In this document: one piece after another, positions 1 through 64,000 of the stretch | Numbering within the stretch: the stretch's first letter is position 1 | Layout: each line of letters opens with the position of its first letter | Assembly (NCBI GenBank): GCA_034430755.1 | Contig: DAOUDY010000028.1 | Span: 3,608-67,607, forward strand | Source of the DNA: Dehalococcoidales bacterium | Lineage (GTDB): Bacteria > Chloroflexota > Dehalococcoidia > Dehalococcoidales > RBG-16-60-22 | Direction of reading: 5' to 3' | Length of the DNA stretch: 64,000 nucleotides | Position numbers and translations under genes: made by a program | The notes under the pieces: model-generated | The model's database searches: none | What the model was told of the DNA's origin: nothing | What the model saw: the letters and a program-made list of their open reading frames with translations, nothing else

Positions 1-1163
1 TAGCCGGCCTCGAGCAGCATCTCCTTGGCCTTCTCCTTGTCATACAGGTCGCCGATGCCGAACTTGGATACTCCCTCCTCGGTGTACCAGGGGGAGGGCA
101 TGGGGATGAAGCTGAAGGCGGGGTCGGCAAAGCCGTAGCGTATCTGGTCGATGAACGTCTGCTTGTCGATGGACATGGACAGGGCCTGCCTGACGGCTTT
201 GTTTTGCAAGCCTTCCCAGCCGTTGGGGCGAAGGTTATAGACAATAAGGTCATAAGCCCTGGTGGGTACGGTATAGACCTTGATACCCTCCATCTGCTTG
301 AACTTGGCCACCTGCTCCGGCTCGATGCCGCAGTGGTGGATATCTCCCGCCTCGAGGGCCGCCAGCATTGCTGCCGACGTGCCGAAGAGCTTGGTGACGT
401 ATTCCGTAAAGTAAGGCGCGCCCGTTAACTGGCCGAGGTAGAAGTCCGGGTTGCGCTCCACGACATATTTATCATTCCGTATCCACTCCTTGAAGCGGTA
501 AGGGCCGAGGCTGCCGGTATAGGTCAGGTTGTTGAACTCCTCGGCCTCCGTGAACGCTTCGAGGTCGCCCTCATACTTAATGGCAATGTGTTTGGGATAC
601 GGCGTCAGGGAGTAGATGGCGTTATCGATGAACTCCGGGTCAGCGGTCTGCCGTCGGATAACGAAGGTGGTCTCATCGACCAGCTCCACCTCGACGAATA
701 CCGTCTCGCCCTCGACCTCCTCCTGCCAGTCGGTCTGGTAGGTGTAGTTGAGCCAGTCGGAGAACATCAGGTTCTTCAGGGTGTAGACATAGTCCTCGGC
801 AGTGACGGGGGTGCCGTCAGTCCACTTCAGGTCATCACGGATGGTGATGGTATAGACCAGGCCGTCATCGGATATCTCCACCGGCTTGGCCAGGTGGCGC
901 AGGTGAACGTTCCAGTCGTTATCATACGTGGCCAGGCTGTCAATACACTGACCGGCGTATGAAAACGAGGTCGCGTCCGCCGCCAGAAGCCAGTTCAGGG
1001 TCTCGGCATCGCCCCCGGATGTCCCTTCGATGAAAACACCTTTTACCTCAGGATAGGCCTTCTGTGCCGGTGGCTCCGGCCTCGGTATTGGTGCTGGCTG
1101 GGGTGCAGCACAGCTTGTCAATAGAGCGATAAAAACGATTATCAAAATGGCCAGTCGTTTCAT
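1..1163 (-). CDS. ABC transporter substrate-binding lipoprotein, family 5 (peptide/nickel/opine type); C-terminus lies beyond window edge
   Basis: Absent from ORF track because it is open to the window edge. My translation from ATG (1163-1161): MKRLAILIIVFIALLTSCAAPQPAPIPRPEPP... (lipobox LLTSC + Pro-rich tether), then YDNDWNVHLRHLAKPVEISDDGLVYTITIRDDLKWTDGTPVTAEDYVYT, typical of SBP family 5. Plus-strand ORFs 204..428 and 588..962 are antisense artefacts. Confidence 0.8.
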   Translation of the reverse strand, partial: MKRLAILIIVFIALLTSCAAPQPAPIPRPEPPAQKAYPEVKGVFIEGTSGGDAETLNWLLAADATSFSYAGQCIDSLATYDNDWNVHLRHLAKPVEISDDGLVYTITIRDDLKWTDGTPVTAEDYVYTLKNLMFSDWLNYTYQTDWQEEVEGETVFVEVELVDETTFVIRRQTADPEFIDNAIYSLTPYPKHIAIKYEGDLEAFTEAEEFNNLTYTGSLGPYRFKEWIRNDKYVVERNPDFYLGQLTGAPYFTEYVTKLFGTSAAMLAALEAGDIHHCGIEPEQVAKFKQMEGIKVYTVPTRAYDLIVYNLRPNGWEGLQNKAVRQALSMSIDKQTFIDQIRYGFADPAFSFIPMPSPWYTEEGVSKFGIGDLYDKEKAKEMLLEAG

Positions 1164-1295
1164 TTTCGAACTCCCATTAGCTAGCTTAACCACTTAATAA
1201 GAATTGATGATTGGAATTGATTAGTATCCATATTTTAACATTATAGCTTATCAAATAATAAATGAAAGCTGAAAGGGGTGTCGATATTCTATGTA

Positions 1296-1323
1296 TTGAC
1301 ACTGGTATGGACAAAGCTATAAT
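1296..1323 (+). promoter_or_regulatory. sigma-70-like promoter for the 1370..1918 gene
   Basis: TTGACA (1296-1301), 16-nt spacer, TATAAT (1318-1323), in an AT-rich divergent intergenic region. GGAAGGAG SD lies just before ATG 1370. Confidence 0.5.
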
Positions 1324-1369
1324 TAAATAACTCCATGAGTATCAGTCAGATTATGGGAAGGAGATAAGG

Positions 1370-1918
1370 ATGGAAACGGCATGGTACTTCAGGCTTTTCT
1401 GGGTGAATCTCGGCTGGTTTATCGTAAGCTGGCTTCTCTACTACATCGTCAAAGCGAAAAGGATGGCTGGCCCGGGGCCCGGCAGGTCATTGATTATGGT
1501 TTTCTGGGCGAGTTTAATTACCGGGTGGGCATTAACCTGGTTTATCCACTACAGTATCAACCTCGCTTTCTGGGTCGGGCTATGTATTATTATCATTGGA
1601 GAGGTGGTCTTTGCTTTAGGTTATATGGCCATGAGGGAGCACCCGGAAAAGAAACAGGCCGTGGTTGACTGGGGTATCTATAAATTTAACAGGCATTCGC
1701 ATGTCCTGGCCGGCGTCATCTGTCTCCTGGGTTTACTGATTATGGGGTGGAGCCCGGATTCGGTGATTTATATACTGCTGTGGGTGTACTTTGCCCTATA
1801 CGTGATACTGGGTCATTTTGGCGTGCTGAATGAGGAGAAATTGAATAGAGAAAGATTCGGGCAGGAGTATGTGGACTACATGAAGAGGGTGCCCCGGTAT
1901 TTCTTGGGCAGGATATAG
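1370..1918 (+). CDS. membrane methyltransferase, isoprenylcysteine carboxyl / phospholipid methyltransferase (ICMT/PEMT)-like
   Basis: 182 aa, multi-TM. C-terminal pattern GIYKFNRHSHVLAGVI...NEEKLNRERFGQEYVDYMKRVPRYF resembles the ICMT/PEMT family signature. Confidence 0.6.
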   Translation: METAWYFRLFWVNLGWFIVSWLLYYIVKAKRMAGPGPGRSLIMVFWASLITGWALTWFIHYSINLAFWVGLCIIIIGEVVFALGYMAMREHPEKKQAVVDWGIYKFNRHSHVLAGVICLLGLLIMGWSPDSVIYILLWVYFALYVILGHFGVLNEEKLNRERFGQEYVDYMKRVPRYFLGRI

Positions 1919-1959
1919 GCCAGAGCGAGAGACGAGCGATAGCGGGAAAGAATTAATAT

Positions 1960-3024
1960 CTAGACGAAGGTCAGGAGCCTTCTCGGGTTGCCAATAATAA
2001 GTGTGTCGATATGCTCCTGGGTTATGCCCCTCTGGCGCATCATCGGGACCACGTAATTCAGTATATGAGAATAACCCCACCCGCCGTAGCGCACCCGCCT
2101 GGTCTTGGCGCAGATGTCATGCGACATGACGAGCTGGTTCACGTAACCTTCTTCGATGTGCTGGCGGATTTCATAGATGCGCTGCGTGTCATTGGGCAGG
2201 TCCATATAGTCATCAGCCGTCCAGTAGGTTGGGAAATGGCCCTCCCATCCCCACAGGTCATATTCCAGCACGCAGCCTCTTTTCAGTAACTGCGTCCTTC
2301 CCTCGTGGTCGCGGACGCGGGCGTCAATGTGGCAGATGATGACCCGGCTGAGGTCGGCGCCTGAACGTTCGAGGATGTCGACCACGTCAAATGGTGCCTT
2401 TCGATTTCGTCCCGGGTGCACGCTCAGGCAGGCGCCGGTTTTCTGCTGGGCTTTGGCCGCCGCCCGCAGAACCTTGCGCTCATTATCGTGCAGAGGCCAG
2501 GAGCAGCCGATCTCACCGATAAGTCCGGAGCGAATCCCGGTGCTGCCAACACCAACCGTAATATCCCGGACTATCTCGTTGGCAATCTCGTCCTCGGTTC
2601 TGGCGGCAAACTCAGGGCTCAGGCTCGGTGCGGTATAGTATCCGCAGCCCATGATTATATTCAGGCCGGTAGCCCGGGAGACACGGGCCAGGGCTCCGGG
2701 GTCGCGGCCGATGCCGGTGATGGTGGCGTCAACGATTGTTCGGCCGCCGGCTTCTTTGAAGAGCATGGCCTCGTCGATGGCTTCCTGCTCGTCCAGCAGG
2801 CGCATATTGTCCAGGTTCTCGTAAGGATGGTAGCGGAGCCAGCTCAGGTTATGCCAGTCCACCGGCTCATAGGCCAGCGCCCGCTCGCTGGCACCTTCCG
2901 GCTCGGTGAAAATGCATTTGCCGTCAATAAATAAATGCTCGTGGGTAAGAGTCGCGCCAAGGTCTTGGCCATCGATTACTCCCAGCACGGTCTGCGCTTT
3001 TCCCGCTGTTTTCGATACAGCCAT
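1960..3024 (-). CDS. phosphotriesterase-related protein (PTE/lactonase-like amidohydrolase)
   Basis: 354 aa. N-terminal TLTHEHLFIDG metal-binding His pair and overall PTER-family look. AAGGAGGGAGG SD upstream. Confidence 0.8.
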   Translation of the reverse strand: MAVSKTAGKAQTVLGVIDGQDLGATLTHEHLFIDGKCIFTEPEGASERALAYEPVDWHNLSWLRYHPYENLDNMRLLDEQEAIDEAMLFKEAGGRTIVDATITGIGRDPGALARVSRATGLNIIMGCGYYTAPSLSPEFAARTEDEIANEIVRDITVGVGSTGIRSGLIGEIGCSWPLHDNERKVLRAAAKAQQKTGACLSVHPGRNRKAPFDVVDILERSGADLSRVIICHIDARVRDHEGRTQLLKRGCVLEYDLWGWEGHFPTYWTADDYMDLPNDTQRIYEIRQHIEEGYVNQLVMSHDICAKTRRVRYGGWGYSHILNYVVPMMRQRGITQEHIDTLIIGNPRRLLTFV

Positions 3025-3076
3025 AGTCCTCCCTCCTTAACCGAGATATCGCGCAGCGCAGTAGTAACGCAGGCTT

Positions 3077-3745
3077 TTACAGAACTTTATACTTGTTATA
3101 CGCGTCGCGCAGCAATGACCCCTTGAGCAGCTCATCGCGCAGCTGGTTTTCCTTGCTCGTCTTTTCCAGGGCCAGCGGTATGACCTCTTTTTCCAGCTCT
3201 TTGGGGATGACCACCACGCCGTCGATGTCACCGAATATGATATCGCCGGGGTTGACCAGCACGCCGCCGCAGTCCACCGGACAGTTATGGTCGATGACGA
3301 TGCTCCTGCCGGCTGAGTCAACCATGTATATGCCGGTGGCAAAGGCGGGGAATCTCATTTTGGTGATCTGGGCGACATCTCTGGTATAGCCGTCCAGGAC
3401 GATGCCGCGAGCGCCGCGGGCCCGGGCCGCCGTGGAGAGCAGTTCCCCCCAGAAGCAGGTGCGGGTGGAACGCTGTGTGCAGACCACCATCACGTCGTTG
3501 GGCTTCAAAGAGTCGACGGCGTCAATCTCCCCGCCGTAGGGGTCGTCAACCAGCTGGTAGATATCGGCCGTAAGTACGGGATAGGCACGTCCCACCACCA
3601 CCGCGCCTTCATATATGGGGCGGATATCGGCTCTCATCCCCTGATTGCGGGCGCCAAGGCTGTCTATGATGTCGGAAATGACTGACGCGTAGAGCTTGTC
3701 ACGCATGGTATCAAACATCTCCGTTTCGCTGGCAAAGTCGACCAT
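3077..3745 (-). CDS. RraA family protein (HMG/CHA aldolase / oxaloacetate decarboxylase-like)
   Basis: 222 aa. GELLSTAARARGARGIVLDGYTRD core typical of the RraA/dimethylmenaquinone-methyltransferase-like fold. AAGGAGG SD. Confidence 0.8.
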   Translation of the reverse strand: MVDFASETEMFDTMRDKLYASVISDIIDSLGARNQGMRADIRPIYEGAVVVGRAYPVLTADIYQLVDDPYGGEIDAVDSLKPNDVMVVCTQRSTRTCFWGELLSTAARARGARGIVLDGYTRDVAQITKMRFPAFATGIYMVDSAGRSIVIDHNCPVDCGGVLVNPGDIIFGDIDGVVVIPKELEKEVIPLALEKTSKENQLRDELLKGSLLRDAYNKYKVL

Positions 3746-3794
3746 TGTCGTACCTCCTTTTCTGGAATTTTAAAAAAATTGTGGTGGTAAGGTG

Positions 3795-5132
3795 CTATTT
3801 TATCATTTGTGCTGGTAGCCAGAGGATTAATTGAGGGAAAGCTATACAAAGGCCAAGGCCAATCATGATGAGGAAAACAAAAGGTATGACGCCGCGGATG
3901 ATATCGGCAGTAGTCACTCCTAACTCCGGTGGAGCAGCACCATGGAGGAAGAATATCGCGTAAGCGAAAGGAGGTGTCAAGAAAGACATCTGAAGGTTAA
4001 CGCAAATCATCATGGCCAGCCAGAGCGTGTCAAAGCCCAGAATAGGACCGATGGGCGTTATGATGGGAATCATGATGAAGATGATGCCCAGCCAATCGAT
4101 AAACATGCCCAGAAGGAAGACGACAAACATGATAAGAGCAAAGGCACCCCAGCGTCCGCCGGGGGCGCTCAGAATGATGTTCTCCACGACATTGCCACCG
4201 CCCAGGCCCAGGAAAACACCGACGAACATGAAAGCGCATACCGCGACGAAAATTACTTTACTGGTGACCCTCAGAGTCTGGAATGCCGTCTCCCTGAGTG
4301 TCCGGAAAGTAAGCCTGCGGTGGGCAAGAGCCAGAAGCATGGCGGCAAGGGCACCCACCGAGGCGGCCTCCGTGGGAGGTGCTATGCCGAAGAAGATGCT
4401 GCCCAGTACGGACAGGACAAGTATCACCGGCGGCACCAGAGAGGTAAGCAGCATGGTCGTTTTCTTGAGAAAGGGAACGGCTCTTTCTTCAACGGGCACT
4501 GCCGGCGCCTTATGTGGTTGGAATAGACAGTAAAGGGCGATGTAGGTGCAGTACAGACCGGAGAGGACCAGACCGGGGATAAAGGCGGCCATGAACAGCT
4601 TGCCCACCGAGATTTCCGCCATTGGCCCGTAAAGAACCAGCATGATGCTGGGGGGGATAAGAATCCCCAGGGTACCGCCAGCACATACCGAGCCACTGGC
4701 CAGGGCTTTGTCATAGCCTCGCTTCACCATGGCGGGAAGGGCGATAAGGGCCAGCATGGTAACCGAGGCACCAATTATGCCCACGCAGGCAGCCAGGATG
4801 GTGCCGATTAACACCGTGGTTACCGCCAGGCCGCCCCGGAAACCGCCCAGCCAGATGTACAATGCTTCATACAATCGTTCGGCGATGCCAGAGCGCTCAA
4901 GCATAATGCCCATGAAAATAAACAGGGGAGCCGCCAGAATGACGTAGCTTCGTATCAGACCCCACATGCGCGAGTAGAACAGGTCGGTTACCTGCGGTCC
5001 GCCCCAGGTAAAATAGCCCACTACCAAGGCGATGCCAGCAATAACCGGGGCCAGCGGGAATCCGGTTAGTACCCCGGCTAATACACCCAGCAGCATTATA
5101 ATGGCAATCGTCTCTTGGCTGATATCAATCAT
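3795..5132 (-). CDS. TRAP transporter large permease (DctM family)
   Basis: 445 aa polytopic protein. Highly similar to the second DctM at 47938..49281. 8-nt overlap with the upstream DctQ gene. Confidence 0.9.
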   Translation of the reverse strand: MIDISQETIAIIMLLGVLAGVLTGFPLAPVIAGIALVVGYFTWGGPQVTDLFYSRMWGLIRSYVILAAPLFIFMGIMLERSGIAERLYEALYIWLGGFRGGLAVTTVLIGTILAACVGIIGASVTMLALIALPAMVKRGYDKALASGSVCAGGTLGILIPPSIMLVLYGPMAEISVGKLFMAAFIPGLVLSGLYCTYIALYCLFQPHKAPAVPVEERAVPFLKKTTMLLTSLVPPVILVLSVLGSIFFGIAPPTEAASVGALAAMLLALAHRRLTFRTLRETAFQTLRVTSKVIFVAVCAFMFVGVFLGLGGGNVVENIILSAPGGRWGAFALIMFVVFLLGMFIDWLGIIFIMIPIITPIGPILGFDTLWLAMMICVNLQMSFLTPPFAYAIFFLHGAAPPELGVTTADIIRGVIPFVFLIMIGLGLCIAFPQLILWLPAQMIK

Positions 5133-5634
5133 AGGCTTTATTCCTGACCAGCTGGTAGAAATCGCGAATCAGGTTAGCTACGGTCTGGAAGGCCAGCAGA
5201 AACAGCCCGACCACCACCACCGTCCGGAAGGGTCCGGCCGGAGGGTACCAGAAAGTCTCCGCCAGCTTCTCATCAATGCGCCAGGCGCGCATCATGTAAT
5301 AAATTGAAGTATCTATAAGCACATAGAGCAGCGGAAGAAAAAATAGTAGGGTACCGATAACGTCGATTATGAGCTGGGCTCTGGGCGGAAGATGAGTGTA
5401 AATAACATCGACCCGTATGTGCTCGCGCATTCGGTGGACGAAAGCCCAGCCCATAACGTAGATGGTGGCGCCAAGCATGGTGCCGGTCTCGTAGGCCCAT
5501 ACCGTGGCGCCACCAAATACGTATCTCTCGACAACGTCAAAGACAAGCACTAAAACCAGGGCAACGGCAAGCCAGCTTACTGCCTTTGCCGTCCAGTCGC
5601 TGGTTAAATCAATAACATGAAGTACAGCTTTCAC
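5125..5634 (-). CDS. TRAP transporter small permease (DctQ family)
   Basis: 169 aa, 4 TM. HIRVDVIY..LP.R and C-terminal LVRNKAYD are shared with the paralog at 49274..49783. Confidence 0.8.
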   Translation of the reverse strand: MKAVLHVIDLTSDWTAKAVSWLAVALVLVLVFDVVERYVFGGATVWAYETGTMLGATIYVMGWAFVHRMREHIRVDVIYTHLPPRAQLIIDVIGTLLFFLPLLYVLIDTSIYYMMRAWRIDEKLAETFWYPPAGPFRTVVVVGLFLLAFQTVANLIRDFYQLVRNKAYD

Positions 5635-5676
5635 GGCTCATGTACCAAGCCTAGCATAAAGCCTCACCGGTGGTAG

Positions 5677-5710
5677 CCTCCGCCCCGAGAGATTGCTCTC
5701 GGAGCGGAGG
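5677..5710 (-). promoter_or_regulatory. intercistronic stem-loop between TRAP binding-protein and permease genes
   Basis: cctccgccccgagag-attg-ctctcggagcggagg: 15-nt arms, 4-nt loop. The single C/A mismatch on the plus strand becomes a G-U pair in the minus-strand transcript. No U-tract follows. Confidence 0.5.
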
Positions 5711-5721
5711 CAGGAATAAAA

Positions 5722-6915
5722 CTATCGGTAGTACGGGTACTGAAGCGTGTTTGTCTCCCCTAGAGCCTTCTTGTACGCATTCACTGAATTCCAGACCCTG
5801 GCAAAGAAGGCGTCCTCCGCCGCCCGGGTGTTATAGAAATCTTCGGCAGCGGCTTCTATATCCTTCTGGACATCCTCAGACAGGTAGACAATTTCCATAC
5901 CGGCCGCTTTGTGCTGTTCTACGCCCCACATATCCTCATGCGATTCAACGGTGTGGTTTCTGATGCACTCAGCCAGTATCGCCTCTTTCAGCATTATTTT
6001 AAGGTCATCGGGGAGCTCATTCCAGGCATCCTTATTGACGAGACCGGGCATAAGTACTCCCGGTGCGTGGATGCCGGGGAACATGGCATATTTGGCTATC
6101 TCATTGAAGCCAAAGGGGACGTTGACTGATGGCGAGCTGAATTCAAAAGCGTCAATCACTCCCCGCTGCATGGCCTCATAGACTTCGCCACCGGGCAGGA
6201 AAATCACGGAAGCACCGAACTTTTCGGTGAGGATTTCACCCCAGTCACCGGCAGTGCGGAACTTCAGCCCCTTGAAGTCAGCCATTGTTTTCAGCGGTGT
6301 GTTGCTGTAGCCAAACATTTCGGCGCGTCCTATGGTCAATACGGAGAGACCCATTACATTGTAATCGGTGAACATCTCCTGGATTAGGTCCTCACCTCCT
6401 CCCTGAAGATACCAGGTGAGATAGACCATGGGAGTCGGACCGGCACAGATGATGTTATAGAGGCCACCGCAGGAGAACTTGTCCATGTTATAGTGCATGC
6501 CGGTTTGCGCCATCTCAATGATACCCCGGTCCAGAGCGTCAAATTCCTTGGTTGCCGGTGCCACCGCGCCGCTCGGGAAAAATTCAATGAGAAAGCGCCC
6601 GCTGCTCATGGCCTCAACGTTCTTGGTTACACGTATTGCTGATTCACCCCAGGGATTTGTCTCCGGTAAATATGACGCTAGCCGCCACTTGACTACTTCT
6701 GCTGGTTGTGCCGGAGCTGGTGCGGGTGCTGGCGCCGGAGCTGGAGCTGGAGCTGGTGCCGGAGCCGGTGCTGGTGCAGGCGCCGGGGCTGGTGCTGGAG
6801 CAGGCGCTGGTGCTGGAGCAGGCGCTGGTGCGGGTGCAGGGGCGGCACAGCCGGCAGCAACTAAACCGGTCACCACAATGAAAGCGATAACCAATGAGAT
6901 TACTTTTCTTCTCAT
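5722..6915 (-). CDS. TRAP transporter substrate-binding lipoprotein (DctP family) with (Ala-Pro)22 tether
   Basis: 397 aa. Signal peptide + lipobox VAAGC, then A(AP)22A, then a DctP-like domain (VKWRLASYLPETNPWGE...). AAGGAGGG SD. Confidence 0.85.
   Translation of the reverse strand: MRRKVISLVIAFIVVTGLVAAGCAAPAPAPAPAPAPAPAPAPAPAPAPAPAPAPAPAPAPAPAPAPAPAQPAEVVKWRLASYLPETNPWGESAIRVTKNVEAMSSGRFLIEFFPSGAVAPATKEFDALDRGIIEMAQTGMHYNMDKFSCGGLYNIICAGPTPMVYLTWYLQGGGEDLIQEMFTDYNVMGLSVLTIGRAEMFGYSNTPLKTMADFKGLKFRTAGDWGEILTEKFGASVIFLPGGEVYEAMQRGVIDAFEFSSPSVNVPFGFNEIAKYAMFPGIHAPGVLMPGLVNKDAWNELPDDLKIMLKEAILAECIRNHTVESHEDMWGVEQHKAAGMEIVYLSEDVQKDIEAAAEDFYNTRAAEDAFFARVWNSVNAYKKALGETNTLQYPYYR
6709..6846 (-). 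repeat. coding dipeptide repeat (Ala-Pro)x22
   Basis: Residues 24-69 of the binding protein by my codon count. The DNA is GCN-CCN with mixed synonymous codons and an 18-nt sub-repeat (gctggtgctggagcaggc x2 on the plus strand). Confidence 0.9.
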
Positions 6916-7170
6916 TTATCCCTCCTTTGATAGAATGGAGTTTCAATTTACCACCTGCCTGCTAAAAGCAACCACCTCCTTATTTCACTGTATTTTATTT
7001 TCTTATAATGGAAATCCTATTTTAATCGTAGAGATATTTTAACACACATTGTCAAGCAATATAGCGGTTATCGAGATGAATTTTTATGAGATTTTTTGTA
7101 AGTAATGATATGCCGATGATAATGGTATGACCGTTTTTAAACGGCGCCCTAGTGCCAATAGGGGACAGAG

Positions 7171-8226
7171 TTAGCTTTTTGGTGGCGAACTTTTCCCGTG
7201 TTTTTGTTTTTTAGAAATCGAGATACGGGATTCCTTGATTCTGGTGAAAGTATCGGCGATTTCCGGGTCAAACTGGGTCCCTTTGTGGCGCGCTATTTCA
7301 TCGAGAGCCGCATCAGCACTCATTGACTTGCGGTAGGGGCGCTCTGAGGTCATGGCTGCGTAGGCGTCCGATACTGCCAGAATTCGGGCGGCCAGCGGTA
7401 TCTCATTGTTTTTCAATCCATCCGGATACCCGCTACCGTTGTAATGCTCGTGATGGTTCCGGACAGCCTCGAGAATATCTGCGCTATCGACTATCGGCCT
7501 CAGGATGTGCTCCCCAATTTCCGGATGGCGTTTCACCATTGCAAATTCTTTCCTGGTTAGGCGTCCGGGCTTGTTCAGCACTGATTCCCGGACACCGATC
7601 TTGCCGATGTCATGAAGCAGTCCTGCCAGTCTGAGTTCATTAATCTGGCTCTGGGGCAGATTCAATTCCCTGGCGATTGCTACTGACAGGTTGGACACCC
7701 TCTGGGAGTGTCCACTGGTATAGGCATCCTTGGCTTCAAGGGCGTACGCCAGAGCGGTGATGGCGTTGAGGAACGAGGCCCGGATTTTATTCGCCTGCTC
7801 GGCGACCTTCTCCTCCAGGTGCTGTTGATACCCCTTATTTTCCAGCTCAAGTCTTCTCTTCTCAAATGCCCGTGCCACGCTGAGGGTTATTTCAGCCAGT
7901 TCAAAAGGCTTGGTTATGTAATCGTAGGCGCCATGCTTCAGGCACTGAATTGCCGTCTTCATATCAGCCGTCGCGGTGAGCATGATAACTGATATATCGG
8001 GATAGGCGGATTTAATTTCCGGCAGCAACTCTATCCCCGATTTTCCCGGCAACTTGATATCCAGCATGACCAGGCCAATGTTGTTCCCGTGCAGCTCATC
8101 CAGCACCTGCCGGGCATTGGAGGCTTCATGACACCGGTATCCTTCGTCGGTCAACTGGGTGATGAGGAGCCGCCTTACTGACTCCTCATCATCAACGACC
8201 AATATTCCTGCCGACTTAGATGCCAT
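7171..8226 (-). CDS. response regulator with HD-GYP (cyclic-di-GMP phosphodiesterase-type) output domain
   Basis: 351 aa. REC domain (ILVVDDEE...MLDIKLPG) followed by HDIGKIGV and HHEHYNGSGYPDG motifs. Confidence 0.85.
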   Translation of the reverse strand: MASKSAGILVVDDEESVRRLLITQLTDEGYRCHEASNARQVLDELHGNNIGLVMLDIKLPGKSGIELLPEIKSAYPDISVIMLTATADMKTAIQCLKHGAYDYITKPFELAEITLSVARAFEKRRLELENKGYQQHLEEKVAEQANKIRASFLNAITALAYALEAKDAYTSGHSQRVSNLSVAIARELNLPQSQINELRLAGLLHDIGKIGVRESVLNKPGRLTRKEFAMVKRHPEIGEHILRPIVDSADILEAVRNHHEHYNGSGYPDGLKNNEIPLAARILAVSDAYAAMTSERPYRKSMSADAALDEIARHKGTQFDPEIADTFTRIKESRISISKKQKHGKSSPPKS

Positions 8227-8230
8227 TTTA

Positions 8231-8620
8231 TCACTGCGACGTTTCCCGTATGATGTTGACTAGTTCATCAAGTGAGAACGGTTTAAGCAATATTGGCCGC
8301 CCGCTTTTTTGCAGGAAGTCTTTAACGGTTTCTTCTATTTCTATTATCGAGCCGGTAGAAAAAATGGCCTTATCCGCCAGCTCTGGATGAGTCTCCAGCA
8401 TCCATTGATATAACTGCATTCCGTTCATTTCTGGCATCATAAGGTCAATCAGGCAGAGGTCGAACTCGGTTTCATCGATCATTTTCTGTGCCGTGCGGCA
8501 ATCAGGGGCAGTATTCACGTCAAAACCTTCCGCTTCGAGCACTATGCAGCAGATATTGGATATGACTATCTCGTCCTCAACGACCAGTATTTTCCTTTTG
8601 CCGCTGGCAGCGTCAGCCAT
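8231..8620 (-). CDS. single-domain response regulator (REC)
   Basis: 129 aa. KILVVEDE...DLCLIDLMMPEMNG...LLKPF. Confidence 0.85.
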   Translation of the reverse strand: MADAASGKRKILVVEDEIVISNICCIVLEAEGFDVNTAPDCRTAQKMIDETEFDLCLIDLMMPEMNGMQLYQWMLETHPELADKAIFSTGSIIEIEETVKDFLQKSGRPILLKPFSLDELVNIIRETSQ

Positions 8621-8640
8621 AAGAAACCCAAATCTTATCT

Positions 8641-11600
8641 CTATTTAACGGGCAGTTCCGCAATAAACGTTGCCCCTTTGTTTGGGGCACTTTCGGCAAA
8701 TATATGACCGCCATGTTCGGCAACTATGCCGTGGCAGATGCTCAAACCGAGGCCGGTGCCTTTGCCTACTTCCTTGGTGGTGAAAAACGGGTCAAACACG
8801 TGTCTCAGGTGTTCTTTATCTATACCCGGGCCGTCATCGGCAAATGAAATCCGGATGACATCTCCTCTGCGCTCTGTGGTTATAGTGAGTGTGCCTCTGC
8901 CATGTTCCTGTGACATAAAATGTTCAGCGTTGATAATGATATTGAGAAAGACCTGCTGCAGCCGGAAAATGTCGGCGGTGAGCTCGGGCAGGGCGGGGTC
9001 GAAGTTGGTAACCACTTCAATATTGTGTACCTTTTGTTCGTAAGCGCGCAGGTCCAGGACCGATTGTATCGCCTGGTTGATATCTGCCGGTTTCTTGGTT
9101 GTCTCATGCCGGCGGGCAAAAGTGAGCAGATTCCGCACCACCTGTGCCGTTCGCTGAGCCTCCCGGTTGATTATTGACAGGTCTTCCTTGATGTCTTTAG
9201 GGGTATCTTTTTTAAGCAGCAGCTCGGAGAAACCGATAATCCCGGTCAAGGGGTTATTGAGCTCGTGGGCAACCCCTGCCGCCAGCTCACCAATCGAAGC
9301 CAGTCTGTCAGTGACAATGAGCTGCTGCTCCATTTTCTTGCGCTCGGTGATTTCACGAATGTATCCCACGTTGACCGGCTTCCCCTTGTAACTGGAATAA
9401 GCATAGGTAACCTCAGCCGGTACCTCGGTGCCGTCCTTCCTGATAATGGTTAGCTCATAAAATCCCGGGAGGACTTCACCGCGTATCCTTCTGGCGTGTC
9501 TTTTCATGGCCTCTTCGCGGTCACTTGGGTGGATGAGGTCGGCCATGGACATGTTGAGCAGCTTCTTCCTGGAGTAGCCGGTGATGCGCGACCACTCATC
9601 ACTGGCGTAAACGTGCATGCCGACGCCCCGCTCATCGTCCTGTAGCATCACCACTGCCTCTCCGATTCTTTCCCCGAGCTCTAAAAGAGCGCGATACCTT
9701 TCTTCTGATTCCCGAAGAGCTTCCTCCGCCTTTTTGCGCTCGGTGACATCGTTGATAACTGTGAGCAAACAGGTTTCACCGCCTATTTCAATTTTATCGG
9801 TGGAAAGCAGGGCATCGACTTTACGCCCTGACTTGGTGTAAAGCTCCACTTCTAGATTTTTCACCGCTTTTGTTTTTTTGAGCAGTTGTAGTATTTTCCT
9901 TCTAGTTCTGCCAGTCTTTGTAATTCCCAATTCCAAGGTGGTTCGACCCCTCAGCTCCTTGCGGGAAAAGCCGAAGGTCTGCACATAGCTATTATTGACA
10001 TCCAGGTAGCGGCCTTCTTCCAGGGTGACAATGCTCATGGGGCGGGGGTTGGAGTGAAATGCCTTGGAGAACCTTTCCTCTGATATCCTTAATGCTTCCT
10101 CAGCCTGCTTTCTTTCCGTAAGGTCAAAGTGCGATGAGGCGATATACAGAGGTCTTTCCTCATCATCTTTAACCAGAGTGGCCACACTGAGGGTAGGGAA
10201 AGTGGTACCATCTTTCTTCAGGCGTATAAGTTCACCGGCGTTGCTGCCGGTTTTCATAATCCGCTCTCCTCTTTTTTTCATGAATTCCTTTTGGTCTTCA
10301 GGGTAAAGTTTAAACAGATTACTGCCAATAAGTTCCTCTACGGTATAACCGTGCATTCGGGCATAGGCCTCATTGGCATAAACAAGCCTGCCTTCCATAT
10401 CACCTATCGAGACACCATAGCCGGCATTATCGGCGATAATTTTAAATTTCCTGATGTCCTCTTCTGCCTTTTTACGCTCAGTGATATCACGCATAACATG
10501 AACGACAGCCGTGACTTTTCCTGCTGCATTAATCACCGGTGAACACAGCGTATCGAAGTAAAGACCCAGGGGAGCATTATAGCTCTCTCTAAGAGCCGGC
10601 CTTTTGGTCTTAATAGCTTGAAGGTGTGGGCAATCAGGCAACGGCTTCTTAGCTCCGCATATTAATTCGTAGCACAACCTGCCAATCGCCTGTTGAGGTT
10701 TTATCTCGAAATGGTCCGCAAAAGCCTTGTTGACGCGAAGAATCAGACAATCTTTGTCAGCCGTTAAAACACAATCGGAGATGGTATCAAAGGTGGTGCG
10801 CCACTCTTCAGCTGCCCGTCTTATCCGGTCCTCCGTCTGCTTACGCTCGGTAACATCCCTGATTACCGACAGTATAATCCTCCTGCCTCCAAGATTGATG
10901 GTACGGGCAAGTATCTCCGCGAGGAAGACGCTGCCGTCCTTGCGCAAGTGTTCCGATTCAAAAATGATGGCGCCCTCTTTTTGAACTCTCCTGATCCTTT
11001 CATCAATCAAGCTGGCCTTTTCCCGGGGCACCAGCTGCTTCAGGTTCATGGTGAGCATTTCCTCTTTGGAATAGCCGCGGGTGCGGCAGGTCGCTTCGTT
11101 CATGTAGATGAGATTGCCATCCAGGTCGGTGGCGACGATGGAGTCGGTAGCTTCATTCAGGAGGTGTGCCCTCAGCTGTAATGCCTCCTCGGCATGCTTG
11201 CGTTCCGTGATGTCCACCCAGTTTGACAGGTAATATTTGAACTCACCATTGGCCGTTACGGGCGTGGAGGTTATCTCCACCCAGAACCGCTTCCCCCTCT
11301 TTTTCTGGAAAAGCTGCTCTTTGGCTTTGTCGCCGTGGCGGAAGGCTGCTTCAAAGTCCTGCTTGAGTTTCCCCGACGTTTCCTCCGGCCACCAGGGGTA
11401 TGGGGCTTTCTGGCCAATCAGTTCAATCAGGGAATAGCCGGTAAGCACTTCAAACGCCGGATTGACGTAGCGGATGGAGGTATCCGGATTGGCTACAAAG
11501 ATGGGGTTGGGTGAGTGGTTCAGAATGGTAGAGCTGTACTCTTCACTCTGCCTCAGCGCTTCTTCCGCACACCGGCGCTCGGTTATGTCTTCAACAGTGG

Positions 11601-12048
11601 CAATAGCTCCCTGGTACTCACCCTTATCATTAATTAGGGGTGAGGCAGACAGGCTGGTGGAAACGATGGTCCCGTCTTTGCGTTTAAATTCAAAATCATG
11701 TCTTCCGCTCACCCCCTTTTGAAGACGCTCCAGATAGTGGGTGGCAATCTTAACGCCACGCTCATCCATGAATGAGAGCAGGTGTTTGCCCAGCAATTCT
11801 TCCGCACTGTAGCCCAATATCTCCGCCATTCGGGGGTTAACAAAGGTGGTCACCGCTTCGGCGTCAATCGCCCAGGCGCCTTCATGGGCATTCTTTATGA
11901 AAAGACGATATTTCTCGGCGGTTTCTCTTAGTTCAGCTTTGGTCTGCGTGTGCTTGACTTCCCCAGCTTCAAGGTTGGCGGTGCGCTGGCGCAGTTTTTT
12001 GGCGTTTCTTCGTTCATCTCCTTGCATCACAGCCATATTTATGTCCAA
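8641..12048 (-). CDS. multi-PAS sensor histidine kinase (7 PAS + HisKA + HATPase)
   Basis: 1135 aa. Seven PAS-terminal (D/E)(I/V/L)TER(K/R) motifs counted in the translation. H-box AHELNNPL. C-terminal DDGPGI...GTGLGLSI ATPase motifs. Confidence 0.9.
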   Translation of the reverse strand: MDINMAVMQGDERRNAKKLRQRTANLEAGEVKHTQTKAELRETAEKYRLFIKNAHEGAWAIDAEAVTTFVNPRMAEILGYSAEELLGKHLLSFMDERGVKIATHYLERLQKGVSGRHDFEFKRKDGTIVSTSLSASPLINDKGEYQGAIATVEDITERRCAEEALRQSEEYSSTILNHSPNPIFVANPDTSIRYVNPAFEVLTGYSLIELIGQKAPYPWWPEETSGKLKQDFEAAFRHGDKAKEQLFQKKRGKRFWVEITSTPVTANGEFKYYLSNWVDITERKHAEEALQLRAHLLNEATDSIVATDLDGNLIYMNEATCRTRGYSKEEMLTMNLKQLVPREKASLIDERIRRVQKEGAIIFESEHLRKDGSVFLAEILARTINLGGRRIILSVIRDVTERKQTEDRIRRAAEEWRTTFDTISDCVLTADKDCLILRVNKAFADHFEIKPQQAIGRLCYELICGAKKPLPDCPHLQAIKTKRPALRESYNAPLGLYFDTLCSPVINAAGKVTAVVHVMRDITERKKAEEDIRKFKIIADNAGYGVSIGDMEGRLVYANEAYARMHGYTVEELIGSNLFKLYPEDQKEFMKKRGERIMKTGSNAGELIRLKKDGTTFPTLSVATLVKDDEERPLYIASSHFDLTERKQAEEALRISEERFSKAFHSNPRPMSIVTLEEGRYLDVNNSYVQTFGFSRKELRGRTTLELGITKTGRTRRKILQLLKKTKAVKNLEVELYTKSGRKVDALLSTDKIEIGGETCLLTVINDVTERKKAEEALRESEERYRALLELGERIGEAVVMLQDDERGVGMHVYASDEWSRITGYSRKKLLNMSMADLIHPSDREEAMKRHARRIRGEVLPGFYELTIIRKDGTEVPAEVTYAYSSYKGKPVNVGYIREITERKKMEQQLIVTDRLASIGELAAGVAHELNNPLTGIIGFSELLLKKDTPKDIKEDLSIINREAQRTAQVVRNLLTFARRHETTKKPADINQAIQSVLDLRAYEQKVHNIEVVTNFDPALPELTADIFRLQQVFLNIIINAEHFMSQEHGRGTLTITTERRGDVIRISFADDGPGIDKEHLRHVFDPFFTTKEVGKGTGLGLSICHGIVAEHGGHIFAESAPNKGATFIAELPVK

Positions 12049-12068
12049 CTAGTACCAATGTACTTAGG

Positions 12069-12092
12069 AAAAAAGTAATGCCATATGGCATT
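12069..12092 (-). terminator. possible intrinsic terminator after the UxaA-type operon
   Basis: Perfect 16-bp palindrome aatgccatatggcatt (12077-12092), followed on the minus strand by ACTTTTTT. It lies only ~30 nt upstream of the kinase start codon, so it could instead be an operator. Confidence 0.4.
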
Positions 12093-12253
12093 TAAAATGA
12101 CTTTTTCACTGCGTTATTTAGCATCTTGGTACGTGCCTACAAGCTGTATTCCGAACGTTATTTATGCTAACAGTACATTATTGTAGCAGACGTGTCAAGT
12201 AAGCCATTATTTTGACATTTAGCAGAAGATATACGCCCCTGTTTGAGATAGTC

Positions 12254-13441
12254 TTAGAAGCAGGGGTCCCTCAGGTATATCTGGGTCGGGTCGGTGTGGC
12301 GCAGGGTCTCCACTTTGGTCATGGTGCCGGAAGCGATGTCAAGCACCAGCTGCAATAGCTTTCCCCCGGCTTCTTCAATCGTGTCCTTCCCCTCAATGAC
12401 CGTGCCGGCGTAGAAGTCGACGCTGGTTGGCGCCATGGCCAGGGTCTTGGGGTTGGCTGTCGTCCACAGGAGCGGAGAAACTACCGCCGTTGAAGTATGC
12501 AGAAGGTCGTTGCCCACGAGTCCTCCGCCCCCCAGCTGGAAGATGACCAACTGCGCTCCGGAAGCGGCATAGCCGGCGAAGATGGAGCCCATGCTCATCC
12601 AGTTGTCCACAAAGTACAATCCCTTCCCTTCCGGTCTTTCTCCATATTTCAGCACGTCCTGTATCGGCGCTGACCCCGACTTGTGGATGGCGCCCAGCGA
12701 CTTCTCCTCCAGCGACGATATGCCTCCGGCGATATTGGAAGGCACCGGATTGACGGTGCGGATGTCCTCACCGGTTGCTTTGGCGATGGTCTCGATAGCG
12801 GCGGCGGCCTCCAGTATCCGTCTGGATACATCCTCATTGATGCCGCGTTTGGCCAGGACGTGTTCCGCGCCGATTATCTCCGTGGTCTCGCCGAAGAAGG
12901 CGGTGCCTCCGGAAGCTACGATGCGGTCAAAGAGGTTGCCGATAACCGGGTTGCCGGCAATGCCGGAGGTGGTATCCGAGTGCCCGCATTTCACACCCAC
13001 GGCCAGGTTGCTCAAATCGAAAGGCTGCCTTCTGAGGCGCGAGGCCTCGAGCACCATCTCCCTCGCCAGCTGGACTCCTTTCTCCAGAGCCCGGAGCGTG
13101 CTTCCCTCTTTGGCCACGTCGAGTATCTCCACACGCTTCCCGGACCTGGCAATCTCCTCGGCGAGGCGAGCCGGCTTGAGTTCGGGATAGCCAGCACCCG
13201 GGCTCAGCGTATGGATAATCACCGAGGCCACGTTTGGATTACGCCCCAGTCCGATAAGAGTGCGTGCAATGGTCTCGCGGTCGCGGCTGGTGCGACCGCT
13301 CCCCGAATCCGGGGTCAGTATGGTTTTCGTTCCGTCAACGAAATCGCATATTCTGGCGGGCAGAAATCCCCAGGGAATCACCAGCACGTAATTGCGGATT
13401 CCGGCCGAGCCGTCCGGTCTTGGGTATCCTGTAAAATTCAT
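12254..13441 (-). CDS. UxaA-family (altronate/galactarate-type) dehydratase, large subunit
   Basis: 395 aa. N-terminus GYPRPDGSAGIRNYVLVIP typical of the UxaA C-terminal domain. ATGA start/stop overlap with the SAF-domain gene. Confidence 0.8.
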   Translation of the reverse strand: MNFTGYPRPDGSAGIRNYVLVIPWGFLPARICDFVDGTKTILTPDSGSGRTSRDRETIARTLIGLGRNPNVASVIIHTLSPGAGYPELKPARLAEEIARSGKRVEILDVAKEGSTLRALEKGVQLAREMVLEASRLRRQPFDLSNLAVGVKCGHSDTTSGIAGNPVIGNLFDRIVASGGTAFFGETTEIIGAEHVLAKRGINEDVSRRILEAAAAIETIAKATGEDIRTVNPVPSNIAGGISSLEEKSLGAIHKSGSAPIQDVLKYGERPEGKGLYFVDNWMSMGSIFAGYAASGAQLVIFQLGGGGLVGNDLLHTSTAVVSPLLWTTANPKTLAMAPTSVDFYAGTVIEGKDTIEEAGGKLLQLVLDIASGTMTKVETLRHTDPTQIYLRDPCF

Positions 13442-13746
13442 TTGGCGTCTCCTTTCATCAAATCTCCTCTGCCCCGTGCTCCTTCCAGGTTGTGGATATG
13501 GACCATTTCCCCCTGTTTGATGTCGCGCGAGGCGATGCCGATGGTCTCGCCGTACTTGATGATGGCGGCATCTTTGGCAATATCCGTCACGGCGATTTTG
13601 AAACCGAAAGGTATGCTTTCACCAGCGTTAACCGTACCGGTCTCTTTGCCGAGGCGAATCAGCACCTCAGTTCCGGGCGCCGCATCCTCAAGAAGCGTGG
13701 CAACGTTGTCCTTCTCCGAAAGCTTTAATGCCCCTCTTGCTATCAT
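13438..13746 (-). CDS. UxaA-family dehydratase, small SAF-domain subunit
   Basis: 102 aa. DNVATLLEDAAPGTEV...IKYGETIGIASRDIKQGEMVHIHN resembles the SAF/UxaA N-terminal domain. Translationally coupled to the large subunit. Confidence 0.75.
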   Translation of the reverse strand: MIARGALKLSEKDNVATLLEDAAPGTEVLIRLGKETGTVNAGESIPFGFKIAVTDIAKDAAIIKYGETIGIASRDIKQGEMVHIHNLEGARGRGDLMKGDAK

Positions 13747-13792
13747 GGGATACCTCCTTTTCAGACTTCAGAGCCTGCTTTTAAATCCGATT

Positions 13793-15037
13793 TCATTTTT
13801 TGGAAACATTGATGATAAGCAACGCGGCGGCAACGGAAAGGCCAGTGTAGGCGAGCCAGACACCCTGATAGCTGCTCCAGGTATCATATACCCATCCGGC
13901 AATAAACGGGCCGAAGATACCACCCAGGGCGCTGATGCCGATGATCAGACCGAACAGGGTGCCGAACTTCGCCCGGCCAAAGTACTCCGAGACTATGGCA
14001 GGCCTGGTGCCGGTACTGCCGCCGTAGCCGACGCCGAAAAAGAAGAGAAAGGGAATCAGCAGCCACAGGCCGGTACCGGGGGCAGAGCCGAAACACAGCA
14101 GGCCGACGGTAATCAGGCCAAAGGCAATGGCTACCACCCGCCGCCGGTCAAACCTGTCCGCCAGCCAGCCGAATCCCGCACGGCCGCTGATACTCATTAT
14201 CGGCAGCATCATGGCCGCGAGGCCGGCCCTTGTCCTGTCCACACCAATGCTGCTCAGATACGGCATAATGTGGGTGATGACGCTGCTTACCAGCATAGCG
14301 TGAACCATGAAGGTCATGGCAATGCGCCAGAAAGTAGCGCTTTTGAGCACCTGTGCTACTCTGATATTCAATTGAGCGGGCTGAGCAAGGGTGGACGCGG
14401 GGGACGATGGCGAGGGAACCTCTTTTTGACCATCAGGATGATAGCCATACTGTTCGGGACGGTGCCGAAAAACAAAGGATAGCGGAAGGACCACAATAAG
14501 TGCCCCGGCGGCCAGAATGGCTATTGTCATCCGCCAATCGAAAATTTCAATAAGCTTGACGATTAGAGGCACAACGAGGCCACTGAGGCCGAAACCGGAC
14601 ATGGCGATGCCGCTGGCGAGGCCAATCCTCAGGCGGAACCAGCTGGCCACGGCGGTCATCAGCACGGTCTGGGTGGTGGCGCTCATGCCTATGGCGATAA
14701 GGGCAAAGGCGCCGTAAAACGTGGCCAGAGACGTGGTCCGGCTTAGCAAGAAAAGGCCCAGGGCCGCAATAACCGCCCCAACGAAAATAACTCGCCGTGG
14801 GCCCAGCCGGTCGGTCAATATGCCGGTGAGCGGTGCCAGCAGGCCCAGCTCGAGGCCACGCAGGGAAGCCGCCAGGGATATCTGCGCATAGCTCCAGCCC
14901 ATCTCATCGGCGATTGGTTCAAAGATAGCGGTAAACCCGTAAAAGACGGCGCCACCGGAGTACATCGCGACTAAAATAGCAGCCCCGACTATCCACCATC
15001 CGTAAAATATCCTGGCGGGTTTCCATTTAAAAAACAT
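13793..15037 (-). CDS. MFS transporter
   Basis: 414 aa, ~12 TM, DRLGPRR loop motif. Looks like the oxalate/formate-antiporter (OFA) subfamily, but substrate cannot be assigned. Confidence 0.85.
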   Translation of the reverse strand: MFFKWKPARIFYGWWIVGAAILVAMYSGGAVFYGFTAIFEPIADEMGWSYAQISLAASLRGLELGLLAPLTGILTDRLGPRRVIFVGAVIAALGLFLLSRTTSLATFYGAFALIAIGMSATTQTVLMTAVASWFRLRIGLASGIAMSGFGLSGLVVPLIVKLIEIFDWRMTIAILAAGALIVVLPLSFVFRHRPEQYGYHPDGQKEVPSPSSPASTLAQPAQLNIRVAQVLKSATFWRIAMTFMVHAMLVSSVITHIMPYLSSIGVDRTRAGLAAMMLPIMSISGRAGFGWLADRFDRRRVVAIAFGLITVGLLCFGSAPGTGLWLLIPFLFFFGVGYGGSTGTRPAIVSEYFGRAKFGTLFGLIIGISALGGIFGPFIAGWVYDTWSSYQGVWLAYTGLSVAAALLIINVSKK

Positions 15038-15063
15038 GGCTGAATAATTGTCTCACCGAATTT

Positions 15064-16734
15064 CTACTCCGCGCGCTGAAAATGCGCCATATCAAGTCCG
15101 ACGGCGACATCGATGACCGCAGGCCTGCCTTCTTTGTTCGCTTTAAGGGCTTCTTCCAGGGCTGGCTTTAGCTCGGAGCCTTTCTCCACTCTCTTCCCAT
15201 AGCACTGACACGCTTCCGCCCATTTGACGAAGTCAGGCTGAACCTGAAAGGTAGCGGTATCCCAGCCGGCCGCCGTCATCTGATTATGCTTTACCCAGCC
15301 AAACGCCGAGTTGTTTAATACCAGCCAGGTGCACCCTGCCCGGTACTGGGCCGCGGTCGGCAGCTCTTTCATGTACATCTGGAAGGCGCCGTCGCCGGTG
15401 ACGCAGACCACATTTTTCTCCGGTCTGGTCAGTTTGGCCGCGATGGCACCGACAACCCCCATGCCCATGCACGTCTGCTCGGCGACGGGCACGCACTCTG
15501 AGCCTTCCTGCACCTCGAAATACGGCCAGCAGTATGACCAGGTGTCCTGCGAGCCATTCTCGCTGACCAGAACCGTGTTCTGGCCAAAGACGCGGCTCAA
15601 TTCATACACCGCTCTCTTTGCTGGCATCGGCGTTTCCTCCACCAGGCACTCCGCCTCCACTTCCTTCTCAAAGGCTTCTTTGGCTTTCATTATCTCCTTC
15701 ACCCTGGGCATCTCACGGAAATCTTTATCCGCGGCACTATCGCCTTGCATAGCGTCAATAAGTTGCCTCAGGACAAGTTTGGCATCGCCCACAATGCCGG
15801 CATCCGGCAGCCAATTCCTGCCTATTTCAAAGGGTTCGATGTCAACCTGGATGAACCTGGCGCCCTCGGGGAAGTCGCGCCACTGGTGTGTGCTGTAGCT
15901 TTCATTTCTGGTGCCAACGGTGAATATCAAATCGGCATCGGTGTAGACTTCCTTCCCGACTTTGGTGCGGTAGAAACCGCAGACACCGAGGGCTAACGGG
16001 TGGGTCTCCGGCAGAATACCCCTCCCTCCCGGCGTGGTGAGAAATGGTATGCCCAGCCGCTCGATGAACTGTCTGAATTCCTCAGCGGCTCCTGACAGTA
16101 CCGTCCCGTTGCCGGAGATTGCTACCGGCCTTTTCGCCTTCCTGAGCAATGCGGCAGCCTCTTTGATTAGCTCCGGGTCGCCGCCGGTGCGAATTTTCTT
16201 TGCCGGCACATACTGAGGGCTTCCGATATCGTACAGTTCCCAGCGGGTCTTCCCGCTCACATCGTAGGGCATCTCCAGGAAAACCGGTCCCGGCTGCCCG
16301 TTGATGGCGATGGAAAAAGCGCGGCGGATAAACCACGGTATGCGGTCGGTGTATGGAATACGCGCGCTCCACTTGGTGATGGGCTTCATCATGGCTATGT
16401 GGTCTGTCTCCTGGAACTCACCCATGCCATACGTTTTCTGCGAGTTACCGGCATTGATTATCACCACTGGTGAGCAGCCGGAATACGCCTCAAGGACGCC
16501 GGGAAGCAAGTTGGCTGTCCCCGGCCCGGTGCTGGCGGTGCAAACGCCCGGCTTACCGCTCAAGCGGGCATAGGCCATGGCCATGAAAGGCGCCGACCCC
16601 TCATACCGCAGGTTTACATTACTTATACCGTCAATCTTTTCCGCATAGAGCTGCAGGCCGGAATCTCCGATGCCGAAGATAAAGTCGATTCCCTCAGCCT
16701 TCAGCATATTGACCATTGCTTCCCATGCGTTCAT
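15064..16734 (-). CDS. thiamine-pyrophosphate-dependent enzyme (acetolactate synthase / oxalyl-CoA decarboxylase superfamily)
   Basis: 556 aa. TPP motif GDGAFQM...(x)...LVLNNSAFG. GAAGGAGGTG SD. Confidence 0.85.
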   Translation of the reverse strand: MNAWEAMVNMLKAEGIDFIFGIGDSGLQLYAEKIDGISNVNLRYEGSAPFMAMAYARLSGKPGVCTASTGPGTANLLPGVLEAYSGCSPVVIINAGNSQKTYGMGEFQETDHIAMMKPITKWSARIPYTDRIPWFIRRAFSIAINGQPGPVFLEMPYDVSGKTRWELYDIGSPQYVPAKKIRTGGDPELIKEAAALLRKAKRPVAISGNGTVLSGAAEEFRQFIERLGIPFLTTPGGRGILPETHPLALGVCGFYRTKVGKEVYTDADLIFTVGTRNESYSTHQWRDFPEGARFIQVDIEPFEIGRNWLPDAGIVGDAKLVLRQLIDAMQGDSAADKDFREMPRVKEIMKAKEAFEKEVEAECLVEETPMPAKRAVYELSRVFGQNTVLVSENGSQDTWSYCWPYFEVQEGSECVPVAEQTCMGMGVVGAIAAKLTRPEKNVVCVTGDGAFQMYMKELPTAAQYRAGCTWLVLNNSAFGWVKHNQMTAAGWDTATFQVQPDFVKWAEACQCYGKRVEKGSELKPALEEALKANKEGRPAVIDVAVGLDMAHFQRAE

Positions 16735-17128
16735 AACTTGGCACCTCCTTCGTTATCATTCTAATAAGCCTGTGACGGATTTAGAAACTTCTTAACCTAC
16801 AAGCAGTTAACAATCTGACGGCAGTGAAGTCAGGTTCAGGCGTTTATAGAATAGTTATACCATAATCCGGCCTGAGATAACGAGCGAAGCAGTATAAGCA
16901 TTTTCGGCTAGTGAAATTAAGCATAACAGCGGAAGGCAGGCCAGAAAATACGGCGATAAGCTGGGAGCAGACAGTACCGGCACCAGACTGAGAGAGATTA
17001 TCGCAGGTAAGGGCGAGGCAGGTATTGCCTCGGTGGAATATAACTGGTACATTTATGCTGGTAGCAGTTTTGAAATCTTAAAACGGATAAAAACCGTCTG
17101 ACAAATAAATAGTGGTGAATAGGCGCAT

Positions 17129-17986
17129 ATGCTCGCTCCTATAGGCTTACTGGGGATTAGCCGGCTATCGGTTGATTTTCAAGTCCGGGTCATCGACATC
17201 GCATGGCAGGATACCATCCGCCCCCTGTGTCTGATAGTCTATATTCTCACCATACTGGGGCTGGTGCTGAACTATGTTTTCACACAGAAATTCAAACCAG
17301 AGAAACACGGGGTTCAGGAAGCAGAACAAAGACAAGAGGTAGAGCGATACCGCAAGCCGACGCGGATTCTGCACTGGAGCCTTGCCGCTTTATTTGTCGT
17401 TTTATTCGGGAGCGGACTGGTAATCTTTTGCTTCCCCGGCTCGGCCATCTCAGGCAGCAGCTGGCTGCATAGCATGCACCGGGTGGCGGGTATAGTTTTT
17501 ATCATTTTGCCGCTGCTGTATTTGTTAATCAACCCGAAGGCAGCCTGGCGGGGCATAAAGCTGGCTTTCGTGTGGGGTGCGGACGACCTGGAATGGGTTA
17601 AGGCGGCACCAGAATACTATTACCTTCACGATGAACGGGCAATGCCGCCTCAAGGCTTTTTAAACACCCACCAGAAAGCCTGGTGGCTGGCGGCGATTGT
17701 TCTCGGGCCGGTCCTTGCCGTTACCGGCGTGCTTCTGTGGGCGTTTGAGGCAAGCGCAGCGACGCAATTCTATCAATTAATGCTCTTCTGCCACAGCGTA
17801 TCGTTCATCATCATCGGCAACATGTTCCTGATGCACATTTACCTGGCGGTTATTCACCCCGTCACCCGTCCCTGGAAAACCGGACCCTGGGGCGCTATGA
17901 CCAGGGGCAAAGTTCCCATGGAATACGCCCGGTCACACCATGGCAAATGGATAGAGGGGCTGCAGAAAGCCGGAGAGGACCGGTAA
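17129..17986 (+). CDS. di-heme cytochrome b, formate-dehydrogenase gamma (FdnI)-like, orphan
   Basis: 285 aa. RILHWSLAALFVVLFGSGL, HSMHRVAG, and HSVSFIIIGNMFLMHIYLAVIHP supply candidate heme-ligand His residues. C-terminal GKVPMEYARSHHGKW is typical of the family. No catalytic partner is adjacent. Confidence 0.7.
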   Translation: MLAPIGLLGISRLSVDFQVRVIDIAWQDTIRPLCLIVYILTILGLVLNYVFTQKFKPEKHGVQEAEQRQEVERYRKPTRILHWSLAALFVVLFGSGLVIFCFPGSAISGSSWLHSMHRVAGIVFIILPLLYLLINPKAAWRGIKLAFVWGADDLEWVKAAPEYYYLHDERAMPPQGFLNTHQKAWWLAAIVLGPVLAVTGVLLWAFEASAATQFYQLMLFCHSVSFIIIGNMFLMHIYLAVIHPVTRPWKTGPWGAMTRGKVPMEYARSHHGKWIEGLQKAGEDR

Positions 17987-18055
17987 AACCAGTCCCGGGC
18001 TAATCCGGAGGCTATTCCAGTTCAGTCTATTTTGGAAAAGAAGGGTGTTATTTTA

Positions 18056-18292
18056 TCAACGTTTGTTTTTCCGGTGGTGCTGATCGGGTGGTTTCGGATA
18101 GAAAATCTGGGGATGAAACAGCATGTAGAGCAGTGAGCCGAAGCAGGGAATAAATAGTATGGTCAATGCCCAGGGTGGCTTTCGTTTCCCGAATACCCTA
18201 TCCCGGCTGGCTAAATCATGTAGCATGAAAGCCGCCAGAATCCAGTGGACTACGCCAAAGAGAATTATCCTTAAAATCCATTCGGAGTCCAT
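18056..18292 (-). CDS. small membrane protein with PLD-nuclease N-terminal (PLDc_N) type domain
   Basis: 78 aa, 2 TM. PPWALTILFIPCFGSLLYMLF pattern. Confidence 0.65.
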   Translation of the reverse strand: MDSEWILRIILFGVVHWILAAFMLHDLASRDRVFGKRKPPWALTILFIPCFGSLLYMLFHPQIFYPKPPDQHHRKNKR

Positions 18293-18395
18293 ATATTCGC
18301 TTCCAGTGGCCCTGCCATTTCAGTTAAGTAATTATATATGGTACTCGTTTTGTGTGGCAAAAGTTGTGGCAGAGGGAAGGGGCGATGGTGCGAGT

Positions 18396-19142
18396 TTAGT
18401 CCCCTGAACCTTCCTGCGCTGAGATATTCCTGAAGATGGAAATCTGGCACGTCGTGCCGTCAGAGTCAATATATGGCGCAGCCACGATTTCATACTGTGT
18501 GCCGTCCGGAAAGGGGCATTTCCAGCGACCAATTACGCCTTTTTCGATAACATCGAGCAGTTTACAGTCCCTGCCACATGGGGCATCAAAGTGGTACAGG
18601 TGCTGATAGCAGGGCAGGCCGGTGCCATCGCCGAAGCTATTGGTCATATACGAGTTCATGAATCTGATTTTATAGTCGGGACCGGTAATGAGAATGCCGT
18701 CAGCCATGCCGTCAACGATTTTCAGCAGCCGGTCTCTTCCCGCAGTTAGCATTGTTTCCAGCTGTCGGCACCGCTCCGTCCTGTTGCGGCACATGCCGAT
18801 CAGTGTGCCAATGGCACCGGCGAAAACCGTGAACAGTACGATTCTGATGAGAGGGTCAGGAAACGGGGAAATGAAAAAGGCGCGTGGCAGGAAGATTATG
18901 AAGGAAACCAGCGTTATGATAATAGCGCCTTTTACTCTGGCAACGTGCGCGGCGTAGATAATCGGTACCAGAAACAGAAGGCGATGAATATCGTGGATAC
19001 TGTAGAAAAATTTAAGACGCATGGCGTCCCAGGTTGCCCAGTCCACCAGTTCGCCGAAATAGTAGAATGCGGTGCAGAAGATGAGCATTACGGGCAGGGT
19101 GAACATCTTTAAACCGGGACCACCGTTCGTTTCTTTCACCAT
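18396..19142 (-). CDS. membrane protein: polytopic N-terminal sensor module + Cys-rich PAS-like domain, no output domain
   Basis: 248 aa. The TM region aligns with the N-terminus of the kinase at 21265..22902 (LPRAFFIS vs LPRAVFIS etc.). C-terminal half is PAS-like (LLKIVDGMADGILITGPDYKIRFMN...) with PCY..x..PCGRDC..x..KCP. Confidence 0.6.
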   Translation of the reverse strand: MVKETNGGPGLKMFTLPVMLIFCTAFYYFGELVDWATWDAMRLKFFYSIHDIHRLLFLVPIIYAAHVARVKGAIIITLVSFIIFLPRAFFISPFPDPLIRIVLFTVFAGAIGTLIGMCRNRTERCRQLETMLTAGRDRLLKIVDGMADGILITGPDYKIRFMNSYMTNSFGDGTGLPCYQHLYHFDAPCGRDCKLLDVIEKGVIGRWKCPFPDGTQYEIVAAPYIDSDGTTCQISIFRNISAQEGSGD

Positions 19143-19225
19143 TTCTCTTTATCTCAGGCAAGGAGTGATATTGACATAAAATCATCCGGCTTTAAATCAG
19201 GCGACGGCGCCAGCCGGCCCGGCCC

Positions 19226-19381
19226 TTACGGTTTGCCTGCCTTCAAATTGGCTACCTGATTACCCTGGGCTTTTGCCAGCAGGATTTCGATGCTGTCCAG
19301 TATCAGGCAACAGGCAAATGCCAGCGGGACCATGAAGATAGGTGTCAGCAATATCAGGATGAAAATCAACGGCACTTCCAT
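19226..19381 (-). CDS. unannotated micro-protein sORF1, single TM (51 aa)
   Basis: MEVPLIFILILLTPIFMVPLAFACCLILDSIEILLAKAQGNQVANLKAGKP. GGAGGTG SD 6 nt before ATG. Most divergent member of the five-gene paralog array. Confidence 0.55.
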   Translation of the reverse strand: MEVPLIFILILLTPIFMVPLAFACCLILDSIEILLAKAQGNQVANLKAGKP

Positions 19382-19472
19382 TTCCCTCACCTCCCTTAAT
19401 CAGCGTATCTCTTCACATGGTTTGCCGATTAACAGTTTTTTACTCTTCCTGCCACGGCAGGGATTGGCCACC

Positions 19473-19649
19473 TCAGCAGTTCTTCGGGGGCTCAAGCGCT
19501 ATGGCTAATTCAAACTTCCGCGCCGCTCGCTCCCGGCGTTTTCTTTTGATGGCTCGATAGATTCCGCCGAGGTTCACAAACCAGACAAAGATGCCAGCAA
19601 AGGTAATAAGCGGCACCGCTAGAATGATTGCCATGATATGCCATTCCAT
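19473..19649 (-). CDS. unannotated micro-protein sORF2, single TM (58 aa)
   Basis: MEWHIMAIILAVPLITFAGIFVWFVNLGGIYRAIKRKRRERAARKFELAIALEPPKNC. GGAGAG 6 nt before ATG. Close paralog of sORF5. Confidence 0.65.
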   Translation of the reverse strand: MEWHIMAIILAVPLITFAGIFVWFVNLGGIYRAIKRKRRERAARKFELAIALEPPKNC

Positions 19650-19696
19650 AGTCGGCTCTCCGTTTTACCTCTGGTCTAAGACCATCGATGGTATTT

Positions 19697-19861
19697 TCAG
19701 GTTGTGCTGGTGGTCTGGTGGCTCTGAGCCGGTGCTTTCTTGCGCTTTCTATCGCGAATGCAACAGAATAAACCCTTGATCGCGCAACACCAGATAAGCA
19801 ATGGCCATACGATGACTATAGGTACAATGAGCACTAGAAGTATGATAAACCCCCACTCCAT
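19697..19861 (-). CDS. unannotated micro-protein sORF3, single TM (54 aa)
   Basis: MEWGFIILLVLIVPIVIVWPLLIWCCAIKGLFCCIRDRKRKKAPAQSHQTTSTT. AAGGAGGTG 5 nt before ATG. Close paralog of sORF4. Confidence 0.7.
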   Translation of the reverse strand: MEWGFIILLVLIVPIVIVWPLLIWCCAIKGLFCCIRDRKRKKAPAQSHQTTSTT

Positions 19862-19914
19862 TTTCACACCTCCTTACCATTGCTGTAGGCTCTGCATTAT
19901 TCTTAAATTCTTCC

Positions 19915-20067
19915 TCACGGCCTTTTAGGCTCAGTAGTTGCTTTCTGGTATATCCGCTCGCGAACCAGGTCGTACAGGATTTTGATGGCTCCGGCCCAGA
20001 TGAGAGCCGGCCACAGGATTACGAAAGGCACGACGAGCGCCAGAAGTATAATGAATCCCGGCTCCAT
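19915..20067 (-). CDS. unannotated micro-protein sORF4, single TM (50 aa)
   Basis: MEPGFIILLALVVPFVILWPALIWAGAIKILYDLVRERIYQKATTEPKRP. Purine-rich GAAGGGGGGGAAG before ATG. The 65-aa track ORF 19931..20128 is the wrong frame over the same DNA. Confidence 0.65.
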   Translation of the reverse strand: MEPGFIILLALVVPFVILWPALIWAGAIKILYDLVRERIYQKATTEPKRP

Positions 20068-20164
20068 TTTTCTTCCCCCCCTTCAAAGTGTAGGCTTTGT
20101 TTTTCACCGGCAATACTCTATACCGCATCTCGTAACAATGACTCCTTGTTTATTTTAATCCCCT

Positions 20165-20323
20165 TTATTCCATCTCAACCCTCTTTTTAAGGGCAACCCT
20201 CTTTCTCCGGGCGTTTTTCAGAGCGGTGTAGATACCACCGATGTTGGTGTACCAAACGAATGCCGCTGGAAAGAGGATTATTGGTATGGCGATGATCAGT
20301 GCTAAGATGAATTCCCAGTGCAT
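20165..20323 (-). CDS. unannotated micro-protein sORF5, single TM (52 aa)
   Basis: MHWEFILALIIAIPIILFPAAFVWYTNIGGIYTALKNARRKRVALKKRVEME. GGAGGT 9 nt before ATG. First gene of the array. Confidence 0.65.
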   Translation of the reverse strand: MHWEFILALIIAIPIILFPAAFVWYTNIGGIYTALKNARRKRVALKKRVEME

Positions 20324-20540
20324 CTTCCTGTTACCTCCACTATAACCTTATCACTGCGCTGTCAAAGATAGCTTCCGCTGCGATGCCTATTTCTGAGTTC
20401 CAGAAAGGCGTATTCTCTGCTGTCTTGAATTACGTATTTAAACTATTAATAACCGTGACTTGATAGGCAATTATACTTAGTGATGGCCGCGCCCGATTAA
20501 TGGCCATCTGTTGATATTGAGCGGTTGGAGAAAAAAAGGT

Positions 20541-21230
20541 ATGATAAGGGTGAGGAGCAGTGATTTGAAGAGCATCAGAGTCCTGATTGCTGATGACCAT
20601 GCTGTAGTGCGGGAGGGTACCCGTCAGATTCTGGAGCAGGAATCGGACATAAATGTTGTTGCCGAAGCTGCCGATGGGGAAGAAGCGGTAAGGCTGGCAG
20701 CCGATTCCGATCCTGATGTCATCATCATGGACATATCCATGCCCAAGCTGGACGGCGTCGAGGCGACCAGGCAGATAAAGGAGCTTCATCCCAATATCGC
20801 CATCCTCATTCTTACCGCCTATGATGATGACCAGTTTGTCTTTAATTTAATTGAGGCCGGAGCTGCCGGTTACCTGCTCAAGAGCGTGCGCGGCCGGGAG
20901 CTGGTGGAGGCAATACGGGCGGTAAACGCCGGGGAATCGGTGCTGCATCCGGCAATCGCCCGGAAGGTGCTCAATCGGTTCGCCCCGGCGGCCGGTAAAG
21001 AGTCAAAGCAAAGGGTTCTGGAAGTGCTCAGTGACCGCGAGGTGGAGGTATTGAGGCTGGCGGCAAGAGGACTGAGCAACCAGGATATTGCCGCTGAGCT
21101 CTGTTTGAGTCTGCGCACGGTTCAGGCCCATCTGGGACATATCTTCAACAAGCTGCAGGTCAGCTCGCGGACGGAGGCCGTGGTGCGCGCTCTCAAAGAG
21201 AGCTGGATCACCCTCGATGATATCGCCTGA
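20541..21230 (+). CDS. NarL/LuxR-family response regulator
   Basis: REC (IRVLIADDH...IMDISMPKLDG) + LuxR HTH (LSDREVEVLRLAARGLSNQDIAAELCLSLRTVQAHL). The track ORF starts at 20511. ATG 20541 or TTG 20565 (GGTGAGGAG SD) are more plausible starts. Confidence 0.9.
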   Translation: MIRVRSSDLKSIRVLIADDHAVVREGTRQILEQESDINVVAEAADGEEAVRLAADSDPDVIIMDISMPKLDGVEATRQIKELHPNIAILILTAYDDDQFVFNLIEAGAAGYLLKSVRGRELVEAIRAVNAGESVLHPAIARKVLNRFAPAAGKESKQRVLEVLSDREVEVLRLAARGLSNQDIAAELCLSLRTVQAHLGHIFNKLQVSSRTEAVVRALKESWITLDDIA

Positions 21231-21264
21231 TAAGTACGACGGGTGAAAAACCTGAGGGAGTAAT

Positions 21265-22902
21265 GTGACCGGATATTCATTCACGCGGTGGCTGATAGGG
21301 GCGCTCCGCAGCCCCGTTCTCTGGTTCATTCTGATACTGCTCAGCCTGATTACCATACCGTATTATGCCGAAGCCCTCGCCTTCCCTTCGTTCATCATCG
21401 AGTTGATTTCCAAGCTTGACCTGGACCGGCACGCCTTCGAGCGGATACTCTATCTGGCACCGATTGTCTGGGCGGGGTTTATCTTTGGCTGGAGGGGGTC
21501 TGTCGTTATATCCGTGATGGCCCTGGTGCTCATGTTGCCCCGGGCAGTCTTCATTTCAGAACACCCCCGGGATGCACTTTTTGAGACCGGCGCCGTCTTC
21601 ATCGTGGGCAATGTGCTGGCCATCAGTTTTGCCTCGCTGCGCCGGGAGAGGGAGTATCGCACGCAGCTTGAGGTCGCCAGGCACGACCTCGAGGCCAATA
21701 TTGAAATTATCCGGGGAAATGAAAGACAGCTGGCCGTGCTGAACCAGATTGCCAGCACCGTATCCCAGTCCCTGGATTTGAATCAGGTACTGGACAGCGC
21801 CATCGGCAATGTGGTTGACGTCATGCAGGTTGATATCGCCTGGATATATCTGCTGGATGAGGAATTTGGAGAGCTGGTGATGAGCGTCCACCGGGGCATT
21901 CTGGAGGAGGTGGTAAAAGGGGTGGATAGATTAAAAGTCGGCGAAGGTTTCAATGGTCGGGTGGCACAGACGGGGGAGCCATTGTTTGTGTACGATGCTT
22001 CTCAGGATTCGAGGCTTACTCGCGAGGTGGTCAGCAAGCATAACATACAGTCACTGCTCATTGTCCCGCTGCGCTACCGGGCCAAAGTAAATGGCACGCT
22101 CTGCGTTGCCATGTATCGCCAGCGGGAATTTCATCAGGAAGAGATAGACCTGTTAACCGCCATTGGCAATCAGATTGGTGTGGCCGTGGAGAATGCCCGA
22201 CTTTACCAGCAGCAGCAGGGCGTCGCCGAGCAGATGCGCGGCATGCAGGAGAACCTGCGTTTTTACCTGCAGCAGGTGACCAAAGCGCAGGAGGAGGAAA
22301 GAAAGCGTATTTCCCGCGAACTGCATGACGATACGGTACAGGACCTGGTGGTCCTTTCCCGTCAGCTTGACACGCTGGCCTCCGGCAGCGAGCTTTCAAA
22401 GGAAAACCGTCGCAATCTGGAGGAACTCTGGCAAAAGACAAACGATATCATCAAGGAAGTGCGTCGCTTGAGCCAGGACCTGCGACCGGCGGCACTGGAC
22501 CGTCTGGGGCTGTTGCCGGCTCTGGAGCGGCTGGCTTCGGACACCGCCGATTACTCTGGAATAGAGACCGCGGTTAAAGTAAGTGGCAAGGAAAGGCGTC
22601 TCAACGAAGAGGTGGAACTCGTCCTGTTCCGTATCACGCAGGAGGCGCTGCGTAACGTATGGCGGCATGCGCAGGCAACCAGGGTTGAGATTGCCGTTGC
22701 TTTTGAAAAGAACAGGGTTAAAGTGACCGTCAGCGATAACGGGAAGGGCTTTGAAATTCCCGATAAACTCGGGACGCTGGCCCGTGATGGCAAGCTCGGC
22801 CTGGCCGGTATGCAGGAGCGGGCTCAACTCATCGGAGGCGAACTCACCGTAAACTCAGCGGCGGGCGAAGGTTCTACCGTAACCGTGGAGGTGCCGGTTT
22901 AG
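21265..22902 (+). CDS. sensor histidine kinase: polytopic N-terminal module + GAF + HisKA_3 + HATPase (NarX/DegS type)
   Basis: 545 aa. GAF region ([11 protein letters not shown]...[15 protein letters not shown]), H-box [19 protein letters not shown]...[12 protein letters not shown] start in track. Confidence 0.9.
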
Positions 22903-23336
22903 TCTGACTTTTCTGCCAAGGAAATGGAAACGCTGTCCTGCCTTACGTTTTTCCGTGTCCAGTCGACGATTTCAGCAATCGGGGTTCCCGGCAGGAACAC
23001 CTGTTTGATGCCGGCCTTCTTCAATCTGGGGATGTCTTCCTCTGGAATGATGCCGCCGCCAATGACGGTGATGTCGCCGGCACCGGCGGCTCTCAACTGC
23101 CTGACTACTTCGGGGAACAGGTAAAGATGCGCCCCGGAAAGGCAGCTCAAGCCAATCAGGTCTACATCTTCCTGAATTGCGGCGCTTACAATCTGCTCCG
23201 GGGTCTGGTGCACCCCGGTATAGATGACTTCAAATCCGGCGTCGCGGAGGCCGCGGGCGATAACCCTGGCGCCACGGTCATGGCCATCCAGGCCAGGCTT
23301 GGCAATTAGCACCCGCAATTTCCGGTCGCGTTCCAT
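22899..23336 (-). CDS. B12-binding small subunit of a split acyl-CoA mutase (IcmB-like size)
   Basis: 145 aa. [18 protein letters not shown] contains the DxHxxG cobalamin-binding motif. Its stop codon overlaps the stop codon of the convergent kinase gene. Confidence 0.85.
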
Positions 23337-23370
23337 TGCTTCTCCTGCTTATGTCCCGGTAATTCCAAAG

Positions 23371-25047
23371 CTAGAAGAACCCGGGGTCGCGGTACTCTCC
23401 AAAGGCCTCGCGATAAACATCGCATATCTCCTGCTCGGTGGCATAGGCCCTGACCGCCTCAATGACGCAGGGCATGACGTTTTTATCGCTCCGGCAGGCG
23501 GCACGGAGGTCGTCGAGTGTTTTTAATACTGTCCGGTTGTCCCGGGCCCTCTTCACTTCTCTTAATCTTTTGGCCTGCCCTGCCTCCACCTTTTCGTCAA
23601 TCTTCAATATCTCAATGGGGGCCTCTTCTTCAGCACGGTATTTGTTCACTCCCACCACCACCTTTTCCTGGTTATCCACCTGCTGCTTGAACCTGTAGGC
23701 GGCATTGGCGATCTCCCGCTGCGGAAAGCCCCGGTCGATTGCGGCGAGCATTCCGCCCATGTCGTCAATCCCTTTGATGTATTTCCAGGCTTCATCTTCT
23801 ATCTGGCTGGTCAGGGCCTCGATGAAATAAGAACCGGCCAGGGGGTCAATGGTGTTGACCACGCCGGTCTCTTCGGCCAGGAGCTGCTGGGTGCGGAGGG
23901 CAATGGTGGCGGCGAATTCTGTGGGCAGGGCATACTCCTCGTCGAAGGAATTGGTATGGAGGGACTGGGTTCCGCCCAGCACTGCCGCCAGCGCCTCGGT
24001 GGCAGTGCGGACGATGTTATTGTACGGCTGCTGGTGCGTCAGCGAGCAGCCGGCCGTCTGCGTGTGGAACCTGAGCCACCAGGAGCGGGGGTTCTTCGCC
24101 TGGAACCGGTCCCTCATGATTTTGGCCCACATCCGCCGCGCCGCCCGGAACTTGGCGATTTCCTCGAAGAAGTCCATGTGAGAGTCAAAGAAGAAAGACA
24201 GCCTCGGGGCGAAGGCGTCAACGTCCAGTTTTTTACGCGCTATGACATCCTGAACGTAGGCGATGCCATCGGCCAGGGTGAAGGCCAGCTCCTGTACGGC
24301 GGTGGCGCCTGCCTCGCGGATATGGTAGCCGCTGATGCTGATGGTGTTCCAGCGCGGCACATGGTGAGTGCCGAACTCGATGGTGTCACTGATAAGCCTT
24401 ATCGACGGTTCCGGGGGGCACATAAAAGTTTTCTGGGCAATGAACTCTTTGAGCATGTCATTTTGAATGGTGCCGCCCACCCGGTCCCAGCTCACTCCCT
24501 GCCTCTCGGCGGCCACGAGGTACATTGCCCAGAGCACGCTGGCGGGTGGATTGATGGTCATGGAGGTGGTCACTTTGTCCAGGGGAATATTTCTGGTCAG
24601 GACTTCAAAGTCGGCCAGAGTGTCGATAGCCACCCCGCACTTGCCGACCTCGGCTCTGGCCTTTGGTGAATCGGAATCGTAGCCCATAAGGGTGGGGAAG
24701 TCAAAGGCGGTGCTCAGGCCCGTCTCGCCCTCTTTTAGAAGCTGGTGCCACCGCCGGTTGGTATCCTCGGCGGTGCCGAGGCCGGAGAACATGCGGAAAG
24801 TCCAGACCCTGCCCCGGTAGCCGGTGGCCTGGCAGCCGCGGGTGAACGGGAAAAAGCCGGGGTAGCCGATTTCACGGTCAAAGTCCAGGTCGCGAATATC
24901 CTCCGGGGTGTATATCGGGTTTACCAGCAGGTCGGAAATGGTGGATAATCGCTTCTTTGCCAGCAGGTCAGGGGCGGTTCTGGTAACCTCGGCCTCCCAT
25001 TTTTTTATCCCCTGGCGAGCATCGGCCAGCGTCTTCTCATCGAACAT
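23371..25047 (-). CDS. acyl-CoA mutase large (substrate-binding) subunit, isobutyryl-CoA-mutase-like residue signature
   Basis: 558 aa. Aligns by eye along its length with methylmalonyl-CoA mutase alpha ([12 protein letters not shown]..., [36 protein letters not shown]). It has WTFRMFSG (Phe at the MCM Tyr89 position) and KEFIAQKT (Gln at the MCM Arg207 position). Confidence 0.9.
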
Positions 25048-25063
25048 GGTCGTCCACCGCCCT

Positions 25064-25624
25064 TCAGGCCTGACGGGTGGCCTGCGTATTCGATTGCGTC
25101 CAGGTAGAACCCTTGTGGAGCGACCTTTTATTTATCTCCAGCCGCTCCGGGTTTTTGGCCAGCATAGCCTCCATTATCTGGATAACGCTGTTTACGGAAA
25201 CGACGGCGCGACAGGCCAGCAGGGCGCCGAGGGCAACCAGATTGCTGCCCCCGCTGTCCCCCAGCTCAGCGGCAAGGTCGTAGGCCGGGATATAGACGAT
25301 GCGTATATCCTGCCGTGCTGACGTTTCCGGAACAAGCGACTGATTGACCACAAGCAGTCCGCCGGCCTTGGTGGTCTGTTCGGACCTGGCCAGGGAAGCC
25401 GAGTTCATGGCTACGGCGATGGTGGGCCGGGAGATAAACAGCGCCCCAATGCGTTCATCGGAAATGGTGACGTTGCACCACACCGTACCTCCCCTTTTTT
25501 CGGCGCCGTACGAGGGCATGTATACCACTTCCCGGTTTTCTCGGAAAGCGGCCTCGGTGAGCAGCCGCCCGATGAACAGCACCCCCTGTCCGCCAAAGCC
25601 GCCTATGACGATTTCCTCATGCAT
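25064..25624 (-). CDS. 2-oxoacid:ferredoxin oxidoreductase, gamma subunit
   Basis: 186 aa. [19 protein letters not shown]-terminus typical of OFOR gamma. 8-nt overlap with beta. Confidence 0.85.
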
Positions 25625-26417
25625 GATGGCCCTCTTTTTTCAATGCCGCAACGGCTTCAATCACCTTGTATTCTCCGAGTGGATAATGGGGGAGCATGTT
25701 TTCCGCAAGCCATTCCATGGCCTTTATCGGCTCCACGCGCCAGTTGGTCGGGCAGGGAGAAAGCACCTCGACCAGCGACATGCCCAGATTGGCGAGCTGG
25801 ACCCGGAAAGCGAGCTTTATCGCCTGCTTGGCTTTTCTGACCGCGGCCGGACTGTGCACGGCAACGCGGGCGATATACGCGGTGCCTTCCAGTGTAGACA
25901 GCATCTCGCAGACGCGGATGGGATGGCCGGCCAGAGACGCTTCCCGCCCCCCGGGGGTTGAGGTCGAGTACATGCCGGGGAGCGTGGTGGGGGCCATCTG
26001 ACCTCCGGTCATGCCGTAGATGGCGTTGTTGACGAAGATGGTGGTGATATTTTCCCCGCGGGCACAGGCGTGCACTATCTCGGCGGTGCCGATGGCCGCC
26101 AGGTCGCCGTCACCCTGGTAGGTGAAGGGGACGAGGTGGGGGTGGCACCTTTTGATGGCGGTGGCCACAGCCGGGGCGCGTCCGTGGGCCGACTCCAGGC
26201 CGTCGGATTTGAAATAGTGGTAGGAATTGACCGAGCAGCCAATGGAAGCCACGCATATCGCTCTCTCTTTGATTTTCAGCTCGTCGATTACCTCGGCGAC
26301 CAGTCGAAAAACAATACCGTGGCCGCAACCAGGACAGAAGTGAAAGGGATGCTCCTCCATTGATTCCGGCCGCTGGTATACTACTGTTTCCAGTTTGTTG
26401 TCTTCCAGATGAGCCAC
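25617..26417 (-). CDS. 2-oxoacid:ferredoxin oxidoreductase, beta (TPP-binding) subunit
   Basis: 266 aa. FCPGCGHG, GDGDLAAIG...NNAIYGMTGGQ. Confidence 0.9.
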   Translation of the reverse strand: MAHLEDNKLETVVYQRPESMEEHPFHFCPGCGHGIVFRLVAEVIDELKIKERAICVASIGCSVNSYHYFKSDGLESAHGRAPAVATAIKRCHPHLVPFTYQGDGDLAAIGTAEIVHACARGENITTIFVNNAIYGMTGGQMAPTTLPGMYSTSTPGGREASLAGHPIRVCEMLSTLEGTAYIARVAVHSPAAVRKAKQAIKLAFRVQLANLGMSLVEVLSPCPTNWRVEPIKAMEWLAENMLPHYPLGEYKVIEAVAALKKEGHHA

Positions 26418-26424
26418 TTCAACC

Positions 26425-27483
26425 CTACTTTATTATTTTTTCTACGGCTTCCAGTATCTCATCGGCAGAGATGGGCACGCCGGCAAACTGATTGACCAGC
26501 GCCACCTGCGCCTCCGCGCTCATGGAAAGCCTGACATCTTCGATAAGCTGGCCGCAGCTCAGCTCCGCCACCAGGAAACGCCTAATCTTCCGTGATAAAT
26601 CGGACAGGGGTTTAACGGGGAAGGGGAAAAGGGTGACGGGGCGGAATATACCGACTTTGAGGCCGTCCTCGCGGGCCATTTTCATGGCCGTCATCGCGGC
26701 ACGGAAGGCGCTGCCGTAGGCGACGATGACCAGAGAAGCGTCATCGAGGTTGATGCCTTCGTAGCGTACTTCACCTTGCTTTATTTTCTCGAACTTCTGC
26801 CGCAATAACTCAACGCGCGGGCGGTAATCAACCGGGTCCATGGCAAAGGAATTGATGATGTTCTTGGGGCGCCCCACTGCTCCCGTGATGGCCCATGGTT
26901 TTTGGGGAAATTTTGTGACGGGCTGGCGCATGGTTACCGGCTCAACGGCCTGGCCGAGGAAGCCATCAGGCAGCAGCGCCACCGGATTGCGGTATTTATC
27001 GGCGAGTTCGAAGGCGAGCATGGTGAGGTCCATCATCTCCTGCACTGATGATGGGGCCAGGGTGATAATGTGATAGTCCCCGTGTCCTCCTCCTTTAGTG
27101 GCCTGAAAATAGTCGCCCTGGGCGCCGCCGATATCGCCCAGACCCGGCCCGCCGCGCATCACATTCACCACCACCGCCGGGATTTCGGCACCGGCCATGT
27201 AGGAGATGCCCTCCTGCTGCAGGCTGAAACCGGGGCTGGAGGTGGAAGTCATGGCGCGGCAGCCAGACGCCGCAGCACCGTAGACCATATTGATGGCGGA
27301 CAGCTCGCTCTCCGTCTGGACGAAGACCCGTCCTTCCTCCGGCATCCGTTTTGACATGTGCTCGAGGAGCTCGTTCTGGGGGGTAATGGGGTAGCCAAAG
27401 TAGGCATGGCAGCCAGCTAATATGGCACCTTCAGCGATGGCGATATTACCGGCCATTAAAGTCTTTTCAGACACTGAAAACAC
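26425..27483 (-). CDS. 2-oxoacid:ferredoxin oxidoreductase, alpha subunit
   Basis: 352 aa. LMAGNIAIAEGAILAGC...YPITPQNE motif. GTG start in track; exact start uncertain. Confidence 0.9.
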   Translation of the reverse strand: MFSVSEKTLMAGNIAIAEGAILAGCHAYFGYPITPQNELLEHMSKRMPEEGRVFVQTESELSAINMVYGAAASGCRAMTSTSSPGFSLQQEGISYMAGAEIPAVVVNVMRGGPGLGDIGGAQGDYFQATKGGGHGDYHIITLAPSSVQEMMDLTMLAFELADKYRNPVALLPDGFLGQAVEPVTMRQPVTKFPQKPWAITGAVGRPKNIINSFAMDPVDYRPRVELLRQKFEKIKQGEVRYEGINLDDASLVIVAYGSAFRAAMTAMKMAREDGLKVGIFRPVTLFPFPVKPLSDLSRKIRRFLVAELSCGQLIEDVRLSMSAEAQVALVNQFAGVPISADEILEAVEKIIK

Positions 27484-27516
27484 CTAAAGCGAAAGCAGTC
27501 GCACGGCGACCTTATT

Positions 27517-27762
27517 TCATGCTTTATTGAGGCGATGTACGGTAATGGCGATATCCGGGCACATCAGGGCGCAGATGCCGCAGCCGGTGCAGTCGCGGGC
27601 TTTCCCTTCATTGACCTCGGCCGGCGTATATCCCATGCGGTTGATGTGGGAGGCGGGTCTGAGAACTTCTTTGGGGCAGAAGGCGATGCAGAGATGGCAG
27701 CCTTTACACCTTTCAGTGTCTATGACGACATAGCTTTGGTTCAGCTTAGTTGAAGTGACCAT
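27517..27762 (-). CDS. 2-oxoacid:ferredoxin oxidoreductase, delta subunit (2x[4Fe-4S] ferredoxin)
   Basis: CKGCHLCIAFCP and CTGCGICALMCP clusters. I place the start at ATG 27762 (MVTSTKL..., AAGGGGGGTGG SD), not the track start 27780. Confidence 0.8.
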   Translation of the reverse strand: MVTSTKLNQSYVVIDTERCKGCHLCIAFCPKEVLRPASHINRMGYTPAEVNEGKARDCTGCGICALMCPDIAITVHRLNKA

Positions 27763-28026
27763 AGTGCCACCCCCCTTCACCGGCCATTATGAAGGGAAAG
27801 AATTTATCCACCCTTAATTATCGGCCCTGTGCTTTATTTGGTCAAGGGGCAAAATATGGAGGGAAAGATGTAAACTATTTAAAATCATCGTCTGATTTAA
27901 ATGTATTCAGTCATTATTTTGCCTGATTACAGCAGACAGGGAAGTAAAGTCGGCTAAAAGCAGCGAAAAACCATTCATTAATATTTTTGTGGGCTCAAGA
28001 GGGGTGAATTTTTAAATTTGCATGAA

Positions 28027-28055
28027 TTGACAGGGCAGGTGACCCGTGCCATACT
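28027..28055 (+). promoter_or_regulatory. candidate promoter of the Lrp/AsnC gene (near-leaderless)
   Basis: TTGACA (28027-28032), 17-nt spacer, CATACT (28050-28055). The likely start codon ATG 28066 is only ~10 nt downstream and has no SD. Confidence 0.4.
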
Positions 28056-28065
28056 ATTGTCTGTC

Positions 28066-28533
28066 ATGGACGAACTGGACCATCGTTTGCTCGCGGAGTT
28101 GACCAAGGATGCCCGGCAGAGCAGCGCGGAGCTATCCCGCAAACTGAATGTGAGCGAGACCACCGTCAGGAGGCGGATTCAGCACCTTGAGGAACAGGGC
28201 ATAGTCACCTTCAGTGCCATTCTGAACCCGTCCAAACTGGGCTATAACATCATCGCCATAATTGCCCTTGAGGTGGAACTGGGTCAAATAGATAAGATTT
28301 CAGAGTCGCTGGCGAGCTGCCCGAACGTGCGCTACGTATCGCTCTGCACCGGCAACCACGATTTATTTATCGGCACCTGGTTCCACTCTTCCAGTGAGCT
28401 GACCCGGTTCGTCAAGGACTACTTGGCCGGTGTGCCCGGAATCAGAAAGAGCGAGACCTTCGTCATCCTGGACGTGAAAAAGGACGAGGTGGGCTGGCTG
28501 AGGAGCCTGGAGCAGCCGGACAGCCCGAAGTAA
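28066..28533 (+). CDS. Lrp/AsnC-family transcriptional regulator
   Basis: MDELDHRLLAELTKDARQSSAELSRKLNVSETTVRRRIQHLEEQGIV (HTH_AsnC) + RAM-like C-terminal domain. 155 aa from ATG 28066 (track ORF starts at 28018). Confidence 0.85.
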   Translation: MDELDHRLLAELTKDARQSSAELSRKLNVSETTVRRRIQHLEEQGIVTFSAILNPSKLGYNIIAIIALEVELGQIDKISESLASCPNVRYVSLCTGNHDLFIGTWFHSSSELTRFVKDYLAGVPGIRKSETFVILDVKKDEVGWLRSLEQPDSPK

Positions 28534-28569
28534 GCCAGCGGACACCCCCGGAAAGTTCAATAAAAGCGT

Positions 28570-29721
28570 TTACTTCGGCCAGGGGTGCCTGGCGATTTCC
28601 TTCTCATTGAGCTCAATGCCAATTCCCGGCTTTTTCGGCAGGTAGAGGTAGCCGTCTCTTATATCGGGCAGCCCGGTGGTGATGTCGTCGCGCCAGGGCA
28701 CGCTGTCGACATCCGTCTCCATAATCTTGAAGTTGGGTATGGAGGCGCAGAAATGAGCGTTCATGAAGGTGGAAAGGTGGCTGTAGTAGTTGTGGGGTGC
28801 CGTCACCGTCTCGTACATATCGGCCAGGGCGGCAATGCGGCGCGATTCAATATAGCCGTTCCAGAGCAGGTCAATCATGCAGACGTCCATGGAGTGCTTT
28901 TCCAGATAGGGGAGATAACCTTTCATGTTGTACAGGCTTTCCCCGGAGCAGATGGGCACTCTGGTTGATTCCTTGACCTGCAGGAGCGCCTCCGGGTCGT
29001 ATATATCCATTTCCAGCCACATCAGGTTGTACGGCTCCACCACCCTGGCGACCTGGATGAAGCCGTCCGTCTTGAAGTTGAAATTCAGGTCCAGGCAGAG
29101 GTCAATATCATCTCCCACCGCCTTGCGGAAGGTGCTCATCAGCCGGTCAATGGTTTTCAGTATGCCGGGGTCGATATTCTGCTCCATAGACCACAGCATG
29201 CGGGGCGGCTCTCCGGGGGTGAGTATGTTTGTCTTGAGCGCGGTATAGCCGCTGGCCGCCACCTCCTCGCCCAGGCGGGCGATATCGTCATACGTTTTCA
29301 AAGCCGGTTTACCGGGGTACAGTTCGGGGTTGCGGGTACGGTAGGTGCCGCAGTGAGACCAGTAGACCCTTATCTTATCGTAAATCGGGCCACCGAAGAG
29401 TTCATAGAGCGGGACGTTGAGTGCCTTGGCCTTGATGTCCCAGAGGGCGATTTCGATGCCGGCGATGGCTTTCTGGGCGATACCTCCGGGGTTGTGCTGG
29501 AAGCGGTGGCACATCTCGCGGTAGAGCCTCTCCACGGCCCGCGGGTCCTTGCCGATGAGGCATGGCTCCAGGTCCTTGACGCAGCCGCCGACGCCGAACG
29601 CGGAGCTGTTGTCGGTGCATTCACTATAGCCGACCAGGCCCTCGTCCGTCTCCACCTTAACGAAGGCGAAGGCCCGCCATCCCCCGTCACAGAAAATCGG
29701 TGTTACCTTGGTAATCTTCAT
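28570..29721 (-). CDS. enolase-superfamily enzyme (mandelate racemase/muconate lactonizing family; acid-sugar dehydratase-like)
   Basis: 383 aa. MKITKVTPIFCDGGWRAFAFVKVETDEGLVGYSECTD capping domain, then barrel with DLCLDLN / WLEMD / SGES metal-ligand-like motifs. Confidence 0.85.
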   Translation of the reverse strand: MKITKVTPIFCDGGWRAFAFVKVETDEGLVGYSECTDNSSAFGVGGCVKDLEPCLIGKDPRAVERLYREMCHRFQHNPGGIAQKAIAGIEIALWDIKAKALNVPLYELFGGPIYDKIRVYWSHCGTYRTRNPELYPGKPALKTYDDIARLGEEVAASGYTALKTNILTPGEPPRMLWSMEQNIDPGILKTIDRLMSTFRKAVGDDIDLCLDLNFNFKTDGFIQVARVVEPYNLMWLEMDIYDPEALLQVKESTRVPICSGESLYNMKGYLPYLEKHSMDVCMIDLLWNGYIESRRIAALADMYETVTAPHNYYSHLSTFMNAHFCASIPNFKIMETDVDSVPWRDDITTGLPDIRDGYLYLPKKPGIGIELNEKEIARHPWPK

Positions 29722-29760
29722 TCTTTAATCCTCCAGAATGTTGAAATTGTGCGCTGCCGC

Positions 29761-30852
29761 CTACCGGAATTGACGGCATTTCTCCTCCAGGGCGCCGAGC
29801 AGCTTATCAAAGGAATCGCTGAACGCCTTCACGCCGTCCACCTGCAATTGCTCGGTAATGGCATCCAGGTCAATGCCGGTCTTTTTCAGGTCTTTCAGGA
29901 CCTGCTCAGCTTCCGCTATGCCTTCATTCAGCGTGTCTCTGACCTCGCCGTGGTCAAGAAAAACGTCCAGCGTTTCCGTGGGCAGGGTATTCACCGTATC
30001 CGGCCCCATCAGTTCCTCAACGTACTTCACGTCGGAGTAGTCGGGGTTTTTGGTGCTGGTGCTTCCCCAGAGCACCCGCTGAATGCGGGCGCCACGCTCT
30101 CGCTGTCTGGCGAACTCCTCGCCAGCGAAGACCTCTTTGAAGCGCCGGTAGACGAGCTTGGAGTTGGCCACCGCCGCTTTGCCGCGCAGCGATAGCGCCT
30201 CTGCGGTGCCGAGCTTCTCCAGTTCGCGGTCGGCATATGTGTCCACGCGGCTGACGAAGAAAGAGGCCACCGAAGCTATCTGCCGCGGATTGGAACACCG
30301 GGCGATTCCGTTAAGGTATGCCCGGGAAACCGCCTCATAGTGTGCCATGGAGAACATGAGCGTGATGTTGATATTGATGCCTTCGGCAATCATTTGTTCA
30401 ACGGCCGGGATACCCGGCGGGGTGGCCGGCACTTTAATCATCAGGTTGGGCCGGTCCACCAGCCGCCACAGGCGGCGCACCTCGGAGATTGTCCCATCCG
30501 TGTCATAGGCCAGTTCCGGGTTCGGCTCCAGGCTGACCAGCCCGTTCACGCCAGCGCTGGCCTCATAAACGGGGCGGAAAACGTCGGCGGCCATCTGGAT
30601 ATCCTCTACGGTAAGGCGGTCGTAGATGTCCATGACGCCGGCGTCAGGGCTGGATTTCAGGATGGACTTTATCGCTTCATCATAGTCCTGGCCCTGGGTA
30701 ATCGCTTTGTGAAAGATGCTGGGATTGCTGGTCATGCCACTCACGCCGTCAGCCACCAGTTGCTTTAGCTGGCCGCTGGTTATCAGACCCCGCTGAATGA
30801 AATCGAGCCATACAGACTGGCCCAGTTTCTGGACTTCTTTCAGCTTTTCCAT
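29761..30852 (-). CDS. tal: transaldolase
   Basis: 363 aa. GQSVWLDFIQRG, GMTSNPSIF, LMIKVPAT (Schiff-base Lys context). Confidence 0.85.
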   Translation of the reverse strand: MEKLKEVQKLGQSVWLDFIQRGLITSGQLKQLVADGVSGMTSNPSIFHKAITQGQDYDEAIKSILKSSPDAGVMDIYDRLTVEDIQMAADVFRPVYEASAGVNGLVSLEPNPELAYDTDGTISEVRRLWRLVDRPNLMIKVPATPPGIPAVEQMIAEGININITLMFSMAHYEAVSRAYLNGIARCSNPRQIASVASFFVSRVDTYADRELEKLGTAEALSLRGKAAVANSKLVYRRFKEVFAGEEFARQRERGARIQRVLWGSTSTKNPDYSDVKYVEELMGPDTVNTLPTETLDVFLDHGEVRDTLNEGIAEAEQVLKDLKKTGIDLDAITEQLQVDGVKAFSDSFDKLLGALEEKCRQFR

Positions 30853-30882
30853 CGTCTTCCTCCTTGCTCGGAGTTATACAGT

Positions 30883-31581
30883 CTAAATTACAACCTCCAT
30901 GCCGTCATAGGCAAGTATTGCCTCCGGATGGTCACGGGCGAATTCGTCTTCAGCGGCGATGCTCTCCCTGCCGAGGTGGGTGAAAATGATGTGGTCGATG
31001 CCGTACTTGCGGCACCAGTTCATCTGCGTCGTCATCCGGGTATGCCCGAAAAGGGCCTCGCCTCTTCTTCTCACCAGGTTGGCCTTTATCGCGGAGCCGT
31101 CGCCGATATAGTAATCGACATCGGCCAGCACTTCCGCCTTGTTTACAATATCCACCAGGTCGGAGTTATAGACCAGCGTTTTATCCTGCATTTTCACTTT
31201 ATACCCGACTGCGGGACATCGTATGGAATGAAGCACGCGGTAAGCCAGGAATTTAAAACTCCCCTCCGTGATATACGTATCGGGTTCGATAACACGGCTG
31301 TTTGACGGCCTGAATTTACCATAGGCGAGCGTCTCTTCCGTCAGGTAAACCGGGATATCGGTCTGGATATCCCGTTCCAGCCATACATAGTGGTCCGGAT
31401 GAGCGTGCGTTATGAGTAAGGCATCCGGCGCCAGCTCTTCCAGATTATACCGATGAAGCGTTCCGTAATCAATGAGCAATCGGTCATCATTTGAGACGAT
31501 GAGCAGTGAGGAATGATACCGGTGTTTCTCGTTCGATTCCTCGATTTCCCCCTTGGTGCCCAGAAAAGTCAGCTTCAACAC
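30883..31581 (-). CDS. MBL-fold metallo-hydrolase
   Basis: 232 aa. LITHAHPDHY (HxHxDH) motif. Confidence 0.75.
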   Translation of the reverse strand: MLKLTFLGTKGEIEESNEKHRYHSSLLIVSNDDRLLIDYGTLHRYNLEELAPDALLITHAHPDHYVWLERDIQTDIPVYLTEETLAYGKFRPSNSRVIEPDTYITEGSFKFLAYRVLHSIRCPAVGYKVKMQDKTLVYNSDLVDIVNKAEVLADVDYYIGDGSAIKANLVRRRGEALFGHTRMTTQMNWCRKYGIDHIIFTHLGRESIAAEDEFARDHPEAILAYDGMEVVI

Positions 31582-31590
31582 GGTATCTCT

Positions 31591-34119
31591 TTATTGCCGG
31601 CTCATTATATTTATCGCGCCGTATTTCACGAAGGCGAAGAAAACGAACAGGTAGCAGATGACGCCGGCCAGCAGTGCCTGGGCGAAGCCGAGGCCGATGG
31701 CGATGACAATGGTCAATGCCGAACCCAGCACTGACCCCACGCCGTTCAGGCCCCACATCCAGGGGATATATCTATCCATCTCAACTTCTTTCAGCGCCCT
31801 GATGCCAAGCGGAAACGGGAAGCCCATTAGAAACCCCAGAGGTACCAGCATGAGCACCATGACCAGCAAGCGCAGCGCCAGGTTGAGCCCCAGCAGCTGG
31901 TTGAAAACGAGTGGGATGAGAAAGATGTAAACGAGTGCCAGTACGGCAATGGCGATGGCGGCCGTCGCTATCCCCTTAAATATCTTGTCATGGGTCAGGC
32001 GGCCGCTGTACAGACTGCCCAGACCGGCGCCGGTCAGCAGTGAAAACAGCAGGACGGCCATGGACAGCACCGGCTGGCCGAGGTAGAGGATGAATCTCTG
32101 TATCAGTGAAATCTCAATGAGCATGAAACCGATGCCGATGAAGGCAAACAGGAGCACGGGTCGGGTTAACCCGGTCTTCGTGCTCCGGCGGCTCTTACTC
32201 TGGCCCCGCCCGCGGGAAGAACGCAGGTTCCAGTATACTGGTGGGCCCACCAGTACGAGCAGCAGCAGGACCAGAGAAAACCAGAAGACCAGCGACACCG
32301 GCTGCGGCAGCCCCGCGTCAATCTTGTAGAAGAACGGGCGGTTATCGGTAACGGTGGACAGGTCCATGCCCATTCCTCTGGCGATTTCGGCAATCTGGCG
32401 GAAGCTCACGTCTCCGCTGGCGAGGTCCTGGAGCGTCGGGTTCACCGCTCCCTCATCCTCAAGGTACGGGAAATAAGCGAGAGTGGGCTCGTAGCCCAGC
32501 TGGAGCATTTTCTCATGTCTGACCAGTGCCTCTTCGGGCGCAAACGGCGTCTTTTTCAGGACAAAACACGGATATACGCTTTGGCCCGAGCTCAGGCCAA
32601 ACATGTAAATCTGCTTGAGTGCGTCGGCATTGCTGATATTTTCCTTCTCGAGAGACGCCAGCGAGATGGCCAGCAGCCGCCAGGCGGTGAAATCATCATG
32701 GGTCACCACCACGAGTCGCCCTTCCTCGGTCAGGTGGCCCCGGTAATCATGAATCGACTCCGTGGTGAACAGGAAATTTTCCGTCAGAGAATAGCCTTCA
32801 AGGCTGCGGCTGGTCTGGGTAACCGGAAGGCTGAGCATGATGATGTCGTACTTCTCCGTCTGGCGTTTGAGGAAATTCCGGCCCTCATCAACGATGACCT
32901 TTACACTGGGAAAATCGGTGAAGATGCCGCCGTTGTACCCGGCATAGTCCTGCACCATATCCACGAGGTCGGGATTCACCTCAACGGCAGTGGTCTCGCC
33001 AACGCCGCCCATGAGCGTCAGCAGCACATCTCTGCCGCCGCCGGGACCGATGACCAGGGCGTTGTCTTTTTCATCTTCGGCGAGAAAGTAGAAGGGGAAG
33101 TAGCCGGAAAAAGTGGTCTTGAGGCTTTGCACGGCTTTGTCCGGGTTTTCTAGGTCGCCGCTGAACCGGTACATCGGCGCTGTGGCGGTGCCGTCCAGAT
33201 ATATCTCCATGAGCTGCGGATACCGGGCATACTCAACCAGGTCGGTCCGCCCGAAGGCGCTCCACCTCGTTTCAATTATCCGCGCCGGGGAGGACTTCTC
33301 ATACAGGGCGCGGTGAATATCCTTGTCGGGGTTTTTCCCGATGATGGGGATATCGCTCAGATAGGCCGCCGACGAATTGGTAATCAAAAGTATGGCGGCG
33401 ATGATAAAGCTGGCCGCCGGAAATGCCGCCCGCCAGTTGACTTTCCCGGGCATTCTGCTGGCAAAGAGGAGCGCGGCCGCGCCCGCGGTTACGCCGAGGA
33501 AAAAGCCGGTGTTGACGGCGCCGAAAGCATCGAGGAAGAAGATGATGCCCAGCGAGCCGAGGGCAGCCCCGACCAGGTCGGCGCCGTAAACCCGGGCGCT
33601 TATCTCCGGGAAGGTTCGGAAAACCTCAGCCAGCAAGATTCCGGTGAAGAAAAATGGGAGGAACAGCAGGACACAGTAAAACAGGATGTTATTCAGCGCG
33701 CTGTCCAGATAGCCAATCCGGACCATAAGTATGACCGAAATCGGTATTGCCAGCGCTATGAAGCTGGCGAACAGTGCCAGCGGGCCAAACCGGCTGTTGG
33801 GACTGGCTGGCTGCGAACGGAAGAGATAAACAAATATGCCGCCGAGGCCCAGGCCCAGCAAAGCCAGGGAAACGATAGCGAACACGTAATGATAGAGAAT
33901 CAGTACTGAGAGCAGCCTGGAGAGGGCTATCTCGAAGGCCAGCATGCTGAATGAGGTGAGGAAAACCCCGATTAACAAAATCCATAATGTGCCTCTGGTC
34001 AGGCCCTTGTCCTCAGAGGCGGTATTGGTGGCTGGTGCCATATCGCTGCCTCTTTTCATGTTTCCCGGCTTAAAACGATTATAACATACTGCTCGTTGCA
34101 TAAGCGTGGTCTGGCTCAA
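31591..34119 (-). CDS. polytopic membrane protein with central spermidine-synthase-like (SAM-fold) domain
   Basis: 842 aa in track. The true start is probably one of the internal Met residues (MKRGSDMAP...). ~7 N-terminal TM, then ALVIGPGGGRDVLLTL...AVEVNPDLVDMV...YDIIMLSLP (SpeE-like), then ~6 C-terminal TM. Confidence 0.7.
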   Translation of the reverse strand: MSQTTLMQRAVCYNRFKPGNMKRGSDMAPATNTASEDKGLTRGTLWILLIGVFLTSFSMLAFEIALSRLLSVLILYHYVFAIVSLALLGLGLGGIFVYLFRSQPASPNSRFGPLALFASFIALAIPISVILMVRIGYLDSALNNILFYCVLLFLPFFFTGILLAEVFRTFPEISARVYGADLVGAALGSLGIIFFLDAFGAVNTGFFLGVTAGAAALLFASRMPGKVNWRAAFPAASFIIAAILLITNSSAAYLSDIPIIGKNPDKDIHRALYEKSSPARIIETRWSAFGRTDLVEYARYPQLMEIYLDGTATAPMYRFSGDLENPDKAVQSLKTTFSGYFPFYFLAEDEKDNALVIGPGGGRDVLLTLMGGVGETTAVEVNPDLVDMVQDYAGYNGGIFTDFPSVKVIVDEGRNFLKRQTEKYDIIMLSLPVTQTSRSLEGYSLTENFLFTTESIHDYRGHLTEEGRLVVVTHDDFTAWRLLAISLASLEKENISNADALKQIYMFGLSSGQSVYPCFVLKKTPFAPEEALVRHEKMLQLGYEPTLAYFPYLEDEGAVNPTLQDLASGDVSFRQIAEIARGMGMDLSTVTDNRPFFYKIDAGLPQPVSLVFWFSLVLLLLVLVGPPVYWNLRSSRGRGQSKSRRSTKTGLTRPVLLFAFIGIGFMLIEISLIQRFILYLGQPVLSMAVLLFSLLTGAGLGSLYSGRLTHDKIFKGIATAAIAIAVLALVYIFLIPLVFNQLLGLNLALRLLVMVLMLVPLGFLMGFPFPLGIRALKEVEMDRYIPWMWGLNGVGSVLGSALTIVIAIGLGFAQALLAGVICYLFVFFAFVKYGAINIMSRQ

Positions 34120-34225
34120 TCACCGGTGGAAAGCACCGCAGGGCGAATAGCTGACATGATGTTGGCCATGCTTTATAATAGAGATTAACCCGCAACGTGA
34201 ACTAAGGGGCATGAAGGAGGGAATA

Positions 34226-35251
34226 ATGCCAGAAACGCGATTCAGAGTGATGCGAGTGGAGAATAAATCCCAGGCCCCCGCGGCACTGAGAGATCTTGAG
34301 ATTGAAACTGAAGTGCTTTCCCGGGTCAATGCTGACGTGGTGGAGGCAGATTGCCAAACGGAAGACGAGATAATTGAAGCGGCACAGGATGCCGATGCCC
34401 TGCTGGTGGTCTTTGCCCCGATAACGCGCCGGGTTCTGTCGTCCCTGCCGAAATTGAAGGTGGTCGTCAGATACGGCGTTGGCTACGATACGGTTGATGC
34501 CGACGCCGCCACTGATAGCAATGTACTTGTGGTCAATATCCCCGATTTCTGCCTCGAGGAGGTATCTGACCACGCCTTGGCCCTGCTGCTTGCCTGTGCC
34601 CGGCGTCTGGTCTGGTCGACGGAGGGGGTGAAGCAGGGACGCTGGGGTGATGTCCAGCTAGGGACAATAAACGAGCCATCTCTATTTGAGCAAACGCTGG
34701 GGATAGCTGGCTGCGGCAATATCGGGCGCCGGATAGCAAAGAAGGCGCGGTGCTTCGGCCTGAAAACAATCGGCTACGACCCCTATCTGGATAAATCGGC
34801 CGCCGACAAGCACGGCATAAGGCTGGTCGGCCTTCCCGAACTGCTGAAAGAATCGGATTACGTCTGCCTGCAAACTCCTCTGAACCAGGAAACCCATCGC
34901 CTGATTGGTGAGAAGGAATTAAAGCAGATGAAGCCCACCGCTTATCTGATAAATACGGCACGGGGAGCGGTGGTGGATGAAGCGGCGCTTATCAAGGCCC
35001 TGCGGGAGAAGTGGATTGCCGGTGCCGGACTGGACGTATTCGAGAAGGAACCGATTGCGCCGGATAGCCCGCTGCTCAAGATGGACAGCGTTGTGCTCAC
35101 TCCTCACTCTTCCGTGCACACGAGCACGGCGATGAAGCGGCTCAGATTGAGCGTGGCACAGGAGGCCGCCAGGGTGCTCACCGGGAAATGGCCGCGCCAC
35201 CGGGTGAACAGGGGCGTGAAGCCCAAGGTCGACCTGGTAAAGGAAGATTAA
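34226..35251 (+). CDS. D-isomer-specific 2-hydroxyacid dehydrogenase (CtBP/PGDH-like)
   Basis: GIAGCGNIGRRIAKKA NAD motif, NTARGAVVDEAAL, GAGLDVFEKEP. Start moved to ATG 34226, directly after AAGGAGGG (track start 34211). Confidence 0.85.
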   Translation: MPETRFRVMRVENKSQAPAALRDLEIETEVLSRVNADVVEADCQTEDEIIEAAQDADALLVVFAPITRRVLSSLPKLKVVVRYGVGYDTVDADAATDSNVLVVNIPDFCLEEVSDHALALLLACARRLVWSTEGVKQGRWGDVQLGTINEPSLFEQTLGIAGCGNIGRRIAKKARCFGLKTIGYDPYLDKSAADKHGIRLVGLPELLKESDYVCLQTPLNQETHRLIGEKELKQMKPTAYLINTARGAVVDEAALIKALREKWIAGAGLDVFEKEPIAPDSPLLKMDSVVLTPHSSVHTSTAMKRLRLSVAQEAARVLTGKWPRHRVNRGVKPKVDLVKED

Positions 35252-35289
35252 CGACCGCCGCTTATTTTCCCCTCTCGCCAGAGAGCGCC

Positions 35290-36651
35290 TTAATCCAGCG
35301 GCGGGCGGAGGTTCACTTTTAGAACGTGCTCGCACCATCTGGCTATCGCCAGCAGGCGGTCTTCGGCTCCGGGAGGGCCGGCCAGCTGGATGGCCAGCGG
35401 AAGACGGTTCTGGCTGAGGCCGGACGGCAGGCTGATTGATGGCGCTCCCATTATGGTCCAGGGGCCCTGCATCACCGGACTTCCCGTTGAGGCCAGGCCG
35501 TGGGGCGCCGCACCCGGTATTCCCGGCGTAAGCAGGGCGTCCGTCTTGTGTAGCAGCGGCTCCATATCGGAGCGCTGCTGAAGGCGCACTTTAAGCGCCT
35601 TTTCATAATCGGCGGCAGTTACCGTCTGGCCATCTTCAATCAATTTCCTTATGCCTTCGCGATATTTATCCCCGTGTCTGGCAAAGGACTCCCGGTGGCT
35701 GGCGGCCGCCTCGACGGCCATGATAATACGGGCATTGTCGATCATGGTGGCGAAGCTGGGGGGCGGAATAACTTCTTCGATGGTGGCGCCAGCCTGCCCC
35801 AGGCGGGCAGCGATTTCATCAGTGTGCCGGCGCATTTCCTCGTCGGCGTGGTCATAGAAAAAGGCGCGTACCAGCCCCAGCCGGGGCGGCGACTGCTTTT
35901 CCAGAGATGCCAGGCAGTCGGGGACAGGCTCGTTGAGCGAGAGGATGTCTTTGGGGTCGTGCCCGGCAATGGCCTGGAAGACGAGCGCCGCGTCTGAAAC
36001 CGTGCGGGCTAGTATGCCAACGTGGTCCAGGGTCGGGCTCACCGGCACCACGCCATAAGTGCTGATTCGGCCGTACTGGGGCTTGAATCCAACGATGCCG
36101 TTATAGGCGGCGGGCCGCAGCACCGAGCCGAGGGTCTGGCTGCCCAGCGCGGCCGGGCACATGCCGGCGGCAACACCGGCACCGGAGCCGCTGCTTGAGC
36201 CTCCGGGAGTGTGCTCCGTGTTCCAGGGGTTGCGGGTGGGTGCGGGGTCCATATGGGCGAACTCGGTGGTGTGCGTCTTGCCTAGGACGATGGCGCCGGC
36301 GTCTTTCAGGCGGGCGACCGACGTGGCATCATAATCGGGAACAAAGCCAGCCCAGGCTCTGGAGCCGGCTTCGGTCTTTAGCCCTGCGGTGTAGAAAATG
36401 TCTTTGATGCCAACTGGTATGCCATGAAGCGCACCGCGCCTTTTGCCCTGCGCCAGTTCCTGCTCCAGTTGCTGTGCTGTGGCAAGGGCGCCCTCCCGGT
36501 CAACCAGTGCCCACGCTTTTATTTCATCGTCAACGGCGTCAATTCTTTCCAGGCATGAGTTGACCAGTTGCGAGGGAGTCAGCTTGCCGGAAGCTATTGC
36601 GGACGCTGCCTCGGCGACGGTAAGTGAGTACGGTTGCTTTTCAGCGGACAT
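35290..36651 (-). CDS. amidase (amidase-signature family, GatA-like)
   Basis: 453 aa. GGSSSGSGAGVAAG signature and GIPVGIKD. Confidence 0.85.
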   Translation of the reverse strand: MSAEKQPYSLTVAEAASAIASGKLTPSQLVNSCLERIDAVDDEIKAWALVDREGALATAQQLEQELAQGKRRGALHGIPVGIKDIFYTAGLKTEAGSRAWAGFVPDYDATSVARLKDAGAIVLGKTHTTEFAHMDPAPTRNPWNTEHTPGGSSSGSGAGVAAGMCPAALGSQTLGSVLRPAAYNGIVGFKPQYGRISTYGVVPVSPTLDHVGILARTVSDAALVFQAIAGHDPKDILSLNEPVPDCLASLEKQSPPRLGLVRAFFYDHADEEMRRHTDEIAARLGQAGATIEEVIPPPSFATMIDNARIIMAVEAAASHRESFARHGDKYREGIRKLIEDGQTVTAADYEKALKVRLQQRSDMEPLLHKTDALLTPGIPGAAPHGLASTGSPVMQGPWTIMGAPSISLPSGLSQNRLPLAIQLAGPPGAEDRLLAIARWCEHVLKVNLRPPLD

Positions 36652-36706
36652 CTTAAAACTCCTCTCAGCAAAGCAATCGAATTAATTTCACCTGGCGGTG
36701 TCAGTC

Positions 36707-38509
36707 TTACGGCTCGTTTATTTTCACGGGTATGGAAAAGCCGAAAGTGCTTCCCCTGTCCTTCTGGCTCTGCACCCATATCTGACCGCCGTGCAGTTCC
36801 ACCAGCTTCTTGGAGAGGCTTAGTCCCAGTCCCAGTCCTCTGGGGCGGGCCTTTTCTACCCCCAGTTGCTGATAGGGTTCAAAGAGCCTCTCCTGCTCCG
36901 CCTTGCTTATGCCGCGGCCGGTGTCCTGCACTTCAACCACCAGATAAGCCTCCTCTTTTTCTCTGGCCCTCACCGTGATGCTGCCTCCGGCCGGCGTAAA
37001 TTTAATGGCGTTATTGAGCAGGTTGAGCACCACCTGCCGCAGGCGTTCTTCATCGGCCTCGACGACCGGCAGTGATGGCGGCAGTTCGGCATTCAGTTTA
37101 AGCTTGTTTTTTCGGGCCAGCGGCCGGACGCTGGCCACAATGTTGCGCAGCAATTGCCTGGAATCAACCGCTCCGAGGTTAAGATGGAGCATTCCCACTT
37201 CACCGCGTGCCAGGTCAAGCAGTTCATCGATTCGCTGGTTCAGGTTGTAAGCACCCTGGTTGATATTCTGGGCCAGCTCCCTAAGCAACCCGCTCTGCTT
37301 GATTTCTTCCAGCAATAGTTCGCTGGAGGCCAGCACCGGGGTGATGGGTGTTTTGAGTTCGTGCACGAGGGCGCGGGTGAACTCCACCCTTTTATTTATT
37401 TCTGCTTCCAGGTCCTGTCGCAGCTTCTTCTCTTCTTCAAATAATTCCCGCAGTTCTGTCTCTGATTGTTCCAGAGCCGCCAGCATACCGTTAATGGTGG
37501 CGCCGAGCCTGGAGAGCTCGTCTGAGCCGGGCACTGATACCCGCGCTGACAGCTTGCCGCCGGTGCCGATGTCGCTGACACTGCGGCTCAGGTATGACAG
37601 CCGGGAAAGAATCTGCCTCTCCAGGAGCAGGAGGGTTACCACGCCAAATGTCAGGCTGACGCCGACAATGGTCAGGATGAGGTAGGATATGGCGGACTGG
37701 CCCTGATGATAGATATCTCTGGGCGTGTCCACTCTGAGCATCAAGGCCGGGTGTCCGCTGATGTCTTTGATAAGTGTGTAGCCAGCGATGGATTGCTCAC
37801 CGAGGGGCTGGACAAAAACCGGAGACGTCACCGTGATAGAGGAGCGGGCGACGGAGAAGTCGGGAGGAAGCCGGGGGTCATCGAACTGGTAAATATTTAT
37901 GGAGAGGAACGTGATTTCGGCCAGTTCGTTTATCTTGGCCGCATCGAGGTAGCGTCCCATGAGCAAAGTGCCGCGAATCGGCCCTTCATCTTCGCTGGTC
38001 AGGATGGGGTGAGAAGCAATCAGCATGGGGCTTTCGGGAAGAATGATGGTGCCAGCATAGCTGCTTTCCGTGTCCTTATGGTTGACCAGAAACTCATGGC
38101 CAGCCAGATAATCGGGGATGCTCTGCGGGAGAGGTATTGCCTCTTCATTCTTCAGGTCAAATGCTTTGCTGAAAACAATCTGGCCGGCGGAGTCAGCATA
38201 CAGCATCAGGTTCAGTCCCAGTCCAGTGAAGGTGCTGTCGGTAAGGTTCGACCTGATGTATTCTTCACTGGCATCAGCAATGAAAGCATAGGTGTCATCC
38301 CAGGCCGCCCAATCGGAAGCTGTTGTCTCCAGACTGGCAAGTTGCTGCGAGTAAGACGCCAGTACCCGGTCAACGTCACGATATGTGCTTTGCCCCTCCA
38401 GGTCGGCATAGCTTTCCAGCAGGATAGTGCGGGAGATAAAAAAGAGCAGTATTATTACCCCGTAGAATGTGCCGGCGATGATAAGCAGCGTCTTTCTGCG
38501 CAGCGTCAT
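36707..38509 (-). CDS. sensor histidine kinase with CHASE4-like extracytoplasmic domain
   Basis: 600 aa. N-terminal TM, TASDWAAWDDTYAFI (CHASE4-like), second TM, HAMP-like segment, H-box HELKTPITP, HATPase (DTGRGI...GLGLGLSL). Confidence 0.8.
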   Translation of the reverse strand: MTLRRKTLLIIAGTFYGVIILLFFISRTILLESYADLEGQSTYRDVDRVLASYSQQLASLETTASDWAAWDDTYAFIADASEEYIRSNLTDSTFTGLGLNLMLYADSAGQIVFSKAFDLKNEEAIPLPQSIPDYLAGHEFLVNHKDTESSYAGTIILPESPMLIASHPILTSEDEGPIRGTLLMGRYLDAAKINELAEITFLSINIYQFDDPRLPPDFSVARSSITVTSPVFVQPLGEQSIAGYTLIKDISGHPALMLRVDTPRDIYHQGQSAISYLILTIVGVSLTFGVVTLLLLERQILSRLSYLSRSVSDIGTGGKLSARVSVPGSDELSRLGATINGMLAALEQSETELRELFEEEKKLRQDLEAEINKRVEFTRALVHELKTPITPVLASSELLLEEIKQSGLLRELAQNINQGAYNLNQRIDELLDLARGEVGMLHLNLGAVDSRQLLRNIVASVRPLARKNKLKLNAELPPSLPVVEADEERLRQVVLNLLNNAIKFTPAGGSITVRAREKEEAYLVVEVQDTGRGISKAEQERLFEPYQQLGVEKARPRGLGLGLSLSKKLVELHGGQIWVQSQKDRGSTFGFSIPVKINEP

Positions 38510-38684
38510 ATCTTATAGCCTCTGGCAAGCATTCTAACACTGGTAACCGTGGCTATCAAGGCGGCAAGGGGATATATCGTTGGGAGTTATTCATATTATA
38601 ACTCCCGGACGGGAATGAGGGCAGGTTGACGCTGGTCTGCTTGGCAGGTAAACTATCTTATCAAACAGGTGAGCGTAATAAAGT

Positions 38685-40547
38685 ATGATCTGGTTCCGTA
38701 GGGTTATGGCCATACCCCTGGCGGTCATCTTTGTTATTCTATCGCTGCTGGTGATGCTCGCCTTCCGCGTTAATGCCACGGTTGGCAACCCGGATTTCTA
38801 CGCGGAACAGTTGCAGAAAGCGGACGTATACCACTTCATTTACGATGACGTGCTCCCGGAAGCGCTGGAGGAATCCGGGATGGGTGAGGATGGCGGAGGG
38901 GCCAGCATCATCATAACGCCGCTCCAGCCTTATCTGGTTGACGTGGTCAGGCAAACGCTGCCCCCGGAATGGCTTCAGGCACAGGTTGAGCATGCTATCA
39001 ACGAGGTGGTGCCCTATGTGTGGGGAGAGACGGCCACCTTCAGTATCAATATTCAGTTAAAGGACAGGGTGGAGGCTGGAGCGGGGGCAATAAAGAGCGT
39101 TCTGCACCGAGAAGATGTTTTCCCGGTGCTGTACGGGCAGCTCGTGGCATCGCTTGCCGGTGAGGTAACATCGGCCGAAGACGGGATGCCAGCCATGCTG
39201 GCCGTATCCGGGGAGGAAATGGAAACGATGCTGCGCCAGGTGCTGCCCGAGGACTGGCTGCTCGAGCAGATAGACGGCGCCGTCGATGAAGTGGTGCCCT
39301 ACCTCACCAAAGAGCAGGCGCATTTCGTCCTTGAGATAGATATCACCAGGCCGCTCGATGAACTGGAGGTCGTGCTGGCCGGTTTACTGTCAAGGCAGGA
39401 AGCCTACGATAGCCTGTTTGCCGAAATGCTGGCGCCGGCAATGTCGCAGAATCTGGAAGAGCTGAGCCAGCTCCCCATTGGCGTGGAGCTGACGGAGGAT
39501 GAAATCATCGCCGCTGCCAGAGAAATCATGCCACTGGAGTGGTATCAGGCGCTGGTGCATGACCTGGTCGGTCAGATATTCGCCTACCTGCGTGGGGAAC
39601 AGGATGAACTGGAGTTGACCATATCTCTGGCCGACCGCAAGCCGGAGATAGCCGGGGCGCTCAGCCAGCTGGCTGATGAGAAGATAGGGAGCGCCTTTGA
39701 TTCCCTGCCGGTCTGCACGGAGGCACATCTGCTGGAGCTGCTGTCGGACCCCTCTCTGGAAAATATCCTATGCCGTCCGGTGGATATATCATATCAGGAA
39801 TTCAAGGAACTGGTGGGCCTGGAACCGGGCGACCTGATACAGCCTCTCATTGAAGTGGGCATACCCGATGAGTGGACTTTAACTGAAGCGGAACTGAGCC
39901 AGCTATTCGGTGGTGAAGATGAAGATAATGTTCTGAGCCAGGTTCGGGAGCTGGTGCAGGAAGGCCTGGCCTTCACCGAAGAGGACCTGATAAAAGCTAT
40001 GGACACCGATGCCGTTGCTCTGGAAGATATACGGCAGCAGATAGCTGATGGCCTGACCTTCACCGAGCAGGATTTAAGGGATATGATGGGAGAGGGAGGA
40101 AATTCCGGGGCCGGCGAGCAAATGATAGCCTTTGAGCAGGTGCGTTCCAGCCTTGGAACGGCGAAAAAATGGATAAATTTTATCTGGATTGCGCCATTTT
40201 TGTTGCTGATAGCGGTCGGTGCGCTGGGTGGCCGAAGGTGGAGCAGCAAACTGCTCTGGGCGGCGGCACTGCTGGCGGTTATGGCGATTATCGCCTATAT
40301 CATCTTCGGACCGGTGTTTTCCGCCACTGCGCAGCCGATGATAGACCAGACGCTTGCCACGGGGTTCAATCAGGGTGAAGGCATAACGCTGTCAGTTGCG
40401 GAGAAGGGGATTACCCTGGCGCACAATGCCATTGACAGCTTTATCAGCGGACTTAGAAATCAGGCGATAGCCATCGTAATCGCCTCGGTGGTGCTGGTCG
40501 GTGTGGGAGTGGTACTGCATAACTGGGATAAAATCCGCAGAGATTGA
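38685..40547 (+). CDS. acidic membrane protein with three ~95-aa internal repeats, unknown function
   Basis: 620 aa. N-terminal TM, C-terminal ~4 TM. Repeats: LPPEWLQAQVEHAINEVVPYVWGETATFSINIQL / LPEDWLLEQIDGAVDEVVPYLTKEQAHFVLEIDI / MPLEWYQALVHDLVGQIFAYLRGEQDELELTISL. Confidence 0.6.
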   Translation: MIWFRRVMAIPLAVIFVILSLLVMLAFRVNATVGNPDFYAEQLQKADVYHFIYDDVLPEALEESGMGEDGGGASIIITPLQPYLVDVVRQTLPPEWLQAQVEHAINEVVPYVWGETATFSINIQLKDRVEAGAGAIKSVLHREDVFPVLYGQLVASLAGEVTSAEDGMPAMLAVSGEEMETMLRQVLPEDWLLEQIDGAVDEVVPYLTKEQAHFVLEIDITRPLDELEVVLAGLLSRQEAYDSLFAEMLAPAMSQNLEELSQLPIGVELTEDEIIAAAREIMPLEWYQALVHDLVGQIFAYLRGEQDELELTISLADRKPEIAGALSQLADEKIGSAFDSLPVCTEAHLLELLSDPSLENILCRPVDISYQEFKELVGLEPGDLIQPLIEVGIPDEWTLTEAELSQLFGGEDEDNVLSQVRELVQEGLAFTEEDLIKAMDTDAVALEDIRQQIADGLTFTEQDLRDMMGEGGNSGAGEQMIAFEQVRSSLGTAKKWINFIWIAPFLLLIAVGALGGRRWSSKLLWAAALLAVMAIIAYIIFGPVFSATAQPMIDQTLATGFNQGEGITLSVAEKGITLAHNAIDSFISGLRNQAIAIVIASVVLVGVGVVLHNWDKIRRD

Positions 40548-40748
40548 GCCCAGCCGGAAGACAGGCCTGACACCATCAGCCTTGTGCCCTTTTTCTCTTC
40601 TTCGGTTCCTTTATCTGGCGACCACGCCGGCTTTTAAAGCAGCAGCGGGCTCCCCTCCGGAAGTAGCAGGAAGGGAAACAGTATTCCTGTCCTATGGGAC
40701 ACCAGGTAACTCGTACTCCTCTGCTGCCAGTCATTGTAATTTCCTCTT

Positions 40749-41162
40749 CTAGCCGGCTATTTCCTTACCTCGATTTGATGTCGGTTGGCTCTGCGCAGCC
40801 CGCCTCAGCTTTGCCCGTATGCGCGCGACCAGCTCCAGCGGGTAGAATGGCTTCCTGATGTAATCATCGGCGCCAATTTCAATGGCATCGTGCAGAGCGG
40901 TAACTTCGTCTCTGCCGGTCAGCATAATCACCGGCACACCGGATGTCTGGCGTATCAGGTCGAGCACCTGGAAGCCGTTAAGCCCGGGCATCATGATATC
41001 AAGGATAACCAGGTTCGGCCGGTGCTTGCGCATCATAGAAATTGCGGAATCGCCCCTGGTGGTGCCCACAAAGTCAAACCCTTCTTCCTCAAGTATCCTC
41101 TTGAGCAATAGCAGTATCCTCTCTTCATCATCGACGGCCATTATGCAGGTACGCTTTTTCAT
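40749..41162 (-). CDS. single-domain response regulator (REC)
   Basis: 137 aa. IMAVDDEE...VILDIMMPGLNG...YIRKPF. Confidence 0.85.
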   Translation of the reverse strand: MKKRTCIMAVDDEERILLLLKRILEEEGFDFVGTTRGDSAISMMRKHRPNLVILDIMMPGLNGFQVLDLIRQTSGVPVIMLTGRDEVTALHDAIEIGADDYIRKPFYPLELVARIRAKLRRAAQSQPTSNRGKEIAG

Positions 41163-41199
41163 CGACTTCTCTCTTCTGTTGTCCTTTATTTTAGGGGCA

Positions 41200-41463
41200 T
41201 TAATTCGACGATAGCTTGTAGCCCGCTACCTTTGGTACCGTAACCAGTTCTGTCCAGTTGGCGATGAGTTCCGGCAGAAATGAGCCTCCCCTCTCAATCA
41301 GGATATGATTGGCGGTTAGAGGTCTGCTTCGAGCCATGAATGACGGTTCCTCCACCGCGGGCGCATTAACCATATTGGCGTTGCCGTGCAGCCTGCGAAA
41401 CTCTTTCATCATCTCATTGTGCTTTGGGAAAAAGGACGGATTGCGCTTCCAATTTACTAACAT
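41200..41463 (-). CDS. hypothetical protein (87 aa)
   Basis: ATG preceded by AAGGAGGT at 9 nt. No motif recognised. Confidence 0.45.
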   Translation of the reverse strand: MLVNWKRNPSFFPKHNEMMKEFRRLHGNANMVNAPAVEEPSFMARSRPLTANHILIERGGSFLPELIANWTELVTVPKVAGYKLSSN

Positions 41464-41500
41464 CTGGACTATACCTCCTTTTGATGTTTACCCCTGCGGG

Positions 41501-42031
41501 CTAAATCACTTCCAAATAGAACTGGGGTGAACGGGAATACGAGTCAACACTGGCATTGGTGCAGTAAAAGCAACCGCTATCAATGGTCATCCTGTATCTG
41601 GCATAACCCGGCAGCAGGAAGCTCACCTGGCCATTACGCATGGAAATAATGGTTTTGGGGATAAGCTCGCCATTACTGGCTATTGCCCTCTCCCACTCAC
41701 CCTGGCCGTTCTCAACATAGATGCCCACATCCAGAATCAGGTAGCGGTAGCAGCTGAGCAGTTGCTGGGTATTGGTCAGGTACAGTGTTACCTTGATTTC
41801 AGATGGGTTACTGGTGGCATCAATGTAAAAGAGGTCGCCGGGGTTGCTCACGCCTCCGATGGCCATGCCGAAGACGCTATAGCTGGGCATGGCTGAAGCT
41901 TCGGCGAGCTCTATCCTGACCGCGTCCTCGCCAGCCGGGTCACCGGCGCCGACGGCGTAAGCTACTGGCCAGGGGAGGAGAAGGAAGAAGACGACAAAGG
42001 GGAAAATCCGTTTCATCCATTTGTTCTGCAT
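41501..42031 (-). CDS. secreted hypothetical protein
   Basis: Start set at ATG 42031 (AAGGAGGTG 6 nt upstream): MQNKWMKRIFPFVVFFLLLPWPVAYA signal peptide, then 150 aa with no recognised family. Confidence 0.55.
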   Translation of the reverse strand: MQNKWMKRIFPFVVFFLLLPWPVAYAVGAGDPAGEDAVRIELAEASAMPSYSVFGMAIGGVSNPGDLFYIDATSNPSEIKVTLYLTNTQQLLSCYRYLILDVGIYVENGQGEWERAIASNGELIPKTIISMRNGQVSFLLPGYARYRMTIDSGCFYCTNASVDSYSRSPQFYLEVI

Positions 42032-42143
42032 CGCTGGCACCTCCTTGAGCTGTGCTATGGTTTCAGGATAATGCCAGGATGCGAAACAAAGCCTGAAGAT
42101 TTACCCTGTAGTTCTGAAGATTTCCTTAATATTTGAGGGAAAT

Positions 42144-42169
42144 AAAAAAGGCACCCGGAACGGGTGCCT
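42144..42169 (-). terminator. rho-independent terminator after the OmpR-family regulator gene
   Basis: aggcacccg-gaa-cgggtgcct: 9-bp GC-rich stem, followed on the minus strand by TTTTTTATTT. Lies 24 nt after stop codon 42193. Confidence 0.7.
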
Positions 42170-42192
42170 GTAGAGCGGCTGGCGAAAAGTCT

Positions 42193-42897
42193 CTAGGTTA
42201 TTTCTTGCCCGGAAGACGTGAACCGATAGCCAACGCCGGAGACGGTAACAATGTGTTGGGGATTTTTGGGGTCCGGCTCCAGTTTGGAGCGCAGCCGGCG
42301 GACGAAGACATGCAGATATTCCCTTTCATCCCGATATTCAGAGCCCCAGACTTTGTTCAGCAGGTGAGTATGGGTGAGCACTTTGCCCGAATTTACCGCG
42401 AGTTCCTGAAGGAGGGCATATTCAATAGGGGTCAGTTGCACTTCCATGCCGTTGCGAGTTACCTGTCTTCTGGCAAAGTTGATGACCAGGTCACCGCTGG
42501 TGACGGCAGGCACTGAGGGTGGTAAGCTGGCCGTTTTGGTGCGGCGAAGGACGGCTCTTACCCGCGCAATGAGTTCGCTGGCGCCGAAAGGTTTGACGAT
42601 ATAGTCATCGGCGCCAAGGTCAAGGCACTTTACCTTGTCTCTTTCATCGCCCCGGGCGCTGAGCATGATGATGGGAATCTGTGACCATTCGCGCAGCTGA
42701 CGGCAGACCTCAAACCCGTTCATCTTGGGCATCATGATATCCAGTATGATGAGGTCGGGTAGTTCCATCTCTATGGTGTGGAGTGCTTCTTCACCGTTGA
42801 TGGCACTGATTACCGCGTAGCCTTTCCCTTCCAGATTGGAGCGGAGAAATCTCAGGATGCTCATCTCATCATCAACTATGAGAATGCGTTTCTTCAT
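42193..42897 (-). CDS. OmpR/PhoB-family response regulator
   Basis: 234 aa. REC + winged-helix (LTPIEYALLQELAVNSGKVLTHTHLLNKVWG...VSGVGYRF). Confidence 0.9.
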   Translation of the reverse strand: MKKRILIVDDEMSILRFLRSNLEGKGYAVISAINGEEALHTIEMELPDLIILDIMMPKMNGFEVCRQLREWSQIPIIMLSARGDERDKVKCLDLGADDYIVKPFGASELIARVRAVLRRTKTASLPPSVPAVTSGDLVINFARRQVTRNGMEVQLTPIEYALLQELAVNSGKVLTHTHLLNKVWGSEYRDEREYLHVFVRRLRSKLEPDPKNPQHIVTVSGVGYRFTSSGQEIT

Positions 42898-42927
42898 CAG
42901 CTGGTAATCCTTTACCGGCAGGCCGAA

Positions 42928-43569
42928 TCAATGATTGAACTGTGACCTTTTCAGAATCTTGAGCAGGGCATCTCTGAATTCTTTGACTGTGGAAATGGGC
43001 CTCTGCAATTCCGGAGGAAGGTTTGCGAGCGGGGACTTATCGCTGGCTTCCCGCTCTGCCGCCAGTTGCTGCAGTAGTTTATGCTCTCGGGCCAGGCTGT
43101 TAACCAGTTCGGAGAACTGCTCCTGCATTCGTTTTGTCTGTAAGTTGATGTTTTGCCCGAGCTGGAGGAGTTGCTGTTTATCCTGAAGCTGTTTCTGCCA
43201 TCTCTCAATGGCCAGACGAATTTTGTGCAGCATCTCGGTCTGGTCAAACGGCTTGGTGATATAGTCGTAAGCGCCCAGCTTCATGGCCTTAACGGCGGTC
43301 TGGACATCGGAAATCGCGGTTACCATCATGACGCAGAGGTCTGGCCAATCAGTGCTTATTTTGCTCAGCACGTCGATACCGGACAGCCCGGGCATTTTGA
43401 TATCCAGCAGCACCACATCAATACTGCCATCGGCAATAAGGGACAGGGCTTCTTCGCCGTTAGACGCGGTGACAACATCATATCCGGCAGCCTGCAATAC
43501 TCGCTGTATCAGTATCCGTACCGTCTCCTCGTCATCGACCACCAGAATTTCTATGCTATCGGCAGTCAT
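42928..43569 (-). CDS. response regulator with C-terminal coiled-coil segment
   Basis: 213 aa. REC (ILVVDDEE...LLDIKMPGLSG...YITKPF), then a Gln/Leu-rich helical tail. Confidence 0.8.
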   Translation of the reverse strand: MTADSIEILVVDDEETVRILIQRVLQAAGYDVVTASNGEEALSLIADGSIDVVLLDIKMPGLSGIDVLSKISTDWPDLCVMMVTAISDVQTAVKAMKLGAYDYITKPFDQTEMLHKIRLAIERWQKQLQDKQQLLQLGQNINLQTKRMQEQFSELVNSLAREHKLLQQLAAEREASDKSPLANLPPELQRPISTVKEFRDALLKILKRSQFNH

Positions 43570-43638
43570 TTCTGCTACCCTTTTTAAAACTTAGTCTTAT
43601 AATAGCCCCATTTTTAATAGTAGTAAAGAGTGTTGCCT

Positions 43639-43671
43639 AAAATAAACGGCATTTCATTGCTGAAAATGCCG
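43639..43671 (-). terminator. probable intrinsic terminator after the aminotransferase gene
   Basis: cggcattt-(9 nt)-aaatgccg 8-bp stem, followed on the minus strand by TTTATTTT. Confidence 0.5.
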
Positions 43672-43733
43672 CCAATCTGGATAACATGAGGGCTAACCTT
43701 CATCTGTGGTCGAGACCGATATTCGGTTTCAGG

Positions 43734-44927
43734 TCAGGAACGGGCGCGATGCCGCTCGACGAAACGGGACATGCGGCGTAACGCTTCTTCAATATCGGGC
43801 AGCGAGGTGGCATAACAGCAGCGCACGTGTCCCTCGCCCTGCTGGCCGAAAAGGCTTCCGGGCATGACGATAACCTTCTCTTCCTTGAGGAGGTTCTCGG
43901 TGAACTCGTCTGACGTCATACCCGTAACCTTGATTGAAGGAAACGCATAGAAGGCTCCCTTTGGCTCGTGACATTTGAGGCCGATGTCGTTAAGGCCGCG
44001 GATAATCACCTCGCGGCGGTGACTGTATTCCGCCAGCATACGCTGGACATCGTCCTCGCCGCTTTTCAGCGCTTCCAGGGCCGCCATCTGCGCCATGCTG
44101 GACGGGCTGAGCATGGTATGCTGGTGCACCTTGCTGATGGCCGCCATGATTTCCGCTGGTCCGGCGGCATAGCCCAGACGCCAGCCGGTCATGGCGTAGG
44201 CTTTGGAGAAACCATCGAGGAGGATGGTGCGCTCCTTCATTCCCGGCAGGCTTGAGAAACAGGTATGTTCCACTCCATAGGTCAGGCGACTGTATATCTC
44301 ATCCGAGATTACCAGCAGGTCATGTTTTTCCGCCACTCTGGCAATGGCGGTATATTCCTCGCGGGCCAGTTCAGTACCCGTTGGGTTGGCCGGGTAACCG
44401 AAGAGGAGTACCTTTGTCTTCGGGGTAATCCTGGCCTCAATCTGGTCAGCCTCCAGTTTGAAGTCGTTATCCGGTCTGGTGGGTATGGTGACCGGTATGC
44501 CCTGCGCCAGGACGATGCAGGAGGGGTAACAGATGTAATAGGGGTCAGGCATGATAACCTCATCGCCGGGGTCGATAAGCGTTCTGAAGGCCAGGTCCAT
44601 AGCCTGGCTGGAGCCGACGGTAATGACGATTTCAGTCTCCGGGTCGTATTTGATGCCGTAGCGCTTTTCCAGATGCCCGGCCACGGCTTGGCGCAGTTCG
44701 GGGAACCCCGTCGTGGGCGTATAGGAGGTGATGCCCTTCTTCATGGCGTCAATGCTGGCCTCGCAGATGTGCCAGGGCGTGGCAAAGTCAGGCTCGCCGA
44801 TGCTCAGGGAAATGCCGCCTTCCAGTGAGTGGAATAATTTCAAAAATTTGGCGAAGCCGATGTCGGATACTTGAGCCACCCGCTCCGCGATCCTTTTCTT
44901 GTGCCCTGCGGCCTGTCCTTCAGCCAT
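43734..44927 (-). CDS. class I/II pyridoxal-phosphate aminotransferase (aspartate aminotransferase-like)
   Basis: 397 aa. GEPDF, NPTG, SFSKAYAMTGWRLGY (PLP-Lys motif). Confidence 0.9.
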   Translation of the reverse strand: MAEGQAAGHKKRIAERVAQVSDIGFAKFLKLFHSLEGGISLSIGEPDFATPWHICEASIDAMKKGITSYTPTTGFPELRQAVAGHLEKRYGIKYDPETEIVITVGSSQAMDLAFRTLIDPGDEVIMPDPYYICYPSCIVLAQGIPVTIPTRPDNDFKLEADQIEARITPKTKVLLFGYPANPTGTELAREEYTAIARVAEKHDLLVISDEIYSRLTYGVEHTCFSSLPGMKERTILLDGFSKAYAMTGWRLGYAAGPAEIMAAISKVHQHTMLSPSSMAQMAALEALKSGEDDVQRMLAEYSHRREVIIRGLNDIGLKCHEPKGAFYAFPSIKVTGMTSDEFTENLLKEEKVIVMPGSLFGQQGEGHVRCCYATSLPDIEEALRRMSRFVERHRARS

Positions 44928-45188
44928 AGTTCTTTTGCCCTTCCTCGGTTAGTTATATGACGCAGGATATCGAGATACAAATTAAGCATCCTTGCGGATT
45001 TTGGAATTGTACCGGTACCGTTAAGATTATAATGAGAGACGGGCGAAATGACAAATGCAAGGGTTTATATTTTGAGAACCAACTGAAAAATGCGGTATGA
45101 TTAGCAGTAGGTGAGAAGAAAAAAGAGTTAAAATCACTGATACAGGTGTTTTAAATTGTCTATCGCATGGCAGGAGTAATCAGACGCA

Positions 45189-47879
45189 ATGAGCATGGAA
45201 AAAATCAAGGCGTTCTTTGAGCCGCGCAGCATCGCTCTCGTGGGAGCTACGGAACGCGAGGGGACCGTGGGGCGTACCGTGCTGGACAACTTGGTTATCG
45301 CCAAGGATAAGCGCAAGGTATTTCCCGTTAATCCCAACCGTGAGAAAATCCTCGACCTCAAGTGTTACCCCAGCCTGAGTGCCATCCCGGAGACGCCGGA
45401 GCTGGTGGTTATTGTGACCCAGGCGAAAACCGTCCCCGGCATAATTGAAGAATGCGGTAAGATGGGGGTCAAGGCGGTGGTCATCATTTCGGCCGGTTTC
45501 AAAGAGATTGGTGAAGAAGGGAAGGAACGCGAAGAGAAAATTATAAATCTGGGTAGAAAATACGGCATGAGGATTATCGGCCCCAACTGTCTTGGGGTGA
45601 TAAAGCCCGGTGCCCAGTTGAATGCCACCTTTGCCACCAAAATGTCCCGGCCGGGACACATTGCTTTCCTCTCGCAGAGCGGTGCCCTGGGCACGGCGGT
45701 GCTTGACTGGGCGGTGAGCCGGGAAATCGGTTTCAGCGCCTTTGTTTCGCTCGGCTCCATGCTTGACGTGGACTTTGGCGACTTAATCGACTATTTTGGT
45801 GAGGACCCTGATACCAGGAGCATAATAATTTATCTTGAATCATTTGGCGATTCCCTGACGCATGCCCGGAAATTCATGAGCGCGGCGAGAGGTTTTGCCC
45901 GCACCAAGCCAATTATCGTTATGAAGCCGGGCAAATTTAAGGAGAGTGCCCGGGCGGCGAAATCGCACACCGGGGCGATGGTCGGCGAGGACTCGTATTA
46001 TGAAGCCGCTTTTGACCGGGCGGGTGTGGTGCGGGTGGAGGAGATTGAAGACCTGTTTAACTGCGCCTCCATCCTGAATACCGCAGTGCTGCCCAAGGAG
46101 CCCAATTTAGCCATCATCACCAATGCCGGCGGCCCGGCGATACTGGCGACGGATGCACTGATGAGCCGGGGTGGTAAACTGGCGGAACTGGGCGAGGAGA
46201 CGGTTAAGGCGCTGGACGGCTTCCTGCCTCCTTACTGGAGCAAGGGCAATCCCATCGATATTCTGGGTGATGCTGACGCGGAGCGTTTCGCACAGACGAT
46301 TGAAACAGTGTTGAAAGATACCGGCGTGAACGGCGCCGTGATTATCTACACGCCGCAGGGCACGGCTACTCCGGGTGAGGTAGCCAGGGCGGTTATCAAG
46401 TGTGCCAAAAAGGCAAACAAACCGATTGTCACCGCCATGATGGGCACGGAAGAGGTCGCCGAGGGCAGGCAGCTTTTCTACGAGAATAATGTGCCGACAT
46501 ACGAATTTCCCGAGGAAGCCATAAAAACCTATCTGTATATGTACCATTATGCCCGCAACCTGGGGTCGCTGTATGAGACACCTGAGGACTTGCCCATGAA
46601 TATGGGTGCCCCCAAGAACTACCTGAAAATCCTTACCCGAAATGCTTTGAAGGCAAAAAAAGCGCTGCTCAGTGAGGAGGACGCCAAGAAGCTGCTCACC
46701 ACCTATGGAATCGCCGCAACCACGCCGCATTTTGCCCCGAATGCTGACAAAGCGGCCATTATTGCCTCGAACATCGGCTATCCGGTGGTGATGAAAATCG
46801 CTTCCCCGGACATTACCCATAAATCAGACGTCGGCGGGGTCAGGCTGAACCTCTCATCGGCGGACGCGGTGAAAAAAGCTTTTGGCGAAATGGTGGCCAA
46901 GGTACGGAAGCAGACGCCCAAGGCCAAAATCGATGGCGTCACCATTCAGGAGATGATGCCTGACTACGACTACGAGTTAATCATCGGCAGCAAGAAAGAC
47001 TCCATACTGGGGCCGGTTATCATGTTCGGACTCGGTGGCACGGAAGCGGAATTTTTCAAGGACATTGCTGTCGGTATCCCTCCCCTCAATCAGGTATTGG
47101 CCCGAAGGGTCCTGGAGCGGACCAAGACCTACCAGATGCTCTCGCAGGGATTCAGGGCAAGGCCGCCGGTCAATCTGCGCCTGCTGGATGAGGCCCTGGT
47201 CAGGGTGGCCAATTTGATAGTCGATTTTCCGGAGATAAAAGAACTTGACATAAATCCGCTGGTGGTCAGCGGTGATTGTGCCGTGGCCCTGGATGCGCGC
47301 ATAGTTCTCGATGACACGGTATTGCGGAAGGAGTCAGAGGAGTACGCTCATTTAATCATTTCACCCTACCCCACGCGGTATATTCAGCCCTGGCGCTGTT
47401 ATGATGGGAGGCAGGTGGTACTGCGGCCGATCCGTCCCGAGGATGAGCCACTGGAGCGTGAGCTTATCTCCGGGCTTTCTTCGGAGTCATCGCGGTTCCG
47501 GTTCTTCTACATCATCAAAGAGATAACCCACGAGATGCTCAGCAGGTTCTGTAACATAGATTACGACCGGGAGATGGCAATCATCGCCGAGTATAACGCG
47601 GACGGTAAGCGGAGAAACGTGGGTGTGGGGCGGCTCATCATTGAGCCGGGTGGGGAGGCGGGGGAATTCGCCATCGTGGTCGCTGACGATTTTCAGGGCA
47701 ACGGCCTTGGTATCAAGCTCCTCGATAGCCTGATTGGCATAGCCCAGGATAAGGGGTTGCAGCGCATCTACGGCATCGTGCTCAATGACAACACGAAGAT
47801 GCTGGGGCTGACCAAGAAGCTTGGTTTCAGCGCCAAGAGGCTCTCCGCCGAAGAAAGTCAGGTAACCCTCGTACTCTGA
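45189..47879 (+). CDS. ADP-forming acyl-CoA synthetase domains fused to C-terminal GNAT (Pat-type protein acetyltransferase architecture)
   Basis: 896 aa. CoA-binding N-terminus (SIALVGATEREGTVG), ligase-CoA and ATP-grasp regions, C-terminal GNAT with FQGNGLGIKLL. Confidence 0.85.
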   Translation: MSMEKIKAFFEPRSIALVGATEREGTVGRTVLDNLVIAKDKRKVFPVNPNREKILDLKCYPSLSAIPETPELVVIVTQAKTVPGIIEECGKMGVKAVVIISAGFKEIGEEGKEREEKIINLGRKYGMRIIGPNCLGVIKPGAQLNATFATKMSRPGHIAFLSQSGALGTAVLDWAVSREIGFSAFVSLGSMLDVDFGDLIDYFGEDPDTRSIIIYLESFGDSLTHARKFMSAARGFARTKPIIVMKPGKFKESARAAKSHTGAMVGEDSYYEAAFDRAGVVRVEEIEDLFNCASILNTAVLPKEPNLAIITNAGGPAILATDALMSRGGKLAELGEETVKALDGFLPPYWSKGNPIDILGDADAERFAQTIETVLKDTGVNGAVIIYTPQGTATPGEVARAVIKCAKKANKPIVTAMMGTEEVAEGRQLFYENNVPTYEFPEEAIKTYLYMYHYARNLGSLYETPEDLPMNMGAPKNYLKILTRNALKAKKALLSEEDAKKLLTTYGIAATTPHFAPNADKAAIIASNIGYPVVMKIASPDITHKSDVGGVRLNLSSADAVKKAFGEMVAKVRKQTPKAKIDGVTIQEMMPDYDYELIIGSKKDSILGPVIMFGLGGTEAEFFKDIAVGIPPLNQVLARRVLERTKTYQMLSQGFRARPPVNLRLLDEALVRVANLIVDFPEIKELDINPLVVSGDCAVALDARIVLDDTVLRKESEEYAHLIISPYPTRYIQPWRCYDGRQVVLRPIRPEDEPLERELISGLSSESSRFRFFYIIKEITHEMLSRFCNIDYDREMAIIAEYNADGKRRNVGVGRLIIEPGGEAGEFAIVVADDFQGNGLGIKLLDSLIGIAQDKGLQRIYGIVLNDNTKMLGLTKKLGFSAKRLSAEESQVTLVL

Positions 47880-47912
47880 AAAGGAACCGCCCCGATTTTC
47901 ATCGAGGCGGTT
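47879..47912 (-). terminator. probable terminator of the second TRAP operon (hairpin shared with the convergent gene end)
   Basis: aaccgcc-ccgat-tttc-atcga-ggcggtt. On the minus-strand RNA this forms a ~12-bp stem with a GAAA loop (one G-U), followed by CCTTTTC. On the plus strand the same position is a C/A mismatch and no U-tract follows. Confidence 0.5.
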
Positions 47913-47937
47913 GCGCGGTCAGAAATTTCCGTTACGG

Positions 47938-49281
47938 CTAAAAGCCTCTTATCATCTGCCCAGGGAGCCAGAGGATTATCTGGGGGAAGGTGATGAGCAG
48001 CCCAAGACCAATAAGGATGATGATGATATATGGGATTACGCCGCGTATGATGTGCCCCGTTTGGACACCCAATGATGGGTCAGCCGCACCTCTGAGATAG
48101 AATATGGCGTAGGCAAATGGCGGCGTCAGGAATGAGGTCTGGAGGTTGACGCAGATCATCATGGCGAACCAGAGCTTGTCAAAACCGAGTGCCTCACCTA
48201 CCGGTGTTATTATGGGAACGACAATGAATAATATTCCCAGCCAGTCAATGAAGTAGCCCAGCAGAAAGACGATGAACATGATAATGGCGAAGATGCCCCA
48301 CTTCCCGCCGGGAGCGCCGAGAATCAGTTCTTTAACGATATCTCCGCCACCGGCGCGCATAAATACGCCGACGAAGGCATAAGCGGTGGCGCCGATGAGG
48401 AGCACCATGCCGGTTACTTTTACCGACTCCGTAGCGGTGTCTTTAAGAATTTGGAAGCTAAATTTGCGGTAAACAACGGCCAGAAGTGTGGCCACGAGGG
48501 CACCGACGGCGGCGGCTTCAGTTGGCGCAGCGATGCCGAAGAAGATGCTGCCTAGGACGCCCATAATGAGCACTCCTGGTGGTATGAGTGAGATTATGAG
48601 CTCATATATTTTCTTTCCCCAGGGTACGGCCCTTTCCGCCAAAGGCACGGGGGGTGCAATATGCGGCTGGACAAAGCTGTGTATGGTGATATAAATACAG
48701 TACATAGCGGAAAGCATGAAGCCGGGCATGAAGGCGCCGAAGAACAACTTACCTACGGAAAGTGACGCCATGGGGCCATAGACCACCAGCATGATGCTGG
48801 GCGGAATAAGGATGCCAAGTGTACCCCCGGCACAGACGGCGCCACAGGCCAGAGATTTGCTGTAGCCCCGCTTTATCATCTCGGGAAGGGCGATTATGGC
48901 CAGCGCGGTAACCGAGGCGCCGATGATGCCCACGCAGGCGGCAAGGATGGTGCCGATTAATATGGTGATGACCGCCAGGCCGCCCCGAAAACCGCTTAAC
49001 CATAAATACATGGCGGAAAACATACGTTCCGTTATCCCTGAGTAACCAAGCATGATGCCCATGAAGATAAAGCCGGGCACTGCCAGCAGGATATAGTTGT
49101 TGATTAATTCAAAAAGGCGCTGGTAGATGAGCTGTAGCGAGATATCCACCCCGAAGAGGAGAATGCCCATGACGATGCCGATGCCGCCGACAACCATGGC
49201 CAGCGGGTAACCGACCAGGACCCCGACCAGGATACCACCGAGCATGATAAAGGTAACCAGTTCCGGATCAACATTAATCAT
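47938..49281 (-). CDS. TRAP transporter large permease (DctM family), paralog 2
   Basis: 447 aa. Collinear and highly similar to 3795..5132. Confidence 0.9.
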   Translation of the reverse strand: MINVDPELVTFIMLGGILVGVLVGYPLAMVVGGIGIVMGILLFGVDISLQLIYQRLFELINNYILLAVPGFIFMGIMLGYSGITERMFSAMYLWLSGFRGGLAVITILIGTILAACVGIIGASVTALAIIALPEMIKRGYSKSLACGAVCAGGTLGILIPPSIMLVVYGPMASLSVGKLFFGAFMPGFMLSAMYCIYITIHSFVQPHIAPPVPLAERAVPWGKKIYELIISLIPPGVLIMGVLGSIFFGIAAPTEAAAVGALVATLLAVVYRKFSFQILKDTATESVKVTGMVLLIGATAYAFVGVFMRAGGGDIVKELILGAPGGKWGIFAIIMFIVFLLGYFIDWLGILFIVVPIITPVGEALGFDKLWFAMMICVNLQTSFLTPPFAYAIFYLRGAADPSLGVQTGHIIRGVIPYIIIILIGLGLLITFPQIILWLPGQMIRGF

Positions 49282-49783
49282 GGGCCTTATTCCTCACTAG
49301 CCGATATAAATCACGATAGAATTGGGCAAGAGCCTGCAGGGAAAACAGGCACAGCCCGATAAACACGGCGGTTCGTACCGGGCCGGTTATCGGGTACCAG
49401 AAAGTCATGAGCGACCTCTCGGTGGTTGACCAGGCATACCACATCCACCACCAGCCGGCATAGGTTAGCAAACCGATAAGTGGCAGAAGAAACAATATCG
49501 CACAGACGACGTCAACGATTGCCTGCATTCTCGCGGGCAGGCGTGCGTAGAAAACATCCACCCTGATATGCCGTTTATGGAGGTGGACATATCCCCAGCA
49601 GAGTGAGTACAGTGCCGCCCCGGAGAAGCTGGCGAGCACCGGCCCCTGAATCGTGGGCTTGTTCAATACATAACGCATGAACACCTCGGCGCAGATAATC
49701 AGCATGAGAAAGATCATAAGCCATCTGACGGACCTGCCCGACCATTCATTAGCGTTGTCGATTGCCTTTATTATTTTTCTCAT
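49274..49783 (-). CDS. TRAP transporter small permease (DctQ family), paralog 2
   Basis: 169 aa. HIRVDVFY..LP.R and LVRNKAHD C-terminus. Confidence 0.8.
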   Translation of the reverse strand: MRKIIKAIDNANEWSGRSVRWLMIFLMLIICAEVFMRYVLNKPTIQGPVLASFSGAALYSLCWGYVHLHKRHIRVDVFYARLPARMQAIVDVVCAILFLLPLIGLLTYAGWWWMWYAWSTTERSLMTFWYPITGPVRTAVFIGLCLFSLQALAQFYRDLYRLVRNKAHD

Positions 49784-49826
49784 TTTCGATTATATTCGGC
49801 TTTCTTTATTTATTGTGTCCCCACTC

Positions 49827-49860
49827 CGCGGCTAGCCGTGGAGTGGGGACAAACCGTGAT
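49827..49860 (-). promoter_or_regulatory. intercistronic stem-loop between TRAP binding-protein and permease genes (paralog 2)
   Basis: gtccccactccgcgg-ctag-ccgtggagtggggac: 15-nt arms with one non-Watson-Crick position, 4-nt loop. Same position and geometry as 5677..5710. Confidence 0.55.
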
Positions 49861-49885
49861 TCAGTAGCGCACGACTTGCTAGGCT

Positions 49886-51037
49886 TTAGTCTTTGGGCTT
49901 GGCCCAAGCAGGAAGTCCGTATAAAGAATCCCAGTTCTTGGCAAAGGCACGCTGGGACTCCAGCACTTCCTTGGTTTCGGGATATTTGAGAGCCACCTCA
50001 TCATAGTACGCGGCAGCTTCCTTGGCGAAAGCGTCTTCGATTACGCCGGGCAGCGGGCCCACGATGTTCCCGTAGTCCCTGAATTTATCGAGTGCCGCTG
50101 CGTCACCGGAGGTGAGCATGGTATGGTACCTGATTGCCTCTGACCGGCCGCAGTCCTCGATAATTATCTTGAGGTCATCGGGCAGGGCCTCGAACTTGCT
50201 CCGCTTGACCATCAACTGGTAGACCTCGGTGGGCGCCCGGATAGGACAGAGATAAACATACTTGCCCACCTCGTTCAGGCCCATCTCCCAGTCAAACCGC
50301 GGTGAGCTGCATTCAAAGGCATCGATGACGCCGCGCTTCATTGACTCAAAGATTTCACCCAAAGGCATGAAGACCGAGCCGACACCCATCCTTGCCAGTA
50401 CGGCACCGCCGTCGCCGGAGCATCGCATCTTCAGCCCATCCAGGTCATCGGGGGTTTTCAGCTCCTTGTCAAGGTGGGCGAATATCTCGGGCGGACCGTG
50501 GAAACCGGCTCCCTTGATATCCAGCATATCATACCCCAGGTCCACGTACCACTTGTTAATCAGGTCGGAACCGACGGTATCCATCCAGATTAAATGGGGC
50601 AGAGGCGGTATGCCGCCCACCCTCTGCGAAATCAGGGTGCCAAAGTGGATCTCAGCATTCATGTAGGAACCGCCACCGCCGCAGAAGTCCACAACGCCGG
50701 TATGGACTGCTTTCCACTCCTCGGTTGCCGGGCAGACAGCGCCGGCTGGATTAACTTTCCAAACCATGCGTCCCTGGCTGGCCTCCCCGATTCGGGCAGC
50801 CACTCTCTCCAATCCAACAGTCACTGGCATACCAGCGGGGAGAGATGACTGACCGATCCAGGTAATAACTTCTGCCGGTGCGGCTGGAGCCGGAGCTGGA
50901 GCCGGGGTAGGGGCTGGTGCTGGTGCTGGAGCTGGAGCCGGGGCAGGTGCAGGAGCAGGAGCGGCACAACCGACAGCAACAACGCTGCTGATAAGTGCCA
51001 GCACCATAACCGCGGCGATTATTCTTCCTTTCTTCAT
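49886..51037 (-). CDS. TRAP transporter substrate-binding lipoprotein (DctP family) with Ala-Pro tether
   Basis: 383 aa. Lipobox VAVGC, then A(AP)9-TP-(AP)3-AAPA, then a DctP-like domain only distantly similar to the first binding protein. Confidence 0.85.
   Translation of the reverse strand: MKKGRIIAAVMVLALISSVVAVGCAAPAPAPAPAPAPAPAPAPTPAPAPAPAAPAEVITWIGQSSLPAGMPVTVGLERVAARIGEASQGRMVWKVNPAGAVCPATEEWKAVHTGVVDFCGGGGSYMNAEIHFGTLISQRVGGIPPLPHLIWMDTVGSDLINKWYVDLGYDMLDIKGAGFHGPPEIFAHLDKELKTPDDLDGLKMRCSGDGGAVLARMGVGSVFMPLGEIFESMKRGVIDAFECSSPRFDWEMGLNEVGKYVYLCPIRAPTEVYQLMVKRSKFEALPDDLKIIIEDCGRSEAIRYHTMLTSGDAAALDKFRDYGNIVGPLPGVIEDAFAKEAAAYYDEVALKYPETKEVLESQRAFAKNWDSLYGLPAWAKPKD
50873..50965 (-). repeat. 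coding Ala-Pro repeat, (AP)9 TP (AP)3
   Basis: Codon-by-codon translation of the minus strand: residues 25-55 of the binding protein. Confidence 0.9.
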
Positions 51038-51661
51038 TTACTCCTCCTCAGCAAATTTTTAACCAGCGATTCCTCGATTGATTTTTGAAATCTATCACCC
51101 CCTTTATTAGGATATTCACCTTTAATTCTGATTTGTTAAAATCAAATAGTTCATCAGGTTAACTACCGTGCGCAAAATCGGGAAAACGCTGGCTACTGAA
51201 CTAATTGATCGAGGAATACAATTACCCAGCTATGTGCAGGAGAGGGACTTGTGGCCGCTCGCTTCTAACTCTTCACTGGCAAAGCATACCCATCTGTTCG
51301 GTTGACAGATATATGCCGTCCGCCAGATTGAGTTCCGAGCCATATCAGGCTATTACTTTGGGCAATTGCTTTTAATTCCCTTGCCTTTAACTCCTTTCGC
51401 CAAACTGCTTAAAATCTTATGATTGCTATATATAGACGAAAGGCTTACTATTGCCTGATATTTAACGGTAGATTTCTGAAATTAATTATAGCACGGCCTG
51501 TCAAGTATATATAGAAGTATACATGAGATATTTCATTATTAGGGATAAAAGGGGGGCATTGGGTCCCAAAGAATGGCCCAGGTCCGGAAGAGACCGCACT
51601 ACTGGCCGTACTGACTGAAATTTGGTAATATAATAGGAGTCAATGGTAAAGACGAATTTTT

Positions 51662-52549
51662 ATGGAGGGAACATTGATAGTTACTGATAAACTCGTTATT
51701 TGCGTTGCTCCTTGCGGCAGTTTTCTGGGCAAGGATGCAAATCCTGATATCCCAACCAATCCGAAAGAAATTGCGGAAGAAGTTTACCGTTCCTGGAATG
51801 AGGGCGCTTCTATGGCCCATATCCACGCCCGAAATAAAGAGGGCATAGCCACTACCGACCCGGAAGTCTTCAGCGAAATCGCCCGCCTTATAAGAAGCAA
51901 GAACTGTGATATTATTCTTGAATTCAGCACTTCTCCAGGGCGTGAAGAGGGGGCTAGTGTTGAAGATGGATTCAGAGTCCTTGAGGCAGGCCCGGAACTG
52001 GTATCCTTCAACGTTGGGGTTGCTGTCTTTATGCGTGCGGGAAAAGAACAACTCAGGCCATGGACCCGTTCCTTTGGCGAAAGAATGCTCAAGGAGTTGC
52101 TGGATAGGGGTATAAAACCTGAGTTTGAACTGCATGGCGGCTTGGGTAGTCTGGCCGTGGAAGTCAAATATTTCATTGAAAATTTCCCGCTCCCCAAGCC
52201 TTACTGGATTGACTTTCCCCTGGGAATGCAGAGGACGGCACAGAATGCGACTCCCTATACGCCGAGAACTATGATGCATCTGGTTGACCAGCTTCCTCCG
52301 GATTCGATGTTCATGACTCTTGCCGTCGGTGCTGACGAGACACCGGCGGTAGTTCAATCGATTCTCCTGGGCGGTCACGCACGGGTCGGTTTTGAGGATA
52401 ACATATATTACAGTAGAGGTGTTCTTGCCAGAAGCAACGCCGAGTTCGTCACCAGAATAGCTCGCATAGGTACTGACCTCGGTCGAAAAGTAGCTACACC
52501 AGAAGAAGCACGGGAACTGTTAGGGATACCGGGGCTGAAAAGCAAATAG
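51662..52549 (+). CDS. beta-keto acid cleavage enzyme (BKACE / 3-keto-5-aminohexanoate cleavage enzyme family, DUF849)
   Basis: 295 aa. VICVAPCG, AHIHARN and LGGHARVGFEDN motifs. The real start may be in-frame TTG 51674, which follows GGAGGG (51664-51669). A 100-nt sample I hand-counted in this gene is 43% GC, versus 58% for a sample in the neighbouring TRAP gene. Confidence 0.85.
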   Translation: MEGTLIVTDKLVICVAPCGSFLGKDANPDIPTNPKEIAEEVYRSWNEGASMAHIHARNKEGIATTDPEVFSEIARLIRSKNCDIILEFSTSPGREEGASVEDGFRVLEAGPELVSFNVGVAVFMRAGKEQLRPWTRSFGERMLKELLDRGIKPEFELHGGLGSLAVEVKYFIENFPLPKPYWIDFPLGMQRTAQNATPYTPRTMMHLVDQLPPDSMFMTLAVGADETPAVVQSILLGGHARVGFEDNIYYSRGVLARSNAEFVTRIARIGTDLGRKVATPEEARELLGIPGLKSK

Positions 52550-52619
52550 CAAAGATGAAGTAGTTCAAGCGTAACAAAAAGACGTGATGTTTCCGGTGGG
52601 TTCCTTGTAATCCAGATAT

Positions 52620-53768
52620 TTACTCGACGGATGATTCGCGACTGTACAGGCGTTCTTTCCAGCGTACACCGGCCCCAACCGCGCGCCGAAAAACAGCACA
52701 GAAGGCGGCGAAAAAAAGGAATGAGAGCCCGAAAGGGTGCAGGAAGGCCGAAATAAACGGTTCTTTGAAACGGCTGTCCACCCGCCAGCGCATAAACAGT
52801 ATTAAGCCCACCTGGGAGATAACGACGATGCGCAGGGTAGCAGAGCCCATGACCACAAAGAGCTCCCGCCAGAGATGATAGAACGGTGCCAGGTAGAAAA
52901 AGTAGGCCGCGGCCATCATGAGTGTCAGTGCAATCGGGGAGAGTGAGGCCACCGAGTAAATCCACTTGATAAAGCCCTCCAGCATGGCACCCACGTTGCG
53001 GTACATATTGCAGGAGACTGCGGGCGACAGGTCAACCGCCACCTGTCGGCCACGTCGGCGGCTTACCTCAACGCCCAGCCAGACATCTTCCAGAATACGT
53101 GATTTCACCGCTTCATGGCCGCCAATGCGCCAGTATTCTTCTCTGGGAAGGAGCAAAAACTGGCCGATGGCCAGCGAGGGTTTTGGCTCTTTGGAGCGCT
53201 GCAACCACCAGAGCGGGAACCAGGTAAGGATGATGAAGTACAACACCGGGATGGCAATTTTCTGGGGCAGGGAGTGAGCCAGCTGACGCGGAAAACCGGA
53301 GAGAAGTGAGGAATTCAGGCGGAGCGCCTGGGCCAGAGCACTGCGCAGCATATCGGGAGCGTGTATCGTATCAGCGTCAACAAAAAGAAGCCAGGAACCA
53401 CCGGCCTGCTTGGCCAGCTGATAGCAGGCGAAGGACTTGCCCGTCCAGCCCTTGGGCAGCGGCTCGCCGCTAAGGGGGTGTACACGGCTATCCCCGGCGG
53501 CGATATTTTCCACTATTGCCCCCGTACTGTCTGACGAATTATCGTCCAGCACCACGATTTCGTAGTTGGGATAGTCCTGCTCCTGCAGCGACTCAAGGCA
53601 GGCGGCGATATTTGTCTCCTCATCCCGGGCGGGGACAAGGACGGAAATGAAGGGAGCCGGCTCAGGGATTTTCTCATCGCGGCGCAGTGTCCTGAGGTTT
53701 CTCAGATTAAGCGTCAGGTTAATCATGAAGATAAAAAGCCCGGCGACGATTATTCCCTGATAAAGCAT
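52620..53768 (-). CDS. family 2 glycosyltransferase, membrane-bound
   Basis: 382 aa. SVLVPARDEE, VLDDNSSDST, FVDADT (DxD). N- and C-terminal TM segments. Confidence 0.8.
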   Translation of the reverse strand: MLYQGIIVAGLFIFMINLTLNLRNLRTLRRDEKIPEPAPFISVLVPARDEETNIAACLESLQEQDYPNYEIVVLDDNSSDSTGAIVENIAAGDSRVHPLSGEPLPKGWTGKSFACYQLAKQAGGSWLLFVDADTIHAPDMLRSALAQALRLNSSLLSGFPRQLAHSLPQKIAIPVLYFIILTWFPLWWLQRSKEPKPSLAIGQFLLLPREEYWRIGGHEAVKSRILEDVWLGVEVSRRRGRQVAVDLSPAVSCNMYRNVGAMLEGFIKWIYSVASLSPIALTLMMAAAYFFYLAPFYHLWRELFVVMGSATLRIVVISQVGLILFMRWRVDSRFKEPFISAFLHPFGLSFLFFAAFCAVFRRAVGAGVRWKERLYSRESSVE

Positions 53769-53793
53769 TCCCTTAGCCCTCTTATTTTACGCA

Positions 53794-54447
53794 TTAACTT
53801 CTTGACTGGTACCACCGAACGGGTTTCAGTCTGAATCTGGGGATGGTTTTCAGGTTTCCATATTGTTTGATGGTAAAGAGTATCAGGACGCCAAGTGTGA
53901 ACAGTATTTCCCATGAGCTACCATGCGTAATTATCAGGTAGGCCAGTGCACCAGCCGGAGCTGACATGGCCATCCAGGCGTCCTGCTCAATAAGAAGAAA
54001 GGCGGTGACAATGCAGGCAGTGAAGATAACCAGCAGATGGTACTGGGGAAGCGCCAGGAGGACCCCGCCGGTAACCGCGATTGCCTTGCCGCCTCTAAAA
54101 TGCAGAAACGGAGAGAAGGCGTGGCCGAGTATGGCACTCAACCCGATGGTGGCAAGCAGCAGTTCCGGTAGCCCGAAGCGATAGTGAGCGATGAAGACAA
54201 AAGGGAATCCCTTTCCAATATCAAGGGCAATGGCAATCAGGCCGGTCTTCACATCGCCGGCCCGGAAGACATTTACCGCGCCGGGGTTGCCATCACCGTA
54301 TTCCCGGATATCTTTATTCAAAAGCCACCGCCCCACCAGGAGGGAGAAAGGGCAGGCCCCCAGCAGGTAAGCCGCCGCCGCCAGCACTATTGTGATTGTT
54401 ACGTCCGTCACGGTGTCGTAGGTAGTATAAGGCAAAAAGGCGGTCAA
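53794..54447 (-). CDS. plsY: glycerol-3-phosphate acyltransferase PlsY
   Basis: 217 aa. GDGNPGAVNVFRA and GGKAIAV motifs, 5-6 TM. Confidence 0.85.
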   Translation of the reverse strand: MTAFLPYTTYDTVTDVTITIVLAAAAYLLGACPFSLLVGRWLLNKDIREYGDGNPGAVNVFRAGDVKTGLIAIALDIGKGFPFVFIAHYRFGLPELLLATIGLSAILGHAFSPFLHFRGGKAIAVTGGVLLALPQYHLLVIFTACIVTAFLLIEQDAWMAMSAPAGALAYLIITHGSSWEILFTLGVLILFTIKQYGNLKTIPRFRLKPVRWYQSRS

Positions 54448-54562
54448 GTAAAGACCTTATTTGGGCTACTTCCTGTAAAGCACGGAGTTCGGCATTATGC
54501 AGTTGACGGGCTTTGGGGCGGGTGCTATTCTTGTGCTGAAAACTGGTGATATGGTACTGAGA

Positions 54563-55081
54563 ATGAGCAAGATGGGCATTGTCATTATCGGCATGGCCGG
54601 CGTCGGCAAGTCCACCATCGGCTCGGCTCTGGCACAGGCCCTTGGGTTTGGTTTTCTGGATGTGGACGACTACATCTGGCAGAAAGACGGGAAGCGGATA
54701 CAGGAACTCATCGATAGCGAGGGTGAGGAAGCATTCCTGCAGCTGGAAAAGCGCCGCATGTTCGAGATAAAATTGCCGCGAATGGTGGTGGCGCCGGGGG
54801 GCAGCGTTATCTACCATCCTGACCTTATGGACTATCTTGAAGAGAACGCGGTGCTCATTTATCTGGATGATTCCTTTGCCAATATAGAGGCCAAGCTGAC
54901 CGGCGGCCTTGGCCGGGGAATCGTCGGGTTGAGATACAAGACGCTGCGGCAGATTTACGAGGAGCGGAGGCCTCTCTACTTCAAATACGCCGATATCACC
55001 ACCGATTGCCGGGGAAAAGAGCAGGACAGAATAGTCACCGAGGTAATAGAGCGCTATCGCCGGTACATTAAAGGAGGATAG
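54563..55081 (+). CDS. aroK: shikimate kinase
   Basis: GMAGVGKSTIGSALAQALGFGFLDVDDYI (Walker A + Asp pair). Start uncertain among ATG 54551/54563/54572; track ORF starts at 54497. Confidence 0.8.
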   Translation: MSKMGIVIIGMAGVGKSTIGSALAQALGFGFLDVDDYIWQKDGKRIQELIDSEGEEAFLQLEKRRMFEIKLPRMVVAPGGSVIYHPDLMDYLEENAVLIYLDDSFANIEAKLTGGLGRGIVGLRYKTLRQIYEERRPLYFKYADITTDCRGKEQDRIVTEVIERYRRYIKGG

Positions 55082-55083
55082 CC

Positions 55084-56280
55084 TTATTTCCGCAGCGACT
55101 TTACCGCAGCGCTAATTCCAGCGCCGGTCTCCGTCCGGTAGCCGTCATCGGCGAGCAGCTTTTCCAGCGCGGAGAGGACGAGCAATACATTCTGCTCGGT
55201 GGATGAGTACCCCATAAGCCCGATGCGCCATACCTTTCCCTTCAGCGTTCCCAGGCCGCCCCCTATCTCGAGGTTGTAGTCACTGAGGAGACGCTGCCTT
55301 ATTTGGGCATCGTCGATGCCTTCCGGAATGCGCACCGTGGTCAGGGTGCTGAGGCGATGGCCGGGCGGGGCGTGCAGGGTAAGCCCCATCGCTTCGAGGC
55401 CGGCCTGGAGTGCGGCGCCGTTTTTGGCATGGCGCTGGATGCGTGCTTCCAGACCCTCCTCGGCAATAAGCACCAGCGCTTCGTGCAGGGCGTAGAACAT
55501 GGAGGCCGGTGCAGTGTGGTGATAGGCCCGACCGCCTTCATTTATCCAGTATTTCGAAAGCAAAGAGAGGTCCAGGTAGTAGCTGGATACAGCACGGGAG
55601 CGGTTCTGGAGAGTGTCCATGGCCTTCTGGTTGACGGTGATGGGGGACAGGCCGGGTGGACAGCCAAGGCATTTTTGAGAGCAGCTATAGCAGATGTCAA
55701 TGCCCCAGTCGTCCACGGCCACTTCATGTCCACCCAGGGATGTAACCGCATCCACCAAGAATAACGCCTCATACTGTTTGGCTAATTGAGCAGCTTCGGC
55801 GAGAGGTTGGAGAACACCGGTGGAAGTTTCGGCGTGGACCAGGGCCAGCAGCTTCACCTTTTTGCGGGATTTAAAGGCGGCCTCGATTGCTTCGGGCTCA
55901 ATAATGCTGCCCCATTCGGCTTTCAGACGGACAACTTCTGCACCGCAGCGCGAGGCGATGTTTATCATTCTATCGGCAAAGTACCCGTTATCTGCGATGA
56001 TGGCAACGTCACCCGGTTCCAGGAAGTTACATAAGCCGGCCTCCATCCCAGCAGAACCGGTGGCCGAGATGGGAAAGGTAAGCTTGTTTCCGGTCTGGAA
56101 AACGTAGCGCAGGAGTTTCATGTTACCTTCCATAACGGTGTAAAAATACGGGTCCATGTGCCCGAGCACGGGTGCGATCATAGCCTGCTGGACGCGGGGG
56201 TGAGTATTGCTGGGCCCGGGGCCGAGAAGAATACGTTGTGGGGGCTTGATTTCTTCATATGGAACGCTAGGCATTGCCAA
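55084..56280 (-). CDS. class V aminotransferase (serine/alanine-glyoxylate aminotransferase type)
   Basis: 398 aa. LLGPGPSN, SCSQKCLGCPPGLSPI (PLP-Lys context). Confidence 0.85.
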   Translation of the reverse strand: MAMPSVPYEEIKPPQRILLGPGPSNTHPRVQQAMIAPVLGHMDPYFYTVMEGNMKLLRYVFQTGNKLTFPISATGSAGMEAGLCNFLEPGDVAIIADNGYFADRMINIASRCGAEVVRLKAEWGSIIEPEAIEAAFKSRKKVKLLALVHAETSTGVLQPLAEAAQLAKQYEALFLVDAVTSLGGHEVAVDDWGIDICYSCSQKCLGCPPGLSPITVNQKAMDTLQNRSRAVSSYYLDLSLLSKYWINEGGRAYHHTAPASMFYALHEALVLIAEEGLEARIQRHAKNGAALQAGLEAMGLTLHAPPGHRLSTLTTVRIPEGIDDAQIRQRLLSDYNLEIGGGLGTLKGKVWRIGLMGYSSTEQNVLLVLSALEKLLADDGYRTETGAGISAAVKSLRK

Positions 56281-56310
56281 TCACCTCTTAAAATTTCTTG
56301 GATAAGAACC

Positions 56311-58992
56311 TTATGATTTTAGCAGACTATCGAGCATTTTACCAATGAGGGGCCTGACCTTGTCCTCGGGCAGGCAGTAGTGCATGGTGGTGAAGCTCTG
56401 CCGGAAGCGGGCTACCTCTTTGGAAACATCTTTCTCTTCCAGAATGACCGCCGCCAGGTAGTCGGCGAGCTCGGCGAAGTCGTCTTCCTTCATGCCGAAG
56501 CGGGTCATCTCCTGGACGCCGGTCCTCAGGCCGCTGCTGGCGGTAAAGCCCTCGTCATCGGGCAGCGCCTGAAAGTTGACGATGATGTTGTTTTGCTCAA
56601 GGCGTTCCGCCATCTCCACGCCGCGGGCATAACCCACGCGCAGGACAACCTGGTGCGTCTCCGTGTAGTCGACCGCGGGGTCTCCCTCCACCTGAAGTCC
56701 CCGTTCCTTCAGCGCCCGGGCGAAGGCCCTGGCATTGGACAGCACCTGGCGCTGGTAGGCATCTCCGTAGGCGTTCATTTCGTAGGCGGCCATGAGCAAA
56801 CCGAGCAGGGTGCCCAGGTGGTGGTTGCTGACACTTCCCGGAAAAGCCCGCCGCGCGATGCTCGCCCAGAGTTCGGCGTAATCTGAATCCGGGCTCATAT
56901 TGCTGGCGATGATGCCGCGCTGCGTGCCGAAGAATGTCTTGTGCGTGGAGGCGGTGACGATATCGGCGCCTTCACGCAGCGGCTCCTGGAAGTGGGGGCC
57001 GAACAGGCCGAAGACGTGGGCGGCATCATACATAATAATCGGCTTTGGCCTGATGTCAGCGATTATCCGGGCTATCTCTCTCACCGGCTCCCGGTGCAGA
57101 ATCATGCTCTTGCCGAAGATAAGCAGTTCCGGCCGGTAGCTGGCAATAAGTTCGGCGGTTCTGGCTATGTCTATCTGATACCGGTTTTGGGGAAGAACGG
57201 GGAAATTGACCACCGCCCACCGGTCGGTAACCGGGTCTATGGAGACGAAGTCCCTCAGCGTGCCCATGGTCTGGGCGCTCAGGTGGCCGCCGCGGCCAAT
57301 GTGGTGGTTCATCACGCATCTTATTCTCCTCGGCTCGGCGTGCCTGTCGGCGCGGTTCAGGTAATCCATAATGCCGCTGTACGTGGTGGCATTGGCCATC
57401 TGCCCGCTGAGCAGCCTTGCCTCCACCTCGGAGCAGCCGAGGAACTTTTTCAACTGCTCCTGCACTTCTTCCTCCACCTCGGCAATGAACTTGGTGCCCT
57501 GGTAATAAAAGGCGTCCATATTGCCCAGTGCTTCCACTTTGCGGTGTTCAGCGTACCGGCCGGAAGGGTCGGCGATGGTCAGCAATTTCACCAGCGGTGA
57601 CGCCGTCTGCTCTGAAGGTATCAAATTTATAGTGCGATTTTGCCGCCATATGGTATTGTCGCTGGCCCTTTGCACCAGATTTATGGCCAGTTCTTCCATT
57701 GCTTTTTCACCCTTTGCCGAAGCGTTGTTTTTCATATTGTTGGGCGACAGGGGGTGGGCATAGGGGGGTGCCTCACCGCCGATGTGCCGGCGGACGATTA
57801 CCGCGCTCACCGGCCTGTCCCGGATGATGACCTCTGCTCTCTGTCCTGCTGATACTTCAGCGTCAAGATAGGCCAGGCAGACGTTGCGCCGGGCAGATTC
57901 GCCGCCGGGCACGGACATGGTGCCGGAGCCTTCGAATACCCAGTAGGGCACCACCGTACCGCTGGTAACGTTCCCCACGGTTCTGCCATCAACCAGCACC
58001 TGGCTGCCGGCCCTGGCCACGCCAGCGTCCAGCACGGACATCAGGTAAACTGCTCTGGGAACGAGCAGCTCATCTTTAGGTGTGTTCAGTTTGCCTTCAC
58101 GCCGGAGCTTTACCTCCTGAAACTGCCGGTACAGCGCCTCACGCCCGATGAATTCACCTTTAATGGGGCTGAAGCTGACGGCAAACCGGGCTGCGGAGAG
58201 GGCAAATATGGGTATCTCCTTTCCCCCGGCGTCGGTGCCGAGTTCATGCCCGTAGAGGGGAAAACCGGCTTCCAGCCTCAACGTATCCCGGGCGCCAAGC
58301 CCTACCGGCGCGATGCCGAGATGGCTGCCATTATCAAGCAATTCGCGCCAGAGGGACACGGCGCTCTCGGCGGGTGGGAATAACTCAAAGCCAAGCGGCT
58401 CTCCGGTGTATCCGGTCCTGGCAATCGTGGTGCTGGCCCCCATTATTTCGGTGGTGGTCAGGTGGTTCCAGAGCGGCTCGGGAATCCCGGTTCTGTCGCC
58501 GATGACCGCTTCCAGCACCGCCTTCGTTTTCGGACCCTGCAGGGCGAACATGGCGATGCTGTCGGTGACGTTTTCCAGGGTCAGGCCGGGGTATTTGGCC
58601 GCGTGCGGCTGGAGCCACTGCCAGTCTTGCTCCGTGTTGGTCGCATTAACCACCAGCAGGTAATCATTCTCGCTTACCCGGTAGAGATAGCCATCGTCGA
58701 TAGCGCCGCCGGTCTCGTCAGGCAGCATGGTGTATTGGGCATTCCCGGGCATCAGGGCCGCGGCGTTGCTGGTCAGGACATACTGCAAAAAAGGCAGGGC
58801 ATCCTGGCCGCCGATGCGGAACCGCCCCATATGTGAGATGTCAAAGAGGCCGCCGTATTTTCTGGTGGCCAGATGTTCGGCGAGGATGCCTGTGGCATAG
58901 TGCAGGGGCATTTCCCAGCCGCCAAACGCCACCATTTTGGCACTCAGTTTGAGGTGCTCATCATAAATCGGGGTACGTTTCGCGTTATCCAT
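56311..58992 (-). CDS. fusion protein: aminomethyltransferase (GcvT-like) N-terminal domain + divergent serine hydroxymethyltransferase-like C-terminal domain
   Basis: Single 893-aa ORF. Residues 1-~405: TPIYDEHLKLSAKMVAFGGWEMPLHY...DISHMGRFRIGG...RDTLRLEAGFPLYGHEL (GcvT). Linker ~406-432. Residues ~433-893: NLIPSEQTASP, LSGQMANATTY, YDAAHVFGLFG, ASTHKTFFGTQRG (SHMT motifs, PLP-Lys). Confidence 0.8.
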   Translation of the reverse strand: MDNAKRTPIYDEHLKLSAKMVAFGGWEMPLHYATGILAEHLATRKYGGLFDISHMGRFRIGGQDALPFLQYVLTSNAAALMPGNAQYTMLPDETGGAIDDGYLYRVSENDYLLVVNATNTEQDWQWLQPHAAKYPGLTLENVTDSIAMFALQGPKTKAVLEAVIGDRTGIPEPLWNHLTTTEIMGASTTIARTGYTGEPLGFELFPPAESAVSLWRELLDNGSHLGIAPVGLGARDTLRLEAGFPLYGHELGTDAGGKEIPIFALSAARFAVSFSPIKGEFIGREALYRQFQEVKLRREGKLNTPKDELLVPRAVYLMSVLDAGVARAGSQVLVDGRTVGNVTSGTVVPYWVFEGSGTMSVPGGESARRNVCLAYLDAEVSAGQRAEVIIRDRPVSAVIVRRHIGGEAPPYAHPLSPNNMKNNASAKGEKAMEELAINLVQRASDNTIWRQNRTINLIPSEQTASPLVKLLTIADPSGRYAEHRKVEALGNMDAFYYQGTKFIAEVEEEVQEQLKKFLGCSEVEARLLSGQMANATTYSGIMDYLNRADRHAEPRRIRCVMNHHIGRGGHLSAQTMGTLRDFVSIDPVTDRWAVVNFPVLPQNRYQIDIARTAELIASYRPELLIFGKSMILHREPVREIARIIADIRPKPIIMYDAAHVFGLFGPHFQEPLREGADIVTASTHKTFFGTQRGIIASNMSPDSDYAELWASIARRAFPGSVSNHHLGTLLGLLMAAYEMNAYGDAYQRQVLSNARAFARALKERGLQVEGDPAVDYTETHQVVLRVGYARGVEMAERLEQNNIIVNFQALPDDEGFTASSGLRTGVQEMTRFGMKEDDFAELADYLAAVILEEKDVSKEVARFRQSFTTMHYCLPEDKVRPLIGKMLDSLLKS

Positions 58993-59023
58993 TAGAAATA
59001 CAATGCTTTCACCTTGATTATAA

Positions 59024-59692
59024 TTAATACCGTGAGACGTTTATTTCATACATCTTGCCGGTGACGGTGAAGACGATGCGCTCGCAGATATTGGTCACGC
59101 GGTCGGCGCAGCGCTCCAGGTTGTGGGCTACCCAGAGCAGGCGGGTAGCTCGCGTAATCGTTTTCGGGTCCTCCACCATGTAGCTGACCAGCTCCCGGTA
59201 GACCTGATTATATAGCTGGTCAACTTCATCATCTTCAGTGGCAATTGATTTGGCGGTATTTTCGTCGCAGTTCAGAAATGCGTCCAGACTGCGGTGCAGC
59301 ATGTCCACGGTCTTCTCAGTCATGCGGGGTATATCAATCAATGGCTTCAAGGGTGGCTCATCACCGATCATAACCACGATTTTGGCAATCCCTTCGGCGT
59401 GGTCACCGATGCGTTCCAGCTCCGAGACAATGTTGAGCACGCTGATGAGCGTGCGCAGGTCGCCGGCCATGGGCTGCTGCGTGGCGATAAGTTGAATGCA
59501 GGTTTCCTCGATGTCAAATCGCTTTTTGTTTATCTTCTGGTCATCGGCGATTATCTGGTTGGCCAGTTTCAGGTCGCGGTTTTTCAGCGCTTCGACTGAA
59601 CGGCTGAGCGCCTTTTCCACCATGCTGCCCATGGCGAGCAGCTCGTCCTGTATATCACGCAGCCTTTTTCGAAAGGTAGTTCGTATCTCCAT
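59024..59692 (-). CDS. phoU: phosphate signalling complex protein PhoU
   Basis: 222 aa. Two PhoU repeats (ERIGDHAEGIAK / ERCADRVTNICE). Confidence 0.9.
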   Translation of the reverse strand: MEIRTTFRKRLRDIQDELLAMGSMVEKALSRSVEALKNRDLKLANQIIADDQKINKKRFDIEETCIQLIATQQPMAGDLRTLISVLNIVSELERIGDHAEGIAKIVVMIGDEPPLKPLIDIPRMTEKTVDMLHRSLDAFLNCDENTAKSIATEDDEVDQLYNQVYRELVSYMVEDPKTITRATRLLWVAHNLERCADRVTNICERIVFTVTGKMYEINVSRY

Positions 59693-59715
59693 GGTCGGAA
59701 CCTCCTTAATTCTCC

Positions 59716-60531
59716 TTAACCGAATCTGCCGGTAATGTAATCCTCGGTTCGCTTGTCCTTCGGGTTGGTGAAGAGCTGGGAGGTGGGGCCGTATTCCACC
59801 AGTGTGCCGGCCCGGTCTTCCTCCATCATCAGGAAGGCGGCCATATCTGACACCCGCGCCGCCTGCTGCATATTATGAGTAACTATGACGATAGTGTAGT
59901 CATCGGACAGGCTCCGCATCAGGTCTTCGATTTTAAGGGTAGCGATGGGGTCAAGGGCGCTGCACGGCTCATCCATGAGAATGACCTCAGGCTCAACAGC
60001 CAGAACGCGGGCGATGCAGAGACGCTGCTGCTGGCCTCCCGAGAGGGCCAGTGCCGACTGTCCCAGCTTGTCTTTCACCTCATCCCACAGTGCGGCCTGG
60101 CGGAGGCTGTGCTCCACGATGTCTGCCAGTTCGCTGTGCCTTGTCCGGCCATGTCGCCTGGGGCCGAAGGCAACATTTTCAAAGACTGATATGGGGAACG
60201 GGTTGGGTTTCTGGAAGACCATGCCCACCCTTTTTCTGAGCTCCACCACGTCGATGTCTCTGTCATAGATGTTTATATCGTCAATGGCCACCGCGCCATC
60301 AACGCGTGCCTCGATAATCAGGTCGTTCATGCGGTTGAAAAGGCGCAGAAAAGACGACTTTCCGCAGCCGGACGGGCCTATTATCGCCGTGATTGACTGC
60401 TTTGGAATATCCAGCGATATGGTTCTCAGCGCCTGAAAAGCGCCGTAAAAAAGGTTTACCTTCTCCGTTTTCAGCTTGGTCTCATTTTTGGGAATCGTTC
60501 GCTCGTTCAGCAATGCGTAATTAAGGCTCAT
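59716..60531 (-). CDS. pstB: phosphate ABC transporter ATP-binding protein
   Basis: 271 aa. [28 protein letters not shown]. Confidence 0.95.
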
Positions 60532-61394
60532 GAACCAAACCTCCGCTGTCGGACTCGTATTCTGATGAAAACCGCCAGGGAATTAAAAGACAATACCACA
60601 ACCAGCAGCACCAATGCAATACCCCAGATGGTGGTCTTGGGCATGCCCGGAACATGGGCCGCTGTGGTGTACAGGTGGTAGGGCAGCGCCATGAACTGGT
60701 CGAAGGGGGAGCCGGGCAACCCGGGGAGGATAAAGGCGGCCCCCACCACCAGTATCGGTGCCGTCTCCCCGGCGGCGCGACTCATCGCCAGGATGGCGCC
60801 GGTGATTATGCCGGGCAGGGCCTGAGGCAGAACGACGTGCCGAATCGTCTGCCATTTGGTGGCGCCGGTGGCCAGGCTTCCCTCCCGGTATTCCCTGGGC
60901 ACGGTGATAATAGCTTCTCTTGATGTGGTGATGGTCATGGCCAGCGCCTGACAGGCCAGCGTCAGGCTGGCGGAAAGCAGCGACATGCCGAATTTCATGG
61001 TCATCACAAATAACCCAAGTCCAAAAAGACCGTAAACAATGCTGGGCACGCCGGCGAGGTTGAGAATGGCCATGTTGATGAGGCGGGTCAGCCAGTTATC
61101 GCGGGCATATTCTGTCAGATAGATGCCGGCGAGGACACCCACGGGGAGCGAGAAAATGAGGGCCCCGAGCATAAGGTAAAGGGTGCCCACGATGGCCGGG
61201 AAAATGCCCCCGGCTTTGCCTGCCTGCGAGGGCGGCTGAGTGAGAAAATCCCAGCTTATGGCGCCGGCGCCATTGGCGATGATGTAGGCGATGATGAAAA
61301 CCACCGGGATGACCACGATGGCCACCGCCAGTACCAGCAGGCTGAAGGCGGTGCGCTGGGTTAATTCTCTTTTGCCGATGGCCTGAACTGCCAT
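60528..61394 (-). CDS. pstA: phosphate ABC transporter permease PstA
   Basis: 288 aa from ATG 61394 ([17 protein letters not shown]...). The 532-aa track ORF is an upstream out-of-context extension overlapping pst[29 protein letters not shown]-loop region. Confidence 0.9.
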
Positions 61395-61402
61395 AATATA
61401 GA

Positions 61403-62344
61403 TTACCTCGTGAACTTCCGTTTCTGACGCTCCAGCACCCGGTCGGCTATCAGATTCACTGACAGCGTCATGAGAAAAAGAATCAGACCGATGGCGAATA
61501 ATGCCTGATACTGCAGTCCGCCCCGGACGGCGTTGCCAATCCCGGAGGCAATGGCCGCCGTCATCGGCATCATGGGTTCGGTTGGCGAGTAGGGTACGGC
61601 CAGGGCACCGCCGGCGACCATCAGCACGGTCATGGTCTCGCCGATGGCGCGGCCCACCCCGAGCATGACGGCAGCGGCAATGCCGGAAAGCGCTCCCGGG
61701 ATACAGACATGACGGATTGTCTCCCACCTGGTCGCTCCGAGCGCGTAGGACGCCTCCCTGAACTCTTTCGGCACCGCCCGCAGCGCGTCCTCGGAGACAC
61801 TGACAATGATGGGCAGGCTCATCATCGAAAGCATGATGGCGGCGGTGAGTCCGCTCAAACCGGTATTCAGGTTGAAGGTGCTCTGCACCAGCGGCGATAA
61901 AAGCATGAGGCCGATGAGCCCCATAACCACGGAAGGGATGCCGGCCAGAAGCTCGACGATGGGCTTCACCGTCTCCCTGACGCTGGCCGGGGCTACTTCG
62001 GCGAGGTAGGCGGCGCAGCCCACGCCGATGGGAACGGCAATGGCCGTGGCCACCAGGGTAACCCAGAGGGTGGCCACAAAGAAGGACAGCATGCCGAAGG
62101 TCGGCGGCTCCGAGACCGGATACCATTTGGTGCCGAAGAAGAATTTCAGAGGGGAAGTGTAGGTGAATACGGGTAAGCCTTCACGCATGAGAAGAAAGAG
62201 AACACCTAAAAGGACGATAATGGCCAGCAGGCCGTTGAGTAAGATAAAGCTTTCTATGGTTTTTTCACCGAAACGCCACCGCCGCCTGAGGCTCAGGGCG
62301 AGCCCAGCATCGGCAGTGGCGGATGAAGCTCCCCGCTGCAGCAT
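61403..62344 (-). CDS. pstC: phosphate ABC transporter permease PstC
   Basis: 313 aa. SEDALRAVPKEFREASYALGATRWE loop, 6 TM. Confidence 0.9.
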   Translation of the reverse strand: MLQRGASSATADAGLALSLRRRWRFGEKTIESFILLNGLLAIIVLLGVLFLLMREGLPVFTYTSPLKFFFGTKWYPVSEPPTFGMLSFFVATLWVTLVATAIAVPIGVGCAAYLAEVAPASVRETVKPIVELLAGIPSVVMGLIGLMLLSPLVQSTFNLNTGLSGLTAAIMLSMMSLPIIVSVSEDALRAVPKEFREASYALGATRWETIRHVCIPGALSGIAAAVMLGVGRAIGETMTVLMVAGGALAVPYSPTEPMMPMTAAIASGIGNAVRGGLQYQALFAIGLILFLMTLSVNLIADRVLERQKRKFTR

Positions 62345-62406
62345 GGGGGCACTATTTTCCTTTCCGCTTGTTTTCCCCGGGGGATGGCGGGCTAATTCAT
62401 TATATA

Positions 62407-63318
62407 TTATTGCAGTGGCACATAGCCAACTTCGATTACCTTTGCCTGGCCTTCAGATGAGCGGCAGTAATCAACGAATGCTTTGATAAGGCCGGCGGGC
62501 TCGCCGTTGGTATAGTAGAGGAGCGGGCGGGAAATCGGGTAGGTGCCATCCAGCGCTGTCTCCACGCTGGGCAGGACGGCCGGGTCATCCGCGGTCCTCT
62601 TTATGGCCAGAGGTTTGACCCGCTCGTCTACGTAGCCCAGTCCGGGGTAGAAGATGGCGTTTGGGTTATTGGCGACCTCGGTGATGCCTCCTTCCGTGGA
62701 CGGCAGAAAGAGCACGTCCTGGCCGTACTCGAGCGCTTTGTTCTCGGTGTCCAGCCCCTGCATCTGGACCACGTGCTCCTTGAAGAAGACGTGGGTGCCG
62801 GAGTTGGTATCTCTGGATATAGCCACGATGGGGGCATCATTGCCGCCAATTTCCTTCCAGCTGGTTATCTCGTTGGTGAAGATGGCGGAAAGCTGAGCGA
62901 TGGTCAGCTCGGAAACCGGGTTAGAGGGGTGCACCACGACGGAAAGCGCATCCGTGGCCACCTGAATTTCATAGGGGTTGACACCCTTTTCCTTGGCCTG
63001 GTCGTATTCCCTGGATTTCATCTTGCGGGAAGCCTGGGCAATGTCGGTGGTGCCATCGATGAGGTTGGCAATGCCAACGCCGGAGCCCGGGCCGCTGACA
63101 GCGATGTTCGCCTTGGGGTTCATTTTCATGAACTCCTCTGCCCAGATGGTGGTCAGGGGTGTTACCGTGTTGGAGCCGATAACCTTGAAAGAGCCGGACA
63201 GTTCCGTGCCGGTGGCAGGCGCGGGTGCCGACCGGGCACATCCGGTGATGGCGAGAGTGAGCGCCAGCAATATGGCGGCTGATATAGTGATAAATCGCTT
63301 GTTCAATCTGAATTTCAA
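62407..63318 (-). CDS. pstS: phosphate ABC transporter substrate-binding lipoprotein PstS
   Basis: 303 aa. Lipobox AITGC, GSNTV, SGPGSG, RDTNSGTH. Confidence 0.9.
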   Translation of the reverse strand: MKFRLNKRFITISAAILLALTLAITGCARSAPAPATGTELSGSFKVIGSNTVTPLTTIWAEEFMKMNPKANIAVSGPGSGVGIANLIDGTTDIAQASRKMKSREYDQAKEKGVNPYEIQVATDALSVVVHPSNPVSELTIAQLSAIFTNEITSWKEIGGNDAPIVAISRDTNSGTHVFFKEHVVQMQGLDTENKALEYGQDVLFLPSTEGGITEVANNPNAIFYPGLGYVDERVKPLAIKRTADDPAVLPSVETALDGTYPISRPLLYYTNGEPAGLIKAFVDYCRSSEGQAKVIEVGYVPLQ

Positions 63319-63483
63319 GTATATTCCTCCCAGAGATTTGTTCTATTACTTCGGTGTATCTATATACGGCAGCTCGATATCATGCTACATCTTTATGCCT
63401 TATTCGCCTCCTTTTCATGCTCTCCCCAAAAATAAGCCTTAAACACCTTTAGCTGTCCTTCTAGAAACAGAATAACAGGCGAA

Positions 63484-63523
63484 GTTTAAAGGCGATTTAA
63501 GGCTATGTTAAAGTTTGGTTAAA
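63484..63523 (-). promoter_or_regulatory. Pho-box-like array: four direct repeats with exact 11-bp phasing upstream of pstS
   Basis: TTAA cores start at 63486, 63497, 63508 and 63519. On the minus strand: TTTAACC-n4-TTTAACA-n4-CTTAAAT-n4-TTTAAAC. Confidence 0.45.
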
Positions 63524-63532
63524 TTTTATGTC

Positions 63533-64000
63533 TCAGCCTTGCGGCTCAGAGTTGAGCGGCAGGCGGAAACTGAATGTGGAGCCTTTCCCTTCCTGGCTTT
63601 TCACCCAGATGGTGCCGCCATGGGCCTGGACGACATGCTTGGCGATGGCCAGCCCCAGCCCGGTACCACCTCCGGACCGGGCTTTATCGGCTTTGAAAAA
63701 ACGCTCAAAGACCCTGGGCAAATGCTCTCTGGCGATTCCGATGCCGGTATCGGCCACGCTCACCACCACGGAATCCGCGTTCGGTACGGCGGAGACTACC
63801 GTCTTACCTCCCGGGGGTGTGAACTTGATGGCGTTGTGGACCAGATTGGTCACTACCTGCTGCATGCGCTCTCTATCAGCGCGCACGGCTGGCAGGTCAG
63901 GGTGAAGTTCGGTCGATAATGCCACCTCCTGTCTTTCCGCCTGAGGTTTGAGCCGGGCGACCACTTCTTCAATCAGCAGGTTGAAATTCACTGGCTCTCG
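63533..64000 (-). CDS. sensor histidine kinase, C-terminal HATPase part (PhoR-like by context); N-terminus beyond window
   Basis: [10 protein letters not shown]...DTGIGI...[32 protein letters not shown]. Reading frame is open to the window edge. Confidence 0.8.

Follow-up and report, generated by a model that had tools for sequence, protein, structure and literature searches.

A kinase-less membrane PAS protein as candidate co-sensor of a neighbouring histidine kinase in a conserved cassette of Dehalococcoidia

Sediments and aquifers harbour Dehalococcoidia in abundance; most of these anaerobes are uncultured, and the control of their respiration is poorly understood. The window analysed here, a 64,000-nt stretch of a Dehalococcoidales genome, raises a question that bears on this control: what might a membrane protein that ends in a PAS-like domain, and has no output domain, do beside a two-component system whose kinase appears to begin with the same membrane segment? 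A sequence-only reading had proposed that the two proteins share a membrane sensor module and that the shorter one, described as a truncated paralog of the kinase input, could be a co-sensor, a heteromerising modulator or an anti-kinase. The genes concerned are the following.

18396..19142, minus strand: 248-aa kinase-less membrane sensor, composed of a TM module, a juxtamembrane helix and a four-Cys PAS domain
18738..19118, minus strand: four-helix membrane module and cytoplasmic juxtamembrane helix of this protein (residues 9-135), homologous to the kinase N-terminus
18420..18704, minus strand: its cytoplasmic PAS domain (residues 147-241), recognised by Foldseek PAS matches and a WalK PAS-CYT profile match
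21265..22902, plus strand: histidine kinase of 545 aa, with TM module at residues 1-142 (21265-21690), GAF at 170-310, HisKA_3 at 345-411 and HATPase_c at 451-544
20511..21230, plus strand: NarL-type response regulator (Response_reg and GerE by Pfam; the gene caller places the start later, giving 221 aa)
20165-20323, 19915-20067, 19697-19867, 19473-19649 and 19226-19390, minus strand: five tandem single-TM micro-protein genes at the operon head
18056..18292, minus strand: 78-aa PLDc_N micro-protein (PF13396, 26.8 bits against a cut-off of 23.3, E=5e-6)
17129..17986, plus strand: di-haem-type cytochrome b (Ni_hydr_CYTB / FdhG-like, Pfam E=5e-21)

Both reading frames were present as described, and the two peptide strings on which the proposed similarity had been based were found as well, one spanning residues 53-129 in the 248-aa protein and the other residues 59-136 in the kinase. 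Pfam recovered the GAF, HisKA_3 and ATPase domains that had been read behind the kinase module, assigned the divergent regulator and kinase to a NarL/HisKA_3 two-component system, and placed the 78-aa ORF above the PLDc_N cut-off; the five micro-ORFs and the cytochrome b were likewise as reported, the latter scoring 89 bits against TIGR01583, below the cut-off of that model. The micro-protein ORFs are also called as genes in the same contig and belong to a family with 336 unannotated homologues.

A membrane module common to the PAS protein and the kinase

BLASTP aligned residues 50-164 of the 248-aa protein with residues 56-161 of the kinase at 28% identity (E=2e-11 with compositional adjustment). 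Similarity no better than that between random polytopic proteins had been named as the sign of a spurious match, and the values obtained are far from it: the Smith-Waterman score of the pair was 111, compared with 31.9 +/- 5.7 for 2000 shuffles (maximum 57, z=13.9) and with maxima of 49-56 against 114 unrelated ORFs from the same loci that have at least four predicted TM segments. When alignments of the two subfamilies were compared by hhalign, a probability of 99.2% (E=8.6e-20) was obtained over 115 columns that pair residues 16-131 with 22-138, so the homology takes in TM1 too. MAFFT carries the alignment into TM1 ('FYYFGEL' in the 248-aa protein, 'IPYYAEAL' in the kinase) and also reaches the cytoplasmic helix, where 'RNRTERCRQLE' of the 248-aa protein is matched with its kinase counterpart. 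The proposal that both proteins carry the same membrane sensor module is therefore borne out. The alignment had moreover been described as free of gaps, and here the similarity stands but the gaplessness does not: the strings are 77 and 78 aa long and need one 1-residue gap (4 in the BLAST alignment), which falls after 'ISPFP/ISEHPR', so that the wording was slightly wrong.

The term 'truncated paralog' calls for a correction too. By phmmer, the TM module of the 248-aa protein matches the modules of HisKA kinases, PAS-GGDEF and PAS-HD-GYP proteins with E values of 1e-26 to 1e-45, compared with 1e-4 to 1e-9 for the neighbouring HisKA_3 kinase subfamily. Since it lies nearer to the kinase-fused long forms described below and to GGDEF proteins than to its partner kinase, the 248-aa protein is a distinct paralogue; the module is paralogous, as had been stated, but it is not a cut-down copy of the kinase next door. 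A module that is only 26-28% identical to that of the kinase, and closer to other subfamilies, also means that its compatibility with the kinase in a heteromer is not a given.

The signature R-x5-P ... P-R-x4-S ... D is kept in both module subfamilies. The PAS-protein subfamily additionally keeps H50-D51-x-H53, and its invariant residues within the module are H50, D51, R54, P86, R87 and S92. Given a cytoplasmic PAS domain, the positive-inside rule would place the signature residues and H50-D51-x-H53 where TM2 and TM3 end on the outer side. A model of the TM part only (pLDDT 82.7, pTM 0.72) found no solved structural relative when compared with the PDB by Foldseek (best E 2.7).

How widely the module is used was apparent from a profile search of 1.84 billion proteins, which returned 564 representatives at E<=1e-3; these are proteins of 87-1395 aa in which the module is always N-terminal and which, wherever a source name gives the taxonomy, belong to Chloroflexota. 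The domains found in 142 of the module representatives were PAS (about 54), HATPase_c (43), HisKA (26), HisKA_3 (23), GAF (14), Trans_reg_C (8) and GGDEF (6). In the loci that we fetched it also heads PAS-GGDEF and PAS-HD-GYP (HD_5) proteins, and one module is fused to a C-terminal Trans_reg_C domain. As it serves in these representatives only as the N-terminal input of signalling proteins, it is a signalling input module, one for which Pfam has no model. MASE1 and DUF4118 are likewise polytopic modules that provide kinases and cyclases with an N-terminal input. With MASE1 (PF05231) the kinase reaches 21.1 bits (E=1.9e-4), below the threshold of 29.8 and over profile positions 194-287 only, the 248-aa protein has no match to that model, and weak matches at E<1e-3 occur in 8/142 module representatives; with DUF4118 (PF13493) the 248-aa protein reaches 11.6 bits (E=0.25, threshold 28.4). 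MASE1 is, furthermore, some 300 aa long, whereas the module described here has four helices in about 125 aa and a signature of its own.

The four-cysteine PAS domain

Among 5.8 billion proteins searched, the 248-aa protein has 517 homologues, the best 120 of which are 58-100% identical to it, are 228-278 aa long and have source names that read 'PAS domain-containing' or 'hypothetical', from Dehalococcoidales/Chloroflexota. The 248-aa protein is no isolated truncation but a member of a tightly conserved family of about 240 aa, which is confined, as far as seen, to Dehalococcoidia/Chloroflexota. Pfam and NCBIfam scans of the 248-aa protein and of the micro-proteins gave nothing above threshold, and a PDB search with the single 248-aa sequence returned noise only. 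The AF2 model (pLDDT 70.7) has helices at residues 9-36, 46-56, 58-90 and 96-146, followed by an alpha/beta domain with strands at 149-153, 158-162, 205-210, 216-225 and 231-239. Foldseek matched this C-terminal domain with the PAS folds of short LOV proteins, FixL, DosP and CitA PASc (E down to 3e-6, probability 1.0), and a family profile run against solved structures gave WalK PAS-CYT (4mn5) as the closest sequence relative (E=2.7e-4). Fold and profile show the C-terminus to be a true PAS domain, in line with the PAS-like domain that had been read from the sequence. On the 248-aa protein alone the Pfam PAS models stay below threshold (PAS_9, 12.8 bits against 27), kinase-fused long-form homologues pass that of PAS_4 (30.1 against 23.1 bits), and a search with the PAS domain by itself found three fragments only.

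The cluster of Cys residues in this domain is real. C178, C189, C193 and C232 (C-x10-C-x3-C-x38-C) are invariant in 63/63 sequences, the kinase-fused forms included, and position 209 is either Cys or Tyr. This invariance, along with a mean column identity of 72% in a 26-member family alignment, indicates strong purifying selection. In the AF2 model the invariant Cys map to the beginning of E-alpha, to the loop that precedes F-alpha and to I-beta, and would thereby sit on elements that in other PAS domains form the wall of the cofactor pocket.

Comparison of the Cys motif with characterised Fe-S or Zn sites of PAS domains (NreB and WalK) gave no match. An NreB-type Fe-S site, which in its four-Cys form presumably has a further X2C, was rejected on account of the Cys spacing C178-x10-C189-x3-C193-x38-C232 and because no kinase is fused; the cluster-binding motif of the NreB PAS domain is CX2CX11C (PMC13478379). 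The metal-binding WalK PAS-CYT was rejected as a model for the site as well, since its Zn ligand positions correspond in the HMMER alignment to G145, D148, R238 and a variable residue, so that the ligands are not conserved in the 248-aa protein. We take the WalK ligands to be His271, Asp274, His364 and Glu368.

In six species the TM module and the Cys4-PAS domain are found in a long form, fused to HisKA and HATPase_c and with an OmpR-type regulator gene after it, which identifies the combined unit as a working kinase input. The 248-aa protein is accordingly best explained as a signalling input unit that lacks an output domain.

A recurrent cassette with its own promoters

Components of the locus were mapped by phmmer in 80 loci; the genomes that supplied them are species representatives and without exception Dehalococcoidia MAGs. 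Of these loci, 56 are short-form loci with a protein of the 248-aa type. A recurrent cassette emerged, in which the TM-kinase and the NarL-type regulator lie on one strand and the other strand carries 1-5 micro-protein genes, optional cargo, the gene for the 248-aa-type protein and PLDc_N. The PLDc_N gene is directly downstream in 51/53 short-form loci, and 43/51 have at least one micro-protein gene upstream on the same strand. Of the 45 species-level loci that could be evaluated, 30 have a divergent regulator with a TM-HisKA_3 kinase at the head of the operon; a TM-HisKA kinase takes its place in 2 more and a TM-module kinase lies elsewhere within 10 kb in 3, which brings the total to 35/45, and in 8-10/45 the kinase is absent within 10 kb. 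The kinase and the 248-aa-type gene thus do occur together across related genomes, as the sequence-only reading would have it, although PLDc_N and not the kinase is the most faithful partner. The kinases of the cassettes usually have GAF or PAS sensors of their own.

The unit occurs in this setting in further grades. In ten loci the position of the PAS gene in the cassette is taken by a TM-only form of 90-164 aa (the 90-aa copy is cut by a contig end), those of 121-164 aa occurring with PLDc_N and the divergent kinase, and PLDc_N adjoins the TM-only gene in 8/9 loci; such variants imply that the module acts within the membrane. We rejected the possibility that TM-only genes are truncated pseudogenes, as only about 60-100 nt separate them from the PLDc_N gene, too little to hold a PAS domain. 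PLDc_N lies within 2 kb of the kinase-fused long forms in 3/6 cases. A TM-module kinase is found nearby in 35/45 loci with short or TM-only forms, compared with 1/5 for long forms (Fisher p=0.018).

Between the micro-protein genes and the PAS gene there is no cargo in about 30 of some 50 cassettes, the window among them. Where cargo is present it is of three classes: Fer4_11 with NrfD; a molybdopterin subunit with Fer4_11 and NrfD; and an Hdr/MvhD/NiFe-hydrogenase/HycI operon. The molybdopterin cargo gene has an in-frame TGA in the context 'CARL-U-HSS', which probably encodes selenocysteine.

Across 33 operon heads, the 150-nt stretch that precedes the first micro-protein gene could be aligned by MAFFT, and its elements follow one another as box 1 TAATTACCTA, palindrome TAGGTATAAATACCTA, box 3 GAAATAGGTATCACGGCGGAAGC, a -10-like element GTGATAAGCT and the SD. 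The corresponding features of the window, together with two further promoters, are these.

20330..20473, minus strand: promoter/operator of the micro-protein/PAS operon, with all aligned elements present
20464-20473, minus strand: box 1 of this promoter, TAATTGCCTA
20431-20445, minus strand: palindrome-like element of this promoter, TAGTTTAAATACGTA, 15 nt in the window
20372-20392, minus strand: box 3 of this promoter, AAATAGGCATCGCAGCGGAAG
20345-20354, minus strand: -10-like element of this promoter, GTGATAAGGT
20330-20338, minus strand: SD of this promoter
16915..16962, plus strand: box-3-type promoter upstream of the cytochrome b, AATTAAGCATAACAGCGGAAG (16915-16935) followed by GCGATAAGCT
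18331..18360, minus strand: sigma-70-like promoter TTGCCA-18-TATAAT before the PLDc_N gene, matching the consensus at 11/12 positions

Of 62 occurrences of box 3 in the loci, 50 lie directly before micro-protein genes, 3 before a PAS gene and 2 each before TM-only and cytochrome b genes. The 64-kb window contains two matches only, a number never reached in 100 shuffles. That one of them precedes the cytochrome b gene supports the view of 17.1-22.9 kb as one functional locus, and the conserved cassette and the element common to this gene and the micro-protein operon thus uphold the earlier delimitation. The cytochrome b gene is a probable member of the regulon of the micro-protein/PAS operon; the same gene with the same promoter element is present in a second locus (L073).

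The cassette promoter contains TACCTA/TAGGTA boxes, and the half-site TACCTAT fits the NarL heptamer, which we take to be TACYYMT. By analogy, the adjacent NarL-type regulator may bind these boxes. As with third-component kinase modulators, the 248-aa protein is encoded with a two-component system, its operon lying divergent to the system behind a conserved, cassette-specific promoter, an arrangement that suggests co-regulation of the two. A hexamer of the TATAAT type is also aligned in most of 58 PLDc_N spacers (about 50 by eye); together with the near-consensus sigma-70 promoter of the window, this indicates that PLDc_N is probably transcribed on its own.

Proposed role, alternatives and relation to known systems

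A common module, a Cys-PAS domain without output and recurrence in a cassette that frames genes for respiratory enzymes make an accessory co-sensor the most likely role of the 248-aa protein. We propose, with a confidence that puts the proposal about level with its denial, that it is inducible and kinase-less and acts in the membrane, together with PLDc_N and the micro-proteins, on the adjacent kinase, either as a co-sensor or as a feedback modulator. According to this model, the two-component system would switch on the micro-protein/PAS operon, in which the gene of the 248-aa type is last. The protein would then join the kinase in the membrane, using its paralogous module and a juxtamembrane helix similar to that of the kinase; PLDc_N, which has its own promoter, and the single-TM micro-proteins would take part, and the state of the Cys4-PAS domain (Fe-S, metal or thiol redox) would be reported to the kinase. 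The resulting signal could tune respiratory modules, namely the Fdh-like molybdoenzyme, Fer4_11/NrfD, the Hdr-Mvh hydrogenase and the cytochrome b. The comparisons establish the homology and architecture, the conservation and synteny, the promoter elements held in common and the occurrence of kinase-fused and TM-only grades. From these we infer the physical association with the kinase, the cofactor, which regulator acts at the boxes and whether the effect is positive or negative.

The tightest association in the cassette, that of the 248-aa-type gene with PLDc_N, raises the prospect that these two proteins form a self-contained membrane unit whose target is another kinase or a membrane complex, and that the link to the two-component system is transcriptional only. 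PLDc_N is the closer neighbour by count (51/53 against 30/45 for the divergent kinase), it also follows long forms (3/6 within 2 kb) and TM-only forms (8/9), and it has a conserved promoter of its own. We nevertheless consider such a unit, the main alternative, rather unlikely, for neither of its members has an output domain, the cassette-specific operon promoter sits beside the regulator gene, and the long forms, which have a kinase of their own, do without an adjacent TM-HisKA_3 kinase (present in 1/5 of their loci). A role in the assembly or maturation of the respiratory complexes, membrane-bound or Fe-S, whose genes lie upstream, or one as their redox-sensing chaperone, would suit the four invariant Cys and the genomes, several in number, in which the gene directly follows hydrogenase maturation genes (HycI, HypC) or Fer4_11/NrfD. 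It is hard to reconcile with the roughly 30 of some 50 cassettes, including that of the window, that hold no enzyme cargo, with a membrane module found only on signalling proteins, with the use of the TM-Cys-PAS unit as a histidine-kinase input in sister lineages, and with cargo types that are unrelated enzymes, and we think this role improbable.

Least probable by far is that the protein has no function, being a remnant of a long-form kinase that has lost its transmitter, or that its resemblance to the kinase is a chance hydrophobic similarity. HisKA-HATPase long forms do exist, and the window protein alone is only sub-threshold in Pfam; yet the homologues number more than 500, are constant in length and show 72% mean column identity as well as many polar residues that never vary; gene order and promoters have been conserved too, and the comparison with the kinase (z=13.9, hhalign E=8.6e-20) leaves every unrelated polytopic ORF behind, at no more than 56 against 111. 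As far as sequences can tell, remnant and chance are effectively excluded.

Beyond the co-sensor role itself, it is possible, though we hold this only tentatively and think it more doubtful than not, that the locus exemplifies a hitherto undescribed signalling cassette of Dehalococcoidia, one that works in the membrane, has several components and is portable. In such a cassette a kinase with a new, MASE-like four-helix input would be controlled in the membrane by a kinase-less Cys4 (Fe-S or metal) PAS redox-sensor paralogue, a PLDc_N protein with its own promoter and 1-5 single-TM micro-proteins, and respiratory operons (Sec-Fdh-like molybdoenzyme, NrfD/Fer4_11, Hdr-Mvh hydrogenase) would be interchangeable cargo between the cassette ends. 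Literature searches on Dehalococcoidia, NrfD and two-component systems found nothing on the cassette, and matches to 'PLDc_N' were to a Leishmania plasmid name only.

Four unannotated items recur across many species, namely the input module, the Cys4 PAS subfamily, the micro-protein family and the promoter design, and together they bracket hydrogenase and molybdoenzyme operons; the input module heads kinases, cyclases, HD-GYP proteins and one DNA-binding protein. If the kinase-less paralogue modulates the kinase, the arrangement would be a clean natural split sensor, in which the TM-PAS unit is fused, free or reduced to its membrane part, and the series would be useful for learning how the membrane modules of kinases talk to each other. 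The box-3 promoter would, if true, let regulons be predicted in metagenomes. Accessory sensors of two-component systems are already known; the value of the present case lies in the conserved, unannotated cassette and the natural series of fused, free and TM-only proteins.

Among known systems, NreABC, UhpABC and WalK with YycH/I and comparable accessory proteins come closest, and the likeness is one of logic. NreABC of Staphylococcus carnosus and NreBC of Bacillus licheniformis combine, as here, a HisKA_3 kinase and a NarL-type regulator with a PAS domain that has conserved Cys, and in NreABC, as proposed here, sensing is split over two polypeptides, a GAF domain is involved and anaerobic respiratory genes are controlled (PMC13478379). 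Staphylococcus NreA is a separate GAF co-sensor, whereas in our locus the kinase itself carries the GAF domain. In NreB, moreover, the PAS domain is kinase-fused and cytoplasmic, in contrast to the PAS protein of the window, which is membrane-anchored and has no kinase.

UhpB is a MASE1-HisKA_3 kinase controlled by the polytopic membrane co-sensor UhpC, and UhpABC resembles the present system in being of the NarL type with a separate polytopic membrane protein that has no output. In the window, the core of the kinase is recognised by the UhpB model (E=2e-38) and the membrane part by MASE1, with the weak score given above. UhpC, however, is a transporter paralogue without a PAS domain, whereas the 248-aa protein has one and is paralogous to the membrane module of its neighbouring kinase; UhpABC also lacks the micro-proteins that are present here, and the module falls outside MASE1. 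Accessory modulators of kinases include YycH/YycI for WalK, LiaF for LiaS, MgrB and SafA for PhoQ and MzrA for EnvZ; such accessory membrane proteins, encoded alongside the system, act on the kinase by contacts in the membrane, those of the LiaF type being co-regulated with their own system. To our knowledge, none of YycH/YycI, LiaF, MgrB/SafA and MzrA is a paralogue of the kinase input module with a PAS sensor of its own.

Short LOV and other stand-alone PAS proteins, which gave the best Foldseek matches, share with the 248-aa protein a PAS core, flanking helices and the lack of an effector domain. The flavin-binding motif of LOV domains, which we take to be NCRFLQ, is absent from the 248-aa sequence. 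Proteins of the short LOV type are soluble flavoproteins, whereas the 248-aa protein is membrane-anchored and Cys-rich.

Promoter elements of the cassette

Upstream of the first micro-protein gene of the cassette, a single promoter/operator design is conserved in 33 species (operon heads of the homologous Dehalococcoidia loci L013-L084, together with the window). From 5' to 3' its elements are box 1 TAATTACCTA, the palindrome TAGGTATAAATACCTA, box 3 GAAATAGGTATCACGGCGGAAGC, GTGATAAGCT and the SD. The half-sites of these boxes resemble the NarL heptamer. The features of the window are as follows.

20330-20473 (-), promoter/operator of the micro-protein operon, conserved across 33 species
16915-16962 (+), box 3 + GATAAGCT element ahead of the cytochrome b gene
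18331-18360 (-), near-consensus sigma-70 promoter, TTGCCA-18-TATAAT, in the spacer that separates the PAS-protein gene from PLDc_N
18056-18292 (-), PLDc_N micro-protein gene (10851-11087 in L006)

In the window the box 3 + GATAAGCT element precedes the cytochrome b gene by ~195 nt, which gives a leader roughly 170 nt long. The element is also present at the orthologous cytochrome b of L073; this gene is probably a member of the same regulon as the micro-protein operon. In the spacer between the PAS-protein and PLDc_N genes the TATAAT is kept in most of the 58 loci compared, and in the window a box-1-like 'TAATTACTTA' overlaps the sigma-70 promoter. The PLDc_N gene was left uncalled in the public assembly GCA_964439695.1, whose contig L006 includes the window; its ortholog of ~80 aa is called as a gene in other assemblies.

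At seven loci (L015, L016, L048, L051, L063, L064 and L076) the box-3 promoter is followed by GGAGGTAAG and a leader of ~100 nt, within which CTTACCTCC is able to pair back to GGAGGTAAG and a second SD lies downstream of CTTACCTCC. The pairing could represent a leader hairpin or attenuator.

Fused and reduced forms of the PAS protein

At six loci (L049, L050, L054, L059, L066 and L082) the TM module and Cys4-PAS domain of the PAS protein are joined to HisKA and HATPase_c in long forms of 488-534 aa. Downstream of their genes comes one for an OmpR-type regulator, and often a PLDc_N gene as well. At others (L074-L080, L083, L084 and L086) TM-only forms of 121-164 aa stand in place of the PAS protein, the ORF of L084 being cut to 90 aa by the contig end; PLDc_N is still found downstream, and the divergent kinase is usually opposite. 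The spacer at these TM-only loci is too short to hold a lost PAS domain.

The membrane module is also joined to a C-terminal Trans_reg_C DNA-binding domain, as in the 324-aa metagenomic protein P0200 and in 8 of the 142 representatives scanned. Such a protein is a membrane-bound one-component regulator.

Variation in cargo and partner genes

The window kinase adjoins a B12-binding/methylmalonyl-CoA-mutase/2-oxoacid:ferredoxin-oxidoreductase operon (22899-25047), and the PAS-protein end of the Hdr-Mvh hydrogenase cassette of L011 abuts the same operon; thus one chromosomal neighbourhood hosts cassettes with different cargo. The cargo of L061 (4727-7753) includes a molybdopterin catalytic subunit that an in-frame TGA divides into parts of 187 and 813 aa; the subunit gene of L048 (4418-7450) is likewise interrupted. 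The codon, in the context CARL-TGA-HSS, probably encodes selenocysteine in a formate-dehydrogenase-like enzyme. At five loci (L031, L053, L058, L065 and L076) the gene divergent from the operon head encodes a TM-module HisKA kinase of 390-397 aa, replacing the NarL-type pair, and a receiver-containing protein of ~775-805 aa is encoded nearby.

Follow-up and report, generated by a model that had tools for sequence, protein, structure and literature searches.

Five tandem micro-protein genes from a large Dehalococcoidia family, possible membrane partners of four-helix sensor proteins

Background

Sensor kinases can be regulated by small membrane proteins, a subject reviewed in PMC12648545. One such protein, MgrB, has functional Cys residues in the periplasm and is expressed under the control of the system that it regulates, which constitutes feedback (PMC12648545). 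MgrB, SafA and UgtS, the PhoQ regulators of Enterobacteria, are single-pass membrane proteins of 30-65 aa that act on a membrane histidine kinase via membrane and juxtamembrane contacts. KdpF, CydX/CydH and CcoQ are also single-helix peptides, each encoded in the operon of an energy or transport complex that it stabilises. In kdpFABC, kdpF is the first gene, kdpDE lie alongside, and KdpD contains a DUF4118 domain with four TM helices. In the pairs LiaF-LiaS, BceAB-BceS and SaeP/Q-SaeS, the kinase has few or no extracytoplasmic residues and receives its input from a partner membrane protein. To our knowledge, accessories of this type are larger proteins or transporters, and none is a tandem array of single-helix peptides of ~55 aa.

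Here we describe five sORFs in a 64,000-nucleotide stretch of DNA from a Dehalococcoidales bacterium (the window). Like MgrB, SafA and UgtS, their products are small, predicted single-pass membrane proteins, and the genes adjoin a kinase-regulator pair. They differ from these PhoQ regulators in having no sequence similarity to them (Pfam/NCBIfam, E up to 10), in forming hetero-paralogous arrays of 2-5 genes as well as fused multi-module forms, and in their putative partner, which is a DUF4118/MASE1-like 4-TM domain rather than PhoQ. Their predicted topology is opposite to that of MgrB, with only ~3 residues outside and a cytoplasmic tail. The KdpF layout is reminiscent of that of the sORFs and their cargo beside a kinase containing a domain that weakly resembles DUF4118 (E 0.25). 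In contrast to KdpF, CydX and CcoQ, to which they have no sequence similarity, the sORFs have cargo that is normally soluble in the case of Hdr-Mvh, and the same near-constant first sORF precedes unrelated cargo. Arrays lie within the operon of an enzyme complex in related Fdh-NrfD and Hdr-Mvh loci, whereas the window array has no following enzyme operon.

Organization of the array

The five genes are located in tandem on the minus strand at 19226-20323. Coordinates include the stop codon, and the sORF1-5 of an earlier note on this DNA, numbered from low to high coordinate, correspond to E, D, C, B and A.

20165-20323, minus strand: sORF A, 52 aa; canonical, near-constant family type; public gene call
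19915-20067, minus strand: sORF B, 50 aa; specialised 'WPALIWAGA' subtype
19697-19861, minus strand: sORF C, 54 aa counted from ATG; old duplicate of B; two Cys-Cys doublets
19473-19649, minus strand: sORF D, 58 aa; 'FVWFVNLGGIY' subtype; most basic tail (net +7)
19226-19381, minus strand: sORF E, 51 aa counted from ATG; most divergent copy; weakly charged tail

These ORFs have the locations and lengths given previously, and re-measurement agrees with the 47-97-nt spacers (97, 53, 47 and 91 nt from A to E) and with the SD-like motif ahead of each start: GGAGGT with 9 nt spacing for sORF A, AAGGAGGTG-5 nt-ATG for sORF C and GGGAGGTG-6 nt-ATG for sORF E. A GTG codon is located 6 nt upstream of the sORF C ATG. 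The sORF A protein reads MHWEFILALIIAIPIILFPAAFVWYTNIGGIY, followed by a basic tail, and the Cys-Cys doublets reported for sORF1 and sORF3 are present in E and C. The earlier description of the genes as unannotated requires correction: they are missing only from an ORF track with a 60-aa cutoff. Public gene calls of the window's contig (GCA_964439695.1, CAYTOS010000002.1) include all five as nameless hypotheticals, and all five are likewise called as genes on five near-identical JGI contigs. The array is a clear instance of small-protein biology concealed by length cutoffs.

Family membership and selection

An HMM built from 111 canonical members of other organisms was run against the complete set of 626 ORFs (30 aa or longer) in the window and singled out exactly the five sORFs (E = 1e-31 for A, 1e-17 for D, 1e-10 for C, 9e-5 for B and 1.7e-3 for E), with the next-best window ORF at E = 2. 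sORF E is the weakest, marginal match, yet it has a positional ortholog (L013_4) in locus L013. The pair similarities reported earlier are also correct: B and C share 26/50 positions, and A and D share 24/51.

Orthologs have dN/dS ratios of 0.11-0.5 overall: 0.11-0.18 for A, 0.22-0.25 for D (against L013_3 and L014_3), 0.45 for E (against L013_4) and about 0.5 for B (against L013_2 and L015_2; its close relatives are P0070, P0096 and P0097). Between B and C, dN/dS is 0.15 and dS is 2.7; as this dS is saturated, C is an old duplicate of B. The independent profile matches and dN/dS values rule out chance ORFs and uphold the proposal of paralogous micro-proteins under selection: the five genes are real, conserved and selected.

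The family consists of some 490 clusters at 50% identity, and Dehalococcoidia MAGs are the source of nearly all of them. A Pfam and NCBIfam scan of the five peptides (E up to 10) identified no family at threshold, the sub-threshold noise consisting of KleE, MASE2, Hemotin, HemY_N and TPR. When solved structures in the PDB were searched by sequence using the family profile, no relative was found, only chance-level PsbK and ion-channel helices (E >= 0.5). PsbK, a small subunit of photosystem II, ranked first in this search, with a match to the helix segment (IPVLF..AFVW-like, E 0.7-6), but kinship was rejected given these chance-level values and its unrelated organism and context. A full-text literature search found no paper on the family. 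By these comparisons the family is large, undescribed and almost exclusively confined to Dehalococcoidia.

Peptide architecture and topology

sORFs A-E conform to the single predicted N-terminal TM helix and the length of about 50-90 aa expected of family members. The family consensus is M-E/Q-W ... P14 ... F-P-A-A-F-V-W-Y-L-N-I-G-G-I-Y followed by a basic tail, with N-I-G-G-I-Y as the hinge region, and conservation is concentrated in the TM helix, not in the C-terminal tail. In all five peptides the most hydrophobic run of 19 residues averages 2.55-3.24 on the Kyte-Doolittle scale. The N-flank, only 2-4 residues long, is acidic, and the C-flank has a net charge of +1 to +7. Hydropathy and flank charges thus agree with the single TM helix and positive-inside topology proposed earlier. 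Each product would have ~3 N-terminal residues outside and a ~22-residue helix carrying the conserved P14, P19 and W24; an N-x-G-G turn region would follow, and the basic tail would be cytoplasmic.

Natural fusions are consistent with this arrangement. A Pyr_redox_2 enzyme of 553-558 aa, whose gene lies within the Hdr-Mvh operon, begins with the module, as does a HupF/HypC protein. Module-TM-module fusions, with two or three modules and topology-restoring linker helices, constitute a subfamily of their own with at least 169 clusters. Since the module is the N-terminus of cytoplasmic enzymes, the fusions, together with hydropathy and charge, indicate a predicted N-out/C-in topology. The fusions and arrays also point to probable hetero-oligomers of the free peptides. 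An AF2 model of a natural 3-TM fusion has three long helices, with a pTM of 0.41 that is too low to judge helix packing.

Neighbouring genes in the window

The array is flanked by the following features.

20565-21230, plus strand: NarL/GerE-type response regulator (Pfam Response_reg 2.5e-32, GerE 3.4e-20); divergent from the array
21265-22902, plus strand: histidine kinase with a 4-TM membrane domain, GAF, HisKA_3 and HATPase (Pfam)
20324-20564, no strand: divergent intergenic region separating sORF A from the response-regulator gene
18396-19142, minus strand: 4-TM and Cys-rich PAS protein (4TM-PAS), 248 aa, without output domain; 83 nt downstream of the array
18056-18292, minus strand: PLDc_N mini membrane protein, 78 aa (Pfam PLDc_N 26.8 bits, cutoff 23.3); last gene of the conserved unit

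Pfam domains and gene order confirm that the array is divergent from a NarL-type two-component pair. The same regulator cluster is directly upstream and divergent in 35/81 loci, and the N-terminal domain of the kinase is recognised by the PAS protein's 4-TM profile (2.1e-12). On the other side, an output-less membrane-PAS protein and a PLDc_N mini-protein are encoded in the same direction as the array, as previously stated. The PAS fold is confirmed by an AF2 model (pLDDT 74.5) with Foldseek matches to LOV/PAS domains (E 4e-6), and the small protein by its Pfam match. A 4TM-PAS gene is found downstream of arrays in 30/81 loci, and a reverse search from PAS-protein homologs returns to operon-head sORFs in three independent operon contexts (five loci, one context being a contig already sampled as L033). 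In other loci, too, the PAS gene is followed by PLDc_N homologs (cluster 14; 80-aa genes); the PLDc_N gene is absent from the public gene calls of the window's contig.

The intergenic region has a mean column identity of 84% across four species, in an aligned stretch that enters the regulator 5' coding sequence slightly. Among the invariant stretches is TTTGAC...GTGATAA.GTTA..GTGGAGGT, immediately ahead of sORF A. This region presumably holds both putative promoters and the regulator's predicted binding sites. A terminator scan found no minus-strand terminator within the array, and promoter-like matches were weak. A 93-nt stretch spanning the gap from sORF E to the PAS gene has an RNA folding z of 0.38, from which we conclude that there is no terminator or attenuator between these two genes. 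Rfam yielded no relevant match in positions 17000-22000.

These RNA-level results bear on the earlier suggestion that the peptides resemble type-I toxins, which would be restrained by antisense RNAs. Small, hydrophobic products encoded by tandem paralogs would suit such a role, as would a few terminator-like hairpins on the opposite strand, but these number 5, close to the 2.4 +/- 1.5 expected from shuffling, and no antisense RNA was matched by Rfam in 17000-22000. A free-standing, narrowly distributed and weakly constrained toxin locus is moreover contradicted by class-wide conservation (~490 clusters), purifying selection with dN/dS of 0.11-0.5, a strong SD motif on all five genes, arrays that head metabolic operons, and reuse of the module as an enzyme anchor. 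We regard a toxin role as extremely unlikely.

Arrays in related loci

The related loci were sampled with canonical members only, which biases the sample toward arrays with a canonical copy. Within it, arrays usually comprise 2-5 tandem copies: 57/90 arrays contain at least two genes, and the canonical type is first in 47 of these 57. This first, most conserved copy is near-constant (FPAAFVWYLNIGGIY) and unchanged whatever the downstream cargo, whereas later copies are specialised. The typical layout (< and > giving direction) is HK< RR< / sORFs> [FdhAB-NrfD or HdrCBA-MvhDGA]> 4TM-PAS> PLDc_N mini-protein. The window reads kinase< regulator< A B C D E > 4TM-PAS > PLDc_N, with the largest array seen (five genes), and matches the recurring minimal unit of kinase, regulator, sORFs and 4TM-PAS. 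The order A, B/C, D, E is also kept in L013, and the PAS gene comes directly after 17 arrays.

Arrays are not restricted to this setting. At least 14 assemblies carry two separate array loci, and two-gene arrays stand free amid unrelated genes in L037, L038, L046, L081 and L089. Such cases would be expected if the peptides had an autonomous membrane function (stress, lipid, insertion) and the neighbourhood reflected co-regulation only; this is improbable, given the repeated clustering with 4-TM sensors and two specific enzyme operons and a subtype that tracks cargo.

Free-standing and multi-copy arrays also fit poorly with MifM/SecM-like arrest or leader peptides controlling downstream genes, a role suggested by the position of the peptides as upstream ORFs of operons. 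The tail, where an arrest motif would be expected, is not conserved, in contrast to the TM helix. A kindred proposal, that the peptides are TatA-like translocase parts, draws on their short N-tail, TM helix, Gly-Gly and basic helix and on the Tat signal of FdhA in related loci. Pfam MttA_Hcf106 gave no match at E up to 10, however, the F-G-x-K-L-P hinge is absent, and most cargo (Hdr-Mvh) is cytoplasmic. Both proposals were rejected as very improbable.

Association with 4-TM sensor proteins

The 4-TM profile matches the PAS protein, every one of the 47 HisKA_3 kinases and two further kinase classes (HisKA-type clusters 20 and 68). The first-copy sORF and the 4-TM domain are each represented by about 500 clusters. 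Proteins with this domain lie <1.5 kb from an array in 67/85 cases, a proximity count taken from loci centred on arrays and with statistics that ignore phylogeny. The window's 64 kb contain only two such proteins, both of which flank the array. Some partner kinases, such as that of L096, consist only of 4-TM, HisKA_3 and HATPase domains, recalling the intramembrane-sensing kinases LiaS, BceS and SaeS, and a kinase of this minimal composition would need input from the membrane.

At the level of gene order and predicted proteins, arrays cluster with 4-TM-domain proteins and the module serves as an N-terminal anchor of cytoplasmic enzymes. Our main reading, to which we assign a probability of roughly 0.4, is that the peptides may be membrane partners of 4-TM sensor proteins. 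Of the roles proposed earlier, that of a sensor accessory is the best supported at the window locus, through the shared 4-TM domain and its clustering with arrays. Physical contact with that domain is what we infer from this arrangement, along with hetero-oligomers of the free peptides, control by the regulator and an effect on kinase activity.

The peptides would be the first products of an operon that starts beside NarL-type two-component genes, with transcription of the array under the neighbouring regulator's control. The near-constant A-type subunit and the specialised B/C, D and E subunits would assemble as parallel hetero-oligomers in the membrane and partner one conserved 4-helix domain, common to the adjacent kinase and the kinase-less 4TM-PAS protein. 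From this position they could tune the intramembrane sensor or pass signals on to it, much as MgrB and SafA act on PhoQ.

Several observations count against a partnership with sensors. No 4-TM protein occurs within 10 kb of 13/38 well-flanked arrays, and two-component pairs of the same type head sORF-less operons in some cases (L090). Hdr-Mvh operons keep their own sORF subtype without nearby two-component or PAS genes (L031, L072), suggesting that at least the specialised subunits are tied to enzymes and not to the kinase.

Association with redox complexes

The last observation would be accommodated if the helix is a membrane docking or oligomerisation tag and the peptides are tether or assembly subunits of redox complexes. 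Free peptides and module-tagged enzymes would then co-assemble, so that the otherwise soluble HdrCBA-MvhDGA, the FAD oxidoreductase and the HypC-like chaperone would be membrane-held; alternatively, the peptides would stabilise FdhAB-NrfD. Their role would then be comparable to that of KdpF, CydX or CcoQ within their respective complexes. FdhA(Sec)-FdhB-NrfD operons are headed directly by 14 arrays and HdrCBA-MvhDGA-HycI operons by 19. A subtype with xSG[LIV][YF] and an RRRV...AEEPV tail occurs in 17/19 Hdr arrays compared to 2/71 others (Fisher p 3e-14, uncorrected for phylogeny), and it persists with Hdr-Mvh in loci that lack the sensor genes (L031, L072). The module is also covalently fused to the Pyr_redox_2 enzyme within the Hdr-Mvh operon and to the HupF/HypC domain.

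The window is less easily explained in this way: the only same-strand genes directly following its five-gene array are 4TM-PAS and PLDc_N, with no Fdh or Hdr-Mvh complex. Elsewhere, 17 arrays are directly followed by the PAS gene, many are free-standing, and the first copy is identical in type regardless of cargo. As a general account, a tether or assembly role is the main competitor of the sensor-partner reading, possible but rather doubtful. The earlier proposal of small subunits of a redox complex is plausible in related Fdh and Hdr loci, while the link it drew to an orphan cytochrome b in the window is one of neighbourhood alone.

Sensor and enzyme associations would be joined in a two-part adaptor, in which the constant subunit docks the 4-TM domain and a specialised one docks the downstream enzyme complex (candidates being Hdr-Mvh, Fdh-NrfD, the module-tagged FAD oxidoreductase and HypC). 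We consider this unlikely. If true, the kinase would be physically coupled to the redox machinery that it controls and would sense its activity or assembly state, a form of flux or activity sensing via mini-protein adaptors.

Conclusions

Subsurface and marine sediments harbour abundant Dehalococcoidia, which are important in dehalogenation. They are thought to respire without quinones, and the wiring and regulation of their largely quinone-independent energy metabolism are poorly understood. The sORF family is among the most conserved features beside their two-component, Fdh-like and Hdr-Mvh operons, though it is nameless and has no domain model. Its arrays combine constant and variable paralogs, and its natural fusions already indicate topology and oligomerisation. 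The family may therefore offer a testable handle on two questions: how membrane-domain-only kinases receive signals, and whether 'soluble' Hdr-Mvh complexes are membrane-held.

Five tandem small open reading frames

The array consists of five consecutive small open reading frames (sORFs), designated A to E in the order of transcription. They are listed here with their neighbours.

Features of the array and its flanks in the window
20165-20323, minus strand: sORF A, 52 aa
19915-20067, minus strand: sORF B, 50 aa
19697-19861, minus strand: sORF C, 54 aa
19473-19649, minus strand: sORF D, 58 aa
19226-19381, minus strand: sORF E, 51 aa
18396-19142, minus strand: 4TM-PAS protein, 248 aa
18056-18292, minus strand: PLDc_N mini membrane protein, 78 aa
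20565-21230, plus strand: NarL-type regulator
21265-22902, plus strand: histidine kinase

All five ORFs have a Shine-Dalgarno (SD)-like purine run 5-9 nt upstream of the ATG, and the spacers from A to E are 97, 53, 47, and 91 nt. Each peptide contains a 19-residue window with a mean Kyte-Doolittle hydropathy of 2.55-3.24; the transmembrane (TM) segment is flanked by an acidic N side (2-4 residues) and a C side with a net charge of +1 to +7. An HMM built from 111 canonical relatives, taken only from other organisms to guard against circularity, was run against the 626 ORFs in the window that are 30 aa or longer. The best five of these were A (1e-31), D (1e-17), C (1e-10), B (9e-5), and E (1.7e-3), followed by a sixth-ranked ORF with E = 2.

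The five-gene array described in an earlier note is thus confirmed, and its family extends well beyond the window. When the sORFs are numbered from low to high coordinate, as in that note, its sizes, SD motifs, and pairwise similarities are correct; the Cys-Cys doublets that it reported are those of C and E. The genes are not unannotated, as had been claimed: all five are present in the public gene calls of CAYTOS010000002.1 (MAG GCA_964439695.1) and five near-identical JGI contigs, with neither name nor domain, so the apparent gap stems from the 60-aa cutoff used in that reading. Unlike A-E, the PLDc_N ORF (Pfam 26.8 bits, cutoff 23.3) is a true annotation gap, as it is missing from the public gene calls of the contig.

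Family size, conservation and selection

No Pfam or NCBIfam model matched A-E above threshold, the PDB held no relative of the family, and a full-text literature search found no paper on it. A word-indexed search gave 475 clusters at 90% identity (E up to 0.01), and HMMER, run exhaustively over 1.84 billion representatives, gave 493 clusters at 50% identity (E up to 1e-3), or 219 at E up to 1e-10. A one-genome-per-species scan, which used canonical motifs and so is biased to arrays with a canonical copy, confirmed 118 loci; 79 were kept, 78 from Dehalococcoidia or Chloroflexota MAGs and one from a 'Deltaproteobacteria' bin. This last locus (L090, JABMRW010000097.1), on a 9.4-kb contig, keeps the kinase, regulator, and sORF layout and could be a mis-binned contig or a lateral transfer.

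Across 172 aligned modules from non-redundant loci, conservation is 95% for M1, 81% for W3, 98% for P14, 88% for P19, 95% for W24, 80% for Y25, 85% for N27, and 93% for G30; a K/R-rich tail of variable length follows. Among the related loci fetched for comparison (numbered with the prefix L), that of the nearest species, L013, keeps the array order: A, a B/C-type gene, D, and E. Ortholog dN/dS values, each from ~50 codons and therefore noisy, all point in the same direction: 0.11-0.18 for A (the strongest constraint of the five), 0.22-0.25 for D, 0.2-0.5 for B/C, and 0.45 for E. Between B and C, dS is ~2.7; the pair is an old duplication. A-E can be firmly regarded as true protein-coding genes, and their family as conserved, under selection, and restricted to one lineage.

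A profile search of 92 fetched loci recovered 204 family members. After redundant loci were dropped, 90 arrays remained, 57 of them with at least two genes (one gene in 33 arrays, two in 45, three in 8, four in 2, and five in 2), which places the window array at the top of the copy-number range. The canonical FP[AV]A[FY].W[YF] type leads 47 of the 57 multi-gene arrays. L081 (10001-10352) and L089 (10001-10359) are free-standing arrays of two near-identical copies with 1-3 aa differences, which points to recent duplication or gene conversion, unlike the old, diverged paralogs of the window. In L005 (8224-8415), a 63-aa member has an internal deletion that takes most of the TM helix (MQWEIIPVVILVIGISIAIKEA...) and is apparently a decaying copy; the rest of that array is intact.

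Genomic neighbourhood

ORFs were called in 81 non-redundant loci and the neighbours clustered. In the recurrent layout, a NarL-type regulator and histidine kinase diverge from the sORF array, which is followed by optional cargo, a 4TM-PAS gene (~250 aa), and a PLDc_N mini-protein (~80 aa). Directly upstream of the array, 35/81 loci carry the divergent regulator; the 4TM-PAS gene lies downstream in 30/81, and PLDc_N homologs come after the latter in many. There are three cargo classes: none, with the 4TM-PAS gene directly after the array (17 arrays, including that of the window); an FdhA of the selenocysteine type that bears a Tat signal, accompanied by an FeS subunit and NrfD (14 arrays); and HdrC, HdrB, HdrA, MvhD, the NiFe hydrogenase small and large subunits, and the HycI protease (19 arrays). 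Over four species, the intergenic region 5' of A shows 84% conservation and includes invariant blocks. Synteny in the clade covers the full 15-kb neighbourhood, since the three nearest species (L013-L015) also keep the block of 2-oxoacid:ferredoxin oxidoreductase and methylmalonyl-CoA mutase genes that lies beyond the two-component genes (window 22899-27483).

An in-frame TGA at a selenocysteine-typical position (...HCARI*HSS...) splits the formate dehydrogenase (Fdh)-like catalytic subunit and HdrA in related loci (L001 8545-11577; L028 10608-11171 and the next ORF; clusters 9 and 8 in Hdr loci); the Dehalococcoidia concerned probably use selenocysteine. An orphan cytochrome b561 (Ni_hydr_CYTB, 5e-21) lies at window 17129-17986 on the plus strand; L014 and L056 also have it next to their arrays, and in L027 it occupies the usual place of NrfD, after FdhA and FdhB. 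Rather than partnering the sORFs, it may serve the Fdh-like enzyme as an alternative membrane subunit.

The 4-TM domain and sensor kinases

A profile made from the membrane portion of the 4TM-PAS protein hits the N-termini of 47/47 HisKA_3 kinases beside arrays, two further kinase classes, both HisKA-type (clusters 20 and 68, the latter also carrying the Cys-PAS domain), and the 4TM-PAS protein; in Pfam, this domain has a weak likeness to MASE1 and DUF4118. In the fetched loci, which are array-centred, 67/85 proteins with the domain lie <1.5 kb from an array. Within the 64-kb window, it occurs in two proteins only, both flanking the array. A reverse search from 4TM-PAS homologs (at least 517 clusters) led to operons headed by sORFs, in three independent contexts and across five fetched loci; one context is the contig of L033. 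Some partner kinases comprise the 4-TM domain and kinase core alone (L096, 373 aa), which is an intramembrane-sensing kinase architecture.

The C-terminal half of the window 4TM-PAS protein has a PAS fold (AF2 pLDDT 74.5; Foldseek to LOV/PAS, E 4e-6). Its Cys 178, 189, 193, and 232 are invariant and C209 is present in ~90%; an invariant H50-D51-x-H53-R54 motif is probably in the first outer loop. The residue pattern suggests a metal, Fe-S, or redox-sensing site. Because one kinase class (L053, 528 aa) has 4TM and Cys-PAS fused to a kinase core, the 4TM-PAS protein resembles a sensor half that lacks its kinase. Elsewhere in the window, the PAS repeats of a 1135-aa multi-PAS protein (8641-12048, minus strand) match the Cys-PAS profile (1.2e-13), making it a possible relative of this sensing domain in a soluble signalling protein.

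The most likely reading for this window, with a probability of about 0.4, is that the sORFs are sensor partners: they travel with the 4-TM domain in any kinase class, the minimal unit has no enzyme, and the membrane domain is the sole sensor domain of some kinases. Sensor kinases are known to be tuned by small membrane proteins such as MgrB, SafA, and UgtS (PMC12648545). Three observations speak against any obligatory neighbour of the sORFs: in 13/38 well-flanked arrays a 4-TM protein is absent from the surrounding 10 kb, free-standing two-gene arrays exist, and some similar two-component pairs lack sORFs. Readings as type-I toxins, TatA-like proteins, or leader peptides are disfavoured.

Subtypes and natural fusions

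The subtype xSG[LIV][YF] (usually ...VSGLYQV.RD..RRRV...AEEPV) occurs in 17/19 Hdr-Mvh arrays versus 2/71 others (Fisher p 3e-14, uncorrected for phylogeny). It is encoded by a gene of its own or forms the second module of a 3-TM fusion, and is kept in Hdr loci L031 and L072, without two-component or PAS genes within 10 kb. Fdh arrays have a second-copy type of their own; in the window clade, the types are B/C and E.

Proteins of 133-190 aa with a module, an extra TM helix, and a second module form their own subfamily (at least 169 clusters); module-TM-module-TM-module proteins also occur. The extra helix resets each module to the same orientation, as parallel packing of the free peptides would predict. 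AF2 modelling of a 137-aa fusion gave three long helices (2-37, 40-75, and 77-128; pLDDT 74), with a pTM (0.41) at which their packing cannot be judged. Two further kinds of protein have the module at their N-terminus: a Pyr_redox_2/Pyr_redox_dim flavoenzyme of 553-558 aa, encoded within Hdr-Mvh operons, and a HupF/HypC-domain protein (Pfam 4.8e-17). Both fusions put the C-terminus on the cytoplasmic side, which agrees with the positive-inside rule. A-E are firmly single-pass proteins; most likely their N-terminus faces out and their C-terminus in. That the sORF proteins act as hetero-oligomers of constant and specialised subunits is well supported, but indirectly.

Tentatively, the sORFs could instead be tether or assembly subunits of enzymes, given that subtypes follow the enzyme cargo even where sensor genes are absent and that the module itself serves as the anchor in enzyme fusions. 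An adaptor model joining this with the sensor-partner reading, in which the constant subunit binds the sensor 4-TM domain and the variable subunit binds the enzyme, is improbable.

The sORF family is new as a family, with no model, name, or paper found, and belongs to a known kind, the small single-pass membrane proteins that are attached to sensors or complexes. What sets it apart are tandem arrays of constant and variable paralogs, fusions that preserve topology, and a module that also serves to anchor enzymes.

Follow-up and report, generated by a model that had tools for sequence, protein, structure and literature searches.

A common bacterial fusion of a glycine-cleavage T-protein with a serine hydroxymethyltransferase

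The presence on a Dehalococcoidales contig of one long reading frame resembling both a glycine-cleavage T-protein (GcvT) and a serine hydroxymethyltransferase (SHMT) raises the question as to whether two enzymes are truly joined there in a single polypeptide and, if so, what such a protein is likely to do. The frame encodes 893 aa within the 64,000-nt stretch of DNA that was analysed (the window) and is free of interruptions in the ORF list. Pfam profiles place three domains on it, all above their gathering cut-offs, namely GCV_T at residues 10-254 (275 bits, cut-off 25.6), GCV_T_C at residues 364-402 (33 bits) and SHMT at residues 445-845 (117.5 bits, cut-off 27). The first-pass annotation had read the locus as one ORF containing GcvT and SHMT; the profiles bear this out, fix the domain borders and support SHMT for the C-terminal half, and every hallmark motif that had been quoted for the two enzymes is present in the ORF. 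The GcvT-SHMT fusion is genuine and places two consecutive glycine/serine one-carbon enzymes in one protein, laid out as follows.

56311..58992, minus strand: whole fusion ORF, 893 aa and stop codon (ORF list; full-length relatives)
57748..58992, minus strand: T-protein (aminomethyltransferase, GcvT) half, residues 1-415 (Pfam, NCBIfam, PDB, Foldseek)
58231-58965, minus strand: Pfam GCV_T, residues 10-254
58693..58695, minus strand: codon of Asp100, the second D of the IDD motif (unchanged in 79 of 79 fusion proteins)
57787-57903, minus strand: Pfam GCV_T_C, residues 364-402
57697..57747, minus strand: inter-domain linker, residues 416-432 (AlphaFold pLDDT and break point of the unfused pairs)
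56311..57696, minus strand: SHMT half, of archaeal type by its matches, residues 433-893 (Pfam, NCBIfam, PDB, Foldseek)
56458-57660, minus strand: Pfam SHMT, residues 445-845
56938..56940, minus strand: codon of Lys685, the PLP Schiff-base lysine of the S-T-H-K motif, equivalent to E. coli GlyA K229 (unchanged in 79 of 79 fusions)

By sequence, the half formed by residues 1-415 is a genuine GcvT. It passes the cut-offs of two NCBIfam models (NF001567, 317.3 against 300; TIGR00528, 279.7 against 235.85), scores 236 bits against PDB entry 1yx2 and superposes on 1yx2 and 1woo with TM-scores of 0.88-0.89 in Foldseek. We take Asp100 to be the catalytic Asp of T-proteins (D97 of E. coli in mature numbering, D96 of T. 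maritima). The equivalents of GcvT Y85, D97/D98, N114, E196, R224, R228 and E230, numbered on an E. coli reference sequence that aligned cleanly, are unchanged in all 79 fusions. In either half, the residues for catalysis and cofactor binding are likewise invariant across the alignment of 79 fusion proteins, window included, and the catalytic machinery of each looks intact.

The partner substrate of the T half had initially been left open, and gene context in relatives now points to the glycine cleavage system. Among 77 fusion loci, 28 have gcvH and/or gcvP (gcvPA/gcvPB) within ~10 kb, directly adjacent in 14 cases and on the same strand in 22, and lipA, lipB, lpd and an Lrp-type regulator often stand alongside; where 8 kb or more of sequence flanks the fusion on each side, the proportion is 20 of 39 loci. 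None of the 77 contains a separate gcvT or glyA. In some genomes the two genes occur unfused, 1-19 nt apart and each with its own ribosome-binding site, and in two loci (L088 and L089) such a gcvT-shmt pair, 61-72% identical to the window protein, is followed by gcvH-gcvPA-gcvPB. The break between the unfused genes coincides with the linker of the fusion, the T genes aligning to residues 1-415/416 and the SHMT genes starting at residues 420-438. The fusion probably came about when an adjacent gcvT and shmt were joined within a gcvT-shmt-gcvH-gcvPA-gcvPB operon. The position of the fusion in the gcvT slot, together with the unfused pairs in gcv operons, further indicates that its partner is the glycine cleavage/synthase system rather than a demethylase substrate, a matter that this context leaves largely settled.

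The Dehalococcoidales proteins could yet depart from this pattern, their GcvT-like half working independently of H-protein as a THF-dependent demethylase or in aminomethyl transfer from another donor, with the SHMT then trapping the methylene-THF in the form of serine. All nine Dehalococcoidales loci lack gcvH, gcvP and lpd within reach of the fusion, and neither gcvH nor gcvP lies near it in the window; the fusion of Sporomusa malonica is accompanied by an MttB-family methyltransferase and no gcv genes; and the GcvT fold is known in demethylases (DmdA, dimethylglycine oxidase, TMAO demethylase), to which there are weak matches here. These matches, however, fall far short of the respective cut-offs (DmdA model 52.8 versus 410, TMAO demethylase 139 versus 1100), whereas the N-terminal half passes both the equivalog and the subfamily cut-offs for GcvT. 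The same residues are moreover invariant in Dehalococcoidales and in gcv-linked members, and in a Chloroflexota relative at 61-67% identity the pair forms part of a gcvH-gcvPA-gcvPB operon, all of which makes an H-protein-independent role improbable.

The C-terminal half had been described at first as a divergent SHMT. That it is an SHMT stands, but rather than being simply divergent it resembles the archaeal enzyme of M. jannaschii, with 186 bits to PDB entries 4bhd/4uqv compared with at most 87 for bacterial and eukaryotic SHMTs, and TM-scores of 0.86-0.90 to M. jannaschii SHMT (up to 0.90 to 4uqv) compared with 0.82-0.88 to bacterial SHMTs (Foldseek). Its score against the NCBIfam GlyA model NF000586 is below cut-off (240.4, cut-off 335), the pattern that would be expected of an archaeal-type SHMT against a bacterial GlyA model. 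K685, D656, H570 and R823 are unchanged in 79 of 79 fusions, as are the equivalents of GlyA D200, H203, H126, H228, S175, Y55, E57, Y65, R363 and P258, and the folate-site equivalents E57, Y64/Y65, G125 and L127 are retained in the family. The folate-contacting N347 of GlyA is replaced by Gln in all 79 and K346 by Tyr or Phe; there is also an insertion between the equivalents of E57 and Y64. Judged from these residues and matches, the half is an SHMT that looks intact and belongs with the archaeal enzyme of M. jannaschii.

A different reading of this half is that it does not use THF and is instead an SHMT-fold aldolase or transaldolase that needs no folate, or else works with another pterin like its archaeal relative. 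Such an enzyme would fit the sub-threshold GlyA score, the invariant N347 to Q substitution, and the identity of the two nearest solved relatives, which are M. jannaschii SHMT and the L-threonine transaldolase 7k34. Yet the residues at the E57, Y64/Y65, H126, L127 and R363 positions, involved in folate chemistry and in binding the carboxylate, are also invariant, the match to SHMT is the stronger (186 bits versus 101 to the transaldolase), and in bacterial gcv operons the domain accompanies a THF-dependent T-protein, either in one chain or from the adjoining gene. We consider a THF-independent C-terminal half unlikely.

The same architecture is found well beyond this contig. More than 120 protein clusters share it; the 120 best-matching ones (58-99% identity, from independent assemblies) are all ~890 aa in length with GCV_T and SHMT in each, and GCV_T_C is also flagged in most. 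In species-representative genomes 580 stretches encode a relative, and the best 80 of these 580 cover both halves colinearly. The fusion occurs in Dehalococcoidales, Desulfobacterota, Spirochaetota, Planctomycetota, Acidobacteriota and the cultured Sporomusa malonica, is present in the complete genome of a cultured strain, and falls into around a dozen 50%-identity clusters that reach down to ~38% identity. Although unfused adjacent pairs do occur in some genomes, the notion that the ORF is an artefact, in which faulty sequencing or assembly ran two such genes together, can be discarded given the colinear protein in over 120 clusters and in 80 genomes, the same continuous frame in assemblies that number in the hundreds, are independent of each other and come from many phyla, a linker region that is alignable among relatives, and the lack in the window of the stop codon and separate ribosome-binding site of the unfused forms.

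Genes of this kind are routinely auto-annotated as 'GcvT'. The first pass had raised the possibility that the architecture was common and already characterised; common it is, in metagenome-derived genomes from many phyla, but no description was found in the searched literature and no solved structure in the PDB, and we know of no example that joins a T-protein to an SHMT. The GcvT-SHMT fusion is a real, common and uncharacterised variant of known enzymes.

Within the window, the immediate neighbour of the fusion is an aminotransferase gene.

55084..56280, minus strand: AGXT-family class V aminotransferase (alanine/serine:glyoxylate type), downstream of the fusion (Pfam Aminotran_5; PDB 1vjo)

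Its product scores 402 bits against 1vjo, an alanine-glyoxylate aminotransferase, and its probable ATG at 56274 lies behind a AGAGGTGA ribosome-binding site ~30 nt past the fusion stop codon; the two genes are probably co-transcribed. The aminotransferase also neighbours the fusion in 7 of 9 Dehalococcoidales loci (with the window, L001, L002, L006-L010 and L013). The proposal that it is a partner of the fusion holds as regards its place as the next gene downstream, but conservation is limited to this close Dehalococcoidales clade and a family-wide linkage was rejected. At the other end only 31 nt separate phoU from the start of the fusion. As had been noted for gcvH and gcvP, tblastn across the whole 64-kb window detected neither of these genes, nor lpd, lipA, lipB, a second gcvT or glyA. 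A glycine or THF riboswitch upstream of the fusion was likewise not found, with no Rfam match anywhere in the window, and promoter and terminator signals near the gene did not rise above a shuffled background. An 896-aa ORF at 45189-47879 on the plus strand, suspected from its length to be a paralogue, proved to be an unrelated ADP-forming acyl-CoA synthetase/GNAT protein.

With regard to function, we think it likely that the protein is a bifunctional enzyme in which ~17 linker residues connect a T-protein covalently with its dedicated SHMT of archaeal type, derived by fusion within a gcvT-shmt-gcvH-gcvPA-gcvPB operon. The T half would take the aminomethyl group from lipoyl-H-protein, which would be loaded by P-protein and re-oxidised by L-protein, H, P and L presumably being encoded elsewhere in the genome, and would pass the carbon to tetrahydrofolate with release of NH3. 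From the resulting 5,10-methylene-THF and a second glycine the SHMT half would then form serine and regenerate THF. The net reaction would be 2 Gly + NAD+ -> Ser + CO2 + NH3 + NADH, reversible as in the reductive glycine pathway. In the Dehalococcoidales clade the AGXT-type aminotransferase could supply glycine from glyoxylate and/or convert serine to hydroxypyruvate. Weighing against this bifunctional enzyme are the window and nine Dehalococcoidales loci without nearby gcvH, gcvP or lpd and, in the SHMT half, the score below the GlyA cut-off, the N347 to Q and K346 to Y/F changes and the E57-Y64 insertion.

The AlphaFold model of the fusion is confident and compact, has a pLDDT of 90.1 and a pTM of 0.87 over 893 residues, and only 7 linker residues are disordered (420-426, pLDDT < 50), which suggests a defined, fixed arrangement of the two domains. 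Covalent fusion would impose a 1:1 stoichiometry and bring the two folate sites close together, and the SHMT half is expected to dimerise as all SHMTs do, giving a (T-SHMT)2 particle. Channelling of methylene-THF between the halves is plausible from the model and is relevant only to the 2 Gly -> Ser direction. A bolder and rather doubtful idea, which we offer tentatively, is that (T-SHMT)2 acts as a 'glycine-to-serine synthase' that docks lipoyl-H-protein and shuttles one unreleased folate, so that the glycine cleavage or reductive glycine route of anaerobes could run on a minimal free-folate pool; such a device might have evolved twice with opposite domain orders, the other being an SHMT-GcvTx2 family, and the archaeal-type SHMT would then be a hitherto unrecognised dedicated subunit belonging to a variant gcv operon.

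The glycine cleavage/synthase system and SHMT form the core of the reductive glycine pathway, a major synthetic biology target and to our knowledge the most ATP-efficient aerobic-compatible route for formate/CO2 assimilation, and likewise of the proposed glycine-mediated syntrophic acetate oxidation. A natural T-protein/SHMT fusion, present in hundreds of anaerobe species, at least one of them represented by a culturable strain (Sporomusa malonica DSM 5090), is a ready test case for folate channelling and a candidate part for pathway engineering. As the genes are labelled only 'GcvT', the SHMT activity of carrier genomes is under-called, with consequences for reconstructing the metabolism of Dehalococcoidia, Desulfobacterota and others. 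An archaeal-type SHMT also emerges as a regular component of one variant of the bacterial gcv operon.

In comparison with known systems, the T half resembles GcvT of B. subtilis (1yx2), T. maritima (1woo) and E. coli (3a8i) in fold (TM 0.84-0.89, ~33-38% identity) and in its catalytic Asp and folate-binding residues, and many fusion relatives occupy the same operon slot beside gcvH and gcvP. It differs in the extra C-terminal SHMT of ~460 aa and in being longer itself (~415 versus ~360 aa, with small insertions in the C-terminal barrel region), and the gene in the Dehalococcoidales window adjoins neither gcvH nor gcvP. The SHMT half is nearest to M. jannaschii SHMT (4bhd/4uqv; ~30% identity, TM up to 0.90, equal overall length), with which it has in common the S-T-H-K motif and a Q at the position of E. 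coli R235. The M. jannaschii enzyme, which prefers tetrahydromethanopterin, is stand-alone, whereas the SHMT half is fused and found in bacteria with THF-type T-proteins, and the fusion family further differs by N37 to Q/M/T/S, N347 to Q, K346 to Y/F and the ~483-496 loop insertion. Bacterial GlyA (E. coli 1dfo) has the same fold and the same PLP- and substrate-binding residues but is only ~27% identical (~75 bits).

A second family (P0191, P0271 and others, ~1070-1280 aa) combines the same two Pfam families in reverse order and is also auto-annotated as GcvT, but has its SHMT first, of the canonical kind (386 bits, Pfam), two GCV_T stretches and a different distribution (Anaerolineae, Aerophobetes, Poribacteria, Planctomycetes); the two loci inspected had no gcv neighbours. 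The same pair of reactions is coupled non-covalently, through the methylene-THF/THF pool and glycine, in the plant mitochondrial GDC-SHMT of photorespiration and in the reductive glycine pathway as it runs in Desulfovibrio and in engineered strains; the net conversion of 2 Gly to and from Ser + CO2 + NH3 is common to both arrangements, with separate polypeptides there and one chain here. The principle of covalently joining consecutive one-carbon/folate steps is shared with multifunctional folate enzymes such as dimethylglycine oxidase (1pj5), sarcosine oxidase (1vrq/2gag), DHFR-TS and FolD, whose partner domains differ from those of the fusion and some of which show intramolecular channelling.

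The fusion is encoded by a single ORF of 893 uninterrupted codons.

56311..58992, minus strand: GcvT-SHMT fusion ORF

The Pfam domains of its product are GCV_T (residues 10-254, 275 bits), GCV_T_C (residues 364-402, 33 bits) and SHMT (residues 445-845, 117.5 bits), each over its gathering threshold, and the N-terminal half passes both NCBIfam GcvT models (NF001567, 317.3 with a cut-off of 300; TIGR00528, 279.7 with a cut-off of 235.85). The C-terminal half scores 240.4 with the NCBIfam bacterial GlyA model, under the cut-off of 335. What the first-pass annotation described, a single GcvT-SHMT ORF, was right in every detail that was checked.

The nearest sequences to the N-terminal half are the T-proteins of B. 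subtilis (236 bits) and T. maritima (216 bits), and its predicted model matches T-proteins in Foldseek with TM of 0.88-0.89. The C-terminal half is nearest to the SHMT of Methanocaldococcus jannaschii (4bhd/4uqv, 186 bits; Foldseek TM of the predicted model up to 0.90), with 101 bits to L-threonine transaldolase and at most 87 bits to bacterial and eukaryotic SHMTs. What had been called a divergent SHMT is, judged by these matches, of archaeal type and not merely divergent. When 79 fusion proteins were aligned with reference enzymes, the catalytic Asp of T-proteins (D100) and the equivalents of Y87, N116, E203, R235, R239 and E241 are invariant in the T half, as are the PLP lysine (K685) and the equivalents of E. 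coli GlyA D200, H203, H126, H228, S175, Y55, E57, Y65, P258 and R363 in the SHMT half. This invariance of active-site and cofactor residues shows purifying selection for enzyme activity in both halves. The family departs from GlyA at the folate-contacting N347, which is Q in 79/79 fusion proteins (Q808), at the preceding K346 (Y/F), at N37 (Q/M/T/S) and at R235 (Q, common to the archaeal enzyme too), and carries an invariant loop insertion between the equivalents of E57 and Y64 (residues 483-496, ~57505-57546).

AlphaFold2, run with an alignment of 24 sequences, gave a confident model (pLDDT 90.1, pTM 0.87), with low-confidence stretches only at residues 420-426 in the linker, 485-496 and 719-723, and the predicted fold is compact. 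No PDB chain found with Foldseek spans both halves, the query-normalised TM never exceeding 0.44.

The GcvT-SHMT architecture is common, not rare. The best 120 clusters from a 5.8-billion-protein collection are all ~890 aa long, 58-99% identical to the fusion and drawn from independent assemblies; all contain GCV_T and SHMT and most are flagged for GCV_T_C too, and the named ones are 'glycine cleavage system aminomethyltransferase GcvT' of Dehalococcoidia, Dehalococcoidales or Chloroflexota. Across contigs from one genome per species at least 580 stretches encode a relative, and the 80 best of these run colinearly with residues ~1-890. These 80 include Dehalococcoidales relatives at 68-83% identity and, at 51-59%, members of the Thermodesulfobacteriota/Desulfobacterales/Syntrophobacter, Spirochaetota, Pirellulales, Acidobacteriota, Woeseiaceae, Actinomycetota, Anaerolineales, Clostridia and Ca. 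Abyssobacteria, as well as Sporomusa malonica DSM 5090, a cultured strain. When all 50%-identity representatives were scanned with HMMER, some twelve clusters had the full-length fusion, the most distant at ~38% identity. The junction error considered in the first-pass annotation is excluded by same-length two-domain proteins (~890 aa) in independent assemblies and colinear relatives across phyla.

ORFs were called and clustered at 85 loci, and gcv linkage was counted over 77. Pfam confirmed the recurrent neighbours as GcvP subunits, GcvH, lipoyl synthase LipA, octanoyltransferase LipB, a flavoprotein of the dihydrolipoyl-dehydrogenase type and an Lrp/AsnC regulator. At 28/77 loci the available flank contains gcvH, gcvP or both, and so it does at 20 of the 39 loci where each side extends 8 kb or more; a gcv gene is directly adjacent in 14 loci and on the same strand in 22. 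Typical orders are fusion-gcvH-gcvPA-gcvPB(-lipB) and gcvH-gcvPA-gcvPB-fusion, in loci of Desulfobacterota, Spirochaetota, Pirellulales, Ca. Abyssobacteria and Clostridia. No separate gcvT or glyA was present in any fusion locus examined.

Querying with a stand-alone C-half-like representative and inspecting the loci of its relatives revealed unfused forms. In two Chloroflexota-type loci, L088 and L089 (Chloroflexota MAG GCA_043800335.1), a gcvT of 412-419 aa is followed after 3-19 nt by an SHMT gene of 464-470 aa of the fusion subtype with its own AAGGAG ribosome-binding site, then by gcvH, gcvPA and gcvPB, and in L088 additionally by an aminotransferase, lpd and lipB. The T gene aligns colinearly to residues 1-415 of the fusion (61% identity) and the SHMT gene to residues 420-890 (67-72%), and the gene boundary falls exactly at the low-confidence linker. 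This is a textbook Rosetta-stone relationship, the fusion uniting two genes that are neighbours in a variant of the gcv operon. The partner, left open in the first-pass annotation, is sharpened by the gcv-linked loci and split pairs, which point to the glycine cleavage system.

Another unfused pair, 1 nt apart, occurs in a MAG labelled Candidatus Nanoarchaeia (L090, 4551-7455; L091, 3763-6667), with a longer T gene (482 aa) only 42% identical to the T half of the window; the same protein occurs on 11 contigs, and neither gcvH nor gcvP lies within 6 kb of the pair. In a Thermodesulfobacteriota/Syntrophaceae clade a conserved ORF of ~190 aa (cluster c11; L004, L015, L019-L021, L023, L025, L026; for example L025, 4846-5409) lies directly downstream of the fusion and adjoins the ATP synthase operon; its product carries a signal sequence like that of lipoproteins and matches no Pfam family. 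The fusion of the cultured acetogen S. malonica DSM 5090 (L079, NZ_CP155572.1) is not beside gcv genes; its neighbours (4747-8268 and 12977-14295) are, upstream, an MttB-family methyltransferase, perhaps of the non-pyrrolysine type, and a hydantoinase/oxoprolinase-like protein, and, downstream, a B12-binding radical-SAM protein, a setting that may tie the fusion to the metabolism of methylated amines such as betaine in that organism.

The surroundings of the fusion in the window include the following.

55084..56280, minus strand: AGXT-family class V aminotransferase (Pfam), next downstream
59024-63318, minus strand: pstS-pstC-pstA-pstB-phoU phosphate-uptake cluster
47938-49281, minus strand: TRAP transporter DctM
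49274-49783, minus strand: TRAP transporter DctQ
49886-51037, minus strand: TRAP transporter DctP-like
51662-52549, plus strand: BKACE-family beta-keto acid cleavage enzyme
34211-35251, plus strand: D-2-hydroxyacid dehydrogenase
23371-25047, minus strand: methylmalonyl-CoA mutase large subunit
22899-23336, minus strand: methylmalonyl-CoA mutase B12-binding subunit
25064-27483, minus strand: three-subunit 2-oxoacid:ferredoxin oxidoreductase

The class V aminotransferase noted at first pass is confirmed as AGXT family (402 bits to PDB 1vjo). It follows ~30 nt past the fusion stop codon and has its own AGAGGTGA site, and an AGXT-type gene is immediately downstream in 7/9 Dehalococcoidales loci as well. 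No gcv genes lie near the fusion in the window or in these nine loci, and tblastn of the 64 kb found no further gcvH, gcvP, lpd, lipA, lipB, GlyA or GcvT matches (E. coli queries for the last two), in agreement with the earlier failure to see gcvH or gcvP. phoU ends 31 nt upstream of the fusion start and no convincing terminator was found between them, an arrangement repeated in a 79%-identical relative and gone at ~60% identity; the linkage is probably incidental, and it would be unusual for the fusion to be co-transcribed with phosphate-uptake genes. Rfam gave no riboswitch or other family in the window. The TRAP genes and the adjoining BKACE gene are within a few kb of the fusion, the D-2-hydroxyacid dehydrogenase could be a hydroxypyruvate/glyoxylate reductase, and the mutase and oxidoreductase genes are clustered (22899-27483). 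An 896-aa protein of like length (45189-47879, plus strand) is unrelated to the fusion; it has CoA-binding, succinyl-CoA-ligase-like, ATP-grasp and GNAT domains and looks like either a protein acetyltransferase of the Pat kind or an acyl-CoA synthetase of the ADP-forming kind. Five ORFs had no Pfam match at E <= 1e-3 or 1e-4: 31591-34119 (minus, 842 aa), 38685-40547 (plus, 620 aa), 12683-14482 (plus, 599 aa), 41501-42040 (minus, 179 aa) and 18396-19142 (minus, 248 aa).

From known family chemistry, the T half would accept the aminomethyl group from lipoyl-H-protein, giving 5,10-methylene-THF and NH3, and the SHMT half would form serine from methylene-THF and glycine. Known SHMTs are all dimers. 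Direct hand-over of methylene-THF between the sites would be pertinent only to the conversion of two glycines to serine; in serine catabolism or the reductive glycine pathway the halves would work in parallel on the folate pool with glycine as shared intermediate, and 1:1 stoichiometry and co-localisation would be gained even without direct hand-over. In the Dehalococcoidales clade with the AGXT-type neighbour one may speculate on a route from glyoxylate to glycine to serine, and possibly on to hydroxypyruvate. An H-protein-independent, demethylase-type role of the T half in Dehalococcoidales is a possible but weak alternative, favoured by the lack of nearby gcv genes in that clade and by the methyltransferase of the MttB type close to the fusion in S. 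malonica; the N-terminal half scores far under the cut-offs of the NCBIfam THF-dependent demethylase models. Also possible but weak is a non-folate or other-pterin role of the SHMT half, to which its archaeal type and N347Q would lend themselves. The loop insertion, N347Q and Y/F at K346 may represent adaptation to folate hand-over from the T half.

A second, independent fusion family (P0191, P0271-P0389; loci L085-L087) of ~1070-1280 aa has the reverse order, with an N-terminal canonical SHMT (386 bits to Pfam) and then two GCV_T stretches. It is widespread (Anaerolineae/Chloroflexota, Aerophobetes, Poribacteria, Planctomycetes), also auto-annotated 'GcvT', apparently undescribed too, and had no gcv neighbours in two loci inspected.

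Databases label the fusion protein plainly as GcvT, and searching the PDB by sequence gave no description of it among solved structures. The first-pass annotation named no characterised example; a full-text literature search likewise found no published GcvT-SHMT fusion, with most subscription journals outside its coverage and an earlier mention possible. T-protein and SHMT are each classical enzymes, and both multifunctional folate enzymes and the coupling of GDC with SHMT as separate proteins are well known. The new points are the covalent joining of T-protein to SHMT and the finding that an archaeal-type SHMT belongs to a bacterial gcv operon variant, and the fusion would gain interest if folate channelling were shown.
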